Assembly: GCF_964194025.1 (NCBI RefSeq)
Contig: NC_134477.1
Coordinates: forward strand, 7,564,001 to 7,628,000
Reading direction: 5' to 3'
DNA: 64,000 nucleotides
Source of the DNA: Convolutriloba macropyga
Lineage: Eukaryota
Positions 1 through 64,000 of the stretch are shown here, in pieces. Made by a program: the position numbers and the translations under genes. Under the pieces are notes generated by a model. That model was not told the DNA's origin. It ran no database searches and saw nothing but the letters and a program-made list of their open reading frames with translations. Numbering within the stretch: the stretch's first letter is position 1; each line of letters begins with the position of its first letter.

Positions 1-573
1 CGTGCAAAAAATGATCAAATCAGGAGCTGAAACATGGCAAAATAGCATGTCTCAAAACGCAACCATTACGCTAGGCTGCATGTTTAAGGACCGTTAAAAT
101 ATGTGAGGATTGGAGCTTAAACATGGTGGTACAGCATTCGAGTTAGAAATAATATATAGATTCGTAGTAAACTGTCGCTAAATAAGACAGTGCCTTAAAT
201 TCTGAATGACAGCAATCTAGATCACCAAAAATTCAAGGGAGAAAAGTTCACTTCAAAAGCCAAATAGCCAGACGAACAACCGATAAATCGCATAGAAAAT
301 ACCACCAGGACTAAAATTTCTGCTACAAATTTTGTTCGAAAGCAACTAATATCTACTACGATAAACTCAACGCTTCAAAAACTTTTACTACCTTAAACCT
401 AGCAGAAAAACGCCAACAGATTGCCGAAAAAGTTGAGAAACAGACTTGAAGCAAAGGTGGCATGTACATAATTAAGTTAATTACTGATGCAACTTATAAA
501 GTCACTTGAGAAGTCAGAAATGTTCTTGAACGAAAGAGCACAAATGATCTGGCGACAATCTATCATTAAAAAT

Positions 574-1118
574 CATTCCCGGCAGATTGCCGGGAAAAAA
601 ACCTTCCTTGAATACCATATCGCCATTTGGAATTGAAAGAACAGAAAAAAAATGGACAAAACTGATTGATGTAAGCAATCTTTTTTAAAGCGTGAACCAT
701 TTTGAATTGATTTCGTTGTTAGACATACTCCTGCTACTTTGTGAGAGGATACAAGGGCTAGTGTTAATACCAATAGGCATTGGAGATGATAACTGTAAGC
801 AATGAGAACAAAATGTAAGTAGTGGGCATCTAAAAATGGGCTTTATGGGTTTTTATTCCCTTTCCATTTTCGATTTTATTTTTTTTATTCATTTTCCGTT
901 CATTCGTTCATTTTAGATTTCTTTGCCTAGCAACTGCTGTTTAAAAGCTCTATGAGCGGAATTAGCGAAGAAAGAAACTAGCCTGAAGAACTGAAAAAGA
1001 TTTCACGCGAAATGTCGAAAAAGCGGCAAAATATGGTAAAGCAAAACAAATCTTTATTCGACAAATTTTAAAAAAAAGACGGCCATAAAAGCCTGCTGAG
1101 AAGCTCAAGGCGGCTATT
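574..1118 (-). mobile_element. HINE (non-autonomous Helentron-type) family B copy
   Basis: Hairpin CCGGCAGATTGCCGG at one end and GGCGGCTATT at the other; internal sequence similar to the copies at 10513 and 36078. Confidence 0.75.
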
Positions 1119-1250
1119 AAACACACACGATTACAATAACTGCTTCAAAATTTGTTCAAAAGCAATTGGATTCACCCTCTAAATTAAATATTAAACACAC
1201 ACGCTTACAATAACTGCTTCAAAAATTGTTCAAGAGCAATTAGATTCCCT

Positions 1251-1417
1251 CTCTAAATTAAATTTCCCCGTCTATCGTTTCAGAACAATTCATCCGACGT
1301 TAGTCAGTTAATGTTTATAGTCCTCTCTCATTCCTTATGAGAGAGGGCTATAAACATTAACCGACTAACGTCGGATGAATTGTTCTGAAACGATAGACGG
1401 GGTAATTTAATTTAGAG
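1251..1417. repeat. Long inverted repeat (81-bp arms, 5-nt loop) built from a family A HINE end
   Basis: 1251-1331 is the reverse complement of 1337-1417 with 3 mismatches; loop TCCTT. Confidence 0.92.
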
Positions 1418-2036
1418 GGGGCGGGGTTTAGACATTTTTAATGGGTACAAAGAAAAGGGGTCCACAGGGTTTCGAACCAAGCACCTCCAGATTGGCGGTA
1501 ACACTCAGCTACAATAGCTTTCATTTCCTTTCGCTCGCAAACGCTTTCACCAACGGATTTTATTTCAGGAGAACAAATTGGATCACTCAAAAATGAAGAA
1601 CTGAAGTATGAAAAAGTCGCCCAAGAAGTCAAAGAATGTTCTAGAACAGAAGCGCAAAAACGGTCAAACAAAAATTTCGCTCACAAAAAGACACGTTTAC
1701 AGTCATTGCCTCAAGATCAATTAAAAATAACCGACTAAAGCCGGGCGAAGTGCTCTCAAACGAATGGCGAGCAGCTGGCTTCGTAAGTAGCTAGATGGTG
1801 CTTCGAGAGGCTACCTTGAGGTTAACTGAGAAAGGGGAAGGCGAAAGCACTATTGTTTATCAGCAGCTTCGGTCATTTGTAATTTTACAGACTACTAAAT
1901 CTCTAAGAGACTTAGAGTTTTACCTTTACTTAGAGTTTGTCCCCTTTTTGAGGACGAGAAGTCAAATTGTCAGACGAAACAAAACTAAGGCCAGCAAGAC
2001 TAATATTGTTGCTAAAAACGTCGTATGAGAGCAACT
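1354..2036 (-). mobile_element. Two abutting HINE family A copies (1354-1722, 1727-2036)
   Basis: Each starts on the plus strand with the hairpin CCGACTAACGTCGG or a variant plus a subTIR similar to AATTGCTCTCAAACG, and ends with the degenerate inverted subTIR (GAGAGCAA-like). Confidence 0.7.
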
Positions 2037-2082
2037 AAGAACAGAGTGCAAAGGTTACATTGTGTCTAGAAAATGTTGTTAC

Positions 2083-5000
2083 CGTCTTTGATTGCAGCTC
2101 CTTTAGCCAGAATGCTCTTAATGTAGACTGGGGAATTGGCATTGCTGGGTCCAGAGTTGTCTCGCTCCGTTAGACTAAAGCCAAGACCATCAGGACCTGC
2201 AAAAAGAAAAGTCCATTAAATTAGAGACCAAACACACTTAAAAGTGTCTAAAAAATGAGAGAACAACATCTCTACTTAATTATTTAATTTCCCACAGTTA
2301 AGTCACCTTCTTAACCACAATCAGAACGTGACTTGACTGTGGGTGAAATTTCCGAGAGAAATTTAGACTCATTCAATCACAGCTGTCTTGATTAGAATTT
2401 CTATAAAATGGTCGCTTTCTTTTAATATACTGGCGCATATAAACTTTTTTTGGGGTGAGCAGCGTTTAAGATCAAAAACGTACCCAGCGCGCTAATCAAA
2501 CTTTTCAGCTGCTTTTTCTCATTCAAGACTTAATTGTTCCCTTGACTGCAAAACTTAATCTATTCGCGATTATGTAACTGACCTTTGTTTAATTGCACTT
2601 TGATCTTTCGGCCGATCTTCTTAGTGTTAGCCCTGCCCATGAGAGAGAGGGGACTGTCGAAGTTGAATGTTCGATTTCCACCAGAGTCCGCGGGAGGAGT
2701 TGAAACATCTTGTCTGGCTACACCACCTACAGAGGAAACGTCCAGTAGGAGCAGTTGTCAAGGAAATTTGAACAATCATCAAATCTTCCCCTTTTTGTTT
2801 GCGCCCCCTTATTATTTCCATCCTTCGATAGAACATTAATTTTTACATAATGACTTACGAAGCATCATAATTACAACGAGCAAATTGCACGAGAATAGAT
2901 CTAAAGGGCGTTTAACTCAGGAAATTTTTGCATTCTGCTGCAACCCAATTTTGAAGGCCGAAAACCTTTGCAACTAACTTCAACGTTTTTTTAAGAAAAT
3001 TGAAAAGCAATTCGAACGACTGCCAGTTGCCAGCTTTTAGAAATACAGTAATAAGCCTTAAACGTCCAGATTTTCTTTGTGATGCAGCTTTCTTCTTTAA
3101 AAATTAGAGTTCGAATACCAATAGATAATAAATCAAAAAATTAAAGCGCACCCAACCTGCTTCAGATGCATTCAACTGTTGCTGTTGTTTTCTTCTGTTG
3201 TGTTGTGATGATCGCGGGAGGGTTGAAGAGGAAACAGGACCAGCTGACAAATTGTAGCCACTGTTGCTTTGAGGTAGGCTTGGATTACTACTGTTCCCTT
3301 TAAGTGCTGGTTGCTGTAGAGATGTGTGAGCAGTGCTGTCATTACCCTGCAGCTGTCTTCTATCTGGTGAAGGAAAGAAGTATCTGAAAAAGGTCAAAAC
3401 CGAATTTGTTTCTCATTTCGCACAAACAACTTGGTTTTTTGAAAAGCAATCTATAAGCAGCTCGGACCGATAGTTGTATGTATAAAAGATGTCATTTCCT
3501 GATTAGTTGAGTTTGCACCCCCATTAATGTCATTTGGCAATGACATTAATATCATATCTGTTCAAAATATCATTACTTCGATGGAAATTACGCCCATTCG
3601 AACTGCTTCATTCCAACTGTACATATCCATCATAAATGACAATTTACACCCCTCGAATGATCTATTTAAAAATACTGGCTAGTCATGTCTACTGCTAGGC
3701 TACACCAATCATTGTTACTGCATAATGAACACATATTAATTTCTTCACATCATTAGCTTCTGTAAACAAAATTAGCGAGAATGGGAGAACAGAACATAGG
3801 AACTAAGCAGGACTCACCTGTTTTGACCTCTGACGTCACCATCACCCGTCACAGGAGGCTCAGTACTGCTACTCATAGGTGTGATCGATATAGACGTTGA
3901 TGACAAATTGGCGGGCGAAAGAGGGTTATTCAGAAGGGAGGACCTGTTTGGAACCGACAGCGAATTGCTCGAACTGCCAGTAGTTGTCACGGTCTGATTT
4001 GTAACGATTCTTAGGGTTAAGGAGGGTGTTTGCAGCGCATTCTTGAATACGTTTTGGGCCCTTAAATGGAAAATCAATTCGGTTTTGTAAATTCTGTTTC
4101 GCGAAAGCTCCATAGAGACTAATATAATGTCAAAAGGGTTGAAGTTCTTAGGTTTAAATGTTCTCTAACTTTAGAAAAGACTTTATAAGAAACAGCAATA
4201 GAGAACACTTACTTTAACTGTTCAAATTCTGAGACAGAACCACTTAACTCCATCGAGGTAATCACTTAAAACTTTCGTTTTCTCTTCTCAAAACCAATTA
4301 TATGCTTACAGTAATGAAAAAGACCAAATATAACACAACTCTGCTGTCAGAACAACGAAATGTCCCAAACATTGACATATTTACCAACGGCGGACAATTA
4401 GGCTAAGTACTAGGTCACTTCAGTAAAATAGCCGCCAGCAAAGACGTCACTTTATACAAACACTCGAATTTAGAGCTTTTTCATCCATTACGAGACTAGC
4501 GACATCTGTAAAAACTTGCCGATCAAAACTTTTCAAGAAAATGAACGAACTGACAACAGTTACTCCCAGGCGTCATTTGTGTAAATAGTTTCAATAGTGT
4601 AAATAAACGCTGTAAATAGTTTCAATTTAATCAACATGACTCAAATTTTTTTTTGTTCAGACTATATTTTTTGCATCGGAAAACTTTATACAGAAAACAG
4701 AGGCATTGGTAAAGGTCTAAAAACCTCAGTTTTCATTTTTCGTTTAAAATTGGCAACAAAACGTATTCTAGTTTTGTTGAATTTGGACAAATTTTACGCT
4801 AATTTTTTCAAATTATTCCAAACTTACAGCTTAAAAACTGTTCCCCGTACACTTTCGCAGTCACCGAATACGGCAAATAGCCCGTAGATTGCCAGGGATC
4901 AGCCGCTCTTCATTTCTTTGACGTTCAGTGGGATGACAGAAAATGAACATAACCGATTAAACGTCGGAAGAATCGCTCTCGAACAACTAGTGGTAGCTCT

Positions 5001-8000
5001 AATCAATTGCAACCTGCTTCAGTCGGGGGGAGGGGAGCCTAAATGGGACTAAGAAGTTCAATAGTGGGCTTCAAAAAACCACATTAGAAGTTAATATATA
5101 CCACCATTAAGATTTAAAGTAAAAAATGGCACAACTTTCGGCGCACTTTTCATTTGACTTTTAGTATTAAATTTCCGCCAATTGAATTCAGCTGCTTGAA
5201 ATTGCGATTGAGATAGAATTTTAGATCATGCGAAACGCAAAGTCTAGGGCGTAAAAGTCAATCGAAAAGTCAAAATTGTCGAGCGAAAATTTTGCATAAA
5301 AAGACACACGTTTACAATAATTGTTATGAACTTTGTTCAACAGCAATTAAAAACAAAAACCGACTAACGTCGGATGAATTGCTCTTGAACGACAGGCGCG
5401 GGCAAGTTAATTTTGAAAAAAAAAGACACACATTTACAATAATTGCTTCAAACTTCGTTCCAAAGCAATTAACGATACAAATTGACGGCCTCTTTTCATT
5501 GTAAAAAGTATTCAAATGTGGAATGCAATTCAAGTTAGACAAAACAATTATACATAACTCAGCTTCTCAACTGAAGTCTAATATTCTTAATACTTATACT
5601 AGATAGCAATCGCTTCCATTTGATAACCTAATGCATCATAGTTTGACCACTAACAAAACCGTGCTTTACCGATAATCGTCTACCTTTTGATCTTAACAGT
5701 ATCCATACAATTGCGTACATTTGTTGAATAATTTCTGAACACCGTTTAGCTCAAAGAGTGAGTGAGGTAAATGCGAAATCAACAAAAAAAATCAGGAACT
5801 GTGCAACAGAAGACGTGAACGAAAATTTATATCAAAAACACCTAAATCAAATTGAAGTAAAATGTAACCTACATCAAAGCCAAGGCAGCTTCCCAATTAA
5901 GTCCATTATTGGCTTCAATAAGGAAATAGATTACAAAAACAAACGATCAGAAAAAAATAGTAAAATCTGCTAACATTTCTAGGGAAGTTCTTTACGCAAT
6001 ACATCTTCAAACAATGAGTTCCAGAAAAAAAATTAACTAAGAATGTTAACTTTTTAAATTATTTTTTAAAGCTGTCCCAAAATATTCGAAAAATTTTTAA
6101 ATTTGTTTTTAATGATGGTCATCAAAAGCGTACCAAATGTACTAATTTCAGAAAGACCAGCCCATCAAAAGTAATTTCCCTTACCAGCGAATTATTTAGA
6201 ACATGACCGTAACGTCGGGTGAATAGCTCAAACGACCGGCGAGCAGTTGGCTTCGTCAGCAGCTAGCCATACAGCGGGGGTCACCGGGGGGACTGGGGCA
6301 ACAGTGGGGTGGGGGGCGGGGGCAAAAGCGAGGGGGCAACAGTGGGGGTGGGGGTTTCAACCTCTAAGAACTGTCCTTCACACCATAAGAATGTCTCAGA
6401 AAACAGTTTCTGTGTGAATCGCATACTTGGAGACTAGTGAGCTGAAGGGCTCTACAAGCACTTAATGCCCGCTGGGCGCTATCTGTTTATTCCATTTTTG
6501 AGGATGAAAAGTCAAATGGGTCAGACGAAAAATTGGACAAGCGAAAAATTGCATAAAAAAGACTGACCGAAAAACAAAGAAGAAATTATGAAGAACACTT
6601 CAAAATAGAGCCCAAAGTCATATAGAGCCCAAAGTCATAAGTTTTGAAATTCTGAGAAAAAATATTGTAACGCACAACCCAGAAAGATCCCGTAGACTGC
6701 AACAGATGTAAATTAGCTGGCAGATTGCCAGAAAATAGCCACAAAAGCTTTGTAGATCTGCAGTCTCAACAAACAGTAAAGACAGACCAAAAAAATCGTC
6801 TTTTCATTGAAGGCTGATATATTATTTTTTGATTAAAAATCTCTTTTTGCTGCCCCTATTAGCTGCTCTCAAAAAACCTTCACTTAGAGTGACAAACACC
6901 CATTTGACCTTATCTCTTTGAATTGAAGTAAACAAAAGTCAATTTCGAAGTGAGGAAGTCATTTTTGAGAGTGAGTAACTCAAGTGTGATCAAAAATTTA
7001 ATCACGCGAATGAACAAACTACATCCAATGAGAGCGAAAAACGACGTCCCGCACGCAATTCAGTTGAAATTGCATGAATGAATGAACAAAAAGTGGTTGT
7101 GACGTCATATGGTCGTAACAAAAATCGCGAAATTAAAAAAAAACCAAGAGAAGGCCAATAATAACCCCAGCTATCGCTGTGCAGCTATTAAACACCTAAA
7201 ATGCCATTAAACGTATAAAATGAGAAAATATCCCAAATGGCTTCAATAAACTAATAAAATCTTAAAAAACTCAAAAATGATGGGTTGTCAAACGCCCAGT
7301 GTATATACAGTAGCCAATTGAGTAGCCACATATTTTTTATTTAAACTTTTCAAGACGTTTACCATTAAAAAACACAGCCGGCGCATTGCCCAAAAATAGC
7401 CGCCGTTGACGCAGTTAATGCACATTGGTATTGAAACAGCAAAAAAGAAGAGACTTTGACTGACAATATTCACCACAAAATCCATTCAGGTGAAACAGAA
7501 GTAAGTCAAAAGTCAAACGTAAAAATCGTGACTTATGTAATACGAAAAACGTGATCAAAAGGTAAAGCGAATTTTTTAAAAAAACGCATAAATAATAGCC
7601 GTTGAGAGCCTGACGGCGGCTATTAAAAACCAACTAACAACGGAAAAATTGCTCTCGAATGACAGGCAGCGCAATTTCAGGGGCCGTGGCCTCGATAGAT
7701 TTTTCTTTATGGTTGCTAAAACATCAGCGACGGTAGGTTTCGAACCCCGAACTCCTGAGTCCTCGACGGAGGTAAGATTGGGCTATCAGGGCCTTGACAT
7801 CGAGTCTCTAACAATCGCTTTTGTTTGAACAACAAACTTTATTTCGGAGGGAGAGCAATTGAAATCACTCAAAAATCAAGAAGACGTGCGTGAAAAAGTC
7901 AGTTCAGAAGTCAAAGATTTTTCTAGAAGAAACGCGCAAAAAAAGTGAAAAATTTGCATAAAAAAGACAAATTCACACAATAATTCTCATTCGAGAGCAA

Positions 8001-11000
8001 TTAATATTCAGCAGATCGCTTGCAATTGATACGATGGTCAATACGATAGCACGAAATCCTGAGGGCCTAATTTGACAACAACTTTTTTTTATAAAACAGT
8101 TGCAAAAGATGTATTCAGGAGGAACGCTCATTAACAAACCGTTTGTACATAAGTCGTACCTACAAATTCAGCCCAAAAATTACGGTATTTTTGTTAATTA
8201 CATTTCGTATCAAGCAAGTAGAAGTCACCATTCAAATCAGAGAGTATGGTCAGCAATTAATGAGGGACATCATAAGTCGTAGTTTTTAGAGCCTTCATGG
8301 AAAAATACCCACTTGTTCGCTCCAAAAAAAAGTTCACAGATCTTTAAAAAAAAAGGAATTGGACAAACAGATCTTCGACTGAATTTTTAAAAAACTTTAT
8401 TTCACACGCTGGAGAAGCATGTATGCATCCAAATAAATGGTGGTGTTTCAATGCATTCATGTGTCTACTGAATTCGGATAAAAGGCGAAATCTTTAAGCG
8501 AAAATCTTTAGTCATTTTAAACTATTTTGTCATTTTAAACTATCTAGAAAATCTTTTGTCATTTTAAACTATTTTGTCATTTTAAACTATCTCGAAAATC
8601 TTTTGTCATTTTAAAAATCTTTTGTCATTTTAAAAAGTTAGTTGACGAAACTAACTTTTTCTTAACAAATTAAACCCGGCGTCTAGATTTATGGACAATA
8701 ATTTTTCGCAGATGCAATAAAAAGAGAATAATGATAATTGTCAACTCCTACAGAAAAGAGCGATAGTTGACTTAAACTTTTCGCGTTAAATGACCTTATT
8801 CGTTATGACTAAAAACTGTAAGCAGTATCGTCATTTTGACTAGTCACCCAAAATTGAAGCACTCAAACATTGCTAATTATATTTTCCAGGAATCGTAGAA
8901 CTTTTACACTATGCTAGTCCTTGACTCAACTTCATAGTTTAAATTAAAACTGTTTCTGAATCATTGCAGGATCCTCTATCAAAATGTATAACTTTGAATT
9001 CTAGGTAATAGTTATTCAAGAGTAAATGGAGCGATATGTAATGAAGGCGCCTAATTAGACCGCGGGAAAGAGGTACTTTTCCCACAATTTCAAACCCTAG
9101 ATTTGAAGTTTTGGATAAATAAACTTGATATCCTTATCCGGGGCATTAAATAGCTTCTATCGCAATAGCTTCTAATTTTAGACTAGAAAAAAGTAATCAT
9201 TTGTATGGGTGGTATAGAGGTAATATCAACAACAGTCATAAACTTGCAAAGAAAAACAAGCAATAAGGGTGGGTTGAACAAATCTATTATCCCTGGCGAG
9301 AAGTTAATTATGCATAAAGGGGTGAATTTCCTATGATAAAAAATCTGTTAAGTCAATGTTAATCACCATTTAGTGATAATACCAGTTCTTGGATCACTTT
9401 AAAATATAGAGCTATAGATCTTTTCTCGTTTGTGCCCCCCGCTTAGTGCGCGCATATTATATGCAACCCCCAAGCGCCCGTGCGATATTCTTACATGAAT
9501 TACCAAGTAATGACGCATGATAAGTGTAACTGGGCGGGATGCATAAGTTACTGGTGGGGGAGGGGGGTACAATCCAAACACCCAGAAATAGAGAAAACAG
9601 AATAGATCCGCAAGGTCAAAAGACCAAGGAAAGAAATCGTTATAGAACGATTTTAACTCGTACTCACGCTTCAAATGTGAGACCATAGAGAGATGCGCCG
9701 TTGATCTCAGTGATGAGATCTCCAGATGATAAAATGGACTGTGCATGTGCCTTTCCTCCTTCGTTCACTTGTCTCACAAGCAGACCAACTGCCACATTCT
9801 CACCTGCAGCTGCAGAGCGCACCTCTTGATTTGTAACCACACCAGACCTGAAAAATCCCATTCAATTAGTTCAAGCATTCAAATAAAGACTTTCACCGAC
9901 GATCAGAAACTTCTCGACTTCTGAATCAACATTTAAATCGGCACCAATGAAAGATCAAAACATAACGATTGATTTGTAATATATTACATGCAACTATTCT
10001 AGACAATGAAAACATTAGTTACAACTAAAATCACAAATTTATCATTTTGATTAACTAATTTAATTAATCACAAATTAATTAAACATGCAACTTTTCCAAA
10101 TTTGAGTCAGATTGAAAGCTGAAAAGGTCATAATTTAACCATCCCTAGATGCGCTCTAAAAACAAATAATACAAAACGTCTTCTTAATAGTACATGCTTT
10201 TATCAACATCGGTATCATCAGTCTTTTTGACCAGATTTAGACCGTAGACACCGTACTAGAACCTACATGAACACCGTGAAGCCATTGATGGTCTTTGGTG
10301 AAAATTGATGAATGGTCTTTTCATCGAAAATTGATGAATGGCTAAGTTTGAATAAAGCGTTCTTGACAAAGACTCTTTCTTTAAACCGCTTCAAGGAATT
10401 AGTTATCAAGGCTTCTTTTAAAAAGACTATTGATAAACTGTCAGATCTCTAATGTTTTTGTATTTATTTCATAAAATGTCCTTATATTCTGAAGAACAAT
10501 TTGTTATAATAAACATGCCCGGCAGATTGCCGGAAAATAGCCGCCGTTGATTCCAATAAGCATGATTGGGATTGAACGAATAGAATATATTGAAAAAAAA
10601 AACATTTTTGTACAAAAATATTTTTTAAGTCCGACTTATTTTGATGGCATTTCGTAGTTGAACATACTTCTGTTTCTTAGAGAGAGGCTACAGGGGCTAA
10701 TATCAACACCAATAAGCATTAGAGGTGGTAACTAAGACTTATAGGAACGACGTTCAAGTAGCGGGCATCTAAAATTGGGCTTTATGGGTTTATCCCGTTT
10801 CTATTTCTGACTTCAATTTTTTATACCGACTCTTTTCATTTTGAATTGCTTTGCTTAGCAACTGATGTTCAAATTCACTTTTAGCAGAATGAGAGAAGAG
10901 AAACTAGCCTAGAGAAGTCAAAAAGATTTCGCGCAAAATGTCGAAAAAGCGGCAAAATGGTAAAGCGAAAAAAAGTTTGACGAAGTAAAAAAACATAGCA

Positions 11001-14000
11001 GGACAAGTCCTGACGTACAATTCAAAGAATTTTCATTGACTAAACAGAAAACTAGACCTAGAACGGACTATGAATGGATTGGAAAAACCAATTAGAAAAA
11101 ATCTGATCCAAAAAATTGAAAAAACAGTAAAAATCAGAGTGAAATTGCCGCATGTGAAAAAAAACCACTACCGAGAAACCAAATTTTTGTTCAAACACCA
11201 TTTCTCACTCTACTTTAAAATTAGAGCGAAAAATATTCACGCCGCAAAACCACTCGCTTTTTCGCTCCATTTCCTGTTTCGGCGTGACCAAAATCACTAC
11301 TCCAATTTGACTTCAAAAATCATGAAAATGTGTGAACAGATCTTAAAAAACATAGCCGGAAGAATTCCGGAAGCGACTCGAAGCGTCAGAACTTCACTAA
11401 CAAAACCGTAATTAACGCAACGGAAGCCACCAGCTTTTGTATTAAACCATTAACTCACTACCTCTCCAGAACTGCTCTAAGAATTGGTGAAACTAAAACT
11501 ACTGTCAACAAGAGAAACAAAATGAAAAATTTTATATTAATGAAAACGTTTGGTAACGTTAAAAGTCCAAAATAATTAAGGGGTGGTCAAAAACCTGATA
11601 GTCTGAAAAAGCTAAAAAGGTTATGAATAGTCCTCAAATAATTCATGATTCTAATCTGAAAAAGATCGCAAAAGCAAACGGCAGATAATAATATTAGAAA
11701 CTAAGTTAAATCTTTTCAAAAAAGAAAGCTCAAATTTAAGAATCAGAAAACACCTTAATTACACTGCTAATCACTGCGATTAAGACAAAAAACAACACAC
11801 ACCTGTTCCTTGTTGTATATAAGCTAAACAACATGATTTCATACTAAATCAAAAATAAAATTGATCATAGAAAAGACATAAGCAACAGAAGAATATTCAA
11901 AGGCAAACGATCGTTTAAGTTAATGCCAAGGCCAGAAGAAAGCTGTATTAATAAGCCATAGGTGAAAAATTTTGAAAAAGGTTGCTATCAAACTCTCAGT
12001 ACCGTCTTATGTTGAATGAAATCAATTGCAAACCAAAGAAATGACGAAAATCTAAGAAAAAGCTGAAATCATTCATTTTTTACAACTGAAAAAATCAATA
12101 TACCGAAAATAAGTGTAGGTGCCAGGACAAAGCTAGAATGATACTAACTAGAATGTTAACATGGGCACAATGGAATGAACAACGTAACAAAAAGACATTC
12201 TTGATTTTTGAAAGTTAGAAATCAATTTAAAAAATTCAAGAAAAACGAATACATTTCATAGTTCAGCATTCGAGACATAGAAAATATAACTAGTTATCCG
12301 ATACAAAGATCTATCTTCCTGAAGAAAACAAAAAAAATAGGAAAAAGCAGAATTCGTAAATACGAAACATTGAAACATTTTGCAAAAAAAATGGTCAAAG
12401 AAATTTTAAGTTAAGACTGCATTTATGAAAAAAGTTTTAACTGTTTTTTCAAAACTTAACGCCAAAAAATGATTGAAATTTTATTGAAATGAAATTAAAG
12501 TCCCTCATGTTGCAAAAAAAAATATTTCTAGCTATTACAACCAAAATACAAACGAAAAACTGACGAAAATCGGAAAAAAACTACCAAACTCGGATTAGCA
12601 TATGTACAATTTTATGAAACAAAATTACATCGAGGTAGAGAGAGGCGTTGAGTATAGAAATTATCAAAGAGAAGTTGCCATATCAACTGATTTTTGACAA
12701 AAAGACGGTTAAAAGATCCAAAAATGAAGAAATTAATATAAAAAATGCCAAAAACTAACTAAAAAATCAAAAAAATTATGTGCTAATTTTCAATTTGAAA
12801 CGCATTTTCAGGCTCTGCAGAACACTGCGGTATCAATTTCCGATGTTGAAATTTCAATATAGTATCGAATAAAATTTATTTCTACAAGAAACAAAATTAA
12901 AAGCAAAAAAATTGGGCCACTTAGACGAAAAAACGGCTAAAAACGGTTATCTATATGTGCAATTCAGTCAAAAAGTACTTTTCAAAGTCAAAAAGTCATT
13001 CACAAAACGCAGCGCATGATCAAAAAACTTCTCTCGCTTAGCGAAAATCTGTTCACCAAAACAGCTTTTCTCACTTTTGCTTTTAGGTCAAAATGCCGCG
13101 TGAACAAATCTACTTCCTGTAAAAAAAAACATAGCCGGAAGAATTCCGGAAGCGACTCGAAGCGTAAAAACTTGACAAAACCCTAATTGCAGCTGAAACC
13201 ATTACCTTTTTTAAAAAACCAAAAACTCTGTCACCAAGAGAAACAAATTTAAACCACTGTCACCAAGAGAAACAAAATGCCACAAAAATATTTATTACTG
13301 AAAACGTTTGGTAAGGATAAGTGCAAAATAATTAGGATAGTCAAAACACTGATAGTCTCAAAAACTGACAGGGCTATCAACTGCCCTCAAATAATTCATG
13401 ATTCTAATCTCAAAAAGATCGCTAAAGCAAACGGCAGATAATAATAACTTAGAAACTAAATTAAATTTTTCAAAAAATAATGCTCAAAGATAAGAATCAG
13501 AAAATTACTACAGTTCGATTTCTCATCACTGCAATTAAGACAAAAACAACATATACTTTTTTCTTCTTGTATATATGCCAGACAACATCATTTCAAACTA
13601 ATTCAAAAATTAAATTAATCATAGAAAAGCAACCGCGTAATATTTAAAGGCAAAAAAATGTTTGAGAACAATACCAAGGTCGGAAAAAAATACAATAAAA
13701 AGTAATAAGTAGCAATTCTGGAAAAGGCTTTCTAGTAAACTCTTAGTACTGCCTGATGTTGAATGAAATCAATTGCAACCCAAAGAAATGACGAAAATCT
13801 AAGAAAAAGCCGAAATCACTCAATTTGTTAATAACTGAAAAAATCAATAAAACCAGTATAAATGTAGGTGCCAGGACAGAGCTAGAATGATACAAGCTAG
13901 ATTGTGAAAAATATGGACACAATGTAAGGAACACCGTAACAAAGACGAATTCTTGATTTTTGAAAGTTCAAATCAAATTTTAAAATTTTGAAAGTTTAAA

Positions 14001-17000
14001 AATCAAATTTAAAAAAACAAAACTAACACCATTTCATTTTTCAGTATTCGAGACATAGAAAATACAACGATACATCCCAGACAAAAATCTATCCTCCTGA
14101 ACAGATCAAAAAAAAGAAAAAGCAGAAATCAAACATACGAAACATTGAAACTTTTTGCAAAAAAAGGTAAAAATTTTAGGACTGCATTTATAAAAAAAAT
14201 TTAACTAATTTTCAAAAATTTACTGCTAAAAATTTATTGACGAAACGAAATTAAAGCCCCTCATGTTGCACAAAAAGAATATTTCTAGTAATAAAAACCA
14301 TAATACAGACAAAAAACTGAGAAAAATAGGGAAAAAACTACCAAAATCGGATCAGCATATGTACAATTTTATAAAACAAAATTACATCGAGGTAAAAAGA
14401 GGCATCGAGTATATGGATTGTCAACGGGAAGTTGTCATATTGACTGATTTTTGACAAAAAGACGGATAAAAGATCCAAAAATGAAAAAAATAATAGGAAA
14501 AAAGTCAAAAATTAATTAAAAAACCAAGAAATTTATGCCAATTTTTAACTTGAAACGCGTTTTCAGGCTCTGCAAAACACTGTGCTATTAATTTCCAAGA
14601 TTTACATTTCAATATAGTATCGAATAAACTTTATTTCTACAAGAAACCAAATTAAAAGCAAAAAATTTGGGCCACTTAGACAAAAAAACGGCTAAAAACG
14701 GTTATCTATATGTGCCATTCAGTCAAAAACTACTTTTCAAAGTCAAAAAGTCATTCACTAAACGCAGCGCATGATCAAAAAACTTCTCTCGCTCAGAAAA
14801 AGTTAGTTCACATCGCAATTTTTCTTACTTTCGCTTTTAGGTCAAAACAGCGTCTGAACGAATAGTACTTCCGGTAAAAAAAAACATAGCCGGAAGAATT
14901 CCGGAAGCGACTCGAAGCACCAAAACCTCACGAAAAGCTGAAGCCATTACCTTTCGTATTAAACCATTAACTCATTACCTCAGCGGGTCTGATCTAAAAA
15001 CCGGTGAAATTTAAACCACTGTCACCAAGAGAAAGAAAATGCAGCAAAATTTTATTATTGAAAACGTTTGTTAACGTTGAAAAAGTCTGAAATTTTTAGG
15101 ATGGTCAAAAAACTGAAAGCCTGACAAAGCTGACAGGGCCATCAATTGCCCTCAGATAATTAATGATTCTAATCTCAAAAAGATCGCGAAAGCAAACGGC
15201 AGATAAAAACTTTTCAAAAAAAACAGGAAAGTCAAAATTATTCAAAAAAGAGTGCTCAAACTTAAGAATCAGAGAACCACTACAATTAGATTTCTAATCA
15301 CGGCAATTAAGACAAAAATAATACATGATTCTTCCTTGTTGTATATATGCTAGACAACAAGATTTCATACTAATTCAAAAATTAAATTAATCATAGAAAA
15401 ACAAAAGCAACAAAATAATATTCAAAGGCAAACAATCGTCCAAAAACAATACCCAGCCCGGAATAAAATTGCAATGAATAGTAATAAGTCGAAATGTTGG
15501 AAAAGACTTCCTAGCAAACTCCCAGTACTGCCTTATTTTGAATTAAATCAATTGCAAACCGAAGAAACCAAGATCTAAGAAAAAGCTGAATTCATTCAAT
15601 TTTTTAACAACTGAAAAAATCAATATAACGAAAACAAAAGTAGGTGCCAGGACAAAACTAAAATGATACAAACGAGAATGTGAAGAATATGGACACAATG
15701 TTAGGAACACCGTAACAAAAAGACCAATTCTTGATTTTTGAAAGTTAAAAATCAAATTTAAAATAATCAAGAAAAACGAGTACATTTCATTGATCAGCAT
15801 TCGAGACATAGAAAAGACAACGAGTCATTCGAGACAAAAATCCAGCTTGCTGAACAGAATAAAACAAGAAAAAGCAGAATTCAGACATACGAAACAATGA
15901 AACATTTTGCAAAAAAGTGGTCAAAAAATATTTAAGACTGCATTTATGAAAAAAAATTATCTGTTTTTTCAAAAACTTAACACCAAAAAATGATTGAATT
16001 TTTATTGAAACGAAATTAAAGTCCCTCATCTTCCCCAAAATTCTATTTCTAGTAATTAAAAGCAAAATACAAACAAAAAAACTGGAAAAAAAATTGCAAA
16101 AAACTACGAAAATCGGATTAGCAAATGTACAATTTTATGAAAAAAAATTACATCGAGGTAGAAAGAGGCATTGAGTATATGAATTATCAAAGGGAAGTTG
16201 CCATATTAACTGATTTTTGACAAAAAACAGCTAAAAGATCCAAAAATGAAGAAATTAATAGAAAAAAAAGCCAAAAATTAACTACAAAATCAAGAAATAT
16301 GTGCCAATTTTGCATTTGAAACGCAATTTCAGGCTATGCAAAATACTGTGTTATCAATTTCCGGGGTTTACATTTCAACATAGCATCGATTAAAAATTAT
16401 TTCTACAAAAAATCAAATTACAAGCAAAAAAACTAGGCCACTTAGACGAAAAAACGGCTAAAAACGGTTATCTACATGTGCCATTCAGTCAAAAACTACT
16501 TTTCAATGTCAAAAAGTCATTCACTAAACGCAGCGCATGATCAAAAAACTTCTCTCGCTCAGAAAAAATTAGTTCACACTGCAATTTTACTCGCTTTCGC
16601 TTTTAGGTCAAAACATCGTCTGAACGAATAGTACTTCCGGTAAAAAAAAAAAAAAAACCTTAAGAAAACCAATACTCCTCTTCGAGTCGTAAAAACCTTA
16701 AGAAAACCAATACTCCTCTTCGAGTCGTTAAAACCGAGAGAAAACCAATACTCCTCTTCGAGTCGTAAAAAAAGACAGCGCCCCAATACAATTCAAATTC
16801 TTTGAATTGTAATAAAAAAATACGAGCGCAATAATAGCCGGCTGAGAAGATGAGGGCGGCTATTAATCATACAAATTGTTGCTCCAGAAAAGGAAAGTCA
16901 GTTAAAAGTATAAATCTTACTTATTAACTGGAAGTTGACGTTTCTTTTCATACTGAGCCACCACTTGGATGCCCAGCGGAGACTCATCATTGACAATTGA

Positions 17001-20000
17001 CACGAATCGTTGACCCACATTGCCATTAGCAGAATTTGAAACAGTTGCCGGCGATGTGAAAACTTTCTGCTGCAACTTTTTCTCTTCGCTCTGTTCTGAC
17101 GACTGAGCATTACCGCTCTCGGAAGCTTCTGATAGCTCTTTTTCTGACAATTTCGAACTATTAGCGTTGTTATTGCTTGTGCTTTTGGAATTATTTTGAG
17201 ATTTACTCCGAATGTCTTGCTCTTTCTGTTTGGTGATGTCAGCGGCAGTTGATGAATAATAGCTTAAATTTAGTTGTGGGGACACAAATGGGGGCGACTC
17301 GGGTCGTTTCGGGTTTCGAGGGTCGGTTGAGTCGTCTAGGTTCTGTTTCATAATGTGTTTCGTCATCCACCGGTCTATCATTTCTGAGTTGGAACTGGCT
17401 GTTTGTCTGGGTGAGGCCTCAGTCCCGAATGTTCCCCGTCTGAACATTTGCTGCTGTGGCTGAAAAACTCTTTTTTACTCAATATGCCGAGAGAATACAG
17501 AAATAATACGTCAAAACGGATTATGTTTAATCTAAAAAAGTTCCAAGTTGAAAAAAATTGAGATAAAATACCGCTTTACATCTTTAAACTTACGTCTTTC
17601 AACTTCGCTGTTTTCAGTTTAGATTCAACTACAAAGCCAACTACATCTGCTGGTTTACATACACTCGCTTCAAATTAATAGTGAAAGTCAATATTCTCTC
17701 CCAATTTTAGGGAGGGTCTGTCACAATGTTTCCTGATGTTTTCCATTCTATCATCATTACTTTTTGCTTCTCAGTCAAAAACTTATTTTGGTAAAACACA
17801 GCCAAAAACGATGTGTCAGTAGAATCGCATATTTGTTTACCATCGTTAAGCGACCTACTATTTTACAGTAGAATAGTTCTACGAGTTTTCGCAGGACATC
17901 GAAAAAAAACAGGACCTTTAATCCCATTTCGTCCTCTTAAAATTGGTCTCTGAAAAAAAAACATGATTGAGGAGATGCATGTTTTTAGTACTCAATTTTA
18001 GCGATATGGATAGGGAAATAGAGTTTACTCTCACCAAAACTACCTCATTTTCTCTTATTACTGCAAAAAAATTGTAGATCTATTCAAGATTTAATAAGAA
18101 GAAAAAAAGCTAATTTCAAAATTGGGCTTAGTTCGAACGTTTCATCTACTTAATTTTCGGTTAAAAAACTAATAGAAAATTATGTTTTGCAATATCGTGG
18201 GAACTTATCCATGCCAAAAAATCAGATAGGTTCGACAAAACCGAACATAACCGACTAAACGTCGGAAGAATTGCTCTCGAACGACTAGTGGGAGCTCTAA
18301 TCAATTACAGCCTGCTTCAGTCGGGTGGGGGGAGGGGAGCCTAAATGGGACTAAGAAGTTCAATAGTGGGCTCAAATAACCACATTAGAGGTTAACATAT
18401 ACCACTATTAAGATTTAAAGTAAAAAATGACACCAGTTTCAGCGCACTTTTCATTTGACTTTGAGTATTAAATTGCCGCCAATTGAGTTCAGCTGCTTGA
18501 AATTGTGATTGAGAGGGAATTTTAGATCACGCAAAACGCAAAAAGTCAACGGCGTAAAAGTCACTCGAGAAGTCAAAACGGTCATGCAAAGATTTTGCAT
18601 AAAAAAGACACACAAGTTAACAATAAATGCTTCTCTACGAGAGCACTTAAAAACGAATATTGGGTTTGTGTTCACTATTTGAACGATCTGTCAGCAGCTT
18701 AGCTCAGACATAGCTTGGCATGTGCAAAAATAATAAAAGTAATTATAAAATAGAATTATGAAAAAATCTGACCTTTGGTGGCCTACTATTTCTTCCATCA
18801 GCACTGCTTTGATATGTTTCACCGTTTCCACTAAGTAGCTTCAAATCACCATCTGTGTGTGACCTTGAATTCGCTATTCCTCCCTTCGCCTTCTCTCGAA
18901 CTGAACTTTGTCGACTGGACTTTTCAAAATTCTCTGGCGAGGAACTTCGATTGCTTTCTGTATCCACAAAATCAGCACTTTTCATAACCGGCTTATCGCT
19001 GTTTAAATCGTTAGTATTACCGGTCAGTAAATCCGGTGACGATGAACCCATGTTTAAGCCTGGACCCGGGTAACCGTGTTCATACGAGGAATTGGGTTTA
19101 AATTTAGGCGAGGACGTTTTTGCACTGTTTCTGTAGTTTGAATAATTGTAGTTGTAATTGTTTTTAGCACCGAGGGAGCTTTCAATTTCGTCCAATAACG
19201 GAACTGAAGAACGACTCAAAAACTCTTCGCTTTTAGCTCGTGAAACTTCGGAGTTAAGATGATGATGAGGTTGAATATCTGAAATAGTTAAATTTAGCTG
19301 TAAGTATTATAACTAGCTCAAATTTAAACAAGAAGATCACAAGAATGTTACAAAAACAAGCGCGCTAATAAAAATTTAAATACTTTGTGATTAAAAAGAG
19401 TGACACAGCAAACCATAATTTGAATCGTTAATATAAAAGCCAAAAGTATTTACCAAATTAGTTAAATGACAAAATAATTTTATGAGCTGAAACTTTGAAC
19501 GGAGAAACGATAACTTTCAATTTTGTGAGACCTTCAACGTAAAGTAAATTTATCACAAAGAGCTGTAGCTCAAGATATCACGCATTTTTGAAGTTTTTGA
19601 TCACACGTCGTCGCGACCATAAAAATATACAAAACTAATGAATCGAATTTGATCTAAATAGCAACTGATGTATTTATAAACTTAAATATTGCTTGATATA
19701 GTTCCCACTGGTGCCTTTTGTATTTGTGTAAAATTTCCAAAGCAAAACTGCTGTTCAGATTCAGATTAAAGTTAATACCTTTTGTTTAAAGCGCCAGGAA
19801 TCCAATTTAAACAATGTTCCCGTGAGTTTAAAACAAGTGTATGTATTGTACTTTGGTTCCACAATGCAATGGAAGCAATGCTTCAAAAATAAAACGGGAG
19901 TCTAGCAATCGTCGTCTTCTCGGATTTGATAGAAGAAAATTCAGTTAGAGAATGGCGTTTCAAGGCAATTCAATTCATCAATTTTTTGCTCCAATCGATC

Positions 20001-21913
20001 TATTTTCTGCTTAAGGTCGTAGAGATTTAATGAAAACAGCTCTAAAATTTAACTAAGTAATTCGAATAAGTTAAAATTATTGCTATTTTCAAGATAATTC
20101 TGTCTACATCTTTTCTTCTTAGAGCAACTTTAAACAATTTGATTTCAAGAATAAAATGAATGGCTTTTCAAAACTTACTCCCATTTTGAGAATATACAAG
20201 ATTTAAATTACAAAGCATGGTCTACCTTTTCTATTTTTACCTTTTCTATCTCTGCTTGATTAGGTAGACATTTAAGCCAAGAATGCGGATGAGGTCGGAA
20301 CATTATGTGCGAACGCACCTTAACAAACCTCCTTTTTATAGCTGACCTGAATGAGTATCGTGGGTGGTGAAGTGTTCACTACTATTTCCACCATCCCCTG
20401 AGCTGGCACAATCTCCACCCCCACCCACTCCCCCTCCACTGAGACCACTGTGGGGTCCTTCGTGAAACACGGCTATCAGCTGAAAAAAACCAGTTACATT
20501 CAATCAGAAAATCTCTCCATAAGATTCATTCTTGAAGGCAATTACCCTTTCTTTGTTTATGAAAACTCAATTTTTTAAAAAGCAAAATAAGACAAATATT
20601 TTGATACTTTTTTTTACTCAGTTTTCGAGACTTTTATAAGTGAAAGAAAAACTGACTAGTACCCCTTTTTTGCCTTTTTTCGAACAAAGTTAGTGCGCAA
20701 ACGTGAAGAGAAGCTCGCGCACTTCTACATTAGAAACACAAGGAAACACTCGAAATATAAACACAATTTCTACAATAGTTAACCTCTACTAGAAAGGCTA
20801 ACTTTTCATTTTTAAACATTTTTTTCATTATTTCAACTAAATTTGCACAACTCTTCCGTGAGGCACCTGAAAACAAACCACATAGGTTTAATGGCAACCT
20901 TGTAGTGTCGCAAATTGTAATAGATCGTATTTGTACAATGTATGTATTTTCTTGCTACTAATTTATGATAACGGCACTACGAACAATTTATATTATTTAA
21001 TTCTAACAATTATGTTAAAATAATCTAACCGTTTCCTTGTCATCTGCTACGTCGCACACCCTGTCGTCCATGTCAAATATGGCGCCCTCCCTTGACTCTA
21101 ATCTGTACACTGTAATGTCTCCTGTCTCCACAAGGAGTCCACTAAAGGGTGAAGAGACATCAGGCTAAACAAAATAATTCATAATAACAGCTGTTGCACT
21201 TGACTATTGCTAATAGTTTTCATTTTTTTTTCAGATTAGGATTATATCTTGCAACAATATGGATTTAAAACCACGGCAATCTAATTGACTACTGAGCAAA
21301 TGTACATCCAAAAAGATGCACCAAAACCGGAACAAATTGAAAATCGACGATTATCAAAAGTTGGGGAAAATGTTTGATTCGATTTTGTTGTATACTGCCA
21401 CCAACTAACACACCTAACAAGCTCATAAAAGACTTCTAAGATCAATACCTTCAGACCACTTGATATAGTCATGGGGTACGCATTAAGGCTTGAAATTACA
21501 GATGCAGGTTCGAATCCGTTGCAGGTCAGGTTTCAATCCTATCAAAAAACCGGACGGGGGGTCAGAGCATAAGATGTGGGTCCAAATTTCCCAAAGTTGT
21601 GCTTCAAATCAGGAAATTATCACTCCTCAGCCGCTTTTGGTGAACCGCAAACTTATGATATACTTACGTATACTTACTATAGAAATGATTATCAGTAACC
21701 CAAAAAATAATTGCTACAATTTTTTGAGAGCAATTCATTATTTATTGCTCAAACTAAGAATTCAGTATTTTTGAACAAAAATTTACTAACTTTCATTGAG
21801 TTAGCCTTTCTGTATCTTCTGGATGCCTCCTCGACCAGTTCCCGAATGGTCAGGGTTCCATCTCGACACGGCACCACAACCCTTTTCTCCCCAAACGCAA
21901 CAGACACCTTCAT
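2083..21913 (-). CDS. par-3: Partitioning defective 3 (Par-3/Bazooka) homolog, 5' part (N-terminal oligomerisation domain, PDZ1, start of PDZ2); the rest probably lies beyond the window start
   Basis: Ten GT-AG exons join in phase by hand: 21913-21791 (MKVSVAFGEKRVVVPCRDG...RYRKA), 21164-21030 (...VYRLESREGAIFDMDDRVCDVADDKET), 20479-20347 (LIAVFHE...), 19278-18773, 17459-16921 (...SPLGIQVV), 9847-9668 (GLLVRQVNEGGKA...ITEING), 4060-3818 (AQNVFKNALQ), 3383-3157, 2726-2583 (NTKKIGRKIKVQLNKG), 2196-2083 (PDGLGFSLTERD...VYIKSILAKGAAIKDG). These match the Par-3 N-terminal domain and PDZ1/PDZ2. Confidence 0.95.
4947..5470 (-). mobile_element. Two abutting HINE family A copies (4947-5348, 5357-5470)
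   Basis: Same hairpin and subTIR termini; 4947-5348 is highly similar to 18245-18648. Confidence 0.75.
6200..8002 (-). mobile_element. Cluster of HINEs: A (6200-~6570, G-rich, truncated), B-like (6711-7189), B-like (7372-7624), A (7628-8002)
   Basis: Family-diagnostic hairpins and subTIR pairs (AATAGCCGCCG/CGGCGGCTATT; AATTGCTCTCGAATG/CATTCGAGAGCAATT). Confidence 0.7.
8501..8634. repeat. Short degenerate tandem repeat of (AAAATC)TTTTGTCATTTTAAA(CTAT)
   Basis: About six copies of GTCATTTTAAA directly visible. Confidence 0.85.
10513..16864 (-). mobile_element. Five-level nested HINE stack: family B > family D > family C1 > C2 > C3
   Basis: Hairpin ends at ~10513 (B), ~10993 (D, CAGGACAAGTCCTG) and ~11350, ~13129, ~14884 (C, CCGGAAGAATTCCGG). 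The matching subTIR ends are stacked in reverse order at 16690, 16728, 16766 (CTTCGAGTCGT), 16811 (AATTCTTTGAATTGTA) and 16864 (GGCGGCTATT). Confidence 0.88.
11350..16690. repeat. Three ~1.77-kb diverged direct repeats (bodies of family C elements)
   Basis: Units begin ACATAGCCGGAAGAATTCCGGAAGCGACTCGAAGC at ~11350, ~13129 and ~14884 and are colinear. Confidence 0.93.
18245..18648 (-). mobile_element. HINE family A copy
   Basis: ACATAACCGACTAAACGTCGG-AAG-AATTGCTCTCGAACG ... CGAGAGCACTT; near copy of 4947-5348. Confidence 0.78.
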
Positions 21914-24681
21914 AATGGCAAGATACCTTTCGTATAATGATATGTATTGGATAACCAAGATAGTTAAGTAAAGTCAATGATAATATTAATTTAAAGATGA
22001 TCGCTAGTTAACGCATGACTGTTTTAATGCACTCTTTTGCAAGTGACTTCATTTTTCATCAGCAAAAGCATAATCACAGTCCCGATAAAATAAGCCAGCC
22101 TCCACCAAAAATTGGATAAAAATCAAGTCAGAAATTTAGCGCACAACAGTCAAAAGAATAAAAATGAACTAATAATACAATAAAAGACTGACGAAGTGTC
22201 AAACGATATGTCGCAATAGGCAGTTTTCGTCATACAGACAATAGAAATTATTCTCACTCTTGTCCAAGAGTCCAAATTTAACAGAAGATCAAAATTGATA
22301 AAAGTAAGTCAACAACAGTTCTGTGCAGATCGACAGGTAAATGATATTTGTTCAGTAAATGTGAATGAAATTAGTCCACAAATTCAATTTTCACAAAAGT
22401 TGGTAATGTTTCTTTCGGCCAATAGAAGACCGAAGTTTAGAAACCAAAGTATATTTAACCATACTTACTACAGCACAATAGTAATTCCGTTCTAGGGAAT
22501 GTTATCAGAGAATTCAAAATTTACAAACCAAGAAATGTCCACTTTGAATAAAACCTAACGTTTGTTGACCTTTCAGCCTGGTTATAACCGTTGGCTATAA
22601 ACCAATCATAAACAATAAATGTGACAACGGTTTGAAAAGGTAAACAGAATATCCCACTTGCGCAAAGAAGCGTAAAATTATAATCGAATTATGATTTTAT
22701 AATAAATCACTTTTTCTGCTTCCCTATTTCCATTCATAACAAATTGGTTAAAGAAGGTTCTCAAACGATCAACAGGATATTTATGCTTATAACTAAATAT
22801 GGTTGGCTTAGTTTTAATAAATGGCTGAACAAAATCAGAGAACCATATATACAGATATAAATTATGGAACAGCCAAGAAGCAGTGGAAAATTATAAGCGG
22901 CTTTGTAATAAAAAATAAAATAACTCACTAATCTAATAATTCATTGCAAATTTAAAATTCCATCCAAATTCTGAAACGAAAAGAACGGGAATAAATTTGA
23001 ATGTACGGCTTAAAATATTACAAACAAGATAAAAACACAGTCATTAACAAAGACACTCGGTAAAATAGACAACCTCTTCTGAATACCGAATGAATTTGGT
23101 TAAATCAGGCATCAAATTTTGACAAATTTGAAACAAAGCGATTTTATTACAGCTGTACAAATATTTCGATCTAACGGCGATTTAAACCTGGCTTAGCAAA
23201 CACATATTTTTCAAAGACGCAAAATTTTTAAGCATCCGCTCAAAAAACTAGAAAAAGCGCGCGCGGACCGTCCGTGTGCATAAATAATTAATATCGCTTT
23301 TCACAATTTTGCGGCGATCAAATTTTGTGAAAAAAATACCTGGACATCAAAAATATTCAAAATTTACGTTTGTTTTAGTAACGCGCAAAATTCAAAACAC
23401 GTCGAAATTCGCTCAATAAATTGTAAAATTCTAAAACCTTTCGCTTTAATATTTAACATGTTGGCTATTAAAATTTCAATTTATATTGAACTAGGGGTCG
23501 TATAGTTGTTCTAATTGTTCTGATAGACGTGATTTAATACACGTTTAAGCATAACAAAAGCAAAGCCGGATTAATCTGCACAGATAGACAGAAGGTCCTG
23601 ATTTTTACCTGAAGAATATAATAGAACATTTCCGGACATCTGGCTCGTAAAAGTCTGGATAGCTTCACGTATTATTACTACTATAAAATTATTCAAGTGA
23701 TTTCAAAGAGAATAGCGCAGAGAAGCTAACGAGATGTTTTATTTTGTATCAGAGAATATAGTTAAAATATTTATTAAATTTTAGCAAATATGTACAAACA
23801 AATTTGAGCACGCAACAATATTAACTAGTCAATTATTATTAGCCACTTTTACATTTCAGTAAATTTAGCTCGCAGTTAATTAACAACCATTTTAACATAT
23901 AGCTCACAGTCAAAATATATGAGAGATTATCCATCTATTATCTGGAATTAGGATAATTAAACTCTGGGATAATATTTTCCAAGACTAATTCTCATTTTTC
24001 CATGTCAAGAATAAAGGGGAAATGAACTAAGTTGACTTACGCGTGCGTTGACCTTTTCCTAAAATCCTGCATAATTCCTGGTTAATTACACACCTTTGAA
24101 GACGAGTAATAAAAGCATTTAACAGTTGTAAACCAGCAAAGAGATACTCGCTTCAATAGAAATGGAAAATTTCTTGTTTCCGTTTTGTTCTATCTAGGTA
24201 ATCGATTTTCGAAGCCATTTAAAAATAAATGCAGAGGTGCAGAAAGGACAAAGACGTCTGAATTACACGGCGAAAATTTCAACTGCTTTTCAATTGCACT
24301 TTGAATGACGAAAGAAAAATTAATTTTAACAGATGTAATTGTATAATACATGCTGCATTTTTGCTGCACTTCAAAAACTGATGTATCAAAATACGAGAAT
24401 CAAAAAAAAATTTCAAAACTAACGAAAACCTTAAAAGTTTGCAGCCCGTATTTTCTAACTCAACATAATGTGCAAATTTAAGAAAATGAGCCTCAAAAAA
24501 TCCCACCTGCAGTAAATCTCAAAAATGAAAAGTTATTTAGGTACAGGAGATAATGCATCACGAAATACGAATAAGATCTCTGAGAGAGTATATTTGGCAT
24601 ACATTAAAGATCAATCAAATTTATGCTATTCATTTTGCCAGATATTTTGGACTATGATGACTACATAATTGTTCATATTGA

Positions 24682-27600
24682 TCACTTGTTGCTTTGGTGT
24701 CTGTTCATGCCTATGAGGGACTGACTGTTTCTTCCTCCTGAGGAATCAACTTTGTTCAGCTGGATGATTCTGTGAGCATCTCCGACCAGGAATCCGAACA
24801 TCACCAGGAAAATTGACCCAATCTGTAACGAAACAGGATTTATGACGCAAAAAAAGGCGAACAGGAAGTTACTATGCAACCAAGTTAGGATAAAACAATT
24901 TTCATTTAAAAATGCCACTGCCATGCCTCAACGGCCCGTGGTACCTAATTACAACTGAAGATGAGATTCAATTAATCCGGTAATTATAGCAAAACGATAT
25001 TGCGGCCAGGGCAGGATTCCCAATGAACCAAAGTGCACAAAATTTACCCAATATTTTACCTTATTGTTAAAAATACGAACTATCAATTTGAAATCGGACT
25101 GTTGAACGTAAAGATCCAAGGGCTAATAGGATATTATGACATCGGGGAAAATGTCGTGAAATTGCACTGTAGGCAAATGAGGAAAAAAAGCCCACAGAAG
25201 CATCTTACTGCAAGGGTGAATCCCAAGTATGTCATGATATTTCCAATTCTGTCGTATCTCTTCGGCTCAATGCAGTACATGGGCATATTAGAATCTGTGA
25301 TCCAACAATCTCGATTCAAGGGCTTGTCTGAAACACTCAAATTATGAATAATTCGGCTATTTGACAAAATTCTGGACACATTCTATTTTCTTTCCGATGT
25401 TTTCTCCGGATTTTCTCACCGGATTACGCAACGGTTTTCAAACTAGCCTTTTAGGCCATTTCCAATTGCATCGGATACATTACTAGACTTTAAAATACCA
25501 TTTTCTTAAGAACTAAACTTCATCTGGAGGCCCGCATTCCTATTTGACAATATACAACATATTGAACCGTTAGGCTGGTTGATATGGATCTAACTTTATT
25601 CTGTTGAAAGTTTTTTGTTATTTTGTCAGAATTCAATTGGAAGAAATAAAGATCTTTGTTGAACTCAACGAGTAAGCCTAACAAGGAGGCCCGGCAATGT
25701 ACGTTAGCACAATGTTTCGATCCCACTCATCCTGATTTTTGGCATAGCATACTTGTGAACTAAATGAACCAGAGATGGAAGCTTTCAAAATAAGAGGAGT
25801 TCATGCTTCGTAACTTAAAACTTGACGGATTCTTAAAAGATGACAGACCTTTATCCCAAAGATCGGTGAACTAATTTTTTAACGTATTCTGTCCCCTCCC
25901 CCAAAAATTATTTATGCCCCAATTACTATGCAAAAAAATAGCACGGGTTCCAAAACAAGAACAGATCCCTAGTTTTTTTTTCATTTCACTAGAATAAACA
26001 AATGGAACTGACCAGAACGTTTGGTTCAAAAGATGAAATCAACACTAATGCAATTTATCATTATCAAACCATTTTATCAAGGATACACCTAATTTTGTAG
26101 GCACTAAAAATCAGGGCAGACTTCAGCCGTTGAGGGCTAAAAACACCAAAAAAGTTATTCTGACTTCTTGGCACGTTATCAGATGGATGTACGAACCTCG
26201 AAGAAGGCGAATTAAAACAAATATAGCAGATCAAGTCATGACACAACCCAAAAAAAATGGAAAAACAAACAGCCACACTATCAACCACACTCAAAACAGT
26301 ATATGATGGTCAATAAATCGTATACCAAACACAAAGATGAACAAAAAAGATCCTAAACACAATATTTTGTGAAAAATTAATGACGCCATTAAATTTTGGA
26401 TATCGGTTCACAATACTGCTTTTAATACCCGAAACAATGATTTTAGCCGATTTAAAAAGTTGATGAGACATTATGAAAAAAAAACAAAAAGAACAAACAT
26501 AGGCGAATCTCAAATAATCACTTGTACGTTTTGAAAACTAATATTGTCAAAAATGCTCAGATTGATCAAACAGAAACAAGACCAAAAACGCATTTATGCG
26601 TCAATATAGGGACTTGTAGATATAACATTATTGAGGCATAGCAGGAGAACAAAGTACAAAAAACATAACCGACTAACGTCGGGCGAATTGCTCTCAAACG
26701 ACCGGCGAGCGGTTGGCTTGGTCAGTAGCTAGCCACGGGGGGGGGGGGGGGGGGGGGGGTGCACCGGGGGCAGCACTGGGTGGGGGGGGGGGGCAAAAGC
26801 GCGGTGGGGGGAGCCAATAGTGGGGGTGGGGGGTCAACAAAGGGGAGGGGGGTGTCAACCTCTAAGAACCGCCCCTCACACCATAAGTATAAGTATAAGT
26901 CTCCAAGACAGTTTGAGCTGAAACAGACCTGAAAGGCTCTAAGAGCACATAATGCCCGCTGGGCGCTACCTGTTTATCCCGTTTTTGAGGACGAAAAGTC
27001 AAAAGCGTCAGACGAAAAATTGGTCAAGCGAAAAATCGCATAAAAAAAAGACCGACAGGACTAATATAATTGCTACAAACTTCGTTTGAGAGCAATTAAA
27101 CAAATAGTGCCAAATTGCTCGAAACATTAGATATCCAAAACCATTGAATAGGTACAGGTACGCTTCACTAGAGACCCATTGAGATTTGCCTTCAATACGG
27201 AAATATGTGACCGGAGAACAAACCGAGCAAAACAAAAGAACTAATATTTTGAGAATACACTGATCAAGTAATATAAACCGAATGTTATCAACCCTAAACA
27301 CTGACAAGGTTCACTTTTCAGCCCATATCTTAAAATTATATTACATCTAATAAAATACAAATCTTGAGATCAACTTTCGCAATCAATACAAAAACCTTAT
27401 ACGAAGCCGAACAAAGCAATCTGGTACATTTAACGATTTTTCTATTTTTACGCTACCAAACACAAATGGAAGACGCTTTTACCCAAATTAAAAATAATCA
27501 CAGAGTAACAGAAAACACAAGTCGAGTGAGTTTGAGCCTCAACTTTTTAATCAAAGTTTACCAATTTTTAACCACCTGAACTCTGAACACTGAAAAGTAC

Positions 27601-30600
27601 TTACTTTCTGATACTATTTTCGCTTAGGTTGAGGCTCGGGCGCTAAATTTTATGAATATATTCTGTCGGTCTTTGAAGTCACCTCGCTCAAACAAGTTGA
27701 GAAATATCTATGATTTTCTTCATTAAACAGTTCTAATCAATAGTTCAATTCTGAATTTGAATACAAAATGCCAATATTTGTTCAGGGGACAAAAATGTTT
27801 GGTAAAATTTTAAGCTCTCTACGTCTAAAAATCAAATCTACAAAAAAATTCAGATTTTCAAATGGTTTTTGAGACCATTTTTCCGTTACCCGGGAAAACT
27901 ACAGGCGTTCTACCTGTCAGCGGATTGCATTTCAGATTCTATTTCAGAAATTTAGCTTCAGAAATTTATGATGCGATCATCTAGTTTACACAATAAAAAT
28001 GCAAAAATAATTGAACATACCTAAGCAGACAAGGTAACTTGTCATTATCTGCTTGTCAGTCAGCGCAATCTCACACTCGCTCAGCGTAGTGTCACTATCT
28101 TGGCACGTGATCTCCATGCAAAATGCGACTCCTTGGATATCTCTGGCACTGATGGTGGAGCCAGCGACAAAGAAGTCGTAGGTAGCCGGAAGCAGCATAT
28201 CACACGCCTTCTCTGCAACCTTAATAAATGGTTAGACTCACTTTTTCATCATTCGAACCCATCAGACGCTACCAACAGAAATAATAATGATTTCTTGAAC
28301 CCTTTTTCAAGACTGTAAAGATGCTTCGACAGGTCTGGCGAGAGGCTAACACGCGACAAATTCCACGAAATTTGTAATGGGTGGGGGCTTTCAAGATACA
28401 TGACCTTTAGAATAAAAACACTATTGTGAATAAAAACACTATTAGCGAAACACATTGCAAAACATTATAGCAGCATATGATTTCTGTTCAGTTGAGGCGA
28501 GAGTTTCACAGTACAATTAAATCGTAATCATACCGTAAATTTCAAAAAATTTAGCCGGCAGATAGCAGGAAAAATAGCCGCGAAAGACGCTTGTAGCCTT
28601 CCATGAAATTGACACAACTAAAGAAATAAGATAGAGATTGACCACCGATCCTTTAATTGACCACTGGACTTTTTGGGTTAGATTCGGACTGTCATTTTTA
28701 TGAGAAACATACGCTCTATAAAAAAAACGCGCCAATAGAGCTTTTTCAAAATTAATATTAGAAATCAAAAACTCAAGAATCCAATACTCAAGAAGAAGGG
28801 CATATACGTTCGGCACTTAGATGCACAATATTGATCTTTAACTAGTAAATGTTCATAAAATTTAAAGTAGAAAAAGCAGAACAAATGTTGTCACGTACAC
28901 AAATTTTAATTGCAAAGCAGTAGAAGTCGCTGAAATTGAAAAAAAAGTCAATGCTCGCGAGAATCATCGATGGAGACAACAAATTAAAAAAAACAGCACA
29001 AGTCCTGAAAAAAAATCCAAAAAATTGAATTCAATAATGAGAAAGTTAGAATTACTGCATCTGACAAGCGTATCAATTAACACTGGGAGCCAAAAAGGCA
29101 AACAGTCCCAAAATTGGAGAAACCAAGACAACCAAACTAAACAAAAATATGATCATTGATATAACTCTTGAAGCTTTTACCTTAAAAGTCAAAATTATCC
29201 ACTTATAAATACTCTTAAAAATATTGTTTTTAAAATTAATTCTTTTGCCTGGTTTTCGAATCTGTCCATTAATCCAACAGGAAGACTCATTCATTGTCTC
29301 GATAATTTATCCAGTAACCCAGGCTCAAGCCAGGAAAAAAAATTTACTGGCCCACAAATATCGATAAAGTCGGTAAATGATATTTTCAGGGCATTTGAAA
29401 AAAATTTCAAAATTTGTCACAAAAATGCACACTTATAAAATGTAGAACACCATTCCAATGACCCTACAAACATTGCAGTAACCTACTATCAAACCTTAGG
29501 ACGTTCCCTGGCCCCTGGGGACATGTTAAACACCAATCCGTGGCAAACAAAAATTTTTAGTAACCTTTTAAAAAACCACAGAGGAGGTTTCTTGGACCCT
29601 GCGGCTGGAAAAACTTAAATGATGACAATGTAAAAAAATTAAAACGCAAGTTTTATCAAAAAACAGCTAAAATTCGTGATGTTAAAATGTTTAAAACCAT
29701 TCCATTACCTCTGGAACCTAGAACTGAAAAAAATGACAAAAATTTTCAAAAACTTGAAAAAATGTAAAATTAGCGTGCTTTAGTTTGGAGTTCAAAATTG
29801 TAATGAAAAGTAATTACGTCTTGCGAAAGAACTTTGTCAACATTTACAAACCTACAAAATGCAACATTTTGGGCTCAAAAACTCCTAAAAAATGACTCGA
29901 AAAATAAGCAATAAATTATACTACATTAAATTTGAAAATTAAGCAGGATAAACTAGCTGACCGTCTGTTCTCATCCCTACAAAAATTCAAAATATTAAAC
30001 ATTTGTTATGGGTAATCGCTACGCATTAGATACCTAACAAACCAACAATTACTTTCAATTAACAGGATTCGTATAACTAATCAATTCTCAAGTATACTTG
30101 CAACCGTCTTGCACGCTCTATCGCCCGTCTCCGGTAGGAAAAACAACGTTTTCCATATTTAATTTTATACAAAAGCAAACGATAGAAACAGCCTGGAAAC
30201 CGATAAGACGGCTCAAGCGCTTATCACATAAAATTCCAAAATACATCTCTAGCTTTGCCCAAAACATTCTTGACCATCAGAGAATTGATTTCTTTGAAAT
30301 ATCGTAAATCAACTGGAACCATTTTCTTATGGAGTATTTTGGACTCATCAAAAGAAAACTAAGGACGAAAAAAATGCAGATCTTTTGAAGCAAAAGGGAC
30401 ATTTGTTTATTTTCTTACTCTCTTTTCTTGATATTGCCCTATACCACCAGTCATATTCCAATATTTCACCTCCTATTTCACTTAAACTAAGGAAATTACT
30501 CAAACTAACTCACGCTTTCAGAAAAACTTTATCAAATACTCTTATTTTCAATTTTCTGTAAAGCATTTAAAAACTTCAACAATTCGGTCTTAGTTAACAT

Positions 30601-32672
30601 CTGACGTTTAAGAGTAAAATTTCGCTTAGTGTGCTTTTGAAAAGAATTATTCAATTGAATTCTCAGAGATACAAAATGAAGATAGTTTCACAAATTTTTT
30701 TCGTTTTGGATTCAGACTAAATTCTCTTTTCGGGCCCAAAAACGCGCAGAATGAACAAAAGCGCAAATCATCAAAAAAGAACCCAGGCTGCAAGAATAAA
30801 AATGTTTACAAATTTTTCACTTTTACAAACACATGCACCTGTTTCTGATTTTGCAGACTCCTTTTTTATTATTTCACTCAAACGATGTTTTACGTATATC
30901 AAACCAATTTGGCAATCAAAAGTACGGAAAGCAAATTGTAGAAATAAATTACCATTATAATACGAAATTAGCATCAAATTTTGGACTGTACCTTGAGCAA
31001 AAATATGAACCTTTATTCATCCTTTCCCATCAAAGCAAGTGGTCAACTAAATTAGGAAATCAGAAAATATTAGAATATAAAAAAATTTTAGTTTTTGAAG
31101 CAACTTTAAACGATAAATTTTCCTTCTTTCTAGTTAATCTTCGGACCTTCCAAAATACTCAAAGGTAAGTATGGTTTAAAAAGGAGTTCTCTTATTGAAT
31201 TTAAGAACACCAAACAAGATTGGCTAAAATATTTCGATTCACTCCAATCGTTTTCTTAAACATCGGCCTGTCTTTCAATTTTCGGCCATTTCAATTTTCT
31301 AAATTCTGCAAAATATTTATGCAACGATTTTCATGAGAACCATCATCTCTTTTATTCTTCAATTAGTAAAACTTCAAGCATAATAGAACAGAACAGTTTG
31401 AAGGTTATTTTTGACAATGATGAAAGAAAGATGAAGTTAAGAAACACAGCATTGTTTTGTTTGATTCCAAAAAAAAACACTTTCACGAAATTCATAGTGG
31501 CGTTGTTTTAGGTAATTAAAATCAGATCATTTTTTTTTAATTTTAAACATTTCTGTTTGCAATTGTTGAAATTTCTAGTTGCATTGGAGTTAGGACTTAC
31601 TTACCCTTAATTTTTTTAAAATGAAGTATTTGCCCGTTCGCCGAATGTCTTTCATTCAACCGCATTAAATGGTGTGCGGTTCAAAATTTCCAACAAAAGA
31701 TTTTATCGTAAAAAATTTATACTGCAATTGAGACTGCATTGTTGAAAAATTCTAATTTTCGCAAAACTCATGAAATATTAAACCCCAGAGATCTATTTCC
31801 TAGCTACAGTCCAAAATATTGCAGCTTTCACAGTACTGAGATCAACGTGCTTATCCCAACTCAGTGGTCTACTAACAAAGACGTCCAGGTAGTAAAACGA
31901 ATCCATATATTTCAGACGTGATCAATTTAAAATGATTGTACTTATCTTGTACCTTGCAAAATGTTCGTTTAAAAATTAATGAAAATGGACTTTATGTTTA
32001 AAGTTCTGGTTACTATGAATTGCCTTGCTTATTGTTCACTTGTAAACTGCTGAAACTTAGGACAATAATAAATATGTGACACTTAAGAAATATGTAAAAC
32101 TATAATGATAGAACAATAAGCGCAGATAAATCAGTTTGCTGCTGACCAAAATTAAACATTCCGTTCTTCAATTTAGATTAAAAAACGAATAGCAAAAATT
32201 GCAGAGAAGCAAAGTCTTTTAATAATTTCCCTGTTACCTCAGTTCAAATTTGAGTAAATTGATAGCACAACAGAAAAATCTTTCTAATACACTGCCTATC
32301 TCTTAGCATTCATTTAGAATTGGATGCGATAAAACTGCGTCAACTATTGAGATATATATATCTCACAAAAACGGAGCTTGAAATTCAAAGTTTCAAAACG
32401 ATAGCAGGCAAAAATAACTATCCAGGAAAGATTAACTTAGGAGTACTAACGTCATATGATAATTCACAAATCGGCCACCAATTTGACAAATTCCCTCCAT
32501 CCATGAAAGTGGCCTGAACCAGGCCCATAGTAAAACCATCCGGATCTGCCGCCGGGGGGTCGTAAAACCTCAATGCATTGATTCTGGGCTGTGATTCTAC
32601 GACCGATGCGAGGCAAACAAGAACAGCAAGTAACAAGAAAGTGGTAACGCAATCATTACGATAATAAGTCAT
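24682..32672 (-). CDS. Small type I membrane protein (~226 aa): signal peptide, divergent SRCR-like domain, TM helix, short cytoplasmic tail
   Basis: Four exons join in phase with GT-AG ends: 32672-32451 (signal peptide FLLLAVLVCLASVVES; GLVQ...WWPICELSYD), 28219-28021 (VAEKACDMLL...ITCQDSDTTLSECEI...LVC), 25327-25209 (...IMTYLGFTLA), 24822-24682 (IGSIFLVMFGFLV...stop). Total 681 nt. Cys spacing resembles SRCR. Extra exons cannot be excluded. Confidence 0.75.
26663..27097 (-). mobile_element. HINE family A copy (cleanest termini; internal G-rich tract)
   Basis: Hairpin CCGAC-TAAC-GTCGG, perfect 15-bp subTIR pair AATTGCTCTCAAACG / CGTTTGAGAGCAATT, partial internal IR, A-rich flanks, no TSD seen. 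Confidence 0.85.
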
Positions 32673-33227
32673 ATTTAATACGTTTCGTCTATGCACGCAA
32701 ACACGAGCGCGTCTTTTGTATACTAGCTCAAAAAATGAATAAATTAACGAATAGTTATATTACCTGAGCTGAAAATTTAAATCAGAATAATAGATTATAT
32801 TGGCTTTACATTAGACAATTATGGCAATGATTTTTAGAGAACAGAATATTGTCAGAATTTGATCTGTCAGTTAAATCAACTTCTACTGCAAATAGACTAA
32901 ACAAAACATTTAAATAAGCTTTTCACCACGCTTTTCACATAAGCTTTTTGTTCAAAAAATAATGATCACTTGAAAGCAGGTCACGTTGTATGAGCAACAA
33001 CTCGTCCCAAAATGTCGGCTCGCAGCAACAAAAAAGTTTTCTATCCATTACACAAACACACGAGATGTTCGCACAGCTGGTAATAAAAAATAGTAAATTT
33101 TTCAAATTCTTCCATAAAACGGTAAATTGAAAGAATGGTAACACTTCCAGTAATTGCGACGACATCAACCAGTAACTTCAAACTAAAAGTAATTAATGTT
33201 AAGTATAGATAATATTAATATTTGTTG

Positions 33228-33983
33228 TTAAGTTGCAGGTACCGAATCCAAATCCGCAATAGCTTTCTTTGCTTTCTTCAACTCGTCATTTACAGTCAGT
33301 AACTCCTTCACTCTCGCAAACTTAGCTCTGTCTTTTCTCAACACAAATACAATATCCTCAATTGCAACTTTCCCACCCGGTCTCGAACTCACGTCCTGTG
33401 CTTTGTTGAGCAAATTTACAACAAATTTCATCACCAATTGTTCAACTAGTTCTACACTCTCAATGTACGGCGTCTTGCTGTCACCTAGGCCGTACATTAA
33501 ACATCGGATTTCTTTTCCAAACACCCCTTGGTAAACTTGCGAGCCACTTTGAGGTTTTACAGAACTAGAACCGGATTTAGAAATACCAGATGCAACATCT
33601 GAATTTGGCTCCGGAATAGAGGAACTGGTCGATGTAGGTACGCTGGAAGGTGTTCTAGGAATACTCGGAAATTTAATAGATACTGGACTTTTGTTTCGAT
33701 CGTTGGATTCTGTCTGCCCAGCAGAAGTATTGGATACTACGGATGGAATTCTGTTAGATGGTCGTATAACACCCGTCCCCGACGGTAAAACGCGAACTGG
33801 AGTAGATGTCGACGAGGCAACACGAGAAACAAGCGGCACCTGAGCAGCAACAGAACTGCTCATAGATACGGGATAGGTTCGAATAACGTGAACACTCGGT
33901 TGCTGACTGCTTATTACCGGGACTTTAGATGTAGCAACACTTTTAGTTGAAGAAACCTCAACTATGTCGTCATCGGATTCCAT
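33228..33983 (-). CDS. TAF13: TFIID subunit 13 (TAF13) with long S/T/P/V-rich N-terminal extension, 251 aa
   Basis: C-terminal FGKEIRCLMYGLGDSKTPYIESVELVEQLV...IEDIVFVLRKDRAKFARVKELLTVNDELKKAKKA is the TAF13 histone-fold region. First ATG at 33983 (MESDDD), just after a TTTCAG acceptor-like site. Confidence 0.93.
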   Translation of the reverse strand: MESDDDIVEVSSTKSVATSKVPVISSQQPSVHVIRTYPVSMSSSVAAQVPLVSRVASSTSTPVRVLPSGTGVIRPSNRIPSVVSNTSAGQTESNDRNKSPVSIKFPSIPRTPSSVPTSTSSSIPEPNSDVASGISKSGSSSVKPQSGSQVYQGVFGKEIRCLMYGLGDSKTPYIESVELVEQLVMKFVVNLLNKAQDVSSRPGGKVAIEDIVFVLRKDRAKFARVKELLTVNDELKKAKKAIADLDSVPAT

Positions 33984-34306
33984 GTTTTGTATCTGAAATA
34001 AGAGAAGCAAGCGCCTCAAACTATTTTTCCCACTTACAATTTTTCTTATAACTTGAATTATTAAATAGTTCCTTTTCGAAATTTGAATGAAATATTGGTC
34101 TTGTAGTGGAGACTTCTAGCATGAAGATCTTAGAAACAAGCCTTGTATGTTGTGCCGAGATACCATATATTCAAACCTGCAGATACATGTCATCTCATAG
34201 TAGTCAAATGCTCATTAACTGGAACGCGCCAATCTCGCTTTTCTCTCTTCCTTGTTAAAGTATAGTCTTAATGCTCTTTGACTCCGTGGTATCAATTGGT
34301 TATATA

Positions 34307-34770
34307 CAGGGATTTGGAAAAATTAATTGCAATTAAATGGCCAGACAAAAGGAGGAACAACGAATTAATTTATTTGGCAAAACAAAAAATCAATTATTTT
34401 ATTGATCAAATATTTTTGACCATCTATCAATAATTTTTCCGCAGTTTTTAACACCATTGCGCTTTGATTTACCCAGAAAGTAACGCAAATGATTACATTA
34501 TGAAGCATTCAATATTTTAATTGGAAACTTTATAAGAGGAACAGGGCTTTAACATTAGATGTCAACTTACACACAATTTGTGACAGAAAATCATAATCTG
34601 GGAGTTTCAGGTTTCCAGAGGGGGAGAATGTGGATTTTATTTTTTTTCCAATTATTGAGCAATTCATTGTGTCGTTCCAATCAATTATTGCAATTAAATT
34701 AGGGTCATCAATCAATTAGTGCAATTAATTAATTGGCAATAACTGCAATTCCATTTAATTTTTCCAAATC
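34307..34770. mobile_element. Possible MITE
   Basis: 16-bp inverted repeat GATTTGGAAAAATTAA / TTAATTTTTCCAAATC with many internal CAATT/AATTG motifs; TSD unclear. Confidence 0.4.
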
Positions 34771-36077
34771 TTTTATATCAATCGATGTTGTATATTCATT
34801 TTAACAGATCTAAAAAAACAGCTTACAGGAAAAATCACAATAGTTGACCAGTTCTCTGTAAGAAGCAGCGAGTTGAGTTCCCAATAAAATTGTTGATTTT
34901 TTTGCTTTGATTCAAAAGGCATGGCCAGGCTGAACAGATTTTACATGGAACTCAACTCACTGCTGTTTACAGAAAACTGACCACCTTCTGTCTGGATAAT
35001 TCCTGTAAAGAGGCCAATAAGTTTTTTGAGAGTTCAGATCTACTAAACTTCTTATGAATATCCGTCGATTGATATAAAAATCATAGAAGACCACCAATAA
35101 TATGTTCACTGAAATTGTCGTTAAAAACAGGCATTTTATCATGAAAAATTGATTTTTGTGCGTTTACTTTTGTCAACGAGTGTAGCCTACTGCTGTCGGG
35201 CGAGTTGCACTCAAACTCCTGGCTAGTGGTTGGCTTCGTCAGTAGCTAGCTTTGCGGCTCGGGGGGATTTAGCTTTAGCTTAGCCTTAAGGTCTAAGAAC
35301 CGACCCTTTCACCACAAAAATAGGTACATTATGTACACCATGCCTTTAGAGCATTTTCGATGAATCGCTCACTTAGAGACAAATAGGGCTCTAAGAGGAC
35401 TGCTCAGCGACATTTTGCCCGTCGGTCTTTACCTGTTGATCCTTTTTGACAACAAAATCTACAATTTTCAGGCGAAAAGTAGGTAGTGGCTCAACGAATA
35501 CAACAAGCGTGCGTTGTTGATTACACAAGTATTGGAATTCAACGAGATTTTGTTCATTCGATACATTGAAGCAAAAAACACCTAACAACCACCCTTTTGT
35601 GGGGAAAAAGTTACACAAATCCATGCCCTCCACTGTGAAAAGGGAGGCTGAACCCACATGCGGCAAAAACAAATTAGAGACACTTTGGCGCAAAAAGCAT
35701 GAGGTATGCGATGACGCCGAAGTTGAGCATCACTTCAGTTGATATGAGGCAAAAATTCTTACAAAAATCTACTAGCACTGATGACAACACTCGACGTGAC
35801 ATCAAAGCAAGCGGATTTTGCGGTTCCAGATTTAGCACAACATTTTTTGACGCAAACGTGTTTGATCTATTGTCCGAGTAGGGCTCAAACGAAGCCAAGT
35901 AATGAAACAAATATCACAAGGTCAGCTGAAAAACTAAAAAACCAGCAAAATTTTCAGGAATTGAAGATAAATAGTTTTGTATCGATCGCGTTCTATTACA
36001 TAGGAAATGCAGGGCCATCTCTAGCACGCACTAAAAAATAAAAAGCAACTAGCGGCAGAATGTCGGAAAGAAAAGAA

Positions 36078-36614
36078 ACATACCCGGCAGATTGCCGGAA
36101 AATAGCCGCCGTTGATTCCAATAAGCATGATTGGGATTGAGATAACAGAAGATATTGAAAAAAAAAGATTTTTGTACAAAAACATTTTTTAAGTCCGATT
36201 TATTTTGATGGTATTTCGTAGTTGAACTTACTTCTGTTTCTTAGAGAGAGGCAACAGGGGCTACTATCAATACCAATAAGCATTAGAGATGGTAACTAAG
36301 ACTTATAGGAACGACGTTCAAATAGCGGGCATCTAAAATTGGGCTTTATGGGTTTATCCCGTTTCTACTTCTGACTTCAATTTTTTATACTGACCGTGTT
36401 CATTTTGAATTGCTGTGCTGAGCAACTGATGTTCAAATTCACTTTTAGCAGAATGAGAGAAGAGAGAAACTAGCCTAGAGAAGTCAAAAAGATTTCACGC
36501 AAAATGTTGAAAAGGCGGCAAAATGAGGTAAAGCGAAACATTTTTTTATTCGACGAAGTAAAAAAAAAAATAGGAGCGCTATAATAGCCGGCTGAGAAGA
36601 TGAGGGCGGCTATT
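36078..36614 (-). mobile_element. HINE family B, uninterrupted copy
   Basis: CCGGCAGATTGCCGG-AA-AATAGCCGCC ... GGCGGCTATT; colinear with 10513-10992 joined to 16813-16864. Confidence 0.85.
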
Positions 36615-38250
36615 AAAAAGACGACAAAAATTTGGATGCATTAATGTACATTCGGAAGATGCATTAATGTAATTTTCGCACTCTTGCCAGTGCAATTATC
36701 TGTCTCAGAGGCTGTCGTGGTGCTAAACGTGCATCTGGAGTCGATAATGTTATAGTATTGATGTAGAGAATGAGAGGATTGAAACCTATATAGTACATTA
36801 AAAACTGAACGTTTATACGCGGCTCCTAGAGCCTAGCATATTTCTGTAAGCGAATAGAATAAGCGAATACAAGGTGCTGTGATTTTCAAAGGGGGCTCTC
36901 TTTTTCGTCCTTTTGGTGGATTACTCTCCCTTTTGTGTTCTCATAAACTCCCTTTTTGTGTTATTGTCAATCCTGTGGTCGGGTTTTTACAGCAACAATT
37001 ATTCCCTCATTTACCTGTTCCAAGTTACAAAAAGAAAAGATTCTTTTTTATCAAGACAACTTCCTGACTACTTAAAAAAAATGATCTCAAAGGCGTTATT
37101 TGGAGAAACATCACTTCAACAATTTTGAAATCTCACAAAAACTGCCCGCCAATAGAACACACAAAACAGAACAAAACCAACAGAACAATTGAGCATAAAA
37201 ACAGGTAGTGTAGTACAGTCTGCTGGAACAAGATCAAGAGAAAATTAAAAAAGCAATATATAGTTACCCGTACGTTTACAGACTTGACATAAGACGCTCA
37301 ACCGTCCCTCAAGAACAATGGCGGAGGATGGCTTTGCAGTTGGTTCGTTTTTTTGCGTCGACCTACATCCTTGCAGGCAGAGAAAATAGCTTCGAAAGAG
37401 AGCGAAGCTTAATTTGGCCCGATATAGGTATGTACTTCTATCCGTATTTTTTTTTATTGAGTCGTGATACTTTGATGCATCTGATCTGTTTTTCGGGTAG
37501 GGCTCTGCGAGTAGGTTTTGCCAAAAAAATCACGAACCTGTTATCATGCCTTTCACTCTGGCATCATCATCATTTGCAGTAGCATTACTTGGGAAGGTTT
37601 CATATTCGGGCACCTGTAAATGAGGCTCGATTTGAACAGCATGGCAAACTTCGTCCAGAGTTTTTGCCACACTTTCTCTATTATGGCTGAGTCGCATAGG
37701 AGTGTACCCACATTTTCACAGTGCAGAGCATGCGTTACTGAGAAAATTTTACCACAGGTGCAATTATTTGAGACTCTTGTTTGGAATGATCAAAATGATG
37801 TTTCGGCAGGGAAAGAGCATTCAGCGTGCTATATGGCCCCTTTTCAGAAGCCAGCATTAGACGTTATCTTATGCATTTTTGACAAAGTAGTGTTTCTCGG
37901 GGTTCCTTATTTGTGTCGAAAAACAATCTGTGACATTTGAGTGAGTTGGTTTCGAAAATATATTCCAATTAAATTCAGATAAACAAAAAACGGTGCGAGA
38001 TCCACCCTATGGAAAAAATAGTGAGAAACCAAACGCAAACAAAAATTGGAATGAGAACTATTAGAATCAAATTGGTCAAAATTCCAACAATTTAATGATA
38101 TCATACCTACTGTCCTCTATCAGATAGAGTAGATACTCATTTTTTTTTAAAAAAAAATAACGAATAATTGGACAGCGAAAAATAAAAACATTGCCTACAG
38201 TCGACTTAGCGTTCAACTTTATTAAAAAGTTCCAGGTGTAAAATTTTCGG

Positions 38251-38292
<42 letters not shown>

Positions 38293-40660
38293 TCTCTTTC
38301 GAGAACCATTATTATTTTAGCATATACTCTTGATAAGTTTGCATGAATTACAGACACAGCAAATAAAGAATGTACATGTAATTTCTGGATCGAATGTTTT
38401 TCGCATGAGGTAGCTCTTCAGAGCTTTCTTGTTGTAGCTGTCAAAGCCAGAAATGATTTTGTGTCTGAACAAATAGTTGGCAATTAAAACTGAACGACCG
38501 AAGAATGAGATGCTAGCGTGCTTATGGTGGTTCTTTAATTGCAGGACATTTGTGGATGATCCGCGCAAACACCGGGAAGGCTCCTGAAATTCTACATGCT
38601 GTGAGTGAGCATAGTTGTACTTATCTAACATCAGTTGCGATAGAAAAGAGAAAGTAATATATTCGAGTTGATAGCAGAGTGGCAGAAAATTGTTGTCTTT
38701 AAGTTGCTTCAGGTAAGATTATTTTCGTCCAAATATCCATAAGAAGCAGGAACGCTGGAAATTCTCTAATTTTCTAAGCATGGATACATCAGGATACCAC
38801 GCAGGAAACCCATATAAAAGTACGGAGAGGACAAGGCTCCGGTAAAGGTGAAGCTTGACATGAGACGGAGTATTGAAAGGTACTTTCGCTTTCAGACTGA
38901 AGAAACATTGTCGAGCTTTACAGAGTTTAGAAGTAACGTGGAAATCCCATTTCAGATCATTACTGATGTATACAACCAGATCCTTGTGTGAAGAGACGTT
39001 TGCCAGTACTTCATGTTGTGTCGTAGAAATCTTAGCTGAGCCATTAAAGTGCAAACATTTAGTCTTACATGCATTTGCGATCATTCCATTGCAGATATTC
39101 CAAGAATAAAGGCGCCAAAGATCGTCATGGAAATTCAGGTTGGTGAAAAGCATTTTAAGGTCATCTGCGAACAATCAAACCATGGAATCAAGGAAAATAC
39201 TTGGTACCAAAAGTGTGCAAAAATTTCCATCAAGCTTAAAACGGCGAAGTTTTTCAACCAAGATAGTGTGTGGGACCTTATCAAAGGCCTTCTCATAGTC
39301 AAAATAAATGGCAAACTTGTGTTGAGATTTACAGCTAAAAACTTTTTCGAGGTAATCCAAAAGTTGCAGGACTGCTCCTTTGTGCGACTGGAAGCCAAAT
39401 TGCCGTGGGTGAAGCTCCTTACTCAAGCATGAATAAAGATAATTGAATATAATTCTTTCAAATAGCAGGAATACTTTTGGAAGTAGGCTGATTGGCCGAT
39501 AAAATTTGATATTGCTGCGAGAACCACCTTTGAAGAGCGGAGTGATACGAGCAACCTTCCATATTGCCGGAAACGTACGGCATAAAATAACTGAACAGAA
39601 CAAAGGATACAACAGTGAACCAAATAGATAAGGTGAACTCTTCAGAAGTTTTGTTGGGAAACCGTCGTGAGTTTTGAGAAACCGACCGAAGTTCTGCTGG
39701 CAAACCGGTAGCAAAAATAGTAATCGAATAGTGGAGATAACAATATTACAGTAATAAGTGCAATATCAATTTGATAGAAATCCAACAAGTAGACTAAATC
39801 TACAAGTTTGTCTTGAGTATTCATTCCGCGAATATTAAACAGGAGCATGTAGTTAGTTAGTCAATCAGCCTTGAAAGATATATGGCTAGCGAGAGAACTA
39901 AGTAATTCATCGGCAGAAAGTTGGTCCTTAGGTAATTTCCCATCATAGAAGAGTTGCAAGTTACGGATACGCATGAGGTTTCGTTCCAAGCCTTTGTTGA
40001 TTAGGTTATATCTAAGTCCAAGGAGTGCTTTCTCTTTTTGTCGGTCACGCCAAATCAACTTTGGTTTCACGAACACGCCAGTGCCTTTCAACATATAGGC
40101 GTTTGCCATCAAGAGTCGTTTGTCGTAAACAGAGTTCAATTTAATTTCAATCGGCCGCGGTTTAGCTCCGGGATCGGGTCTCTTTTTACCAAGTCTGGAA
40201 GAGTTGACCACAATATTAGGGGAAATTTGTATGGAGTTCAAAATTTCAGATGTCTCATGTTCTGTTGCATTGTCAAGATTTCCTTCTTTCACGTTGTAAA
40301 GCACGACAGTTTGCGATGCAGCAACATCGTAGTCGTGTTCATCCAGTGACTTTTTAACAACATCACTCCAGCTGGAGGACGAAGTGTATTTGTTTTGTCG
40401 AAGTGTATTTGTTTTGATTGGGCGAAGAAGATCTCAAACAGGCCTTGACCTCATCCAGTTTAAAATCGATGGAAGAAAAAAGAGAATTCGATGACAGCTT
40501 GTTTCAAGTGTTCCACTGTATCCTTGAGAAGAAACAAGCCACTCCTTGGTCAACTTCCCCTGCAAGCCTCGAAAGTGCTCAGGATCCGCCGACAGCAGCT
40601 CGTTCATACTGGGGTAGTAATCCTTACCACCTATTTTATTAGAAGTTGATTTTCAGCTGT
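38251..40660 (-). mobile_element. Decayed non-LTR retrotransposon (CR1/L2-like LINE) with ORF1 remnant, internally deleted ORF2 and (TC)n 3' tail
   Basis: ORF1-like RLGKK...RPIEIKL (40304-39861); APE start LFNIRG...IDIALIT (39848); RT motifs WKVARITPLFK, YRPISLLP, QFGF, YFDYEKAFDKVPH, FADDLK (39714-38719), with stops and deletions; (GA)n at 38251-38288. The 5' boundary is approximate. Confidence 0.88.
38719..39714 (-). pseudogene. LINE reverse transcriptase remnant
   Basis: RT motifs as above; stop immediately before LFADDLK; the GVPQGS block and most of the endonuclease are missing. Confidence 0.88.
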
Positions 40661-40729
40661 AACTATATAAAGTAGAGCTCATTATAATGTAGAGATCATC
40701 CAGCTCCTTCTACCTCCACCAACCTACAC

Positions 40730-41260
40730 GCAATTTCCTGCTGTGCTGGAACTGCGCTTTTCTTAGAAAGAGAGAAAGTCATGTAACTAAGTCGCTCAAT
40801 TAGTCAGTCATCTTTTATTGGGAAATTACGCTCAAGCAGTGAGGTAATTTTTGCGGTGCTCAAGCTCAAAAAGGGAGGCAGTCATTTATTTACTACGCTC
40901 TATTAGACAGGTATCTTTTCCTAGAACATTACGCTCAAACAGTGAGGTAATTTTTGCTGTGCTCAAAAAGAGAGGCAGTCATTTATCCAATGCGCTCAGT
41001 TTGTGAGGCATATATAATTAGGAAATTACGCTCAAGCAGTGAAGTAATTTCTGCTGTGCCCGAAAAGGGAGACAGTCATTTATTTACTGCTCTGTTAGTG
41101 AGACATCTTAGCTTAAGAATTTACGATCAAACGGTGAGGTCACTTATGCTGTGCTCAAAAAGGGAGACAAGTCATTTAATTACTGCGCTCAATTAGTAAA
41201 GCGACTGACCTTAAGATATTACGCTCCAACATTTAGGTGGTTTGAGATGTGTTCAAGGGA
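40730..41260. repeat. Degenerate tandem repeat, ~100-bp unit, about 5 copies
   Basis: Recurrent TTACGCTCAAGCAGTGAGGTAATTT...GCTGTGCTCAAAAAGGGAG.CAGTCATTTA at ~40826, 40928, 41025, 41120 and 41218. Confidence 0.85.
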
Positions 41261-41323
41261 AGAATCTTTATTTTTGGTGCATTATTTTAGTATTCAATTA
41301 ATTGAATAAGCAACAGAAGTCAT

Positions 41324-41672
41324 TAAGTGCTCTTGAACGAAGTTCTTAGCAATTATTGTAAACGTTTGGTCTTTTTCATGGAAATTTTTTGCTTGACTAT
41401 TTTGCGGTTTTCTTCTAGAACATTCTTTGACTTCTCAAATTACTTTCTCACGCTTTCGTTCATGATTTTTGAGTGATCTCTATTGCTCTGACACCGAAGT
41501 AAAGCTTGTTGCTAATAAAAAAAATGGTTGCAGCATGGCAGAGATAAGTGACTGCTAGCGCAATGGTTAGTGCCTCTGGTTCTGCCTTGGGTGTCACTGG
41601 TTGGAACCCAAGCGGGGGCATTTTTTTCTACCCGTCTATCGTTTGAAAGCAATTCTTGGGCATTAAACGGTT
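41324..41672 (+). mobile_element. HINE family A copy, opposite orientation, containing a tRNA-like segment (41549-41620)
   Basis: AAGTGCTCTTGAACG ... CGTTTGAAAGCAATT plus a degenerate hairpin; similar to the reverse complement of 1354-1722 and 7628-8002. Confidence 0.7.
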
Positions 41673-43099
41673 CAGGTTTTTTTCTTTAATCCTATTGGTT
41701 TTGTTAGCGCTTCTGTGTCAATGCCTCTGAACGATTTGTTTGAGTATCTGTTTGAGAACGAAAGGGAGATGTTGAGCTTCTATCCCTGATTGATGAGCGC
41801 TGGGATAAGAAGTATACCATGTTGGACCAGATTAACATGGAACTTTTAACGCATGTTAATTTGTTTTTCGATGACAGTCAAAAACCATGTTATTTGACTC
41901 CCAGTGGATCGCCAACTGTTCTTTTGCAAGCAGAAAGCTGTTGAAGAACCCAGCCAGCATAATTTGCCGTCAAATCTCCGTAACTCAACTATAGTAGCTC
42001 TCTTGTTGACGTATCAGAAAACAATGCAGAAATACAAGCGCAGCCAAAGAGTCACAAACGGAAAAATGAAAGCCTCGCCAAGTTGTCGAATCTCGTCGAA
42101 GATGCAAAGAAAGTTTCCAACTTGGCGTCAATGGTTAGATTTTATGTTTTGAACTTTCAAAGTTAATTTCGAGCAGGAAAGTTGTTTTCTTGGTTTTCTG
42201 TGATTGATAATCTATCCATTCGTGTGGAATGAAATTAGGCAAAAATTTTAAAGGTGCTTGTATGTAAAAAAAATATTTTGCTTCTCAACGTAGTGACATT
42301 TTACCAGAAAAAAATTTGCTTGCTCGAGCAATTTAATTTTTGTGAAATTTTAAAGCTGATTTTTTTTCGCTTTTTCTAAAGTTCCTTCAATCACAGATGA
42401 AATTAAAAATAAACTAAGAGCATTTCCCCTGTGGACAGTCTGTTTCTGTTGAACTTTTACTAACGTTTAGTGCTGCATGAGAGAAAAAGATCTTTGAGCT
42501 ATCCTGAAAGCAAATGAAAGTATGCTTGCTTCACTCATTGAGTCTCACACAAACCTGATTTTTACTACAACAATAAATTTGAGGACAAACGAGGCATATG
42601 GTATTTTTCTAGGTTTCCTTGTATATCAGTTTGTCTTAAACTGTTACCCAAGTGTAAATTGTTTAATGTAAAGAAACGCTTCCAAAGGAGAGAAAGTGAA
42701 TCCTTAGTCCAACAAAATTTGAATGAGAGAAAGAATTTTCAACACCAGAGTGACGTTTTTTGTTTTGTCCCTTCATCGTTGTTACTATCGTGGCAGCTGT
42801 CCTGTGAGGGACAGGCCGTGAAACTTTGTTGTGCTATTGCCTTGAGTTTCTGAGTTGTCTGTCTGGAAGCTGATGACCTTTACTTTTTGCGAGTGAAATA
42901 GTATTAATGTTGTTAGGGGATTTCGATTGTTTTTATTGGAATTCACAAACTGAAATGGCTAGTTAAATTGATTATGCCAATTTGTTTCAATGCACTCGTT
43001 ATGCTGAATATTCTGGGTTCGTTCGCAAAGATCAAGTTGTCGTTCATTTCCTTTGCTTGGGTTAACTATTGGAGGTCTGCTCAACAATTGTACAAGAAG

Positions 43100-43895
43100 A
43101 GCTTTGTTGTTAACTGTTCCTGTTACAATCTACTGATTGGTGACTAACTCCTGCGCTGTTGTTTGATGTTTTTTCTAAAATTTGTCTGATGTTACGCTTG
43201 CAAGATGTTTTTGACGCAACTGAAGCTCTGCACTTCCTTAGCTGACTGTCAGATGAAAAATTGTCGGTATCATTTTGAAATATCAATGATTGGCATCTAT
43301 CAATTTTGAGTTCAATTTCTTTTGAGACAGGACAACAGGTATTGTTTTTATCGATCAATGTCGGGCATGAGTCTTGTTAATATGATATAGAGATTGCATT
43401 GTCCAAACATTTATCTGATGATGATTCTCTCGATTTATTATAGCACTTACGCCAGTTGCGTAAATTGTATCCCTGTGTGATTTTGGGCTTTACCTTTAGT
43501 GTGTCTCGTGCATCTGCTTGATAAAAATTTTATGAAGGCGCATAGAATGATGTTTTTGTAATGTGGCTGTCTCCCAAAACATCAACTGTGTTCATCTTTG
43601 ATTTAGTCAAACCGTTTAGAATTTTCTCTCCTTTGAGCAATGTCATTGTTCGTTAACCTGAGCGTTCTGCAAGTGTGGGGATTTCGTTGGTTGTGAGGGT
43701 AAACTCGGAGACATCCAAATGCTTGTCCAAACATGCCTTTTATTCCAGCAGGGTGTCATACGTTAGTTAAAGCACGTCAACATCATCGGTCCGATAATCT
43801 TCCTCAAGGAAATTGACGACTGAGCCACACTCAATCTCACGTCTCATGATTTGTTGGACCAACGTCTCTTTCCTTTTATTTGTTTTTGGAGCCAT
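43100..43895 (-). pseudogene. Possible heavily decayed retroelement ORF1/gag remnant
   Basis: Coding-like start MAPKTNKRKETLVQ..., many stops, and a Cys-containing stretch (KCYN...KC...SCP...TCC) that could be eroded zinc knuckles. Confidence 0.25.
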
Positions 43896-46659
43896 TTTTT
43901 TCTGTCTAATTGCTGTATGGTTTTGTTCAGGTTATCTGTTTTTCCTGTTTGGTAATAATTTTTGCTTATTGTTTCAATAGTTTGCAGTTTTGAACAGTTT
44001 TAATTTCTCGGCAAGATTAAACTGCACTATCAAAGAGAGCCCGTGTATTGTTGCGCGCAAGAGTTTTTAGTGTTACTTGAGGTTGAAAAGCTGCTTTTTC
44101 TAATTCCGTTGTCTCATATTTGTATATTATGCTTTGAACTGCATGCAGTGTAGTGCAATGGATGAGAATTTTTGATATGGTCAGCCTATATGCTGATAAA
44201 GGGTTAATTTAATTTTTTCACAAGAAATTTTGAAATTTTCTTTGTTAAATGAGCAAAAATTTCTCAGACCCGAGTAGGATTCTGTTGGTGTTGTGATATT
44301 AGTGAAGGTATGGTCTGAGTTTCTTTTATCCTAAATTTTGTTGAGTCTGTTGGACATCGCAGATGGTCGGAGAACGTCATTTTTTTAAGGAAATACAAAT
44401 TGAGAAATTTTTATAACCATCTTTTGATTCTACGGTTACTACTTGACGTTTTTGTCTTTTCTGCAACCAACAGCCTAAATACGAAGTTTTGTCTACTCTT
44501 TAAAGTGGCCTCTGAACTAGAGAGTGTTTGACTATAATTCCTCTGTTCTGTCTTGCTTTACCTTTTGTAAAGATTGAAAATTCCGAAACTTCGATGTCTC
44601 TCTGCAATGAAAACAAATTTAATGTTGTGTTGTTATCTTGTTTATGTATCTGTGTATGTGTATGCGAATGAACACCATCCACTTTCAAGCAAAAAACGTT
44701 GTACACGCATCTACAGCTCATAGACTTTTCTAAAAGGCAGTGGTTTCTTGCAAGAGGTTGCGATGTTTTTTTTTCTAGGCCTACTTGCACGATAGATTTT
44801 AATAAAATGAAAACAAAGACGGGTGTACAAGGTATTTTTTGTTTACAAATATGATATTAGTTACATAATTAAATATAGGTAATTAGGTTTATATAGATAT
44901 AGGTTACTTCGGATTGAGACCCTTTTTACTTCTGTTACTTTGTTCTTTGTTAGAAAGGTTGTACTTCAAAACACACAGTTGCTGGCAAACAATCCTTTTC
45001 TTGTCATTTTCCTAAACTATTTTCCTTCTCTTTTTGAATTTTGTACTATTTTATAATGTTTTCGCACTTTTTCTGTTCTCTTCCATTTTTTGTGAATTTT
45101 GAACTTTTTCCTCTCTTTTCTTGCGTATTCGTTGGTGGGTTGTAGTTCCTGTTCTAAAACAAAGAAAACATTAAGTTATGTGAATAAAAAGGGAGTACAA
45201 AGGTACTCCTTGTCTTTACGTTATTTTTTTTCACTGTCTTCACTTAAAATTTTAGATTTTAAATTTCATATCAGATGCTTTAGTTGCAGTTCGTTGTTTC
45301 GGGGTCACCAATGTTGATTAACTTCCTTATAAGATCAATTTGGCAACAGTGAATTCACACAATTTGGTTTTAGTGGTATGTTAGCATGGAAACATATGAG
45401 CTAAAGTTAGAAGTCAAAGCCTGCAGAACAAGCCAAATTAAGAGCCATTGAAATATTAAAGCTTGAGCCTCAACATTGTACAATTTTCAGATGATACTTG
45501 GCTTAGATGTAATGGGACAGGAAATAGTTGAACCGGAAAAGGTACGGAGTTTTTTCACTGAAGCAACAATTTATATACAAAGGAACAGTTTACTCTAAAG
45601 GCAAAAAACGAACCAATTCGATGATAAAACAACCATGATGAAATAGCTGTTTTAAAAATAAAGAAAACTATACGTTTGAAAAACATACACAATTTAGGAA
45701 TGTTAAAATTGAATTTGATTAGAAAGCTTTATGGGATGGTCAAATGAACTATAATCTATATTGTAGGGCCCCTGTTACTTGTTCAGTTTAGCTGATAAGA
45801 TATCAAAGTATTTAAAAACGAAGGAAAGTTTCTTTAATCTACGTGCTCTATGGCTCTTGTTTTCTACTGGATTTTGTCTTCAATTCCTATAAGACGAAAA
45901 ATAAGACGTCTGATTCGGCTAATTAAATGAGGAGACAGTTTGTTTCCTTTGCAAGAAATATAACCAAGCTAGAGATCTTCTAATGCTTGAAGTATAACTC
46001 CTCGTACCGTAACGTCTTTGTTCAGGATGAATTGGAAAATTTTAAAAACTAGGCTGATTGATTCCTTTTTTTCTAATGAAGGTTTCCTAAAATTTTGTTT
46101 AAAAAAAACTAACGAATGCTTGGATGAATTGTAGATAAAAAATTTTGGTGCCAGTGTCTTACGGCCATAGATTTTACTTTTCTGGTGAATGTGCTATGAG
46201 TGAAAACTATTCAAACTTTTGACCATTGAAAATCTTCAGCATACCATGAGTAACTCAGACTCAATCCGTGCGCAGGATTAGCGGGACGTGAACTGTTAGC
46301 TCAACAGAACCATGTCGGCGACAGAGAATTTCGATATTTTTGTGGCTCATTGTCAGTCTTTTTGTTAAAAGTAGAGGAGTTTCAGAAGAAATTAGAGACG
46401 AACTTTCACTGTTATTACCTGTTATTAATACAAGATGATACGGGACAATGGGTGACTTACATCCGGGGCGCAAACTTAACCAAGACAGGCCGGCCGTAAT
46501 TGGCTTTTAAAGTTAAAATTTGGGACGCAAAATTCTTGAATAATTTTTTTGCTGTGAACGCGTTGAAAGTGTTGAACTGAGGTAGATTTGTCACCAAATT
46601 CAATGCAATCACAGCCAAATTATGCAAGGATTTTTACCGTTAAAAAATCCAACATCAGA

Positions 46660-46699
46660 ACGCTAGTAAGCACCGATCTTCAAAATATCGGCTCATAAG
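46660..46699 (+). repeat. Left 40-bp flanking direct repeat (long TSD-like)
   Basis: ACGCTAGTAAGCACCGATCTTCAAAATATCGGCTCATAAG, identical to 62582-62621. Confidence 0.95.
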
Positions 46700-46812
46700 A
46701 GTAGTATATAATACCTACGTAAAGAAAGGGGGGTTATCATTCGACTCTTAACCACAGGATAATAGGTAGTGGCGGTTAAGTGGGAATAGGATAGGCGGGA
46801 TAAAATCTTTCC
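46700..46812 (+). repeat. Left terminal inverted repeat
   Basis: 46701-46812 is the reverse complement of 62471-62583 with one substitution and one indel in the G/C run. Confidence 0.96.
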
Positions 46813-47024
46813 GCCGCTGTTTATTGCCGTTTGGATTGTTCTATTCCGCCGTTCTTGCTAGTTCTTTCTGGTCGTTTGAATTTAACGCTACATGTAAAAA
46901 GTAGTCTCATTGCCCTAAAAGAGGGGAGGGGCTTATTATGTGATATTTAGACGTGTGATTAAGTGGTTTTGGTCAGTTGTTAGCAAAAATTGATCATTAT
47001 TGGGAGAATGTGTGCATAGATCAA

Positions 47025-47201
47025 ATGGCAACTATAGCAACGCTTGATTTGAAAAGTATTCACGAAACTTACAAGGAAATCGAAAAAGAATATTCACAAT
47101 ACGGTAAACGATTTTTATACTTTTTAGCCACTTGTTTGCATTTGGATCCGGATCTTGATTTGGATATTGCGTTGATGTTGCGGCCGTTGAAGTTGAAATA
47201 G
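47025..47201 (+). CDS. Small hypothetical viral protein (58 aa)
   Basis: ATG at 47025 in AAAATGG-like context; first ORF of the co-oriented gene block; no recognisable motif. Confidence 0.4.
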   Translation: MATIATLDLKSIHETYKEIEKEYSQYGKRFLYFLATCLHLDPDLDLDIALMLRPLKLK

Positions 47202-47249
47202 AAGCTTTCAAGAAGTATCTTTCTCTACTGGAGTACTTTCAATTGTACC

Positions 47250-47504
47250 ATGTCTTTACAAGAGAAAATGAAAAGGTTGAAACTAACCCCTTTACGTACG
47301 CCCAAGCGTGCAGTACCAGTTCTGATGTCTCTGGACGATGAGACTCTTCCCGATGACATCAAGCAGCTGATTAAAGAGAACAATGTAGAGTCAATTGTTT
47401 TTAGAGATAAACAAGATTCGATGAATGCAAACTATACAATCACTTACAAACAAGGAGACGAAGACTCTGGATATGTTTCTTATGAATTTTTTATATTTAA
47501 ATAA
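47250..47504 (+). CDS. Small hypothetical viral protein (84 aa)
   Basis: ACCATG start, protein-like composition, co-oriented with the block. Confidence 0.55.
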   Translation: MSLQEKMKRLKLTPLRTPKRAVPVLMSLDDETLPDDIKQLIKENNVESIVFRDKQDSMNANYTITYKQGDEDSGYVSYEFFIFK

Positions 47505-47558
47505 TTATGTAAAAATTCCTGGAAAGCAATTCATTTTTTTGAACAATTTTATTTCACA

Positions 47559-47834
47559 ATGAGTCAAACCGAAGATCAATTAGATTCGGGTGCAGGCATA
47601 AACGACTTGGTTTTTGACGCCGAGCACCAAGAAAGACAATCTTGGAGGTTTTGCAATTCGAGATTGCCTCGATCAGAGGTTGTATACTTTACACAAATCA
47701 TTATAATAATTTTTCTTATAACTGTATCTCTCACCAAGTTGGTTTTTTTCAGTCTTGACTGTGAAGAATCCACATTTTGGTTTTCACTTCTTTCTTGTAC
47801 AGTTGGATACGCTCTTCCAAATCCAAAGTTATGA
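47559..47834 (+). CDS. Small two-TM membrane protein (91 aa)
   Basis: Two hydrophobic segments (VVYFTQIIIIIFLITVSL; FWFSLLSCTVGYALP); its stop overlaps the ATG of the ATPase (ATGA). Confidence 0.8.
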   Translation: MSQTEDQLDSGAGINDLVFDAEHQERQSWRFCNSRLPRSEVVYFTQIIIIIFLITVSLTKLVFFSLDCEESTFWFSLLSCTVGYALPNPKL

Positions 47835-48560
47835 ATAAAGTTATTTCTACCAATGACCGGTTGTTCATGGCTGTTTGGGCCGTCTTGCAGCGGAAAAACT
47901 GAGCTCATTTTCAAAATGTTATTAGTTGGCACATTTTTCCCAGAGTTTCAAACAATTTATTATTTTTATCAGCATGATCAGCCAAAATTCCAATCGTTAG
48001 AGAAGAAACTGAACATACATTTTAAAAAATTCTCCAATTTTGAGCTCATTTCAGAGTTAGAGAACTGCCTTCTTGTGTTCGATGATTCATGTGAAGAAAT
48101 TTTTAATGACAAAGAATTTTCCAAATTAGCAACCGCAGGGCGACATAGAAACATCAGTGTAATTTATGTTAAACACAATTTGTTCCAGCAAAGCAGATGG
48201 TCCAGAACAATTGATCTAAACACAACACATATCATATTGTTCAAATCACCCCGTGACACACAACAGATTAGTTTTATTGGTCGACAGTTGAATAATGCAC
48301 AATTTTTAAAAGAAAGCTATGAGCTCGCAACCAAAGAACCGTTTGGTCATTTATTAGTTGATTTGGATCCAAAAACATCAGACGTCTTGCGCTACTGTTC
48401 AAATATTGTTCCTCCAGGACCATCAATTTTTTATCTGCCATCAGCTAAAGCCGTTATCACAAATTTGAGCGATGAGAGAGAAAGAAGTTTGTATGCTGGG
48501 GCGGCTGCTAGACATATCGGATACAAAACTAAAAGAGAAGATCGAGAGAGCTCCAAATAA
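47831..48560 (+). CDS. FtsK/A32-like DNA packaging ATPase, probably frameshifted near the N-terminus
   Basis: Walker A GPSCSGKT, Walker B LLVFDD, GRHRNISVIYVKHNLF. The natural-looking start MNKVISTNDRLFMAV (47831) is out of frame with GPS at ~47876; the ORF track uses ATG 47853. Confidence 0.92.
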
Positions 48561-48771
48561 ATTCATTAAATTCCTTTGCGAATGTTTGCTCAACATTGTC
48601 AATGGTAATGTTCCAATAAGAAAAAGTGTTGTAGAAGGTTATGAAAAATCATTCAGAAAGCTATTGTCTAGACAAACAAGTTTGAAAGAAAAGAGGCAGA
48701 TTTTTGCTAGAGAAACAGATTTGGTCAAAATTGTTGGTTTCGCTTGTTATCGATATTTGACAAAATCATAA
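48493..48771 (+). CDS. Conserved small Polinton protein (LCECLLNIVNGNV motif)
   Basis: CECxxNxxxGNV motif recalled from small Maverick proteins; overlaps the ATPase end; stop overlaps the next ATG (TAATG). Confidence 0.75.
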   Translation: MLGRLLDISDTKLKEKIERAPNKFIKFLCECLLNIVNGNVPIRKSVVEGYEKSFRKLLSRQTSLKEKRQIFARETDLVKIVGFACYRYLTKS

Positions 48772-49520
48772 TGCGCACCGAAGAATTCATTTTAATTCCA
48801 AAACGAATGTTTGCTTCACATCAACCGGTAAAAAAAGAAGTTTTGGACAATCCCCTTTATAAACAGAAAGCTGCACAGCTGTCTCTTTTGCAAAGAAACC
48901 AGTCCAACTCAATGGAAAAACCAGAGAAAGCATTTGAACCAGTTGAGACTGCAAACAAACTGATGATTGAAACAGCAGAAGAGGAGAAAACAGAACCCAT
49001 GAGCGAAGACAGCGAGATTGAACCGGTAGTGAAAAAACAAAGAAAAAGCGACGATTTCACCTCTATAATGATAGAGCTAGAAGTTATGAATAAAAACCAA
49101 ATCAAAAGATCAAAAATCATACTTGACTTGATTAACCAATCTGAAACAGTCACCATAGAGTCGAACGACGTTCTTCACGTTAATAAAGAAACACTGGGCA
49201 TCAAAGCTTTAACATTTTTGTACAATCTACAGCAACCAACTAAAAAAATTGACATTGAAAAATACTCAAAAATTTTATTTGCTCTTAATATCTCACCTCA
49301 TCTTGTTGCAAATACACATGCCAAGCAAATCTTGGAAGCCTCGTCTGAAAGTGAACAAGAATTTTTCCCAAGTAGAGAACAACCCAGTCAACAAGAGTTC
49401 TCCTCTACTGGAGAACGACTCAGTGGCTCAAAACCAACCCGAAAAAAATATAAAGAAGAAACGGACCAAACGCCAGACAAAGAAGAGACCAGTCAGAAGA
49501 TGTGGTCTTTCTTTTCCTGA
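48771..49520 (+). CDS. Polinton hypothetical protein (249 aa) upstream of integrase
   Basis: Long ORF starting at the TAATG overlap; charged low-complexity regions flank a globular core. Confidence 0.75.
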   Translation: MRTEEFILIPKRMFASHQPVKKEVLDNPLYKQKAAQLSLLQRNQSNSMEKPEKAFEPVETANKLMIETAEEEKTEPMSEDSEIEPVVKKQRKSDDFTSIMIELEVMNKNQIKRSKIILDLINQSETVTIESNDVLHVNKETLGIKALTFLYNLQQPTKKIDIEKYSKILFALNISPHLVANTHAKQILEASSESEQEFFPSREQPSQQEFSSTGERLSGSKPTRKKYKEETDQTPDKEETSQKMWSFFS

Positions 49521-50524
49521 AGTAAAAAAATTGGATCAGTTGTATTTAAAAGGACCAGCTTCGTATGGAAGCATAAAACGACTACAGACTCAAAGCAAGC
49601 TCCCTATAGGCAAAGTCCTGTCCTATTTGGAGACAAAGCCGTCTTTCACAAAGTACCGTTCAATTCGATTAAAATTTCCTAGGCTTAAAGTTTTTGTAAA
49701 AGACATTAACGAAATTTGGTCTCTAGATTTGGCACACGTTGATAAATTAGCAAATTATAACCGCAACATCAAGTATCTCCTAGTAGCGGTTGATTGTTTG
49801 TCAAGATATTTACGTTGATAAATTAGCAAAGTATAACCGCAACATCAAGTATCTCCTAGTAGCGGTTGATTGTTTGTCAAGATATTTACGAGTGGAACCT
49901 TTAAAAACAAAGTACGCAACAGAAGCAGCTGAAGCATTCAAAAAGATGATCAAAAACAAACAGCCCGAAAAAGTATGGGTTGACGATGGCACAGAATTTC
50001 TGGGAGAATTCAAACAATTGTGCAACAAACGCGGAATTCAGTTATATAGTACTTTCAGTGAAAAAAAGTCAGCTTTTGCAGAGAGGAACATTAGATCTCT
50101 CAAAAAGATAATTCATCGGTATCTCGAAGAAAAGTGGACCTATAGCTACATTGACCAATTAGATCAATTTGTGAAAACAATCAATTCAAGAGTCAATCGA
50201 GTAACTAAAATTGCTCCCAACAAAGTTACAAAAAAAGATGTGCCACGACTAGTTTCATTGACAGTCCAAACAAGCTCAAATCAGAAGCCCAAGTTTTACA
50301 TTGGAGACTTTGTGAGAATAGTTAAAAAAGATAAAGCATTCAGGAAAAGTTACAAGCAATCGTTCACAGACGAAGTCTTTGAAATAACGGGAATACCGAC
50401 ATTAAGCCCACCAACATACTCCTTAGTCGACACAGACAAAGAACCAATTCAAGGAAAATTTTATCAACCAGAATTACAAGTTGTCAGGCTCCCTCTCGTT
50501 GAAAATGTCCAACAACCGGTTTGA
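49500..50524 (+). pseudogene. Retroviral-like (rve/DDE) integrase disrupted by a 76-bp tandem duplication
   Basis: WSLDL, LVAVDCLSRY, VWVDDGTEF, AERNIRSLK, GKFYQPELQ motifs. 49736-49811 is repeated at 49812-49887, causing a frameshift and a stop at 49816-49818. Start codon uncertain. Confidence 0.93.
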
Positions 50525-51389
50525 AGACGAGTTTACAGTTCACGTTGTTTCATCCGCTTCAATGGAAATATTTGATTCAAACACACTTGCATCATTTCGA
50601 AATTTTTTTAATGACGAAATTCAACTTGCAGGTGATTGGAGAGTGGCGTTAAGTGAAATCATATTCCCAACAAAAATAGAAAACATAGTAAACGGAGATC
50701 TAATTGTGTACAACTTAAAAGACTATGAAGATTCCCAAAAGATGTCTTCGGGAGCTAATGTTATTTCTAGACCTTATAGTGGACAACAATTTAGTTTTAT
50801 GCCAGGAACCTTTGATACAGTGGCACAACTTCTTGCTACAATTAAGCGAACAATTGGACTGCCCAATTTTTCTTTCAGAGAGTTGAAGAGCTCTGGAAAA
50901 TATGAAATTTTATTTGGCAAATATGAGGGAATTACATTTCCCAGCGAGGAAATTCCGAGCATTATTGGATTTAAGGGTATTCCTGACGGTAATGGAATAC
51001 ATATTGGGTACAAAATGATTCCCAATGCGAACAGGTTTATGAAAAGTGATGATACGAAAGCTTATTATGGGGAGTTCCCAGCTGATCTTTGTGCTGGAAA
51101 GCATCTAATTTTCATCTACACTAACATAATTGAATATCAATACGTTGGTGACACTAAGGCTCCTCTTTTCCGAGTCATTGATTCAAAACAACGTCTGAAA
51201 AATGGTAGTGTTTGTGAGCTTGAGCCAACTCATCGGATAGTTTTTACAAATTTAGACTATAAGAAGCTCCTAACCAACACAATTCAATCGATTTCAATTG
51301 AACTGAGAACGGAAACAGGACAATTAGTTCCCTTTTCGGGAACTGGAAAAGTTATTCTAACACTACAATTCAAAAAATTTTCCTCCTAA
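50505..51389 (+). CDS. Minor capsid protein (penton-like)
   Basis: FTVHVVSSASMEIFDSNTLASFRN...LAGDWRVALSEIIFP and FIYTNIIEYQYVGDTKAPL...ISIELRTETGQLVPF...LTLQF are typical of Polinton minor capsid proteins. Confidence 0.88.
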   Translation: MSNNRFEDEFTVHVVSSASMEIFDSNTLASFRNFFNDEIQLAGDWRVALSEIIFPTKIENIVNGDLIVYNLKDYEDSQKMSSGANVISRPYSGQQFSFMPGTFDTVAQLLATIKRTIGLPNFSFRELKSSGKYEILFGKYEGITFPSEEIPSIIGFKGIPDGNGIHIGYKMIPNANRFMKSDDTKAYYGEFPADLCAGKHLIFIYTNIIEYQYVGDTKAPLFRVIDSKQRLKNGSVCELEPTHRIVFTNLDYKKLLTNTIQSISIELRTETGQLVPFSGTGKVILTLQFKKFSS

Positions 51390-51390
51390 A

Positions 51391-51807
51391 ATGGATTCTT
51401 ATTATGCGAATCAAGCAACGTCTTTGCCTCACTTCTCTGGACATTATCGTCAAAGAGGAAGTGGTTTTGGAGCCCTAGCTGCAGGCATTGGACGTGTTGC
51501 GCTGCCTTTAGCACGTCGTTTCATTTTGCCTACAGCGAAGCGTATCGGGAAAGAGCTTTTGAAACAAAGTGTTCCAGAGATTTTGGATGTAGTCGGAAGC
51601 AAAAAATCTCCTAAACAGGCGTTTAAAAATACAATCGCAAAAACTGTTAAAAAACAGACTGGGGGATCTCGACGAAATACTTCACGTCGGAGGAAGTCAA
51701 GTCGAGTCAAGCCACAGAAAGCGATCAACAAACGCAAAAAAAACCATTTCAACGCACAGAGCTCCAAAAAGAAGTCGGTCAGATTTTTTTGCCAGAGTGA
51801 ACGATGA
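51391..51807 (+). CDS. Basic virion core-like protein (YYxxQ...QRGSGFG motif)
   Basis: QRGSG and QTGG motifs (candidate adenain sites), an amphipathic segment and an R/K-rich tail; lies between the two capsid genes. Confidence 0.8.
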   Translation: MDSYYANQATSLPHFSGHYRQRGSGFGALAAGIGRVALPLARRFILPTAKRIGKELLKQSVPEILDVVGSKKSPKQAFKNTIAKTVKKQTGGSRRNTSRRRKSSRVKPQKAINKRKKNHFNAQSSKKKSVRFFCQSER

Positions 51808-53114
51808 TCGCTAATTTGTTACCATCAGAAGCAACTCACAGTTCTTTGGATTTATTCGAAAAACCTTCTCTTTTAATAACTTTCGATGGTAGTTTTTGTG
51901 AAAAGTTGGGCCCAGTCTACAGTCCAAATGGACCCATGTTAGAATTTGAAGTCGCCGGTGACCGAAATAATTTTATTGACTTACAGAAAATTTTCTTGGA
52001 AGTAAAATGTAAAATTGTCCAGTCATCAGAAGCTGATTTGAGATATGACGCAGGAGCAGCAACAGATGTTACGAAGACAGATGCTCCCTATTTTTGCAAT
52101 AATGTGTTACATTCACTCTTCTCTGACTGTACAGTGTCTGCTAATGGACTAAAAATTTCAAACGCTAACGGAAACTATGCACATAAAAGTTTTATTGAAA
52201 CAGAATTTTCACATAACAAAGATGCAAAAAACACCTGGTTGGCATGTCAGGGTTACTCCTACGAAGAAAATCCAGGAGCGCTGTCAACTGCGGAAGTGAA
52301 CAGAAGGAAAGCCTTAGTGAGGCAATCAGCTGAGTGCACATTCTACGGTAAAGTTGCAGTCGACTTTTTCACCTGTGACAGACATTTGCTAAGTGGTGTG
52401 ACACTTCGCATTGCATTTAGACGGTCAATAGATGATTTTGTTATAATGTCTGACGATGCTGCCAAGCACTACAAAGTAAAAATTGTCGAAGCTAATTTGT
52501 ATGTGCGCAAGATGACATTGAACGATGATGTTGTATCGGCTATTGAAAAAACTTTATTAACAAGTCCAGCTTCGTATCCCTACCTGGAGACTCTAACAAA
52601 AACGTTTCTGGCGTCAACGGGTCTCCACAGTTGGAAACAAGAAGATATTTTTGCCAGAGAACCGATTCGTAGACTAGCAATTTGTCTGAACACTAACGAA
52701 GCGTTTCTTGGTAACAACAGACAAAATCCATTTAATTTCCGCAAATTCAACCTTGAGCAGATTTATATTTATCGAAACGGTTTACCTGTGGCAGACAGTC
52801 CGATATCAACAAGTGATGACAAACGTCTTTACTTTAACACAATATCCGATTTAGCTTACATCGACAATGGTCATGGAATAAGTTTGACAGATTACCCAAA
52901 TCATTTCATAATGGTTTTTGATTTGACCAGCACCCAACAAGCATCCCACGATTTTATTCATCCTGAGCTCACAAATTCGTCAATTTCTATTGAGTTGAAA
53001 TTTTCTGCGGCCTTACCGAACAATATAGAAATATTCATTATTGGCGAAAAAGCTAGCACAATATTTGTTGATAGTGCAAGAAGGGTATCAAAGAATCACA
53101 TTCTGACAAATTAA
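51804..53114 (+). CDS. Major capsid protein (double jelly-roll, hexon-like), 436 aa
   Basis: SSLDLF, LEFEVAG...FIDL..IFLEVKCKI, NNVLHSLFS, YAHKSFIET, NPFNF and FDLT motifs of Polinton MCPs; intact ORF. Confidence 0.93.
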   Translation: MIANLLPSEATHSSLDLFEKPSLLITFDGSFCEKLGPVYSPNGPMLEFEVAGDRNNFIDLQKIFLEVKCKIVQSSEADLRYDAGAATDVTKTDAPYFCNNVLHSLFSDCTVSANGLKISNANGNYAHKSFIETEFSHNKDAKNTWLACQGYSYEENPGALSTAEVNRRKALVRQSAECTFYGKVAVDFFTCDRHLLSGVTLRIAFRRSIDDFVIMSDDAAKHYKVKIVEANLYVRKMTLNDDVVSAIEKTLLTSPASYPYLETLTKTFLASTGLHSWKQEDIFAREPIRRLAICLNTNEAFLGNNRQNPFNFRKFNLEQIYIYRNGLPVADSPISTSDDKRLYFNTISDLAYIDNGHGISLTDYPNHFIMVFDLTSTQQASHDFIHPELTNSSISIELKFSAALPNNIEIFIIGEKASTIFVDSARRVSKNHILTN

Positions 53115-53116
53115 TA

Positions 53117-53548
53117 ATGGATGAAGATGATATTAATGGTTTAATCCAAGGTTGCAAAACTCTTAAATATAAATTCCATGGTGTGTTTGCGGCCAACAAC
53201 TTTCCGGATAAAATGAACAGAAACAGCTTCCTTATTGTTAATGCAGCGACTGCTGAAAATATTGGCAGCCACTGGTTTTTATTATGCAGAAAAAACAATC
53301 AACTTTTGTTTGCCGATCCCCTTGGTCAGCCCATTTCATCGTACAAACACCTATATCAAAGAATTGTTTCCGTTGGCAGCAATCACAACATCTATCAACT
53401 CTTGGAGATTCAACCAATTCAAAGAGCAAACTCTAAACTTTGTGGACTTTTTTGTATTTATATTGCTCATTTTGTTTTCAATGCTCAAAAACTTGTAAAT
53501 ATTAGCGATAATGAATTGATTCGTTTCGCTTTTCATATGATGTTCTAA
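53117..53548 (+). CDS. Adenain-like cysteine maturation protease, 143 aa
   Basis: FHGVFAAN, catalytic GSHW, FADPLG and IQ...LCGLFC. Confidence 0.93.
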   Translation: MDEDDINGLIQGCKTLKYKFHGVFAANNFPDKMNRNSFLIVNAATAENIGSHWFLLCRKNNQLLFADPLGQPISSYKHLYQRIVSVGSNHNIYQLLEIQPIQRANSKLCGLFCIYIAHFVFNAQKLVNISDNELIRFAFHMMF

Positions 53549-53578
53549 CCTTACTAACTTGAGAAATTTATTTTTTTT

Positions 53579-54283
53579 TCAAAACTTTACTTTTTCTTCA
53601 TACACAAAGCGAACACTCAATAAATCAGAATCAATATTCAATTTTCCATATCCACTCATAAAAATATCCATAATTTGACAAAAAGCGCCAGAATGAGGAC
53701 CATACAAAATTGTTTCAACTCTTCGTAAAGTTTCACTATTAACAAAATCAGTTTGAACTTGTTTCGATGGAGGCCGGGCATTGTAGATAGTTTTTTGAGC
53801 AACTACTGGCATCTTGGCACTCGGTTTGAGATTGACATTTGTTTGTTTTGCAGAGCTGCTTTTCGATAAATTGTTGTGGTTAGCAAAAGCTGGCAGTCGT
53901 TTGCGCACTGACTGTGAATCGGTTTTTTCTCCCGAACCGTTGAATTCGATTGCCAATTTGAGTTTTGTAAAAACGTCTCCATTAGTCTCCAAGTTTGGTG
54001 CAGTCCAAAACAAGAATTTGAAAGCTGTATAAACACAAGGCACAGGAAAGCTCTGATATCGTTTCACTGTTTCGTTTTCAAAAGTAGTTGTATCAATCAG
54101 AACGTGATAATGACTGTTTACTAAATTGCAAAATTCGGAATCAAAATGTGCACACACTGCATAAAAATTTCCAATAGAAAAGCTAGGTTTTTCTTCAAGA
54201 ATGAGAAATTTGAACTGTTTCTGAAATTGTTTAAAGTAATTTGGAGAACGCTCAAACATCGCCTCAACCATCGTTGTTGGCAA
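53579..54283 (-). CDS. Accessory protein with an HUH-endonuclease-like N-terminal motif
   Basis: Intact 234-aa ORF; YAVCAHFD-x9-SHYHVLID. The function call is tentative. Confidence 0.6.
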   Translation of the reverse strand: MPTTMVEAMFERSPNYFKQFQKQFKFLILEEKPSFSIGNFYAVCAHFDSEFCNLVNSHYHVLIDTTTFENETVKRYQSFPVPCVYTAFKFLFWTAPNLETNGDVFTKLKLAIEFNGSGEKTDSQSVRKRLPAFANHNNLSKSSSAKQTNVNLKPSAKMPVVAQKTIYNARPPSKQVQTDFVNSETLRRVETILYGPHSGAFCQIMDIFMSGYGKLNIDSDLLSVRFVYEEKVKF

Positions 54284-54581
54284 CTTCTTTTTGAATTTTT
54301 GGTTTCTTCGCTAGTGGTGGTTTTGTTGTTGACAGCTGGTCAGCCACTGAGTTCTGTATTTTGCTAGCTGAGCTGACCAAATTTTCAAACTCTCCAAGAG
54401 TTAGAGAAATTCTCTGTTCAAACTCGTAATCGTCTGTTGCTTTTTTGAACAATTTCAGAAATACATATGTCCCTGTCCTTTCATAGGTTTTCAGCGTTGC
54501 TCTGATTAAGCGCTTATCAGTTTTGGAAATATCGAAATAACAATCTCCAAACTCTGTGTCTTTAGTGGACGTGAAAGGCAT
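54264..54581 (-). CDS. PC4/Sub1-like ssDNA-binding protein (105 aa)
   Basis: FDISK..RLIRATLKTY..TGTYVFLKLF...RISLTLGEFENL...I...V follows the PC4 strand/helix pattern (GISLxxEQWxxL); C-terminal NLS-like PLAKKPK. Confidence 0.65.
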   Translation of the reverse strand: MPFTSTKDTEFGDCYFDISKTDKRLIRATLKTYERTGTYVFLKLFKKATDDYEFEQRISLTLGEFENLVSSASKIQNSVADQLSTTKPPLAKKPKIQKEVANNDG

Positions 54582-54706
54582 AGTGTGCAACTTGTTTTAT
54601 TATTTTCAAGTGTTATAATGTGTAAAACTCCAACTCAATGGGGCGGCAAGTTGGGTTTAAACAAGTGTCGTCAAACTGCCTAATTAAATCCAAATGATTT
54701 GTGAAT

Positions 54707-54743
54707 ACAGGCTCAAGTACGCCTATGGCGTACTTGAGTCTGT
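54707..54743. other. 17-bp stem, 3-nt loop hairpin
   Basis: ACAGGCTCAAGTACGCC-TAT-GGCGTACTTGAGTCTGT; one G-T pair, otherwise perfect. Confidence 0.9.
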
Positions 54744-54796
54744 CTGTTGTTCACATATTGCATAATTAATTTCAGCTGTGACCTTAGATAAGACAA

Positions 54797-55101
54797 AAAA
54801 CATATGTGAACCTAGGTGTGTACTTGGACCAGCAGTGCACTGTACACTTTTTATTGGAATTATATGCGTACCATATGTTTTGAGAACACAAATGTGAGCC
54901 ACCCTGGTTGGGCATTTGAACAAGCAGTGCAGTGTACACTGTTTATTGATATTATATGCGGACCACATGTTTTGGTTCTATAGAGAAAACAGATGTGACC
55001 CTAGGTGTGTATTTGGACCAGCAGTGAAGTGTACACTGTTTAATGGAATTATATGCGGACCATATGTTTATAACTTGGAACAGATGTGACCCTGGGTGTG
55101 T
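54797..55101. repeat. Degenerate ~90-100-bp tandem repeat, about 3.3 copies, with internal palindromes
   Basis: Units at ~54800, ~54888, ~54990 and partial 55081: ATGTGA.CCTAGGTGTGTA.TTGGACCAGCAGTG...GTACACT...ATTATATGCG.ACCA.ATGTTT. Confidence 0.9.
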
Positions 55102-55499
55102 GATATAATTAGAAGCACAAGTGAACCTACAGCAGTAAGGAAATTCTGATAAGAATAAACATGCACCAGCGTACAATGAAATGCTAATAATAAAATACGC
55201 TCTGGATAAGAACTGAGTTAGTACACACTATAAAGTGTATCGACCCATGTATAATAACAAAATTTAGAGCATATATCAGAGCACATACACTACCAAAATT
55301 AAAACCATATTTGACCCCAGATATAATTTGTTGAATTACACGTTGTGCAATATTACTTTAAAAATAGTTATTCATTTTCTTTAAACCTTGCGTTCAGTGC
55401 ACTTTGCTTTCTTTCAACAGTTCGTTACCAGACAAACAACTACCAACAGTCTTCTATCAAATTGGTTTTAGTTTCTTTCTCAAAATTTGTACAAAAATT

Positions 55500-56195
55500 A
55501 TGTCCGTTCAAATACTTGCTGAATCTGTAATTTCCTTGGAGCGAACATTGGTTTATCAGACAGTGTTCGAAAACTTTGTTGTGCTTATTCAACAGAAGAG
55601 ACAAGGCGATGTTTGGCAAACTTACCAGCACTGCTTGATACCCAAGCTTTTCATTAACGCAATTGCTTCGTTACCAGAGAAGACAGAACCAGCAGATTGC
55701 AGTGTTATTACATCAGGAGGACATTTACCTCCAAAAACTTTGCCAACATTTCAACATCTTGGCATGGAGTCATTACCTGACGACGTTAAACGAATTTTGT
55801 TTCGTTACGATTGCGACTGTGTGCCTCTGTTTGAAAACCAGCTAGGGGCTTATCAGGCTTGCGAAAACTTAGCTGACATGTGGGGCATAAAGTCATCACC
55901 TTGCTCCCCAGAAAATCAATCCCAATTGGATTCAGCCAGCTTGCCAGTAACACCAGCAGTTGATCCGAGTCCCAGTTTGACACCGACATCTAGTCCATCT
56001 CTCTTTGCGGGAATTCACAAGAACAATTCTACGGCTCTGTTCAGTGACAACCAGTTTGATACAAAGTTACTGTCAGCTACACAATTTCAAACACCAGAAC
56101 CAGCACGTGTTTTTGGTGTCACAGACACGCCAAAGATTTGCAATGCACCAAAGAAACGGCTACCTGAGAATACTTTAATGGACTTATTTGATTAA
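55500..56195 (+). CDS. Accessory hypothetical protein (231 aa) with S/T-P-rich C-terminal half
   Basis: Intact ORF, first ATG at 55500, divergent from the PC4-like gene. Confidence 0.7.
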   Translation: MSVQILAESVISLERTLVYQTVFENFVVLIQQKRQGDVWQTYQHCLIPKLFINAIASLPEKTEPADCSVITSGGHLPPKTLPTFQHLGMESLPDDVKRILFRYDCDCVPLFENQLGAYQACENLADMWGIKSSPCSPENQSQLDSASLPVTPAVDPSPSLTPTSSPSLFAGIHKNNSTALFSDNQFDTKLLSATQFQTPEPARVFGVTDTPKICNAPKKRLPENTLMDLFD

Positions 56196-57722
56196 CTTGA
56201 AAACTAAACTTAATGGAGCACCACAAAACTTTTATGTAGTGAGATGCTAACTTGATTTTGTTTCAAGAATGTGTGATTTCAACTTTTTAAAAGCTGAATT
56301 TAACTTTTTAAATCTGTTTTATAGCTTTAAATCTGCTGAGTCAAAGAAATTAAAACATTGCTACTGATCAAGTTCGAACATGTTCAGAAAAGACTTTCAT
56401 TATAACGTAAACATTTGTTTCCTAACAAACACTCAATTATTACAACTACTATGACGTGGTGAGATTTTTCAATATTATATCCAGAAATACTTTTCCCAAT
56501 CTGCAAAACTTTTGTTATTATTATATACATTAAACATAAAGTTTAGAGATATAGCCATATATGAGAGTATGCGGTATTGACGCTAATAACATGTTAACTC
56601 CATGCCACAGCTGTAGCATGGATTGAATTCCAAATTCAATTCATAAGTCGAAGAACTGTTCAAAAAATAAAAAATAATCAAAGAAAATATTTCGAAAAAA
56701 TGCATTTCAAACGTCAAATTTTGACACTTAATTCAGTAGATGCCCTCTTCAGCTTACACTAGAATCAACTCTCATTTGTTACTTGGGGATCAATTGAAAA
56801 AAAAGAGCATGTTAGTTTGAAAAAAAAAGAAAAAAACTCAAAAAAAAAAATTTTTTTAACACATGACCTCTGACCTTTGACCCCAAAAAAGAGGGTTCCA
56901 AAAAATACTTGGGATGAAACTGATTGTTCAGTAAGACTCAGCATACTCTAAAGTACAAAACATCTCATCACACTCGTCAAATTTTACTCGTCCGTTATGG
57001 AGATAATTAGCCTCTAATTAACGACTAATTAAGGGTTAATTAACCTAATTACTAATTACTGAAAAAAAATTCAAAATTTTGCAACGGTTTTGTACTCACT
57101 GCTTGATGCCCGACATTATTGCTCATAAGGATCATCATCAAAAAACGGCTCCTTCACCGATTTTCGAAACATCTGGCAATTAATGTCACATTAACATCTG
57201 GCATTAATTAGCATATGAAGTACCCTAAGGAAAGATGTTAGATCGGTTTTCTTTAAATTTTTGGACTTATTGGGCCCTCAGTGTAAATTTATCTCATAAC
57301 AGCTGTCATCAAAAAAGGCCTCAGAAAAAAGACACATGTTTGTGTCATGTAACTGTCATGTAATTGTTAATTAATGACTTGATTGACAGAAAAACAAACT
57401 TTTTTTCTGTTTATTTTTGAGCAATTTTTTTATATGGGTCCTATGTTTTTCGGCACGGGGAGCAATTTTGCTCATCACACTTAAGAACGTAGGACAACTC
57501 TAACCATCCGTAATTGAAAATGCATAAAATAGCGCTTTTTATTACAATTTTGAATATTAGCATGTTTTTCCAGGTTCTCAAAAAAAGTTTTTTGACACAA
57601 ACGATGATCAGCAATACTCGGTAGGGTTCCCTGTGGTGGTATATTTTGGCATACGATTGCAATGGAGAGTTGAAAACACATCTTTTTCTCTCAAAAGTAA
57701 CAAAATTTCGAAATAAAGGTAT

Positions 57723-57775
57723 GCGCCAAAACCGACCAATCAGAAAACAGCATTTCAAAACTTCGAATTTGGCGC
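57723..57775 (+). promoter_or_regulatory. Candidate pPolB promoter: two inverted E2F sites, CCAAT box, CHR-like element
   Basis: GCGCCAAA 57723-30, CCAAT 57736-40, TTCAAA 57754-59, TTTGGCGC 57768-75; 120-170 bp upstream of the ATG. Confidence 0.55.
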
Positions 57776-57894
57776 CTATGCAGTACTGTAGTCTCTAATA
57801 CTGTAAACCCGAGAAACCATTTCTTGTTCATTCGTTTCTACTGTTCGTACTCGAGTTTAACAATTCGTTCTTACTAAAGTTAGACAATTCAAAA

Positions 57895-60800
57895 ATGGGT
57901 TTCCAGTGTCGTTATTGTGATTCTATTCTGAGTACAAAAGGAAATCGCTCCAGGCATGAGCATAAATTCCATCCTGATGAGATTGGTTTACCCGTATATC
58001 AATGCTCATTATGTGAGTTTACTTGTCGGAAGATTTCTTTGCTCGAAGAACACATGAAAACTGCACACCAACGATTCACCAATTGCTGTCAAAGCTGCCT
58101 ACTCGGATTCAACGATTGCCATCTTTACGTACAGCATATGACTTCCGTTCATCACTTACCCGTTCTAGGTGAACAATTTCAGCCTCGAGACACTCCGTTG
58201 GAAAGTGCATTCCATGGAGTACTGAGATCGTTCGAGTCAACAGCGGCCGAAGAGTCCAACGATCTCGAAAACTTTATGCGGATACAAAAACCCAAAATAG
58301 ACACTCTAATAAGTGAGCAGTTGACCCAGGGTCCTCAAAAAGTTCAACTGTGTGCAAAATTGCGGCTTGTCAAAGTTATGTATGATGAGCCAGATACGCC
58401 AGAAGATGACCGTATTGAAATATACGCAAACTCTTTGATGACTCCTGTCTATGCAAACGGACTGTCGGATGAAGCGTATTGGCAAATGGTGGAGAAGATG
58501 ATGAGCGTATTGACAACATTCAACTCTTTGGGGAGTGGTTGGACACTCGAAAAAGTTCTCAAAGTTGACGTCAAATTCGCACGTTTCAGACCAATTCTTG
58601 GTTCATCATACATCGCGTTGCCGTCAGAAATTGCCAACTGCAGAGGATTGCTCAACGTTAGGAACCACGAAGATCGAGATTGCTTCAGGTATTGTTTTGT
58701 GGCCGCTTATCACATGTATCATCAGATAAGTTTAGATAGAATTGATCGTAACTATCAAACCGACAAAACTTCACCAACTACATACAATCAACCAGGACTG
58801 CATCAACCTCTGGGCGATTTTACTATGCCCATGGGCTTTGCAGACATTCCTCAATTTGAAAAACTCAACAACGTTCAGGTAAACGTGTTTGGATACGATA
58901 ACGGCCAGTTTTTCCCTCTAAAAATTTCGTCATACAGCTCAGATTTTGTAATGGATTTACTTTTGCTGTACGACTGTGACCGTCATCACTACGTCCTGAT
59001 TACAAACCTGGTGAAGGTTGTTTGCTACGTGCGAGGATTTGATTACAGATTCTCCTACAAAATTTGTCGAAACTGGTTTTTGATTTGTCGAGAAGGACTT
59101 GAAGGTTACAACCTACATCTCAATAACTGTTGCAAAAATGCGCCTGCTGTTATTCATATGCCTTCAAGTGAGAACAACTCATACAAATTCACGAACTTGG
59201 CTGCTACATGGTTTGTCCCTCTTGTTATCTATTTTGACTTCGAGTCTTTCTTACGACCCGTGTCTTCTTGCAAGGGACCAAGTGATAAAGCCTTTACACA
59301 GGTCAAGGAGATACATGAACCGTGTGGCTTTGCGCTAACAGTGATAGATCACCACTCATCAAGGCCAATCTTTCATCATGTAGACAGTTCTCCTGCTTGC
59401 ATGACAAATTTTGTCAAAATGCTTCACAAACTAGCCAGAGATATTCATCAGCAGAAAAGGAAGCACCCTTTCTTCAAAGGCGATAGACGAAACTTGGGAA
59501 AGTCTAACGCTACGCACTGTTGGATTTGTGAAAAATCGTTTTCAGAAACGGAAGATCCAGAGAACACAATTGACCTGGACCATTGCCACTACAGTGGTAA
59601 ATTCTTGGGATGGGCACATGAGAAATGCAATCGCTTGAGACGAAATATCAATTTCACCCCTGTTGTGGGTCATAATATTCAAAATTATGACTTACATCAC
59701 ATTTGCTTGGCACTGAATAACTGCGAGCCAACCACAACCATCAGCGTCATACCAGCCACCGACGAAAAATACATATCAATGACATTTGGTGTGCTTATTG
59801 ACACTTTCGTAACGGAAAAGGGAAAAACAGTGAAAGTTTACGAATATCTTCGATTCATAGACTCCTTCAAGATGATGAACAGTTCTTTAGAGAAACTTGT
59901 TGAAATTTTACCCGATGACCGTTTCGAAATAATGGGGGCAATGTTTTCTACATTATCTGATGCTAACCTTCAGCTACTTAAACAGAAAGGCTACTACCCT
60001 TACTCTTATGTGACTAGTCGGTCCAAGTTCAGTGACACCAGTCTACCGCCACTGAACAAGTGGGGTAACACTCTGGACGGAGGGGCAGTGAAGGTAACGG
60101 AGACTAATTTACAACATGCACGCAGGATGTGGGAAATTCTGGAATGTGGAACACTGCAGGACTATCATGACTCATACTTGAAGCTCGACTGTGCACTACT
60201 CGCATGTGTTTGCGAATTCCATCGACAGTTGAGTTTCGATACGTATAAACTGGACTGTATGCACTTCTTCACCCTACCCAATATGGCTAAGGAAGCATCA
60301 CTTAGAATCTGCAAAGCCAATGTCGAGTTACTGACTGAGCGCGACCACTTGGACATGATTGAACCCGCAATTCGCGGTGGAGTCACATCTGTCTTTGAAA
60401 GTCGGCGCTTCACTGCAAATAACTCCTATATTCCTAACCATGATAGCACGGAGGAATCCTGTTTTGGATTCTGTGTCGACGCTAATAACCTTTATGGTGG
60501 CGTAATGCAATTAGAGAAACTACCGCTCGCCGAATTTGCGTTCAACACAGATATTCAACTTCAAGAGATTTTGGACACCGCCGATGACGCTAGCATTGGA
60601 TACTTTGTAGAGGTCGATATCTCTTATCCGCCGAGCCTTCATGATGAGCATCGCGATTTTCCGTTGGCACCCACAAAAGACATGGTTGAAGATGAGTGGT
60701 TGAGCGATTACCAGATCGAATTAAAAGAACAACACAATCTCCCATCTTCCAAAGTAAAGAAACTCCTGCAAACGTTCTTTGATAAAGAGAGATACGTGGT

Positions 60801-62240
60801 CCACTACAAACTGCTGAAACTTTATGTCCAACTCGGCTTGGTAATCAGGAAAGTTCACAGAGTGCTTCAATTTCGACAAGAAAACTGGCTGTCGCCATAC
60901 ATTACACTAAATAGTGAAAAGCGGCAAGTTGCGTCAAACAAGTTTGAAGAGAACTTTTATAAACTGATGAATAATGCAGTTTATGGTAAAAACTGCGAAT
61001 CGAAAAGACGCAGAAATAAAATAACAATCTCACGAGATGCCGAGCATGCGCTGAAGATAATATCCAGATTTGAGTTTGATCGCTATATGATCTTTGGGGA
61101 GAATTTAGCAGCCTTGACCACACGACCAAAGTCCATTTATTGGAACACTCCCACTATTGTGGGAGCGACTATATTAGATCTTGCAAAATTCCACATGTAC
61201 TCATTCCATTACAATGTCATGCGACCCAACTTTAATTGTCGCCTTCTTTACAGCGATACAGATAGTCTCCTTTATGCGATAAAAAGCGACGATTTTTATA
61301 CAGAGTTATCGCAGAAGCCTCAGTCAGTATTAAGTCATTTTGATTTCTCAAATTACCCACCCAATCACTTTCTTTACGATACCACTAACAAAAGAGTCGT
61401 CCTCAAATACAAGGACGAATTCGCCGGCGACTATATTACTGACTTTATCTGTTTGAAGCCGAAGCTGTACTCCATCCTGTCAAAAAGTAAGTTTATTCTC
61501 TCATAAAACAAAATTGTTAGTTGTTGTATAAAAATTCGTATTGGGTTAATAGGCATCTGGAAGGTGTTAAATCGTATTATATTTACATAGGGGGTTAGTA
61601 ATTATAATAGCACCTAATTTTTCTCATTTCTTTCTTTCTTTTAGGTTGTCGAAAACTTTCAGCAAAAGGGGTGACGAGGGCCGCACAACAACATCTTCGC
61701 CACGTTGACTTCCTAAACACTCTCAGCACTGGAAACCACCTGCGCTCAGAGAACACCAGGATTGTGTCCGACCACCACAGGCTGCAGACAGTTACTACAA
61801 ACAAAATTTGTCTGTCAGCTTTTAACAACAAGCGCTATATACTACCCGATGGCACAAAAACCCTCCCGTTTGGCCATTATGAAATTGTCGATTATGCTAT
61901 CGATGAAATTGATTGGAATAACGACGATGTGGAATGGGATTATGACGATTTTAGCGACTTACTTTTGAGCTCTAGCCCAGATTGGGATAACAGTTTTGTT
62001 GTACCACATTCCTCTCCGGATACCACCCAAAGCTCCAACACATGGCAATCACCAGACCCCGGTTTTGTCGCTGCTCAGAATATAAATGATTCGGATATTG
62101 AAAGTAGCGATATCGTTGATTTCGATGCCAGTTTTGAAGAAAACTCTACGCCCGATAATCCGTTCATTAATTTTGAGGCAGAAGAAGCAAGTGAAAGCGA
62201 GTCAGAGGGCCCAGTGTGCAAAACTGCAAGGCGATATTAG
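57895..62240 (+). CDS. Protein-primed family B DNA polymerase (pPolB), two exons (57895-61486, 61645-62240), ~1395 aa
   Basis: YFDFES, GHNIQNYD, FIDSF, KGYYPY, YLKLD, DANNLYG, KLMNNAVYGK, YSDTDS and LKPKLY in exon 1; SAKGV...KR...TLPFGHY in exon 2; three N-terminal C2H2 fingers; EndoVII-like CWIC...DHCH...AHEKCN insert. Confidence 0.96.
61487..61644 (+). other. Spliceosomal intron (158 bp, phase 1) in pPolB
   Basis: GTAAGT donor, CTAAT branch site at 61614-18, long pyrimidine tract, TAG acceptor; splicing restores ILSKSCRKLSAKGVTR. Confidence 0.9.
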
Positions 62241-62470
62241 TGTGCATAATTAAATTTAATTGCCCAGAGAGAGACACGCAAAACTGAACCAGTATTGATT
62301 TTGCATGCAGTGTGATATTTGGTTTTAATTTAATTTGTTTGAGTGTTTTGAAATCAAAAGCAAGCGGCGAGACAGAAGGCAAAGTTAAAGGGAAACAAAA
62401 GCGGCAAGACTCAAAAGGGAATGATTGAATAGGAGAGGGATATAAACAGCGGCATGATTGAATAGGAGAG

Positions 62471-62583
62471 GGAAAGATTTTATCCCGCCTATCCTATTCC
62501 CACTTAACCGCCACTACCTATTATCCTATGGTTAAGAGTCGAATGATAACCCCCCCTTTCTTTACGTAGGTATTATATACTAC
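62471..62583 (-). repeat. Right terminal inverted repeat (lacks the final T)
   Basis: Ends ...GGTATTATATACTAC; the perfect complement of the left end would be ...ATACTACT. Confidence 0.96.
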
Positions 62584-62621
62584 GCTAGTAAGCACCGATC
62601 TTCAAAATATCGGCTCATAAG
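62582..62621 (+). repeat. Right 40-bp flanking direct repeat
   Basis: Identical to 46660-46699; the first two bases (AC) are shared with the TIR end. Confidence 0.95.
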
Positions 62622-64000
62622 TCCCTTTGTTGGACAACTGGCAGTGATGCTTGCTAGCTTCCTTTTCCACACACCAAAAAATTCGTTGTACATCATTAAA
62701 AAACAGATTCAGACATCGCAAGAGGTCACTTTTAAATCGCGTGGTGTTGAATACGTTTAATACGGAAAATTGTGACAAAATGAGTTTTTTGATTTGCACA
62801 AAAATTTTAACCCCAATCTCGCACCTCCTCCAGACTCAATAATTCCCACTCCCTCGAACCCATTTTAACTTAATTTTAGTGCATCCTGACCTTAATAATA
62901 GCTCACAAAAAATAATTCATCTAAGAACAGCGCTAAGATTAGCTCTTAATTATATCAGAACGCCCTATGACACACTAAATTGTTTAAAATCGATGCTGAT
63001 ATAGACAGTAAATTATGTCTTTAATGTCGACTGCTAATTGGCGGGATGAAATGATAGAGGGGTGAATAAATCGGGGTTAAATGATAGGGGGTTAAATGAA
63101 TAGGGGTGAAATGAAGTAGAACCGTCAGATGAATGCTACATTAGAAGTTAAAAATACGCTGAAAGTACGCTTTAAAACAGATAAATCTTTTCAGATCAAC
63201 GCGCTAAAAAACGTTATATTATCAAAGATCAACTACAAGAACTAAGCCGTAAGAGTTTTATATGTAATATCAACGCTAAAGTAGACGTTATCTTGAGTAA
63301 GATGAATGCATTCACTGCCTGTCAAAAATAAGTTGAACGTTTTCATGACATTCTTACATATTTTGGCGTTTCTTATGTCTCTGCCCAGCTTACTTAGGCT
63401 AGGATTTAGTTTTCATAGATTTTCTATAATGCAGGGAAAATGAGATACATTTCTTCAGTAAGATCAGAGAAAAAGTGGCAGCGGACCACCAATGATTCAT
63501 TTTGATGCCTTTTTATGAAATTGCTATGAATCGTCGATTAAAATTACTTATCATCAACGCTAGATTAAACGTTAAAATGCGTTATATCTACACAGACAAA
63601 CCAATAAATTTTGTAAGACCAACGCTAAAAGACGCTAAATTATCTCAGATCATCGTTGCAAATTCAGCTGTAATAATATCTATTAACAAAGTTTGTCAAT
63701 TTGTCAATTTGTTGACACAAACGCTCAATTATGTAATACGAACGCGTTCAACGCTAATCTAACAAATGCTAACTACTGATCTTTTAACAAGGCTCAAAAA
63801 ATTTAGAGAGTTCATATCCAGACTTTTGTGCGTTTTGATGTTTTCGGAGTAGTTTTGAACGCACGAAACCCCCTCGTGCGTTCTTCTTCGGTCTGTGCAT
63901 ACTTGAGTCCGTCTGGGTTAAACTCTTTCAGTACATTTTTTCATATTTTTGCGTTTCTTAGCGCTCACGTCGCAGTTCGGCTAATTTAAGCTAAGGTTTA

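Follow-up and report, generated by a model that had tools for sequence, protein, structure and literature searches.

A flanking duplication of unusual length at a Polinton insertion

Polinton integration is known mostly by inference from junction sequences, and the locus described here raises the question of how such an element can come to lie between the two copies of a 40-bp direct repeat. The element, with its repeat, occupies positions 46660..62621 of the window, the 64,000-nt stretch of Convolutriloba macropyga DNA that was analysed (NC_134477.1, 7,564,001-7,628,000, forward strand; assembly GCF_964194025.1). As the first-pass annotation had stated, the repeat is perfect (40/40; 46660-46699 equals 62582-62621); it is bounded by mismatches on both sides, and no 6-bp TSD is present. 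Even when up to three mismatches are allowed, the 40-mer has two matches in the 1.18-Gb assembly, both at this locus. It is absent from the flanks of all other copies, which rejects the idea that the element includes it or prefers it as a target. The first copy (46660..46699, + strand) is the original host target DNA, which read contigs connect with the left flank, while the second (62582..62621, +), comprising 38 new bases and a shared AC, is seen in the assembly only and is unbridged by read contigs.

The two ends of the element differ. The left TIR (46700..46812, +) is whole, reading AGTAGT from 46700, and its intact (AGT)2 terminus lies flush against the target. The right TIR (62470..62583, - strand) ends TACTAC at 62583 and, by comparison with other TIR ends, lacks its terminal T. 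The AC at 62582..62583 (+) is common to the right TIR end and the 40-mer, forming a 2-nt microhomology; this feature and the missing T had both been reported earlier and are borne out by the sequence. Because the AC is counted in both TIR and repeat, the duplication measures 38-40 bp depending on the register (registers 37-40). The right junction contains no Ns in the assembly and no templated insert, just the 2-nt microhomology, which is of a kind often produced by chance. Genome-wide, exact-core TIR ends without the terminal base number only two, the window right end and one at C9:18.63 Mb; a third end without this base carries a small TIR deletion and has a normal 6-bp TSD. Separately, a terminal T-to-A change accompanied by a normal TSD occurs at C13:27.44 Mb. 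An intact right TIR bearing a T-to-G mutation beside a 37-bp duplication is unlikely, since the new base and two further bases would need to match the target by chance. A hairpin is likewise rejected as a general determinant of duplication length, as folding of the window 40-mer is modest (8 and 2 of 200 shuffles) and is not seen in the corresponding sibling segments (z -0.5 to +1.2).

Gene content and internal scars of the window Polinton

The element displays the traits of a Polinton, namely a protein-primed family B polymerase (57895..61506, +; DNA_pol_B_2, PF03175, E=2e-9), an rve integrase gene, and (AGT)2//(ACT)2 ends on TIRs of ~113 bp, of which the right one is 1 base short. An adenain-like protease (53117..53548, +) matches Peptidase_C5 above the cutoff (E=9e-6), and a weak match to an A32-like packaging ATPase (47853..48560, +; Pox_A32, E=2e-4) lies below the curated cutoff. 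Two capsid assignments were made from language-model features alone: a likely double-jelly-roll major capsid gene (51804..53114, +; feature score 0.98, with PF21738 on 30% of members) and, as a lead only, a candidate minor capsid (penton) gene (50505..51389, +; feature score 0.97 to the Sputnik V18/19 cluster, with the family on 26% of members). Compared with PDB sequences, the major capsid gave no match.

Two internal scars are present. A short filler marks the junction of an internal deletion (47187..47194, +), which leaves the element a net 916 bp shorter than all three siblings compared. The retroviral-type integrase gene (49318..50524, +) lies in two frames and is split by a 76-bp tandem duplication (49736-49887); each of its pieces shares 98% identity with the natural protein of a sibling, for which the match to Pfam rve (PF00665) has an E-value of 4.6e-9. 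The first-pass annotation had connected this broken gene to the odd junction. That connection is not supported, as the 76-bp lesion is private to the window copy and, among the three other odd-junction copies whose integrase region was fetched, two have an uninterrupted frame.

A census of junctions reveals related copies with one clean and one patched end

The expectation of a ~6-bp TSD holds across the family: both ends were located for 67 insertions, of which 60 have a 6-bp TSD (counted with at most 1 mismatch), four have no duplication and three have a long one (3/67; 95% interval 1.5-12%). The long duplications measure 40 bp (window), 42 bp (C9:18.61 Mb) and 128 bp (C11:25.83 Mb). The C11:25.83 Mb copy has 1 mismatch in its duplication and a 63-bp insert, and the C9:18.61 Mb copy has 2 mismatches, a 34-bp insert and a missing terminal T; in each, one end is clean and the other patched. 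In these two inserts, 7-mers from the duplicated segment account for 92% and 68% of the bases, respectively, a level that 0 of 5000 shuffles reach, and such patchwork, copied from that segment, is a signature of host repair. At two copies that lack a duplication (C1985 and C5:71.55 Mb), 10 and 8 bases past the TIR match the TIR itself, compared with at most 6 at normal ends (n=106). Repair-signature copies thus amount to 5/67 (interval 3-16%). The remaining no-duplication copies, at C5:48.75 and C8:28.18 Mb, fall outside this group. A search for hidden long duplications within ~10 kb of all four no-TSD copies found none (the right flank of C1985 spans only 631 bp). When 21 unpaired ends were traced ~20 kb inward, eight gained a second end, with a TSD of 6 bp, one of these being a segmental duplication of an insertion already counted, and no second end was found within that distance for the other 13; the 21 ends yielded no further long duplications except (TA)n matches.

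The clean ends follow the site preference of the family. Normal TSD hexamers are YR-centred in 35 of 53 cases, against a background of 0.226, and the clean-end hexamer is YR-centred in all five patched copies (the three with long duplications, C1985 and C5:71.55 Mb). The background probability of this result is 0.0006 and the likelihood ratio for the five clean ends is ~210, to which the window copy by itself would bring only 2.9. Its clean-end hexamer, CATAAG (46694..46699, +), is the likely integrase site and ranks in the top 6.6% of background by the family matrix. At C11:25.83 and C5:71.55, the hexamer of the repaired end likewise has a YR centre.

Read-derived evidence suggests a heterozygous insertion

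Junctions were sought in contig sets from four read runs (X1-X4); a further run, X5, contained none of the sought sequence words. The left junction is present in the X1 contigs and is deduced in X3 by depth subtraction, and the right junction is in no contig of the four runs. A right junction with a normal 6-bp TSD is missing as well, as no such joint is listed and contigs of the right flank continue without a break. Run X4 lacks the left junction even though X1, from the same sample, has it, which indicates that the contig sets drop such links, and the missing right junction is weak evidence against its existence. Graph cleaning may prune a branch of low depth where it adjoins a TIR node of very high depth, which would explain the absence.

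In X3, the left junction has a depth of ~31, obtained by subtraction, compared with 61 for the shared flank, which indicates that the insertion is heterozygous and that an empty allele exists. The 40-mer contig in this run has a depth of 61.2, which fits two copies (expected 62-68) better than three (expected 74-81). A contig in X2 joins the left flank, one 40-mer and the right flank, but 31-mer graphs yield the same path from the filled allele. The depths support the existence of the empty allele that the first-pass annotation had anticipated; the contig path, with its single 40-mer, does not discriminate. Its proposal of a recent insertion also survives on different grounds: identity of the repeats is a weak argument, as 0/40 differences bound divergence only below ~7%, and heterozygosity together with the ~1% divergence of the window copy from its siblings is better evidence of youth.

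One-ended integration completed by host repair as the probable origin of the junctions

We conclude that the integrase probably joined only the left end of the window Polinton and that a host polymerase joined the right end, giving the 38-40 bp duplication. This reading is favoured because two siblings share the layout of one clean and one patched end and contain templated inserts. Integrase, probably supplied in trans, would attack one strand of a YR-centred hexamer of the kind that the family prefers, producing the flush and intact left junction, and the second strand transfer would then fail. The free right 3' end would lose one T and pair via AC with the target 38-40 bases upstream, where it would prime copying of the upstream segment before repair connected the product with the right flank. 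By analogy, polymerase theta would be the likeliest host enzyme. The short microhomology at the break and the small templated, repeated inserts in the siblings resemble theta-mediated end joining at the level of junction sequence, whereas the window copy itself has no insert.

Several other routes to the same structure were weighed. Two uncoupled integrase attacks 38 bases apart could join both ends, with gap filling making the duplication; the window junction has no insert, the 38-bp register places the end at GCTAGT, a hexamer with a YR centre that suits the integrase preference (top 4.5% of background), and staggered breaks from uncoordinated integration are proposed for a 273-bp XMRV duplication in the account of that provirus in PMC2857682. 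We nevertheless regard this as unlikely, as a single good hexamer is not rare when three registers are scored, the attacking end would be without the terminal T present on nearly all ends (two exact-core exceptions genome-wide), and such attacks cannot yield the templated inserts of C11:25.83 and C9:18.61. It is also quite unlikely that a normal 6-bp insertion came first and that its right TIR end later broke and was repaired off the empty homologue or the left flank. The apparent heterozygosity would make an empty template available, and the copy has other repair scars in its filled deletion and 76-bp duplication, but in each of the three copies with long duplications the patched junction is no more than 1 base away from the tip of the TIR, which a random break would not produce, whereas a free tip exists at integration.

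That the right junction is an assembly artefact, in which the element end was fused to the empty haplotype, would agree with its absence from the contigs of all four runs and with an X3 depth nearer two 40-mer copies than three. We judge this improbable, given that the junction has no Ns, that the 6-bp alternative is equally missing and that the contig sets lose such links (X4 versus X1); moreover, a haplotype switch would not create sibling duplications with mismatches and inserts. The first-pass annotation had left undecided whether host repair or one-ended integration was responsible. The census, the siblings and their inserts argue for one-ended integration with a host-made finish, and the joining of both ends purely by host repair is less likely. 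In its most specific form, a linear element would be captured at a pre-existing staggered break without involvement of the integrase, consistent with the broken integrase gene of the window copy and with a mention in PMC7407515 of duplications arising through staggered nicks followed by end joining. We consider this very improbable, because all five patched copies have one whole end that lies flush against a YR-centred hexamer (background probability 0.0006), and the integrase lesion is private to the window copy while odd-junction siblings have open frames.

Comparison with retroviral integration and implications for the family

One-ended integration followed by host repair is a known mechanism, described for HIV, ASLV and XMRV proviruses. 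The Discussion of PMC5041404 describes aberrant products in which one end is normal and the other is truncated, with short homology, bases copied from host or viral DNA and from more than one template, and duplication or deletion; these arise for HIV-1 when integrase inhibitors are present or the integrase is a weak mutant, and for ASLV with a mutant end. The Polinton junctions are similar in pairing one normal junction with an end patched by short homology, copied bases and a long duplication or deletion. As judged against that Discussion, they differ in that they are natural, apparently germline and drug-free, their duplications span 40-128 bp instead of hundreds or thousands, and the patched TIR is whole or 1 base short. 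In the account of XMRV clone C-3 in PMC2857682, 1 of 15 proviruses has a 273-bp duplication and a clipped end, for which its authors favour staggered breaks. This rate is similar to the 3/67 of the Polinton family, but C-3 is a cell-culture retrovirus that lost 5 bp including the conserved CA, unlike the window Polinton. A literature search for aberrant Polinton junctions found general reviews only and no report of one-ended integration.

The (AGT)2//(ACT)2 ends, TIRs, gene set (with its capsid module assigned tentatively) and 6-bp family TSD are all shared with the Maverick/Polinton elements as characterised in the survey of PMC8097293, which was seeded on perfect 6-bp TSDs, a filter that the window copy would fail. 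Pipelines that demand a perfect 6-bp TSD overlook such copies. By itself, the window locus is a repair scar without evident function, and its long flanking repeat does not signal a new transposition chemistry. The family as a whole shows failure products like those of retroviral integrases in apparent germline insertions, at a measurable rate. We raise tentatively, as a possibility that we think doubtful, that one-ended integration with host-polymerase rescue is a regular germline route of wild Polintons, used in ~4-7% of insertions (3 or 5 of 67) even when both TIRs are whole. If so, each end of a terminal-protein-capped genome might become competent for integration independently of the other, and patched junctions would provide a genomic readout of how a protein-primed element is handed over to a retroviral-type integrase.

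The 40-bp repeat is host target DNA

The Polinton at 46660..62621 is flanked by an exact 40-bp direct repeat (46660-46699 and 62582-62621). The element enclosed by the two copies measures 15.9 kb, and its TIRs are ~113 bp long. On the left, the TIR starts with AGTAGT at 46700, and the right TIR ends with TACTAC at 62583, where it lacks its terminal T; its last two bases are the first two bases of the repeat, so the duplication measures 38 to 40 bases. The repeat, the missing T and the shared AC were reported in the first-pass annotation, and all are present in the window sequence. That annotation also asked whether the repeat flanks other copies. With up to three mismatches allowed, the 40-mer has two matches in the 1.18-Gb assembly, both at this locus, and it is therefore host target DNA and not element sequence.

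The element encodes a protein-primed polymerase B (E=2e-9), an adenain-like protease (E=9e-6), an A32 ATPase (weak match) and likely major and minor capsid genes, the last two recognized by language-model features only; a PDB sequence search with the major capsid returned no match. The integrase gene is split in two, and both parts share 98% identity with a sibling protein matching Pfam rve. The element ends and the family's 6-bp TSDs agree with the description of Mavericks in PMC8097293, which gives (AGT)2//(ACT)2 ends and 6-bp TSDs. Among five siblings measured (other copies of the family), the three closest diverge by 1.1-1.2%. In the polymerase frame, a stop just past GTAAGT is followed by a pyrimidine tract ending in AG and further polymerase-like coding, so that 61488-61645 looks like a spliceosomal intron close to the pPolB 3' end. 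About three 97-bp tandem repeats occupy non-coding sequence that separates a minus-strand gene from a plus-strand one (54793-55101). Another repair-type scar lies at 47187-47194, where an internal deletion (net 916 bp versus siblings) holds a short filler similar to the sequence just after it. Outside the element, the window holds an open frame of 295 codons (33228-34115, minus strand), whose C-terminal part presumably resembles the TFIID subunit TAF13, and broken frames (38719-40433, minus strand) that we take to resemble a LINE reverse-transcriptase remnant and that adjoin a 97-bp tandem array at 40767-41197.

Aberrant junctions across the family

The TIR core has 168 matches, a count that leaves aside more diverged relatives, and both ends were fetched wherever pairing was possible. 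A first batch of 39 rows represents 37 insertions, because two of the rows record an additional right end whose flank is identical; a second batch comprised 28 rows, 5 of them lacking a partner in the fetched stretch. Combined, the batches amount to 60 insertions: a 6-bp TSD flanks 53 of them (49 exact matches, 4 carrying one mismatch) and is lacking in the other 7. When 21 unpaired ends were traced ~20 kb inward, a partner with a 6-bp TSD was found for 8, of which one was excluded as a segmental duplicate, and 13 showed no second end over that distance. The census covers ends other than two further unpaired ones on C15, three on small contigs and two extra on C11. The tabulation of TSD lengths proposed earlier thus yields 67 insertions, 60 of them normal, 3 with long duplications and 4 with none; ends truncated beyond a few bases are missed, and the count may therefore understate the aberrant share. 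At C3:42.42 Mb (L040/L041) and C4:54.32 Mb (L046/L047; loci are named by contig and position), two right ends with an identical flank start lie 4-5 kb apart, reflecting either tandem duplication across the junction or assembly duplication. Diverged copies at C11:42.97 Mb (L173/L174) and C11:41.81 Mb (L188/L189) consist of two inverted right-hand (polymerase-side) arms with 6-bp TSDs.

The key evidence comes from two siblings that have a clean end, flush with the target, and a patched end. At C11:25.83 Mb (L016/L085), the TIR at the patched end is whole and leads into an insert of 63 bp, then a duplication of 128 bp with one mismatch. The patched end at C9:18.61 Mb (L096/L093), in a diverged subfamily, lacks the terminal T, as in the window copy, and continues with an insert of 34 bp and a duplication of 42 bp with two mismatches. 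Both inserts re-copy the start of their own duplicated segment, 7-mers of which cover 92% and 68% of the insert, respectively (matched by 0 of 5000 shuffles). In these siblings it is the element's left end that is patched, in the window copy its right; failure is therefore possible at either end. The right ends at C1985 (L117/L118) and C5:71.55 Mb (L058/L059) run on into 10 and 8 bases, respectively, that match the copy's own TIR, as against at most 6 at 106 normal ends, and show no duplication within the flanks fetched. The copies at C5:48.75 Mb (L053/L054) and C8:28.18 Mb (L019/L071) have whole TIRs with neither a TSD nor a long duplication within ~10 kb, and are possibly recombinants or target deletions.

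Read evidence for the insertion

The flank was found in contigs from four runs of one study (X1-X4; two samples by record). A contig in X1 spans the left flank, the 40-mer and the TIR. In X2, a 1736-bp contig joins 46000-46659 to 62582-63040 with no differences and looks like the empty allele, though the 40-bp repeat exceeds the 31-mer used and the filled allele yields the same path. Depth in X3 is 61.2 on the stretch ending in the 40-mer, 40.8 on the right flank and ~31 at the left junction (the remainder of 133, by subtraction), with 34 and 70 on junction contigs of other copies. From this pattern, the insertion appears to sit on a single haplotype, with an empty allele very probably present.

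We consider it very improbable that the right junction as assembled is an artefact. No contig bridges it in any of the four runs, and the X3 depth of 61.2 is nearer the 62-68 expected without a third 40-mer copy than the 74-81 expected with one. However, a normal 6-bp right junction is equally absent from these contigs, and X4 also misses the left junction that X1 shows for the same sample.

The first-pass annotation took the perfect repeat as a sign of recent insertion, but zero differences over 40 bases bound divergence only to below ~7%. Youth itself is better argued by heterozygosity and the 1% sibling divergence, notwithstanding the private lesions that this copy already carries. One is a 76-bp tandem duplication (49736-49887) that splits the integrase gene, the unit being single-copy in all nine other loci that hold it. 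The broken gene had been thought to fit the odd junction; an uninterrupted 376-codon frame persists in 3 of 6 siblings fetched, including 2 of the 3 odd-junction copies among them, and the lesion is therefore unnecessary for explaining the junction.

A proposed model of one-ended integration

The family target shows a weak palindromic preference with a pyrimidine-purine (YR) centre, found in 35 of 53 normal TSDs (background 0.226), and C is avoided three bases outside the TSD (2/106). The clean-end hexamer is YR-centred in all five patched copies, for a likelihood ratio of ~210; the value is 25 for the three long duplications and 2.9 for the window copy alone. Together with the templated inserts, this supports one-ended integration, one of the two routes proposed earlier, completed by host repair, as the likely origin of the junctions. 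Integrase would join the element to a preferred site by one of its 3' ends, and the second strand transfer would fail; the free 3' end, trimmed by one base, would pair via AC upstream of the first join, prime copying of the target and then be sealed to the far flank. For the window copy, two uncoupled integrase attacks retain a low probability as the source of its junctions, since the patched-end hexamer at its 38-bp register also scores well (top 4.5%) and those of two siblings are likewise YR-centred.

One-ended joining followed by repair is proposed for HIV and ASLV in the Discussion of PMC5041404, where truncation occurs while a template is sought, viral or host DNA is copied, several templates may be used in succession, and duplication or deletion results depending on the side. 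For XMRV, PMC2857682 describes a 273-bp duplication with a clipped end in 1 of 15 proviruses. PMC7407515 gives microhomology combined with templated inserts that are repeated as the mark left by polymerase theta and SD-MMEJ, and by this likeness the enzyme here may be polymerase theta. TSDs of 1-9 bp are given for endogenous mavirus-like elements (PMC8547959) and repeats of 7-23 bp for some recombinase-encoding PLVs (PMC12220804), with longer cases perhaps also on record; the literature searched, whose coverage excludes most subscription papers, held nothing specific on aberrant Polinton junctions. The event is real and its mechanism already familiar; the useful part is the family-level rate, together with the patched siblings.

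Follow-up and report, generated by a model that had tools for sequence, protein, structure and literature searches.

Two overlapping minus-strand genes, O230 and O105, are likely to be standing parts of the Polinton lineage in which they occur and not a captured rolling-circle origin. They lie in the window, that is, the whole 64,000-nucleotide stretch of Convolutriloba macropyga DNA analysed here (NC_134477.1, positions 7,564,001 to 7,628,000), where O230 occupies 53579-54271 and O105 occupies 54264-54581, with the overlap (8 bp) that had been noticed originally. In the reading favoured here, which seems about as likely as not, a DNA-binding but non-nicking O230 and a strand-coating O105 would serve protein-primed replication of the element, with a two-way promoter that bears a clade-specific hairpin. 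The original prediction had proposed a captured rolling-circle origin cassette whose parts would co-occur in sister Polintons. This proposal is not supported, since the two ORFs stand in one order in 13/13 sampled families, at O230 identities down to 30%, whereas the hairpin is present in five of the 13 families and missing from eight, the 97-bp repeat unit is confined to the window's family (1/13), and the tyrosine expected of a nickase is not conserved; co-occurrence thus holds for the ORFs in all families and not for the hairpin and repeats, which are absent or different in many. The favoured reading comes near the other option offered at that time, in which an origin- or enhancer-binding system would have been repurposed.

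Host Polinton and conservation of the gene pair

The element that carries the pair is a Polinton of 15.9 kb (46700-62583, no strand assigned) with TIRs at 46725-46812 and 62471-62558. According to a Pfam scan of 13 ORFs, it contains an A32-like ATPase, a C5 protease, pPolB, and a weak rve match (E 0.058); the Polinton/Maverick hallmarks, namely TIRs, pPolB, RVE integrase (weak), packaging ATPase, and adenovirus-type protease, are present. The gene order is ATPase, integrase, minor and major capsid, protease, O230, O105, control region, O231, and pPolB, in which the putative capsid genes, two ORFs of 436 and 294 aa that match nothing in Pfam, are named only by their position and size. The integrase frame is split into two pieces (49318-50524) and contains a 76-bp tandem duplication (49736-49890), the pPolB frame has a likely GT-AG intron at its end (61488-61645) and, in hairpin-less families, pPolB shows an extra gap of about 140-190 bp near residue 332. 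A direct duplication of 38-40 bp flanks the element (46663-46700 and 62584-62621), far longer than the 6-bp target duplication of Polintons. Outside the element, the window holds a near-perfect, MITE-like inverted repeat with arms of about 66 bp (1266-1402) and a tandem array of a different unit, with a period of 97 bp and 4.4 copies (40767-41197).

The Polinton load of the source genome is very large: each O230 search gave between 2,300 and 4,143 candidates at first look, no fewer than 13 families are present, and internal tandem duplications of 1.5-10 kb are found in several Polinton copies. When 40 of 1,050 candidates in this 1.18-Gb genome were scored, the cassette had at least 41 full-length matches at 95-100% identity, the window included. 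The families are groups made in this analysis by O230 similarity: when diverged O230 proteins served as seeds for searching the genome, 11 families (42-80% identity) were recovered, and two further, far families share 30-32% identity in O230 and about 62% in the major capsid. The order protease, O230, O105, O231 is kept in 32 of the 33 loci checked, as well as in the two far families (8/8 places). Among the loci listed, L043/L044, L098, and L103 are repeats of earlier places. Both genes are under purifying selection between families, with dN about one fifth of dS (dN 0.10 / dS 0.50 and 0.32 / 1.45 for O230; dN 0.22 / dS 0.91 for O105). Moreover, a profile search with O230 among 1.84 billion representatives returned 368 proteins at E 0.001 or better, and the best 150 of them include homologues at 25-38% identity in Logan, ENA, NCBI, and JGI records, the Polinton setting of distant homologues being shown solely for the two families in the source genome. 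Scans of viral and metagenome contigs gave no O230 relatives, and the one O105 match found there (L105) was rejected as chance, covering 50 residues inside an unrelated Cys-rich ORF.

Predicted folds and conserved residues

O230 is 230 aa long when counted from its ATG; the ORF of the originally proposed 234-aa protein is real, and only its length had to be corrected. A structure model built from 77 sequences (pLDDT 83.1) shows two confident domains, an N-terminal one (about residues 1-125) and a C-terminal one with a conserved helix-helix-strand-strand arrangement (residues 179-224), joined by a loose, low-confidence linker (residues 138-173). In the VIA search, every one of the first 14 rows belongs to a Rep nuclease domain or to the origin-binding domain of E1 or large T (Z 5.0-3.5, rmsd 3.1-4.2, 75-94 residues), the Reps being those of a nanovirus, a circovirus, RepB, a geminivirus-like source, and AAV; 60 of 48,161 chains reached Z ≥2, and the C-terminal domain was barely covered by the search. 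The top six Foldseek rows are pMV158 RepB (best E 0.035), and the named viral rows of the fold search are mostly Rep or NS1. Searches of Pfam, PDB sequences, PHROGs, and ESM Atlas returned nothing for O230. Neither O230 nor O105 has a structural match at Foldseek E 0.001, and all their Z scores lie below 8, a range where a shared arrangement can be a common one. The N-terminal domain is given a predicted HUH/Rep fold at modest scores, in agreement with the HUH-like gene first proposed.

The PC4-like gene of the original prediction fared similarly. O105, a protein of 105 aa, is modelled with four strands, one helix, and a basic tail (pLDDT 73.6). Foldseek places fungal Sub1 and the PC4 homologue of phage T5 in its first four rows (E 0.03-0.07), PC4/Sub1/Pur proteins fill eight of the top ten VIA rows at modest Z scores (6.1-6.7), and ESM Atlas places it in a PC4 cluster at 0.87, which has lead value at most. 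The Pfam PC4 profile matched one of 68 O105 homologues (E 0.011), and this match does not rise above the cut-off. Each of these scores is modest by itself, and the fold is accepted because the searches agree; O105 is thus predicted to be a PC4/Pur-fold protein, of a type in which PC4 and Pur are not distinguishable. By analogy with the members of this family, O105 would bind ssDNA.

The metal-site residues of O230 are well kept among 77 aligned homologues (His42 in 74/77, His54 in 72/77, and His56 in 70/77), and motif II, a His-hydrophobic-His on a strand together with a further ligand, is recognizable, residues 55-60 forming a strand in the model. The spacing of His42/His54/His56 resembles that of His39/His55/His57 in RepB, which, according to the available part of PMC5030251, binds Mn through His39, Asp42, His55, and His57 and cuts through Tyr99. 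Two cysteines of the N-terminal domain are also near-invariant, Cys48 (72/77) and Cys79 (76/77). No tyrosine is conserved in this alignment, which includes near-copies and some decayed copies: Tyr81 is found in 39/77 rows and Y-x2/3-K in 17/77, and 25/77 homologues have no Tyr anywhere in residues 79-90. Judging from the aligned ranges, helix 80-87 may correspond to the motif III helix. Tyr12, by contrast, is present in O230 of all five hairpin families, which counts against the favoured, non-nicking reading. In that reading, His42, His54, and His56, together with Cys48 and/or Cys79, could bind a structural metal at the former active site, most probably zinc.

The same residues could belong to a tyrosine-independent enzyme, in which either a three-His metal centre activates water, as in a structure-specific nuclease, or an invariant Cys or His acts as the nucleophile; such an O230 could process, for example, replication or excision intermediates. 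The helix that bears the catalytic Tyr in Reps begins, in O230, with Cys79, and homologues of 25-38% overall identity retain all three His. E1 and large T lost these His, whereas O230 has not. Nevertheless, a filled zinc site is the simpler explanation for two conserved Cys next to three His, and we know of no Cys-linked HUH chemistry, hence this alternative is regarded as distinctly improbable. A version that joins both proteins, in which a rolling-circle initiator has become an enzyme that needs no tyrosine, has a Cys2-His3 metal centre, and acts with a PC4-type SSB on the hairpin or on terminal DNA of the element, seems quite unlikely. This joint version would, if real, mean that HUH proteins have a further, new chemistry and that the protein-primed replication or the excision of Polintons includes a second step based on nicking.

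Hairpin, repeats, and control region

The hairpin reported originally, with 17-bp arms, was confirmed at 54707-54743 (no strand assigned). Its arms, 54707-54723 and 54727-54743, are 94% complementary around a 3-nt loop, its DNA fold reaches -21.3 kcal/mol (z -8.05, 0/200 shuffles as good), and a distance of 125 bp separates its start from the O105 ATG, the hairpin being on the upstream side. Across five families, the palindrome keeps an upstream position, 122-170 bp from O105, and it is present in 30/30 copies of the window's family, in 8/9 places of P05, and in 8/8 each of P58, P44, and P52, but in 0/38 rows from six other families; L061, which has no O105 start, was dropped from this intergenic count. 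With one copy per family, the five hairpin families fold at -16.5 to -19.1 kcal/mol, and seven of the 13 families have no inverted repeat above shuffles in the first 320 bp. One far family has an unrelated, weaker inverted repeat (-9.2 kcal/mol, 0/40 shuffles as good). This repeat (L146:5428-5467) pairs 13 of 14 bp around a 12-nt spacer, about 48 bp upstream of the PC4-like gene. The source genome contains 362 exact hairpin cores, against 0 for a reversed control, and the first 15 places among them are all beside O105; the pattern was found 0 times in the viral contigs scanned.

The 11-bp inner arms are invariant in the five families, whereas the loop, of 3-4 nt, varies in sequence and length (TAT, TAC, AGC, CCAC, TCAC, and others). 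These 22 core bases do not change although synonymous sites of the same families differ by 37-77%, thus something reads them, a point counted against the favoured reading. The five families form one side of the O230 tree (support 99/97, and 91/95 with outgroups, not starred), on which the hairpin requires a single change; its presence in five families, therefore, represents one event and not five. This single origin could also suit a hairpin that is unrelated to O230 and O105 and works as a structured RNA, as part of a 5' leader, or as a site for a host factor, having arisen a single time within one clade. The outer stem shows some two-sided change (2/17 pairs, with 7/500 shuffles as high), of a level that can arise in related sequences without structure, yet 11/17 pairs never vary, which points to a reading of sequence and not of shape alone, and no Rfam family matched (best E 0.65, all far below gathering scores). 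An unrelated hairpin is considered a lesser but real possibility; it is compatible with the favoured explanation of the proteins, and the likelihoods given to the two are not exclusive.

A closer link is supposed when O230 is taken as an HUH protein that still nicks and whose target is the hairpin in its extruded form. The hairpin would then be a rolling-circle origin inside the element, or else a resolution site, and the repeats would be iterons. The pMV158 origin, as described in the accessible part of PMC5030251, has such a layout, with a hairpin nic and a direct-repeat bind site, and RepB nicks the apical loop of its hairpin. The HUH fold with RepB as the best Foldseek match, the intact His triad, and the resemblance of hairpin and direct repeats to that origin would all fit, as would Tyr81-x3-Lys85, which accompanies the hairpin in 28/28 readable copies of the window's family (tyrosine counts per family refer to copies with a readable motif). 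However, Tyr81-x3-Lys85 also occurs in four hairpin-less families (P67, P74, C86, and P77), and Tyr81 is lacking in four of the five hairpin families: P05, P58, and P44 have no Tyr in the motif III-like helix (24/24 readable copies), and P52 has Tyr86 and no Tyr81. Tyrosine and hairpin do not co-occur family by family. The four families without Tyr81 are young and multi-copy, with many copies at 95-99% identity, hence they spread without a need for it, unless other families supplied the protein. Furthermore, RepB nicks in the loop, and it is the loop that varies in this hairpin; an invariant stem with a variable loop is the reverse of the pattern of a RepB-type nick site. The scan of 13 ORFs turned up no helicase family, though RepB too borrows a host helicase. 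Taken together, a nickase seems improbable; in the window's family, the combination of Tyr81-x3-Lys85, hairpin, and intact metal site speaks against the favoured reading and makes activity conceivable.

Rearrangements give a mixed picture of the same question. All three tandem-duplication junctions that could be mapped on the window (a small sample) lie away from the hairpin, against a nickase, and the joints in contigs of two runs from one study are scattered, one of the 15 among the joints listed touching the hairpin. Two independent deletions, again a small sample, end in the hairpin loop, which favours a nickase and was counted against the favoured reading; they may reflect cruciform fragility. 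Both deletions (L057 = L098, and a joint at 54598-54710 in runs X1/X2) start just upstream of the O105 start, and each carries a short, templated-looking insertion.

The hairpin belongs to a non-coding block of about 115 bp (54636-54750, no strand assigned), common to the five hairpin families at 75-85% identity and likely to be the proximal promoter of O105 and O230. Farther away, O231 (55500-56195, plus strand), a third conserved gene, which the original prediction had not mentioned, is transcribed away from O105 towards pPolB; since the two genes run in opposite directions, the 918 bp between them lie upstream of two divergent gene sets and are likely to be a two-way promoter. O231 has a conserved N-terminal domain and a Ser/Pro/Thr-rich tail, with no family match, and is missing in L119/L120, where pPolB directly follows the hairpin. 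A by-eye resemblance of O231 to PC4 was discarded, as its profile comparison with O105 gave a probability of 0.2%.

Between block and O231 lies the repeat array (54793-55101, plus strand), in which the roughly 3.3 copies of a palindrome-containing repeat of about 95 bp described originally were recovered as units of 92-97 bp with short palindromes (8-12 bp). Three 84-nt copies start at 54797, 54889, and 54986, with spacings of 92 and 97 and identities of 75-90%, followed by a partial fourth copy (55079-55101); TRF reports a period of 97, 2.9 copies, and 74% matches. Three units are found in 29/30 top copies and four in three others. The periods differ by family (75, 97, 142, 180-198, or 355-426 bp, or none), and the match of the 97-bp unit to another family spans just 24-26 bp, which also tells against a nickase with iterons: the unit is family-specific, and short motifs alone are shared, so that no conserved direct-repeat iterons are seen. 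Over 11 families, in counts inflated by the repeats, these oriented motifs are GATAAG (24 on the plus strand and 2 on the minus strand, against 1.6 in shuffles), RGGTGTG (13 and 0, against 0.9), and TGACCY (20 and 3, against 2.9), which we take to resemble GATA, T-box, and nuclear-receptor sites, respectively; GATAAG is absent from the two far families. Judging from its sequence, the array is likely to be an enhancer with family-specific duplications.

These features could also indicate that the main role of O230 is to regulate transcription. It would bind as a Rep-derived dimer to an inverted repeat in front of its own operon, and O105 would join it as a coactivator resembling PC4; the outcome would be autoregulation or a switch from one of the divergent gene sets to the other. 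The position of the palindrome within a conserved promoter-like block in five families, the weaker inverted repeat upstream of O105 in the far family, and invariant arms with a free spacer, as in a dimer site, are consistent with this, and PC4 is itself a coactivator. Nevertheless, O230 is kept in the seven families whose first 320 bp hold no inverted repeat above chance, and the palindrome spacer is not fixed (3 or 4 nt); a role mainly in regulation is thus unlikely.

Known systems and a possible role in replication

O230 and its surroundings share with pMV158 RepB, its double-strand origin, and the Rep/NS1 nuclease domains of CRESS viruses and parvoviruses the predicted HUH fold, a third His upstream of H-U-H, an N-terminal domain with a separate C-terminal one, and a hairpin and direct repeats close by. 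Unlike them, it has no conserved Tyr or fused helicase and has two extra near-invariant Cys, its hairpin has a variable loop and is absent in 8/13 families, and its element is linear, with TIRs and pPolB. Also comparable are the origin-binding domains of papillomavirus E1 and polyomavirus large T (VIA rows 8, 9, 12, and 13), which have an HUH fold without conserved nicking chemistry. Polyomaviruses have a two-way control region with a palindrome and enhancer repeats, and a gene adjoining such a region is a further likeness; however, O230 keeps the His triad, lacks an SF3 helicase, and resides in a protein-primed replicon. According to the part of PMC4405056 available, the E1 and large T domains are inactivated HUH domains, and Polintons are thought to replicate by protein priming. 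O105 has the strand-strand-strand-strand-helix unit of PC4/Sub1, the phage T5 PC4 homologue, and Pur-alpha, although its identity to them is 13-21% and PC4 and Pur are inseparable.

HUH genes occur in other mid-size dsDNA viruses with jelly-roll capsids, at least as far as the accessible portions of the sources go. The HUH proteins of mriyaviruses, in which motif III is retained, are predicted to be active; these viruses have no DNA polymerase and an OB-fold SSB (PMC11253617), whereas pPolB is present here and the Tyr of O230 is not conserved. Zora/VC218 Polinton-like viruses also carry HUH genes, and some of their genomes have an RVE integrase as well (10.64898/2026.06.19.733378). In adintoviruses, 'Adintoc' and 'Oncoid' are conserved unannotated accessory genes, and Oncoid lies upstream of PolB, as O231 does (PMC8502044, in part). 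The main text of that source, as far as available, gives these accessory genes no fold or SSB assignment and contains 0 matches to PC4, SSB, or DBP; the Adintoc lists in its supplements may hold the O230 and O105 families under an Adintoc number. No HUH or PC4 is mentioned in the main text of PMC10748475, no HUH or SSB in that of PMC11161782, and no HUH in that of 10.1101/2023.10.06.561300, and the available parts of PMC11296320 and PMC11662393 mention HUH in other contexts only. In the main texts and listings covered, mostly of non-subscription literature, no description of the O230/O105 pair in Polintons was found. The system can be regarded as partly new, a variant built from known parts.

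In the favoured, replicative reading, O105 would coat the displaced strand, as protein priming displaces single strands. The Rep-derived O230 would bind DNA without nicking and help to bind or melt the origins that belong to the element itself, its termini in all likelihood, on the model of papillomavirus E1 and polyomavirus large T with their inactivated Rep domain, while its C-terminal domain may oligomerise. No O230 binding site was identified at the Polinton termini, which was counted against this reading. The hairpin would be a cis element gained once in one clade, within the O105/O230 promoter, and read as a symmetric site or cruciform, and the repeats would be recent enhancer duplications and not iterons.

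No SSB or origin-binding helper for Polintons is named in the literature examined, and O230 and O105 are two concrete helper candidates; young copies of the lineage that carries them number in the hundreds. O230 likely adds to the Rep domains that became part of a dsDNA replicon and lost their tyrosine in the process, such as those of E1 and large T, but here the metal site was kept and two cysteines were added. Moreover, the tyrosine and the hairpin each occur in some natural families and not in others, and the function can thus be tested on unaltered proteins.
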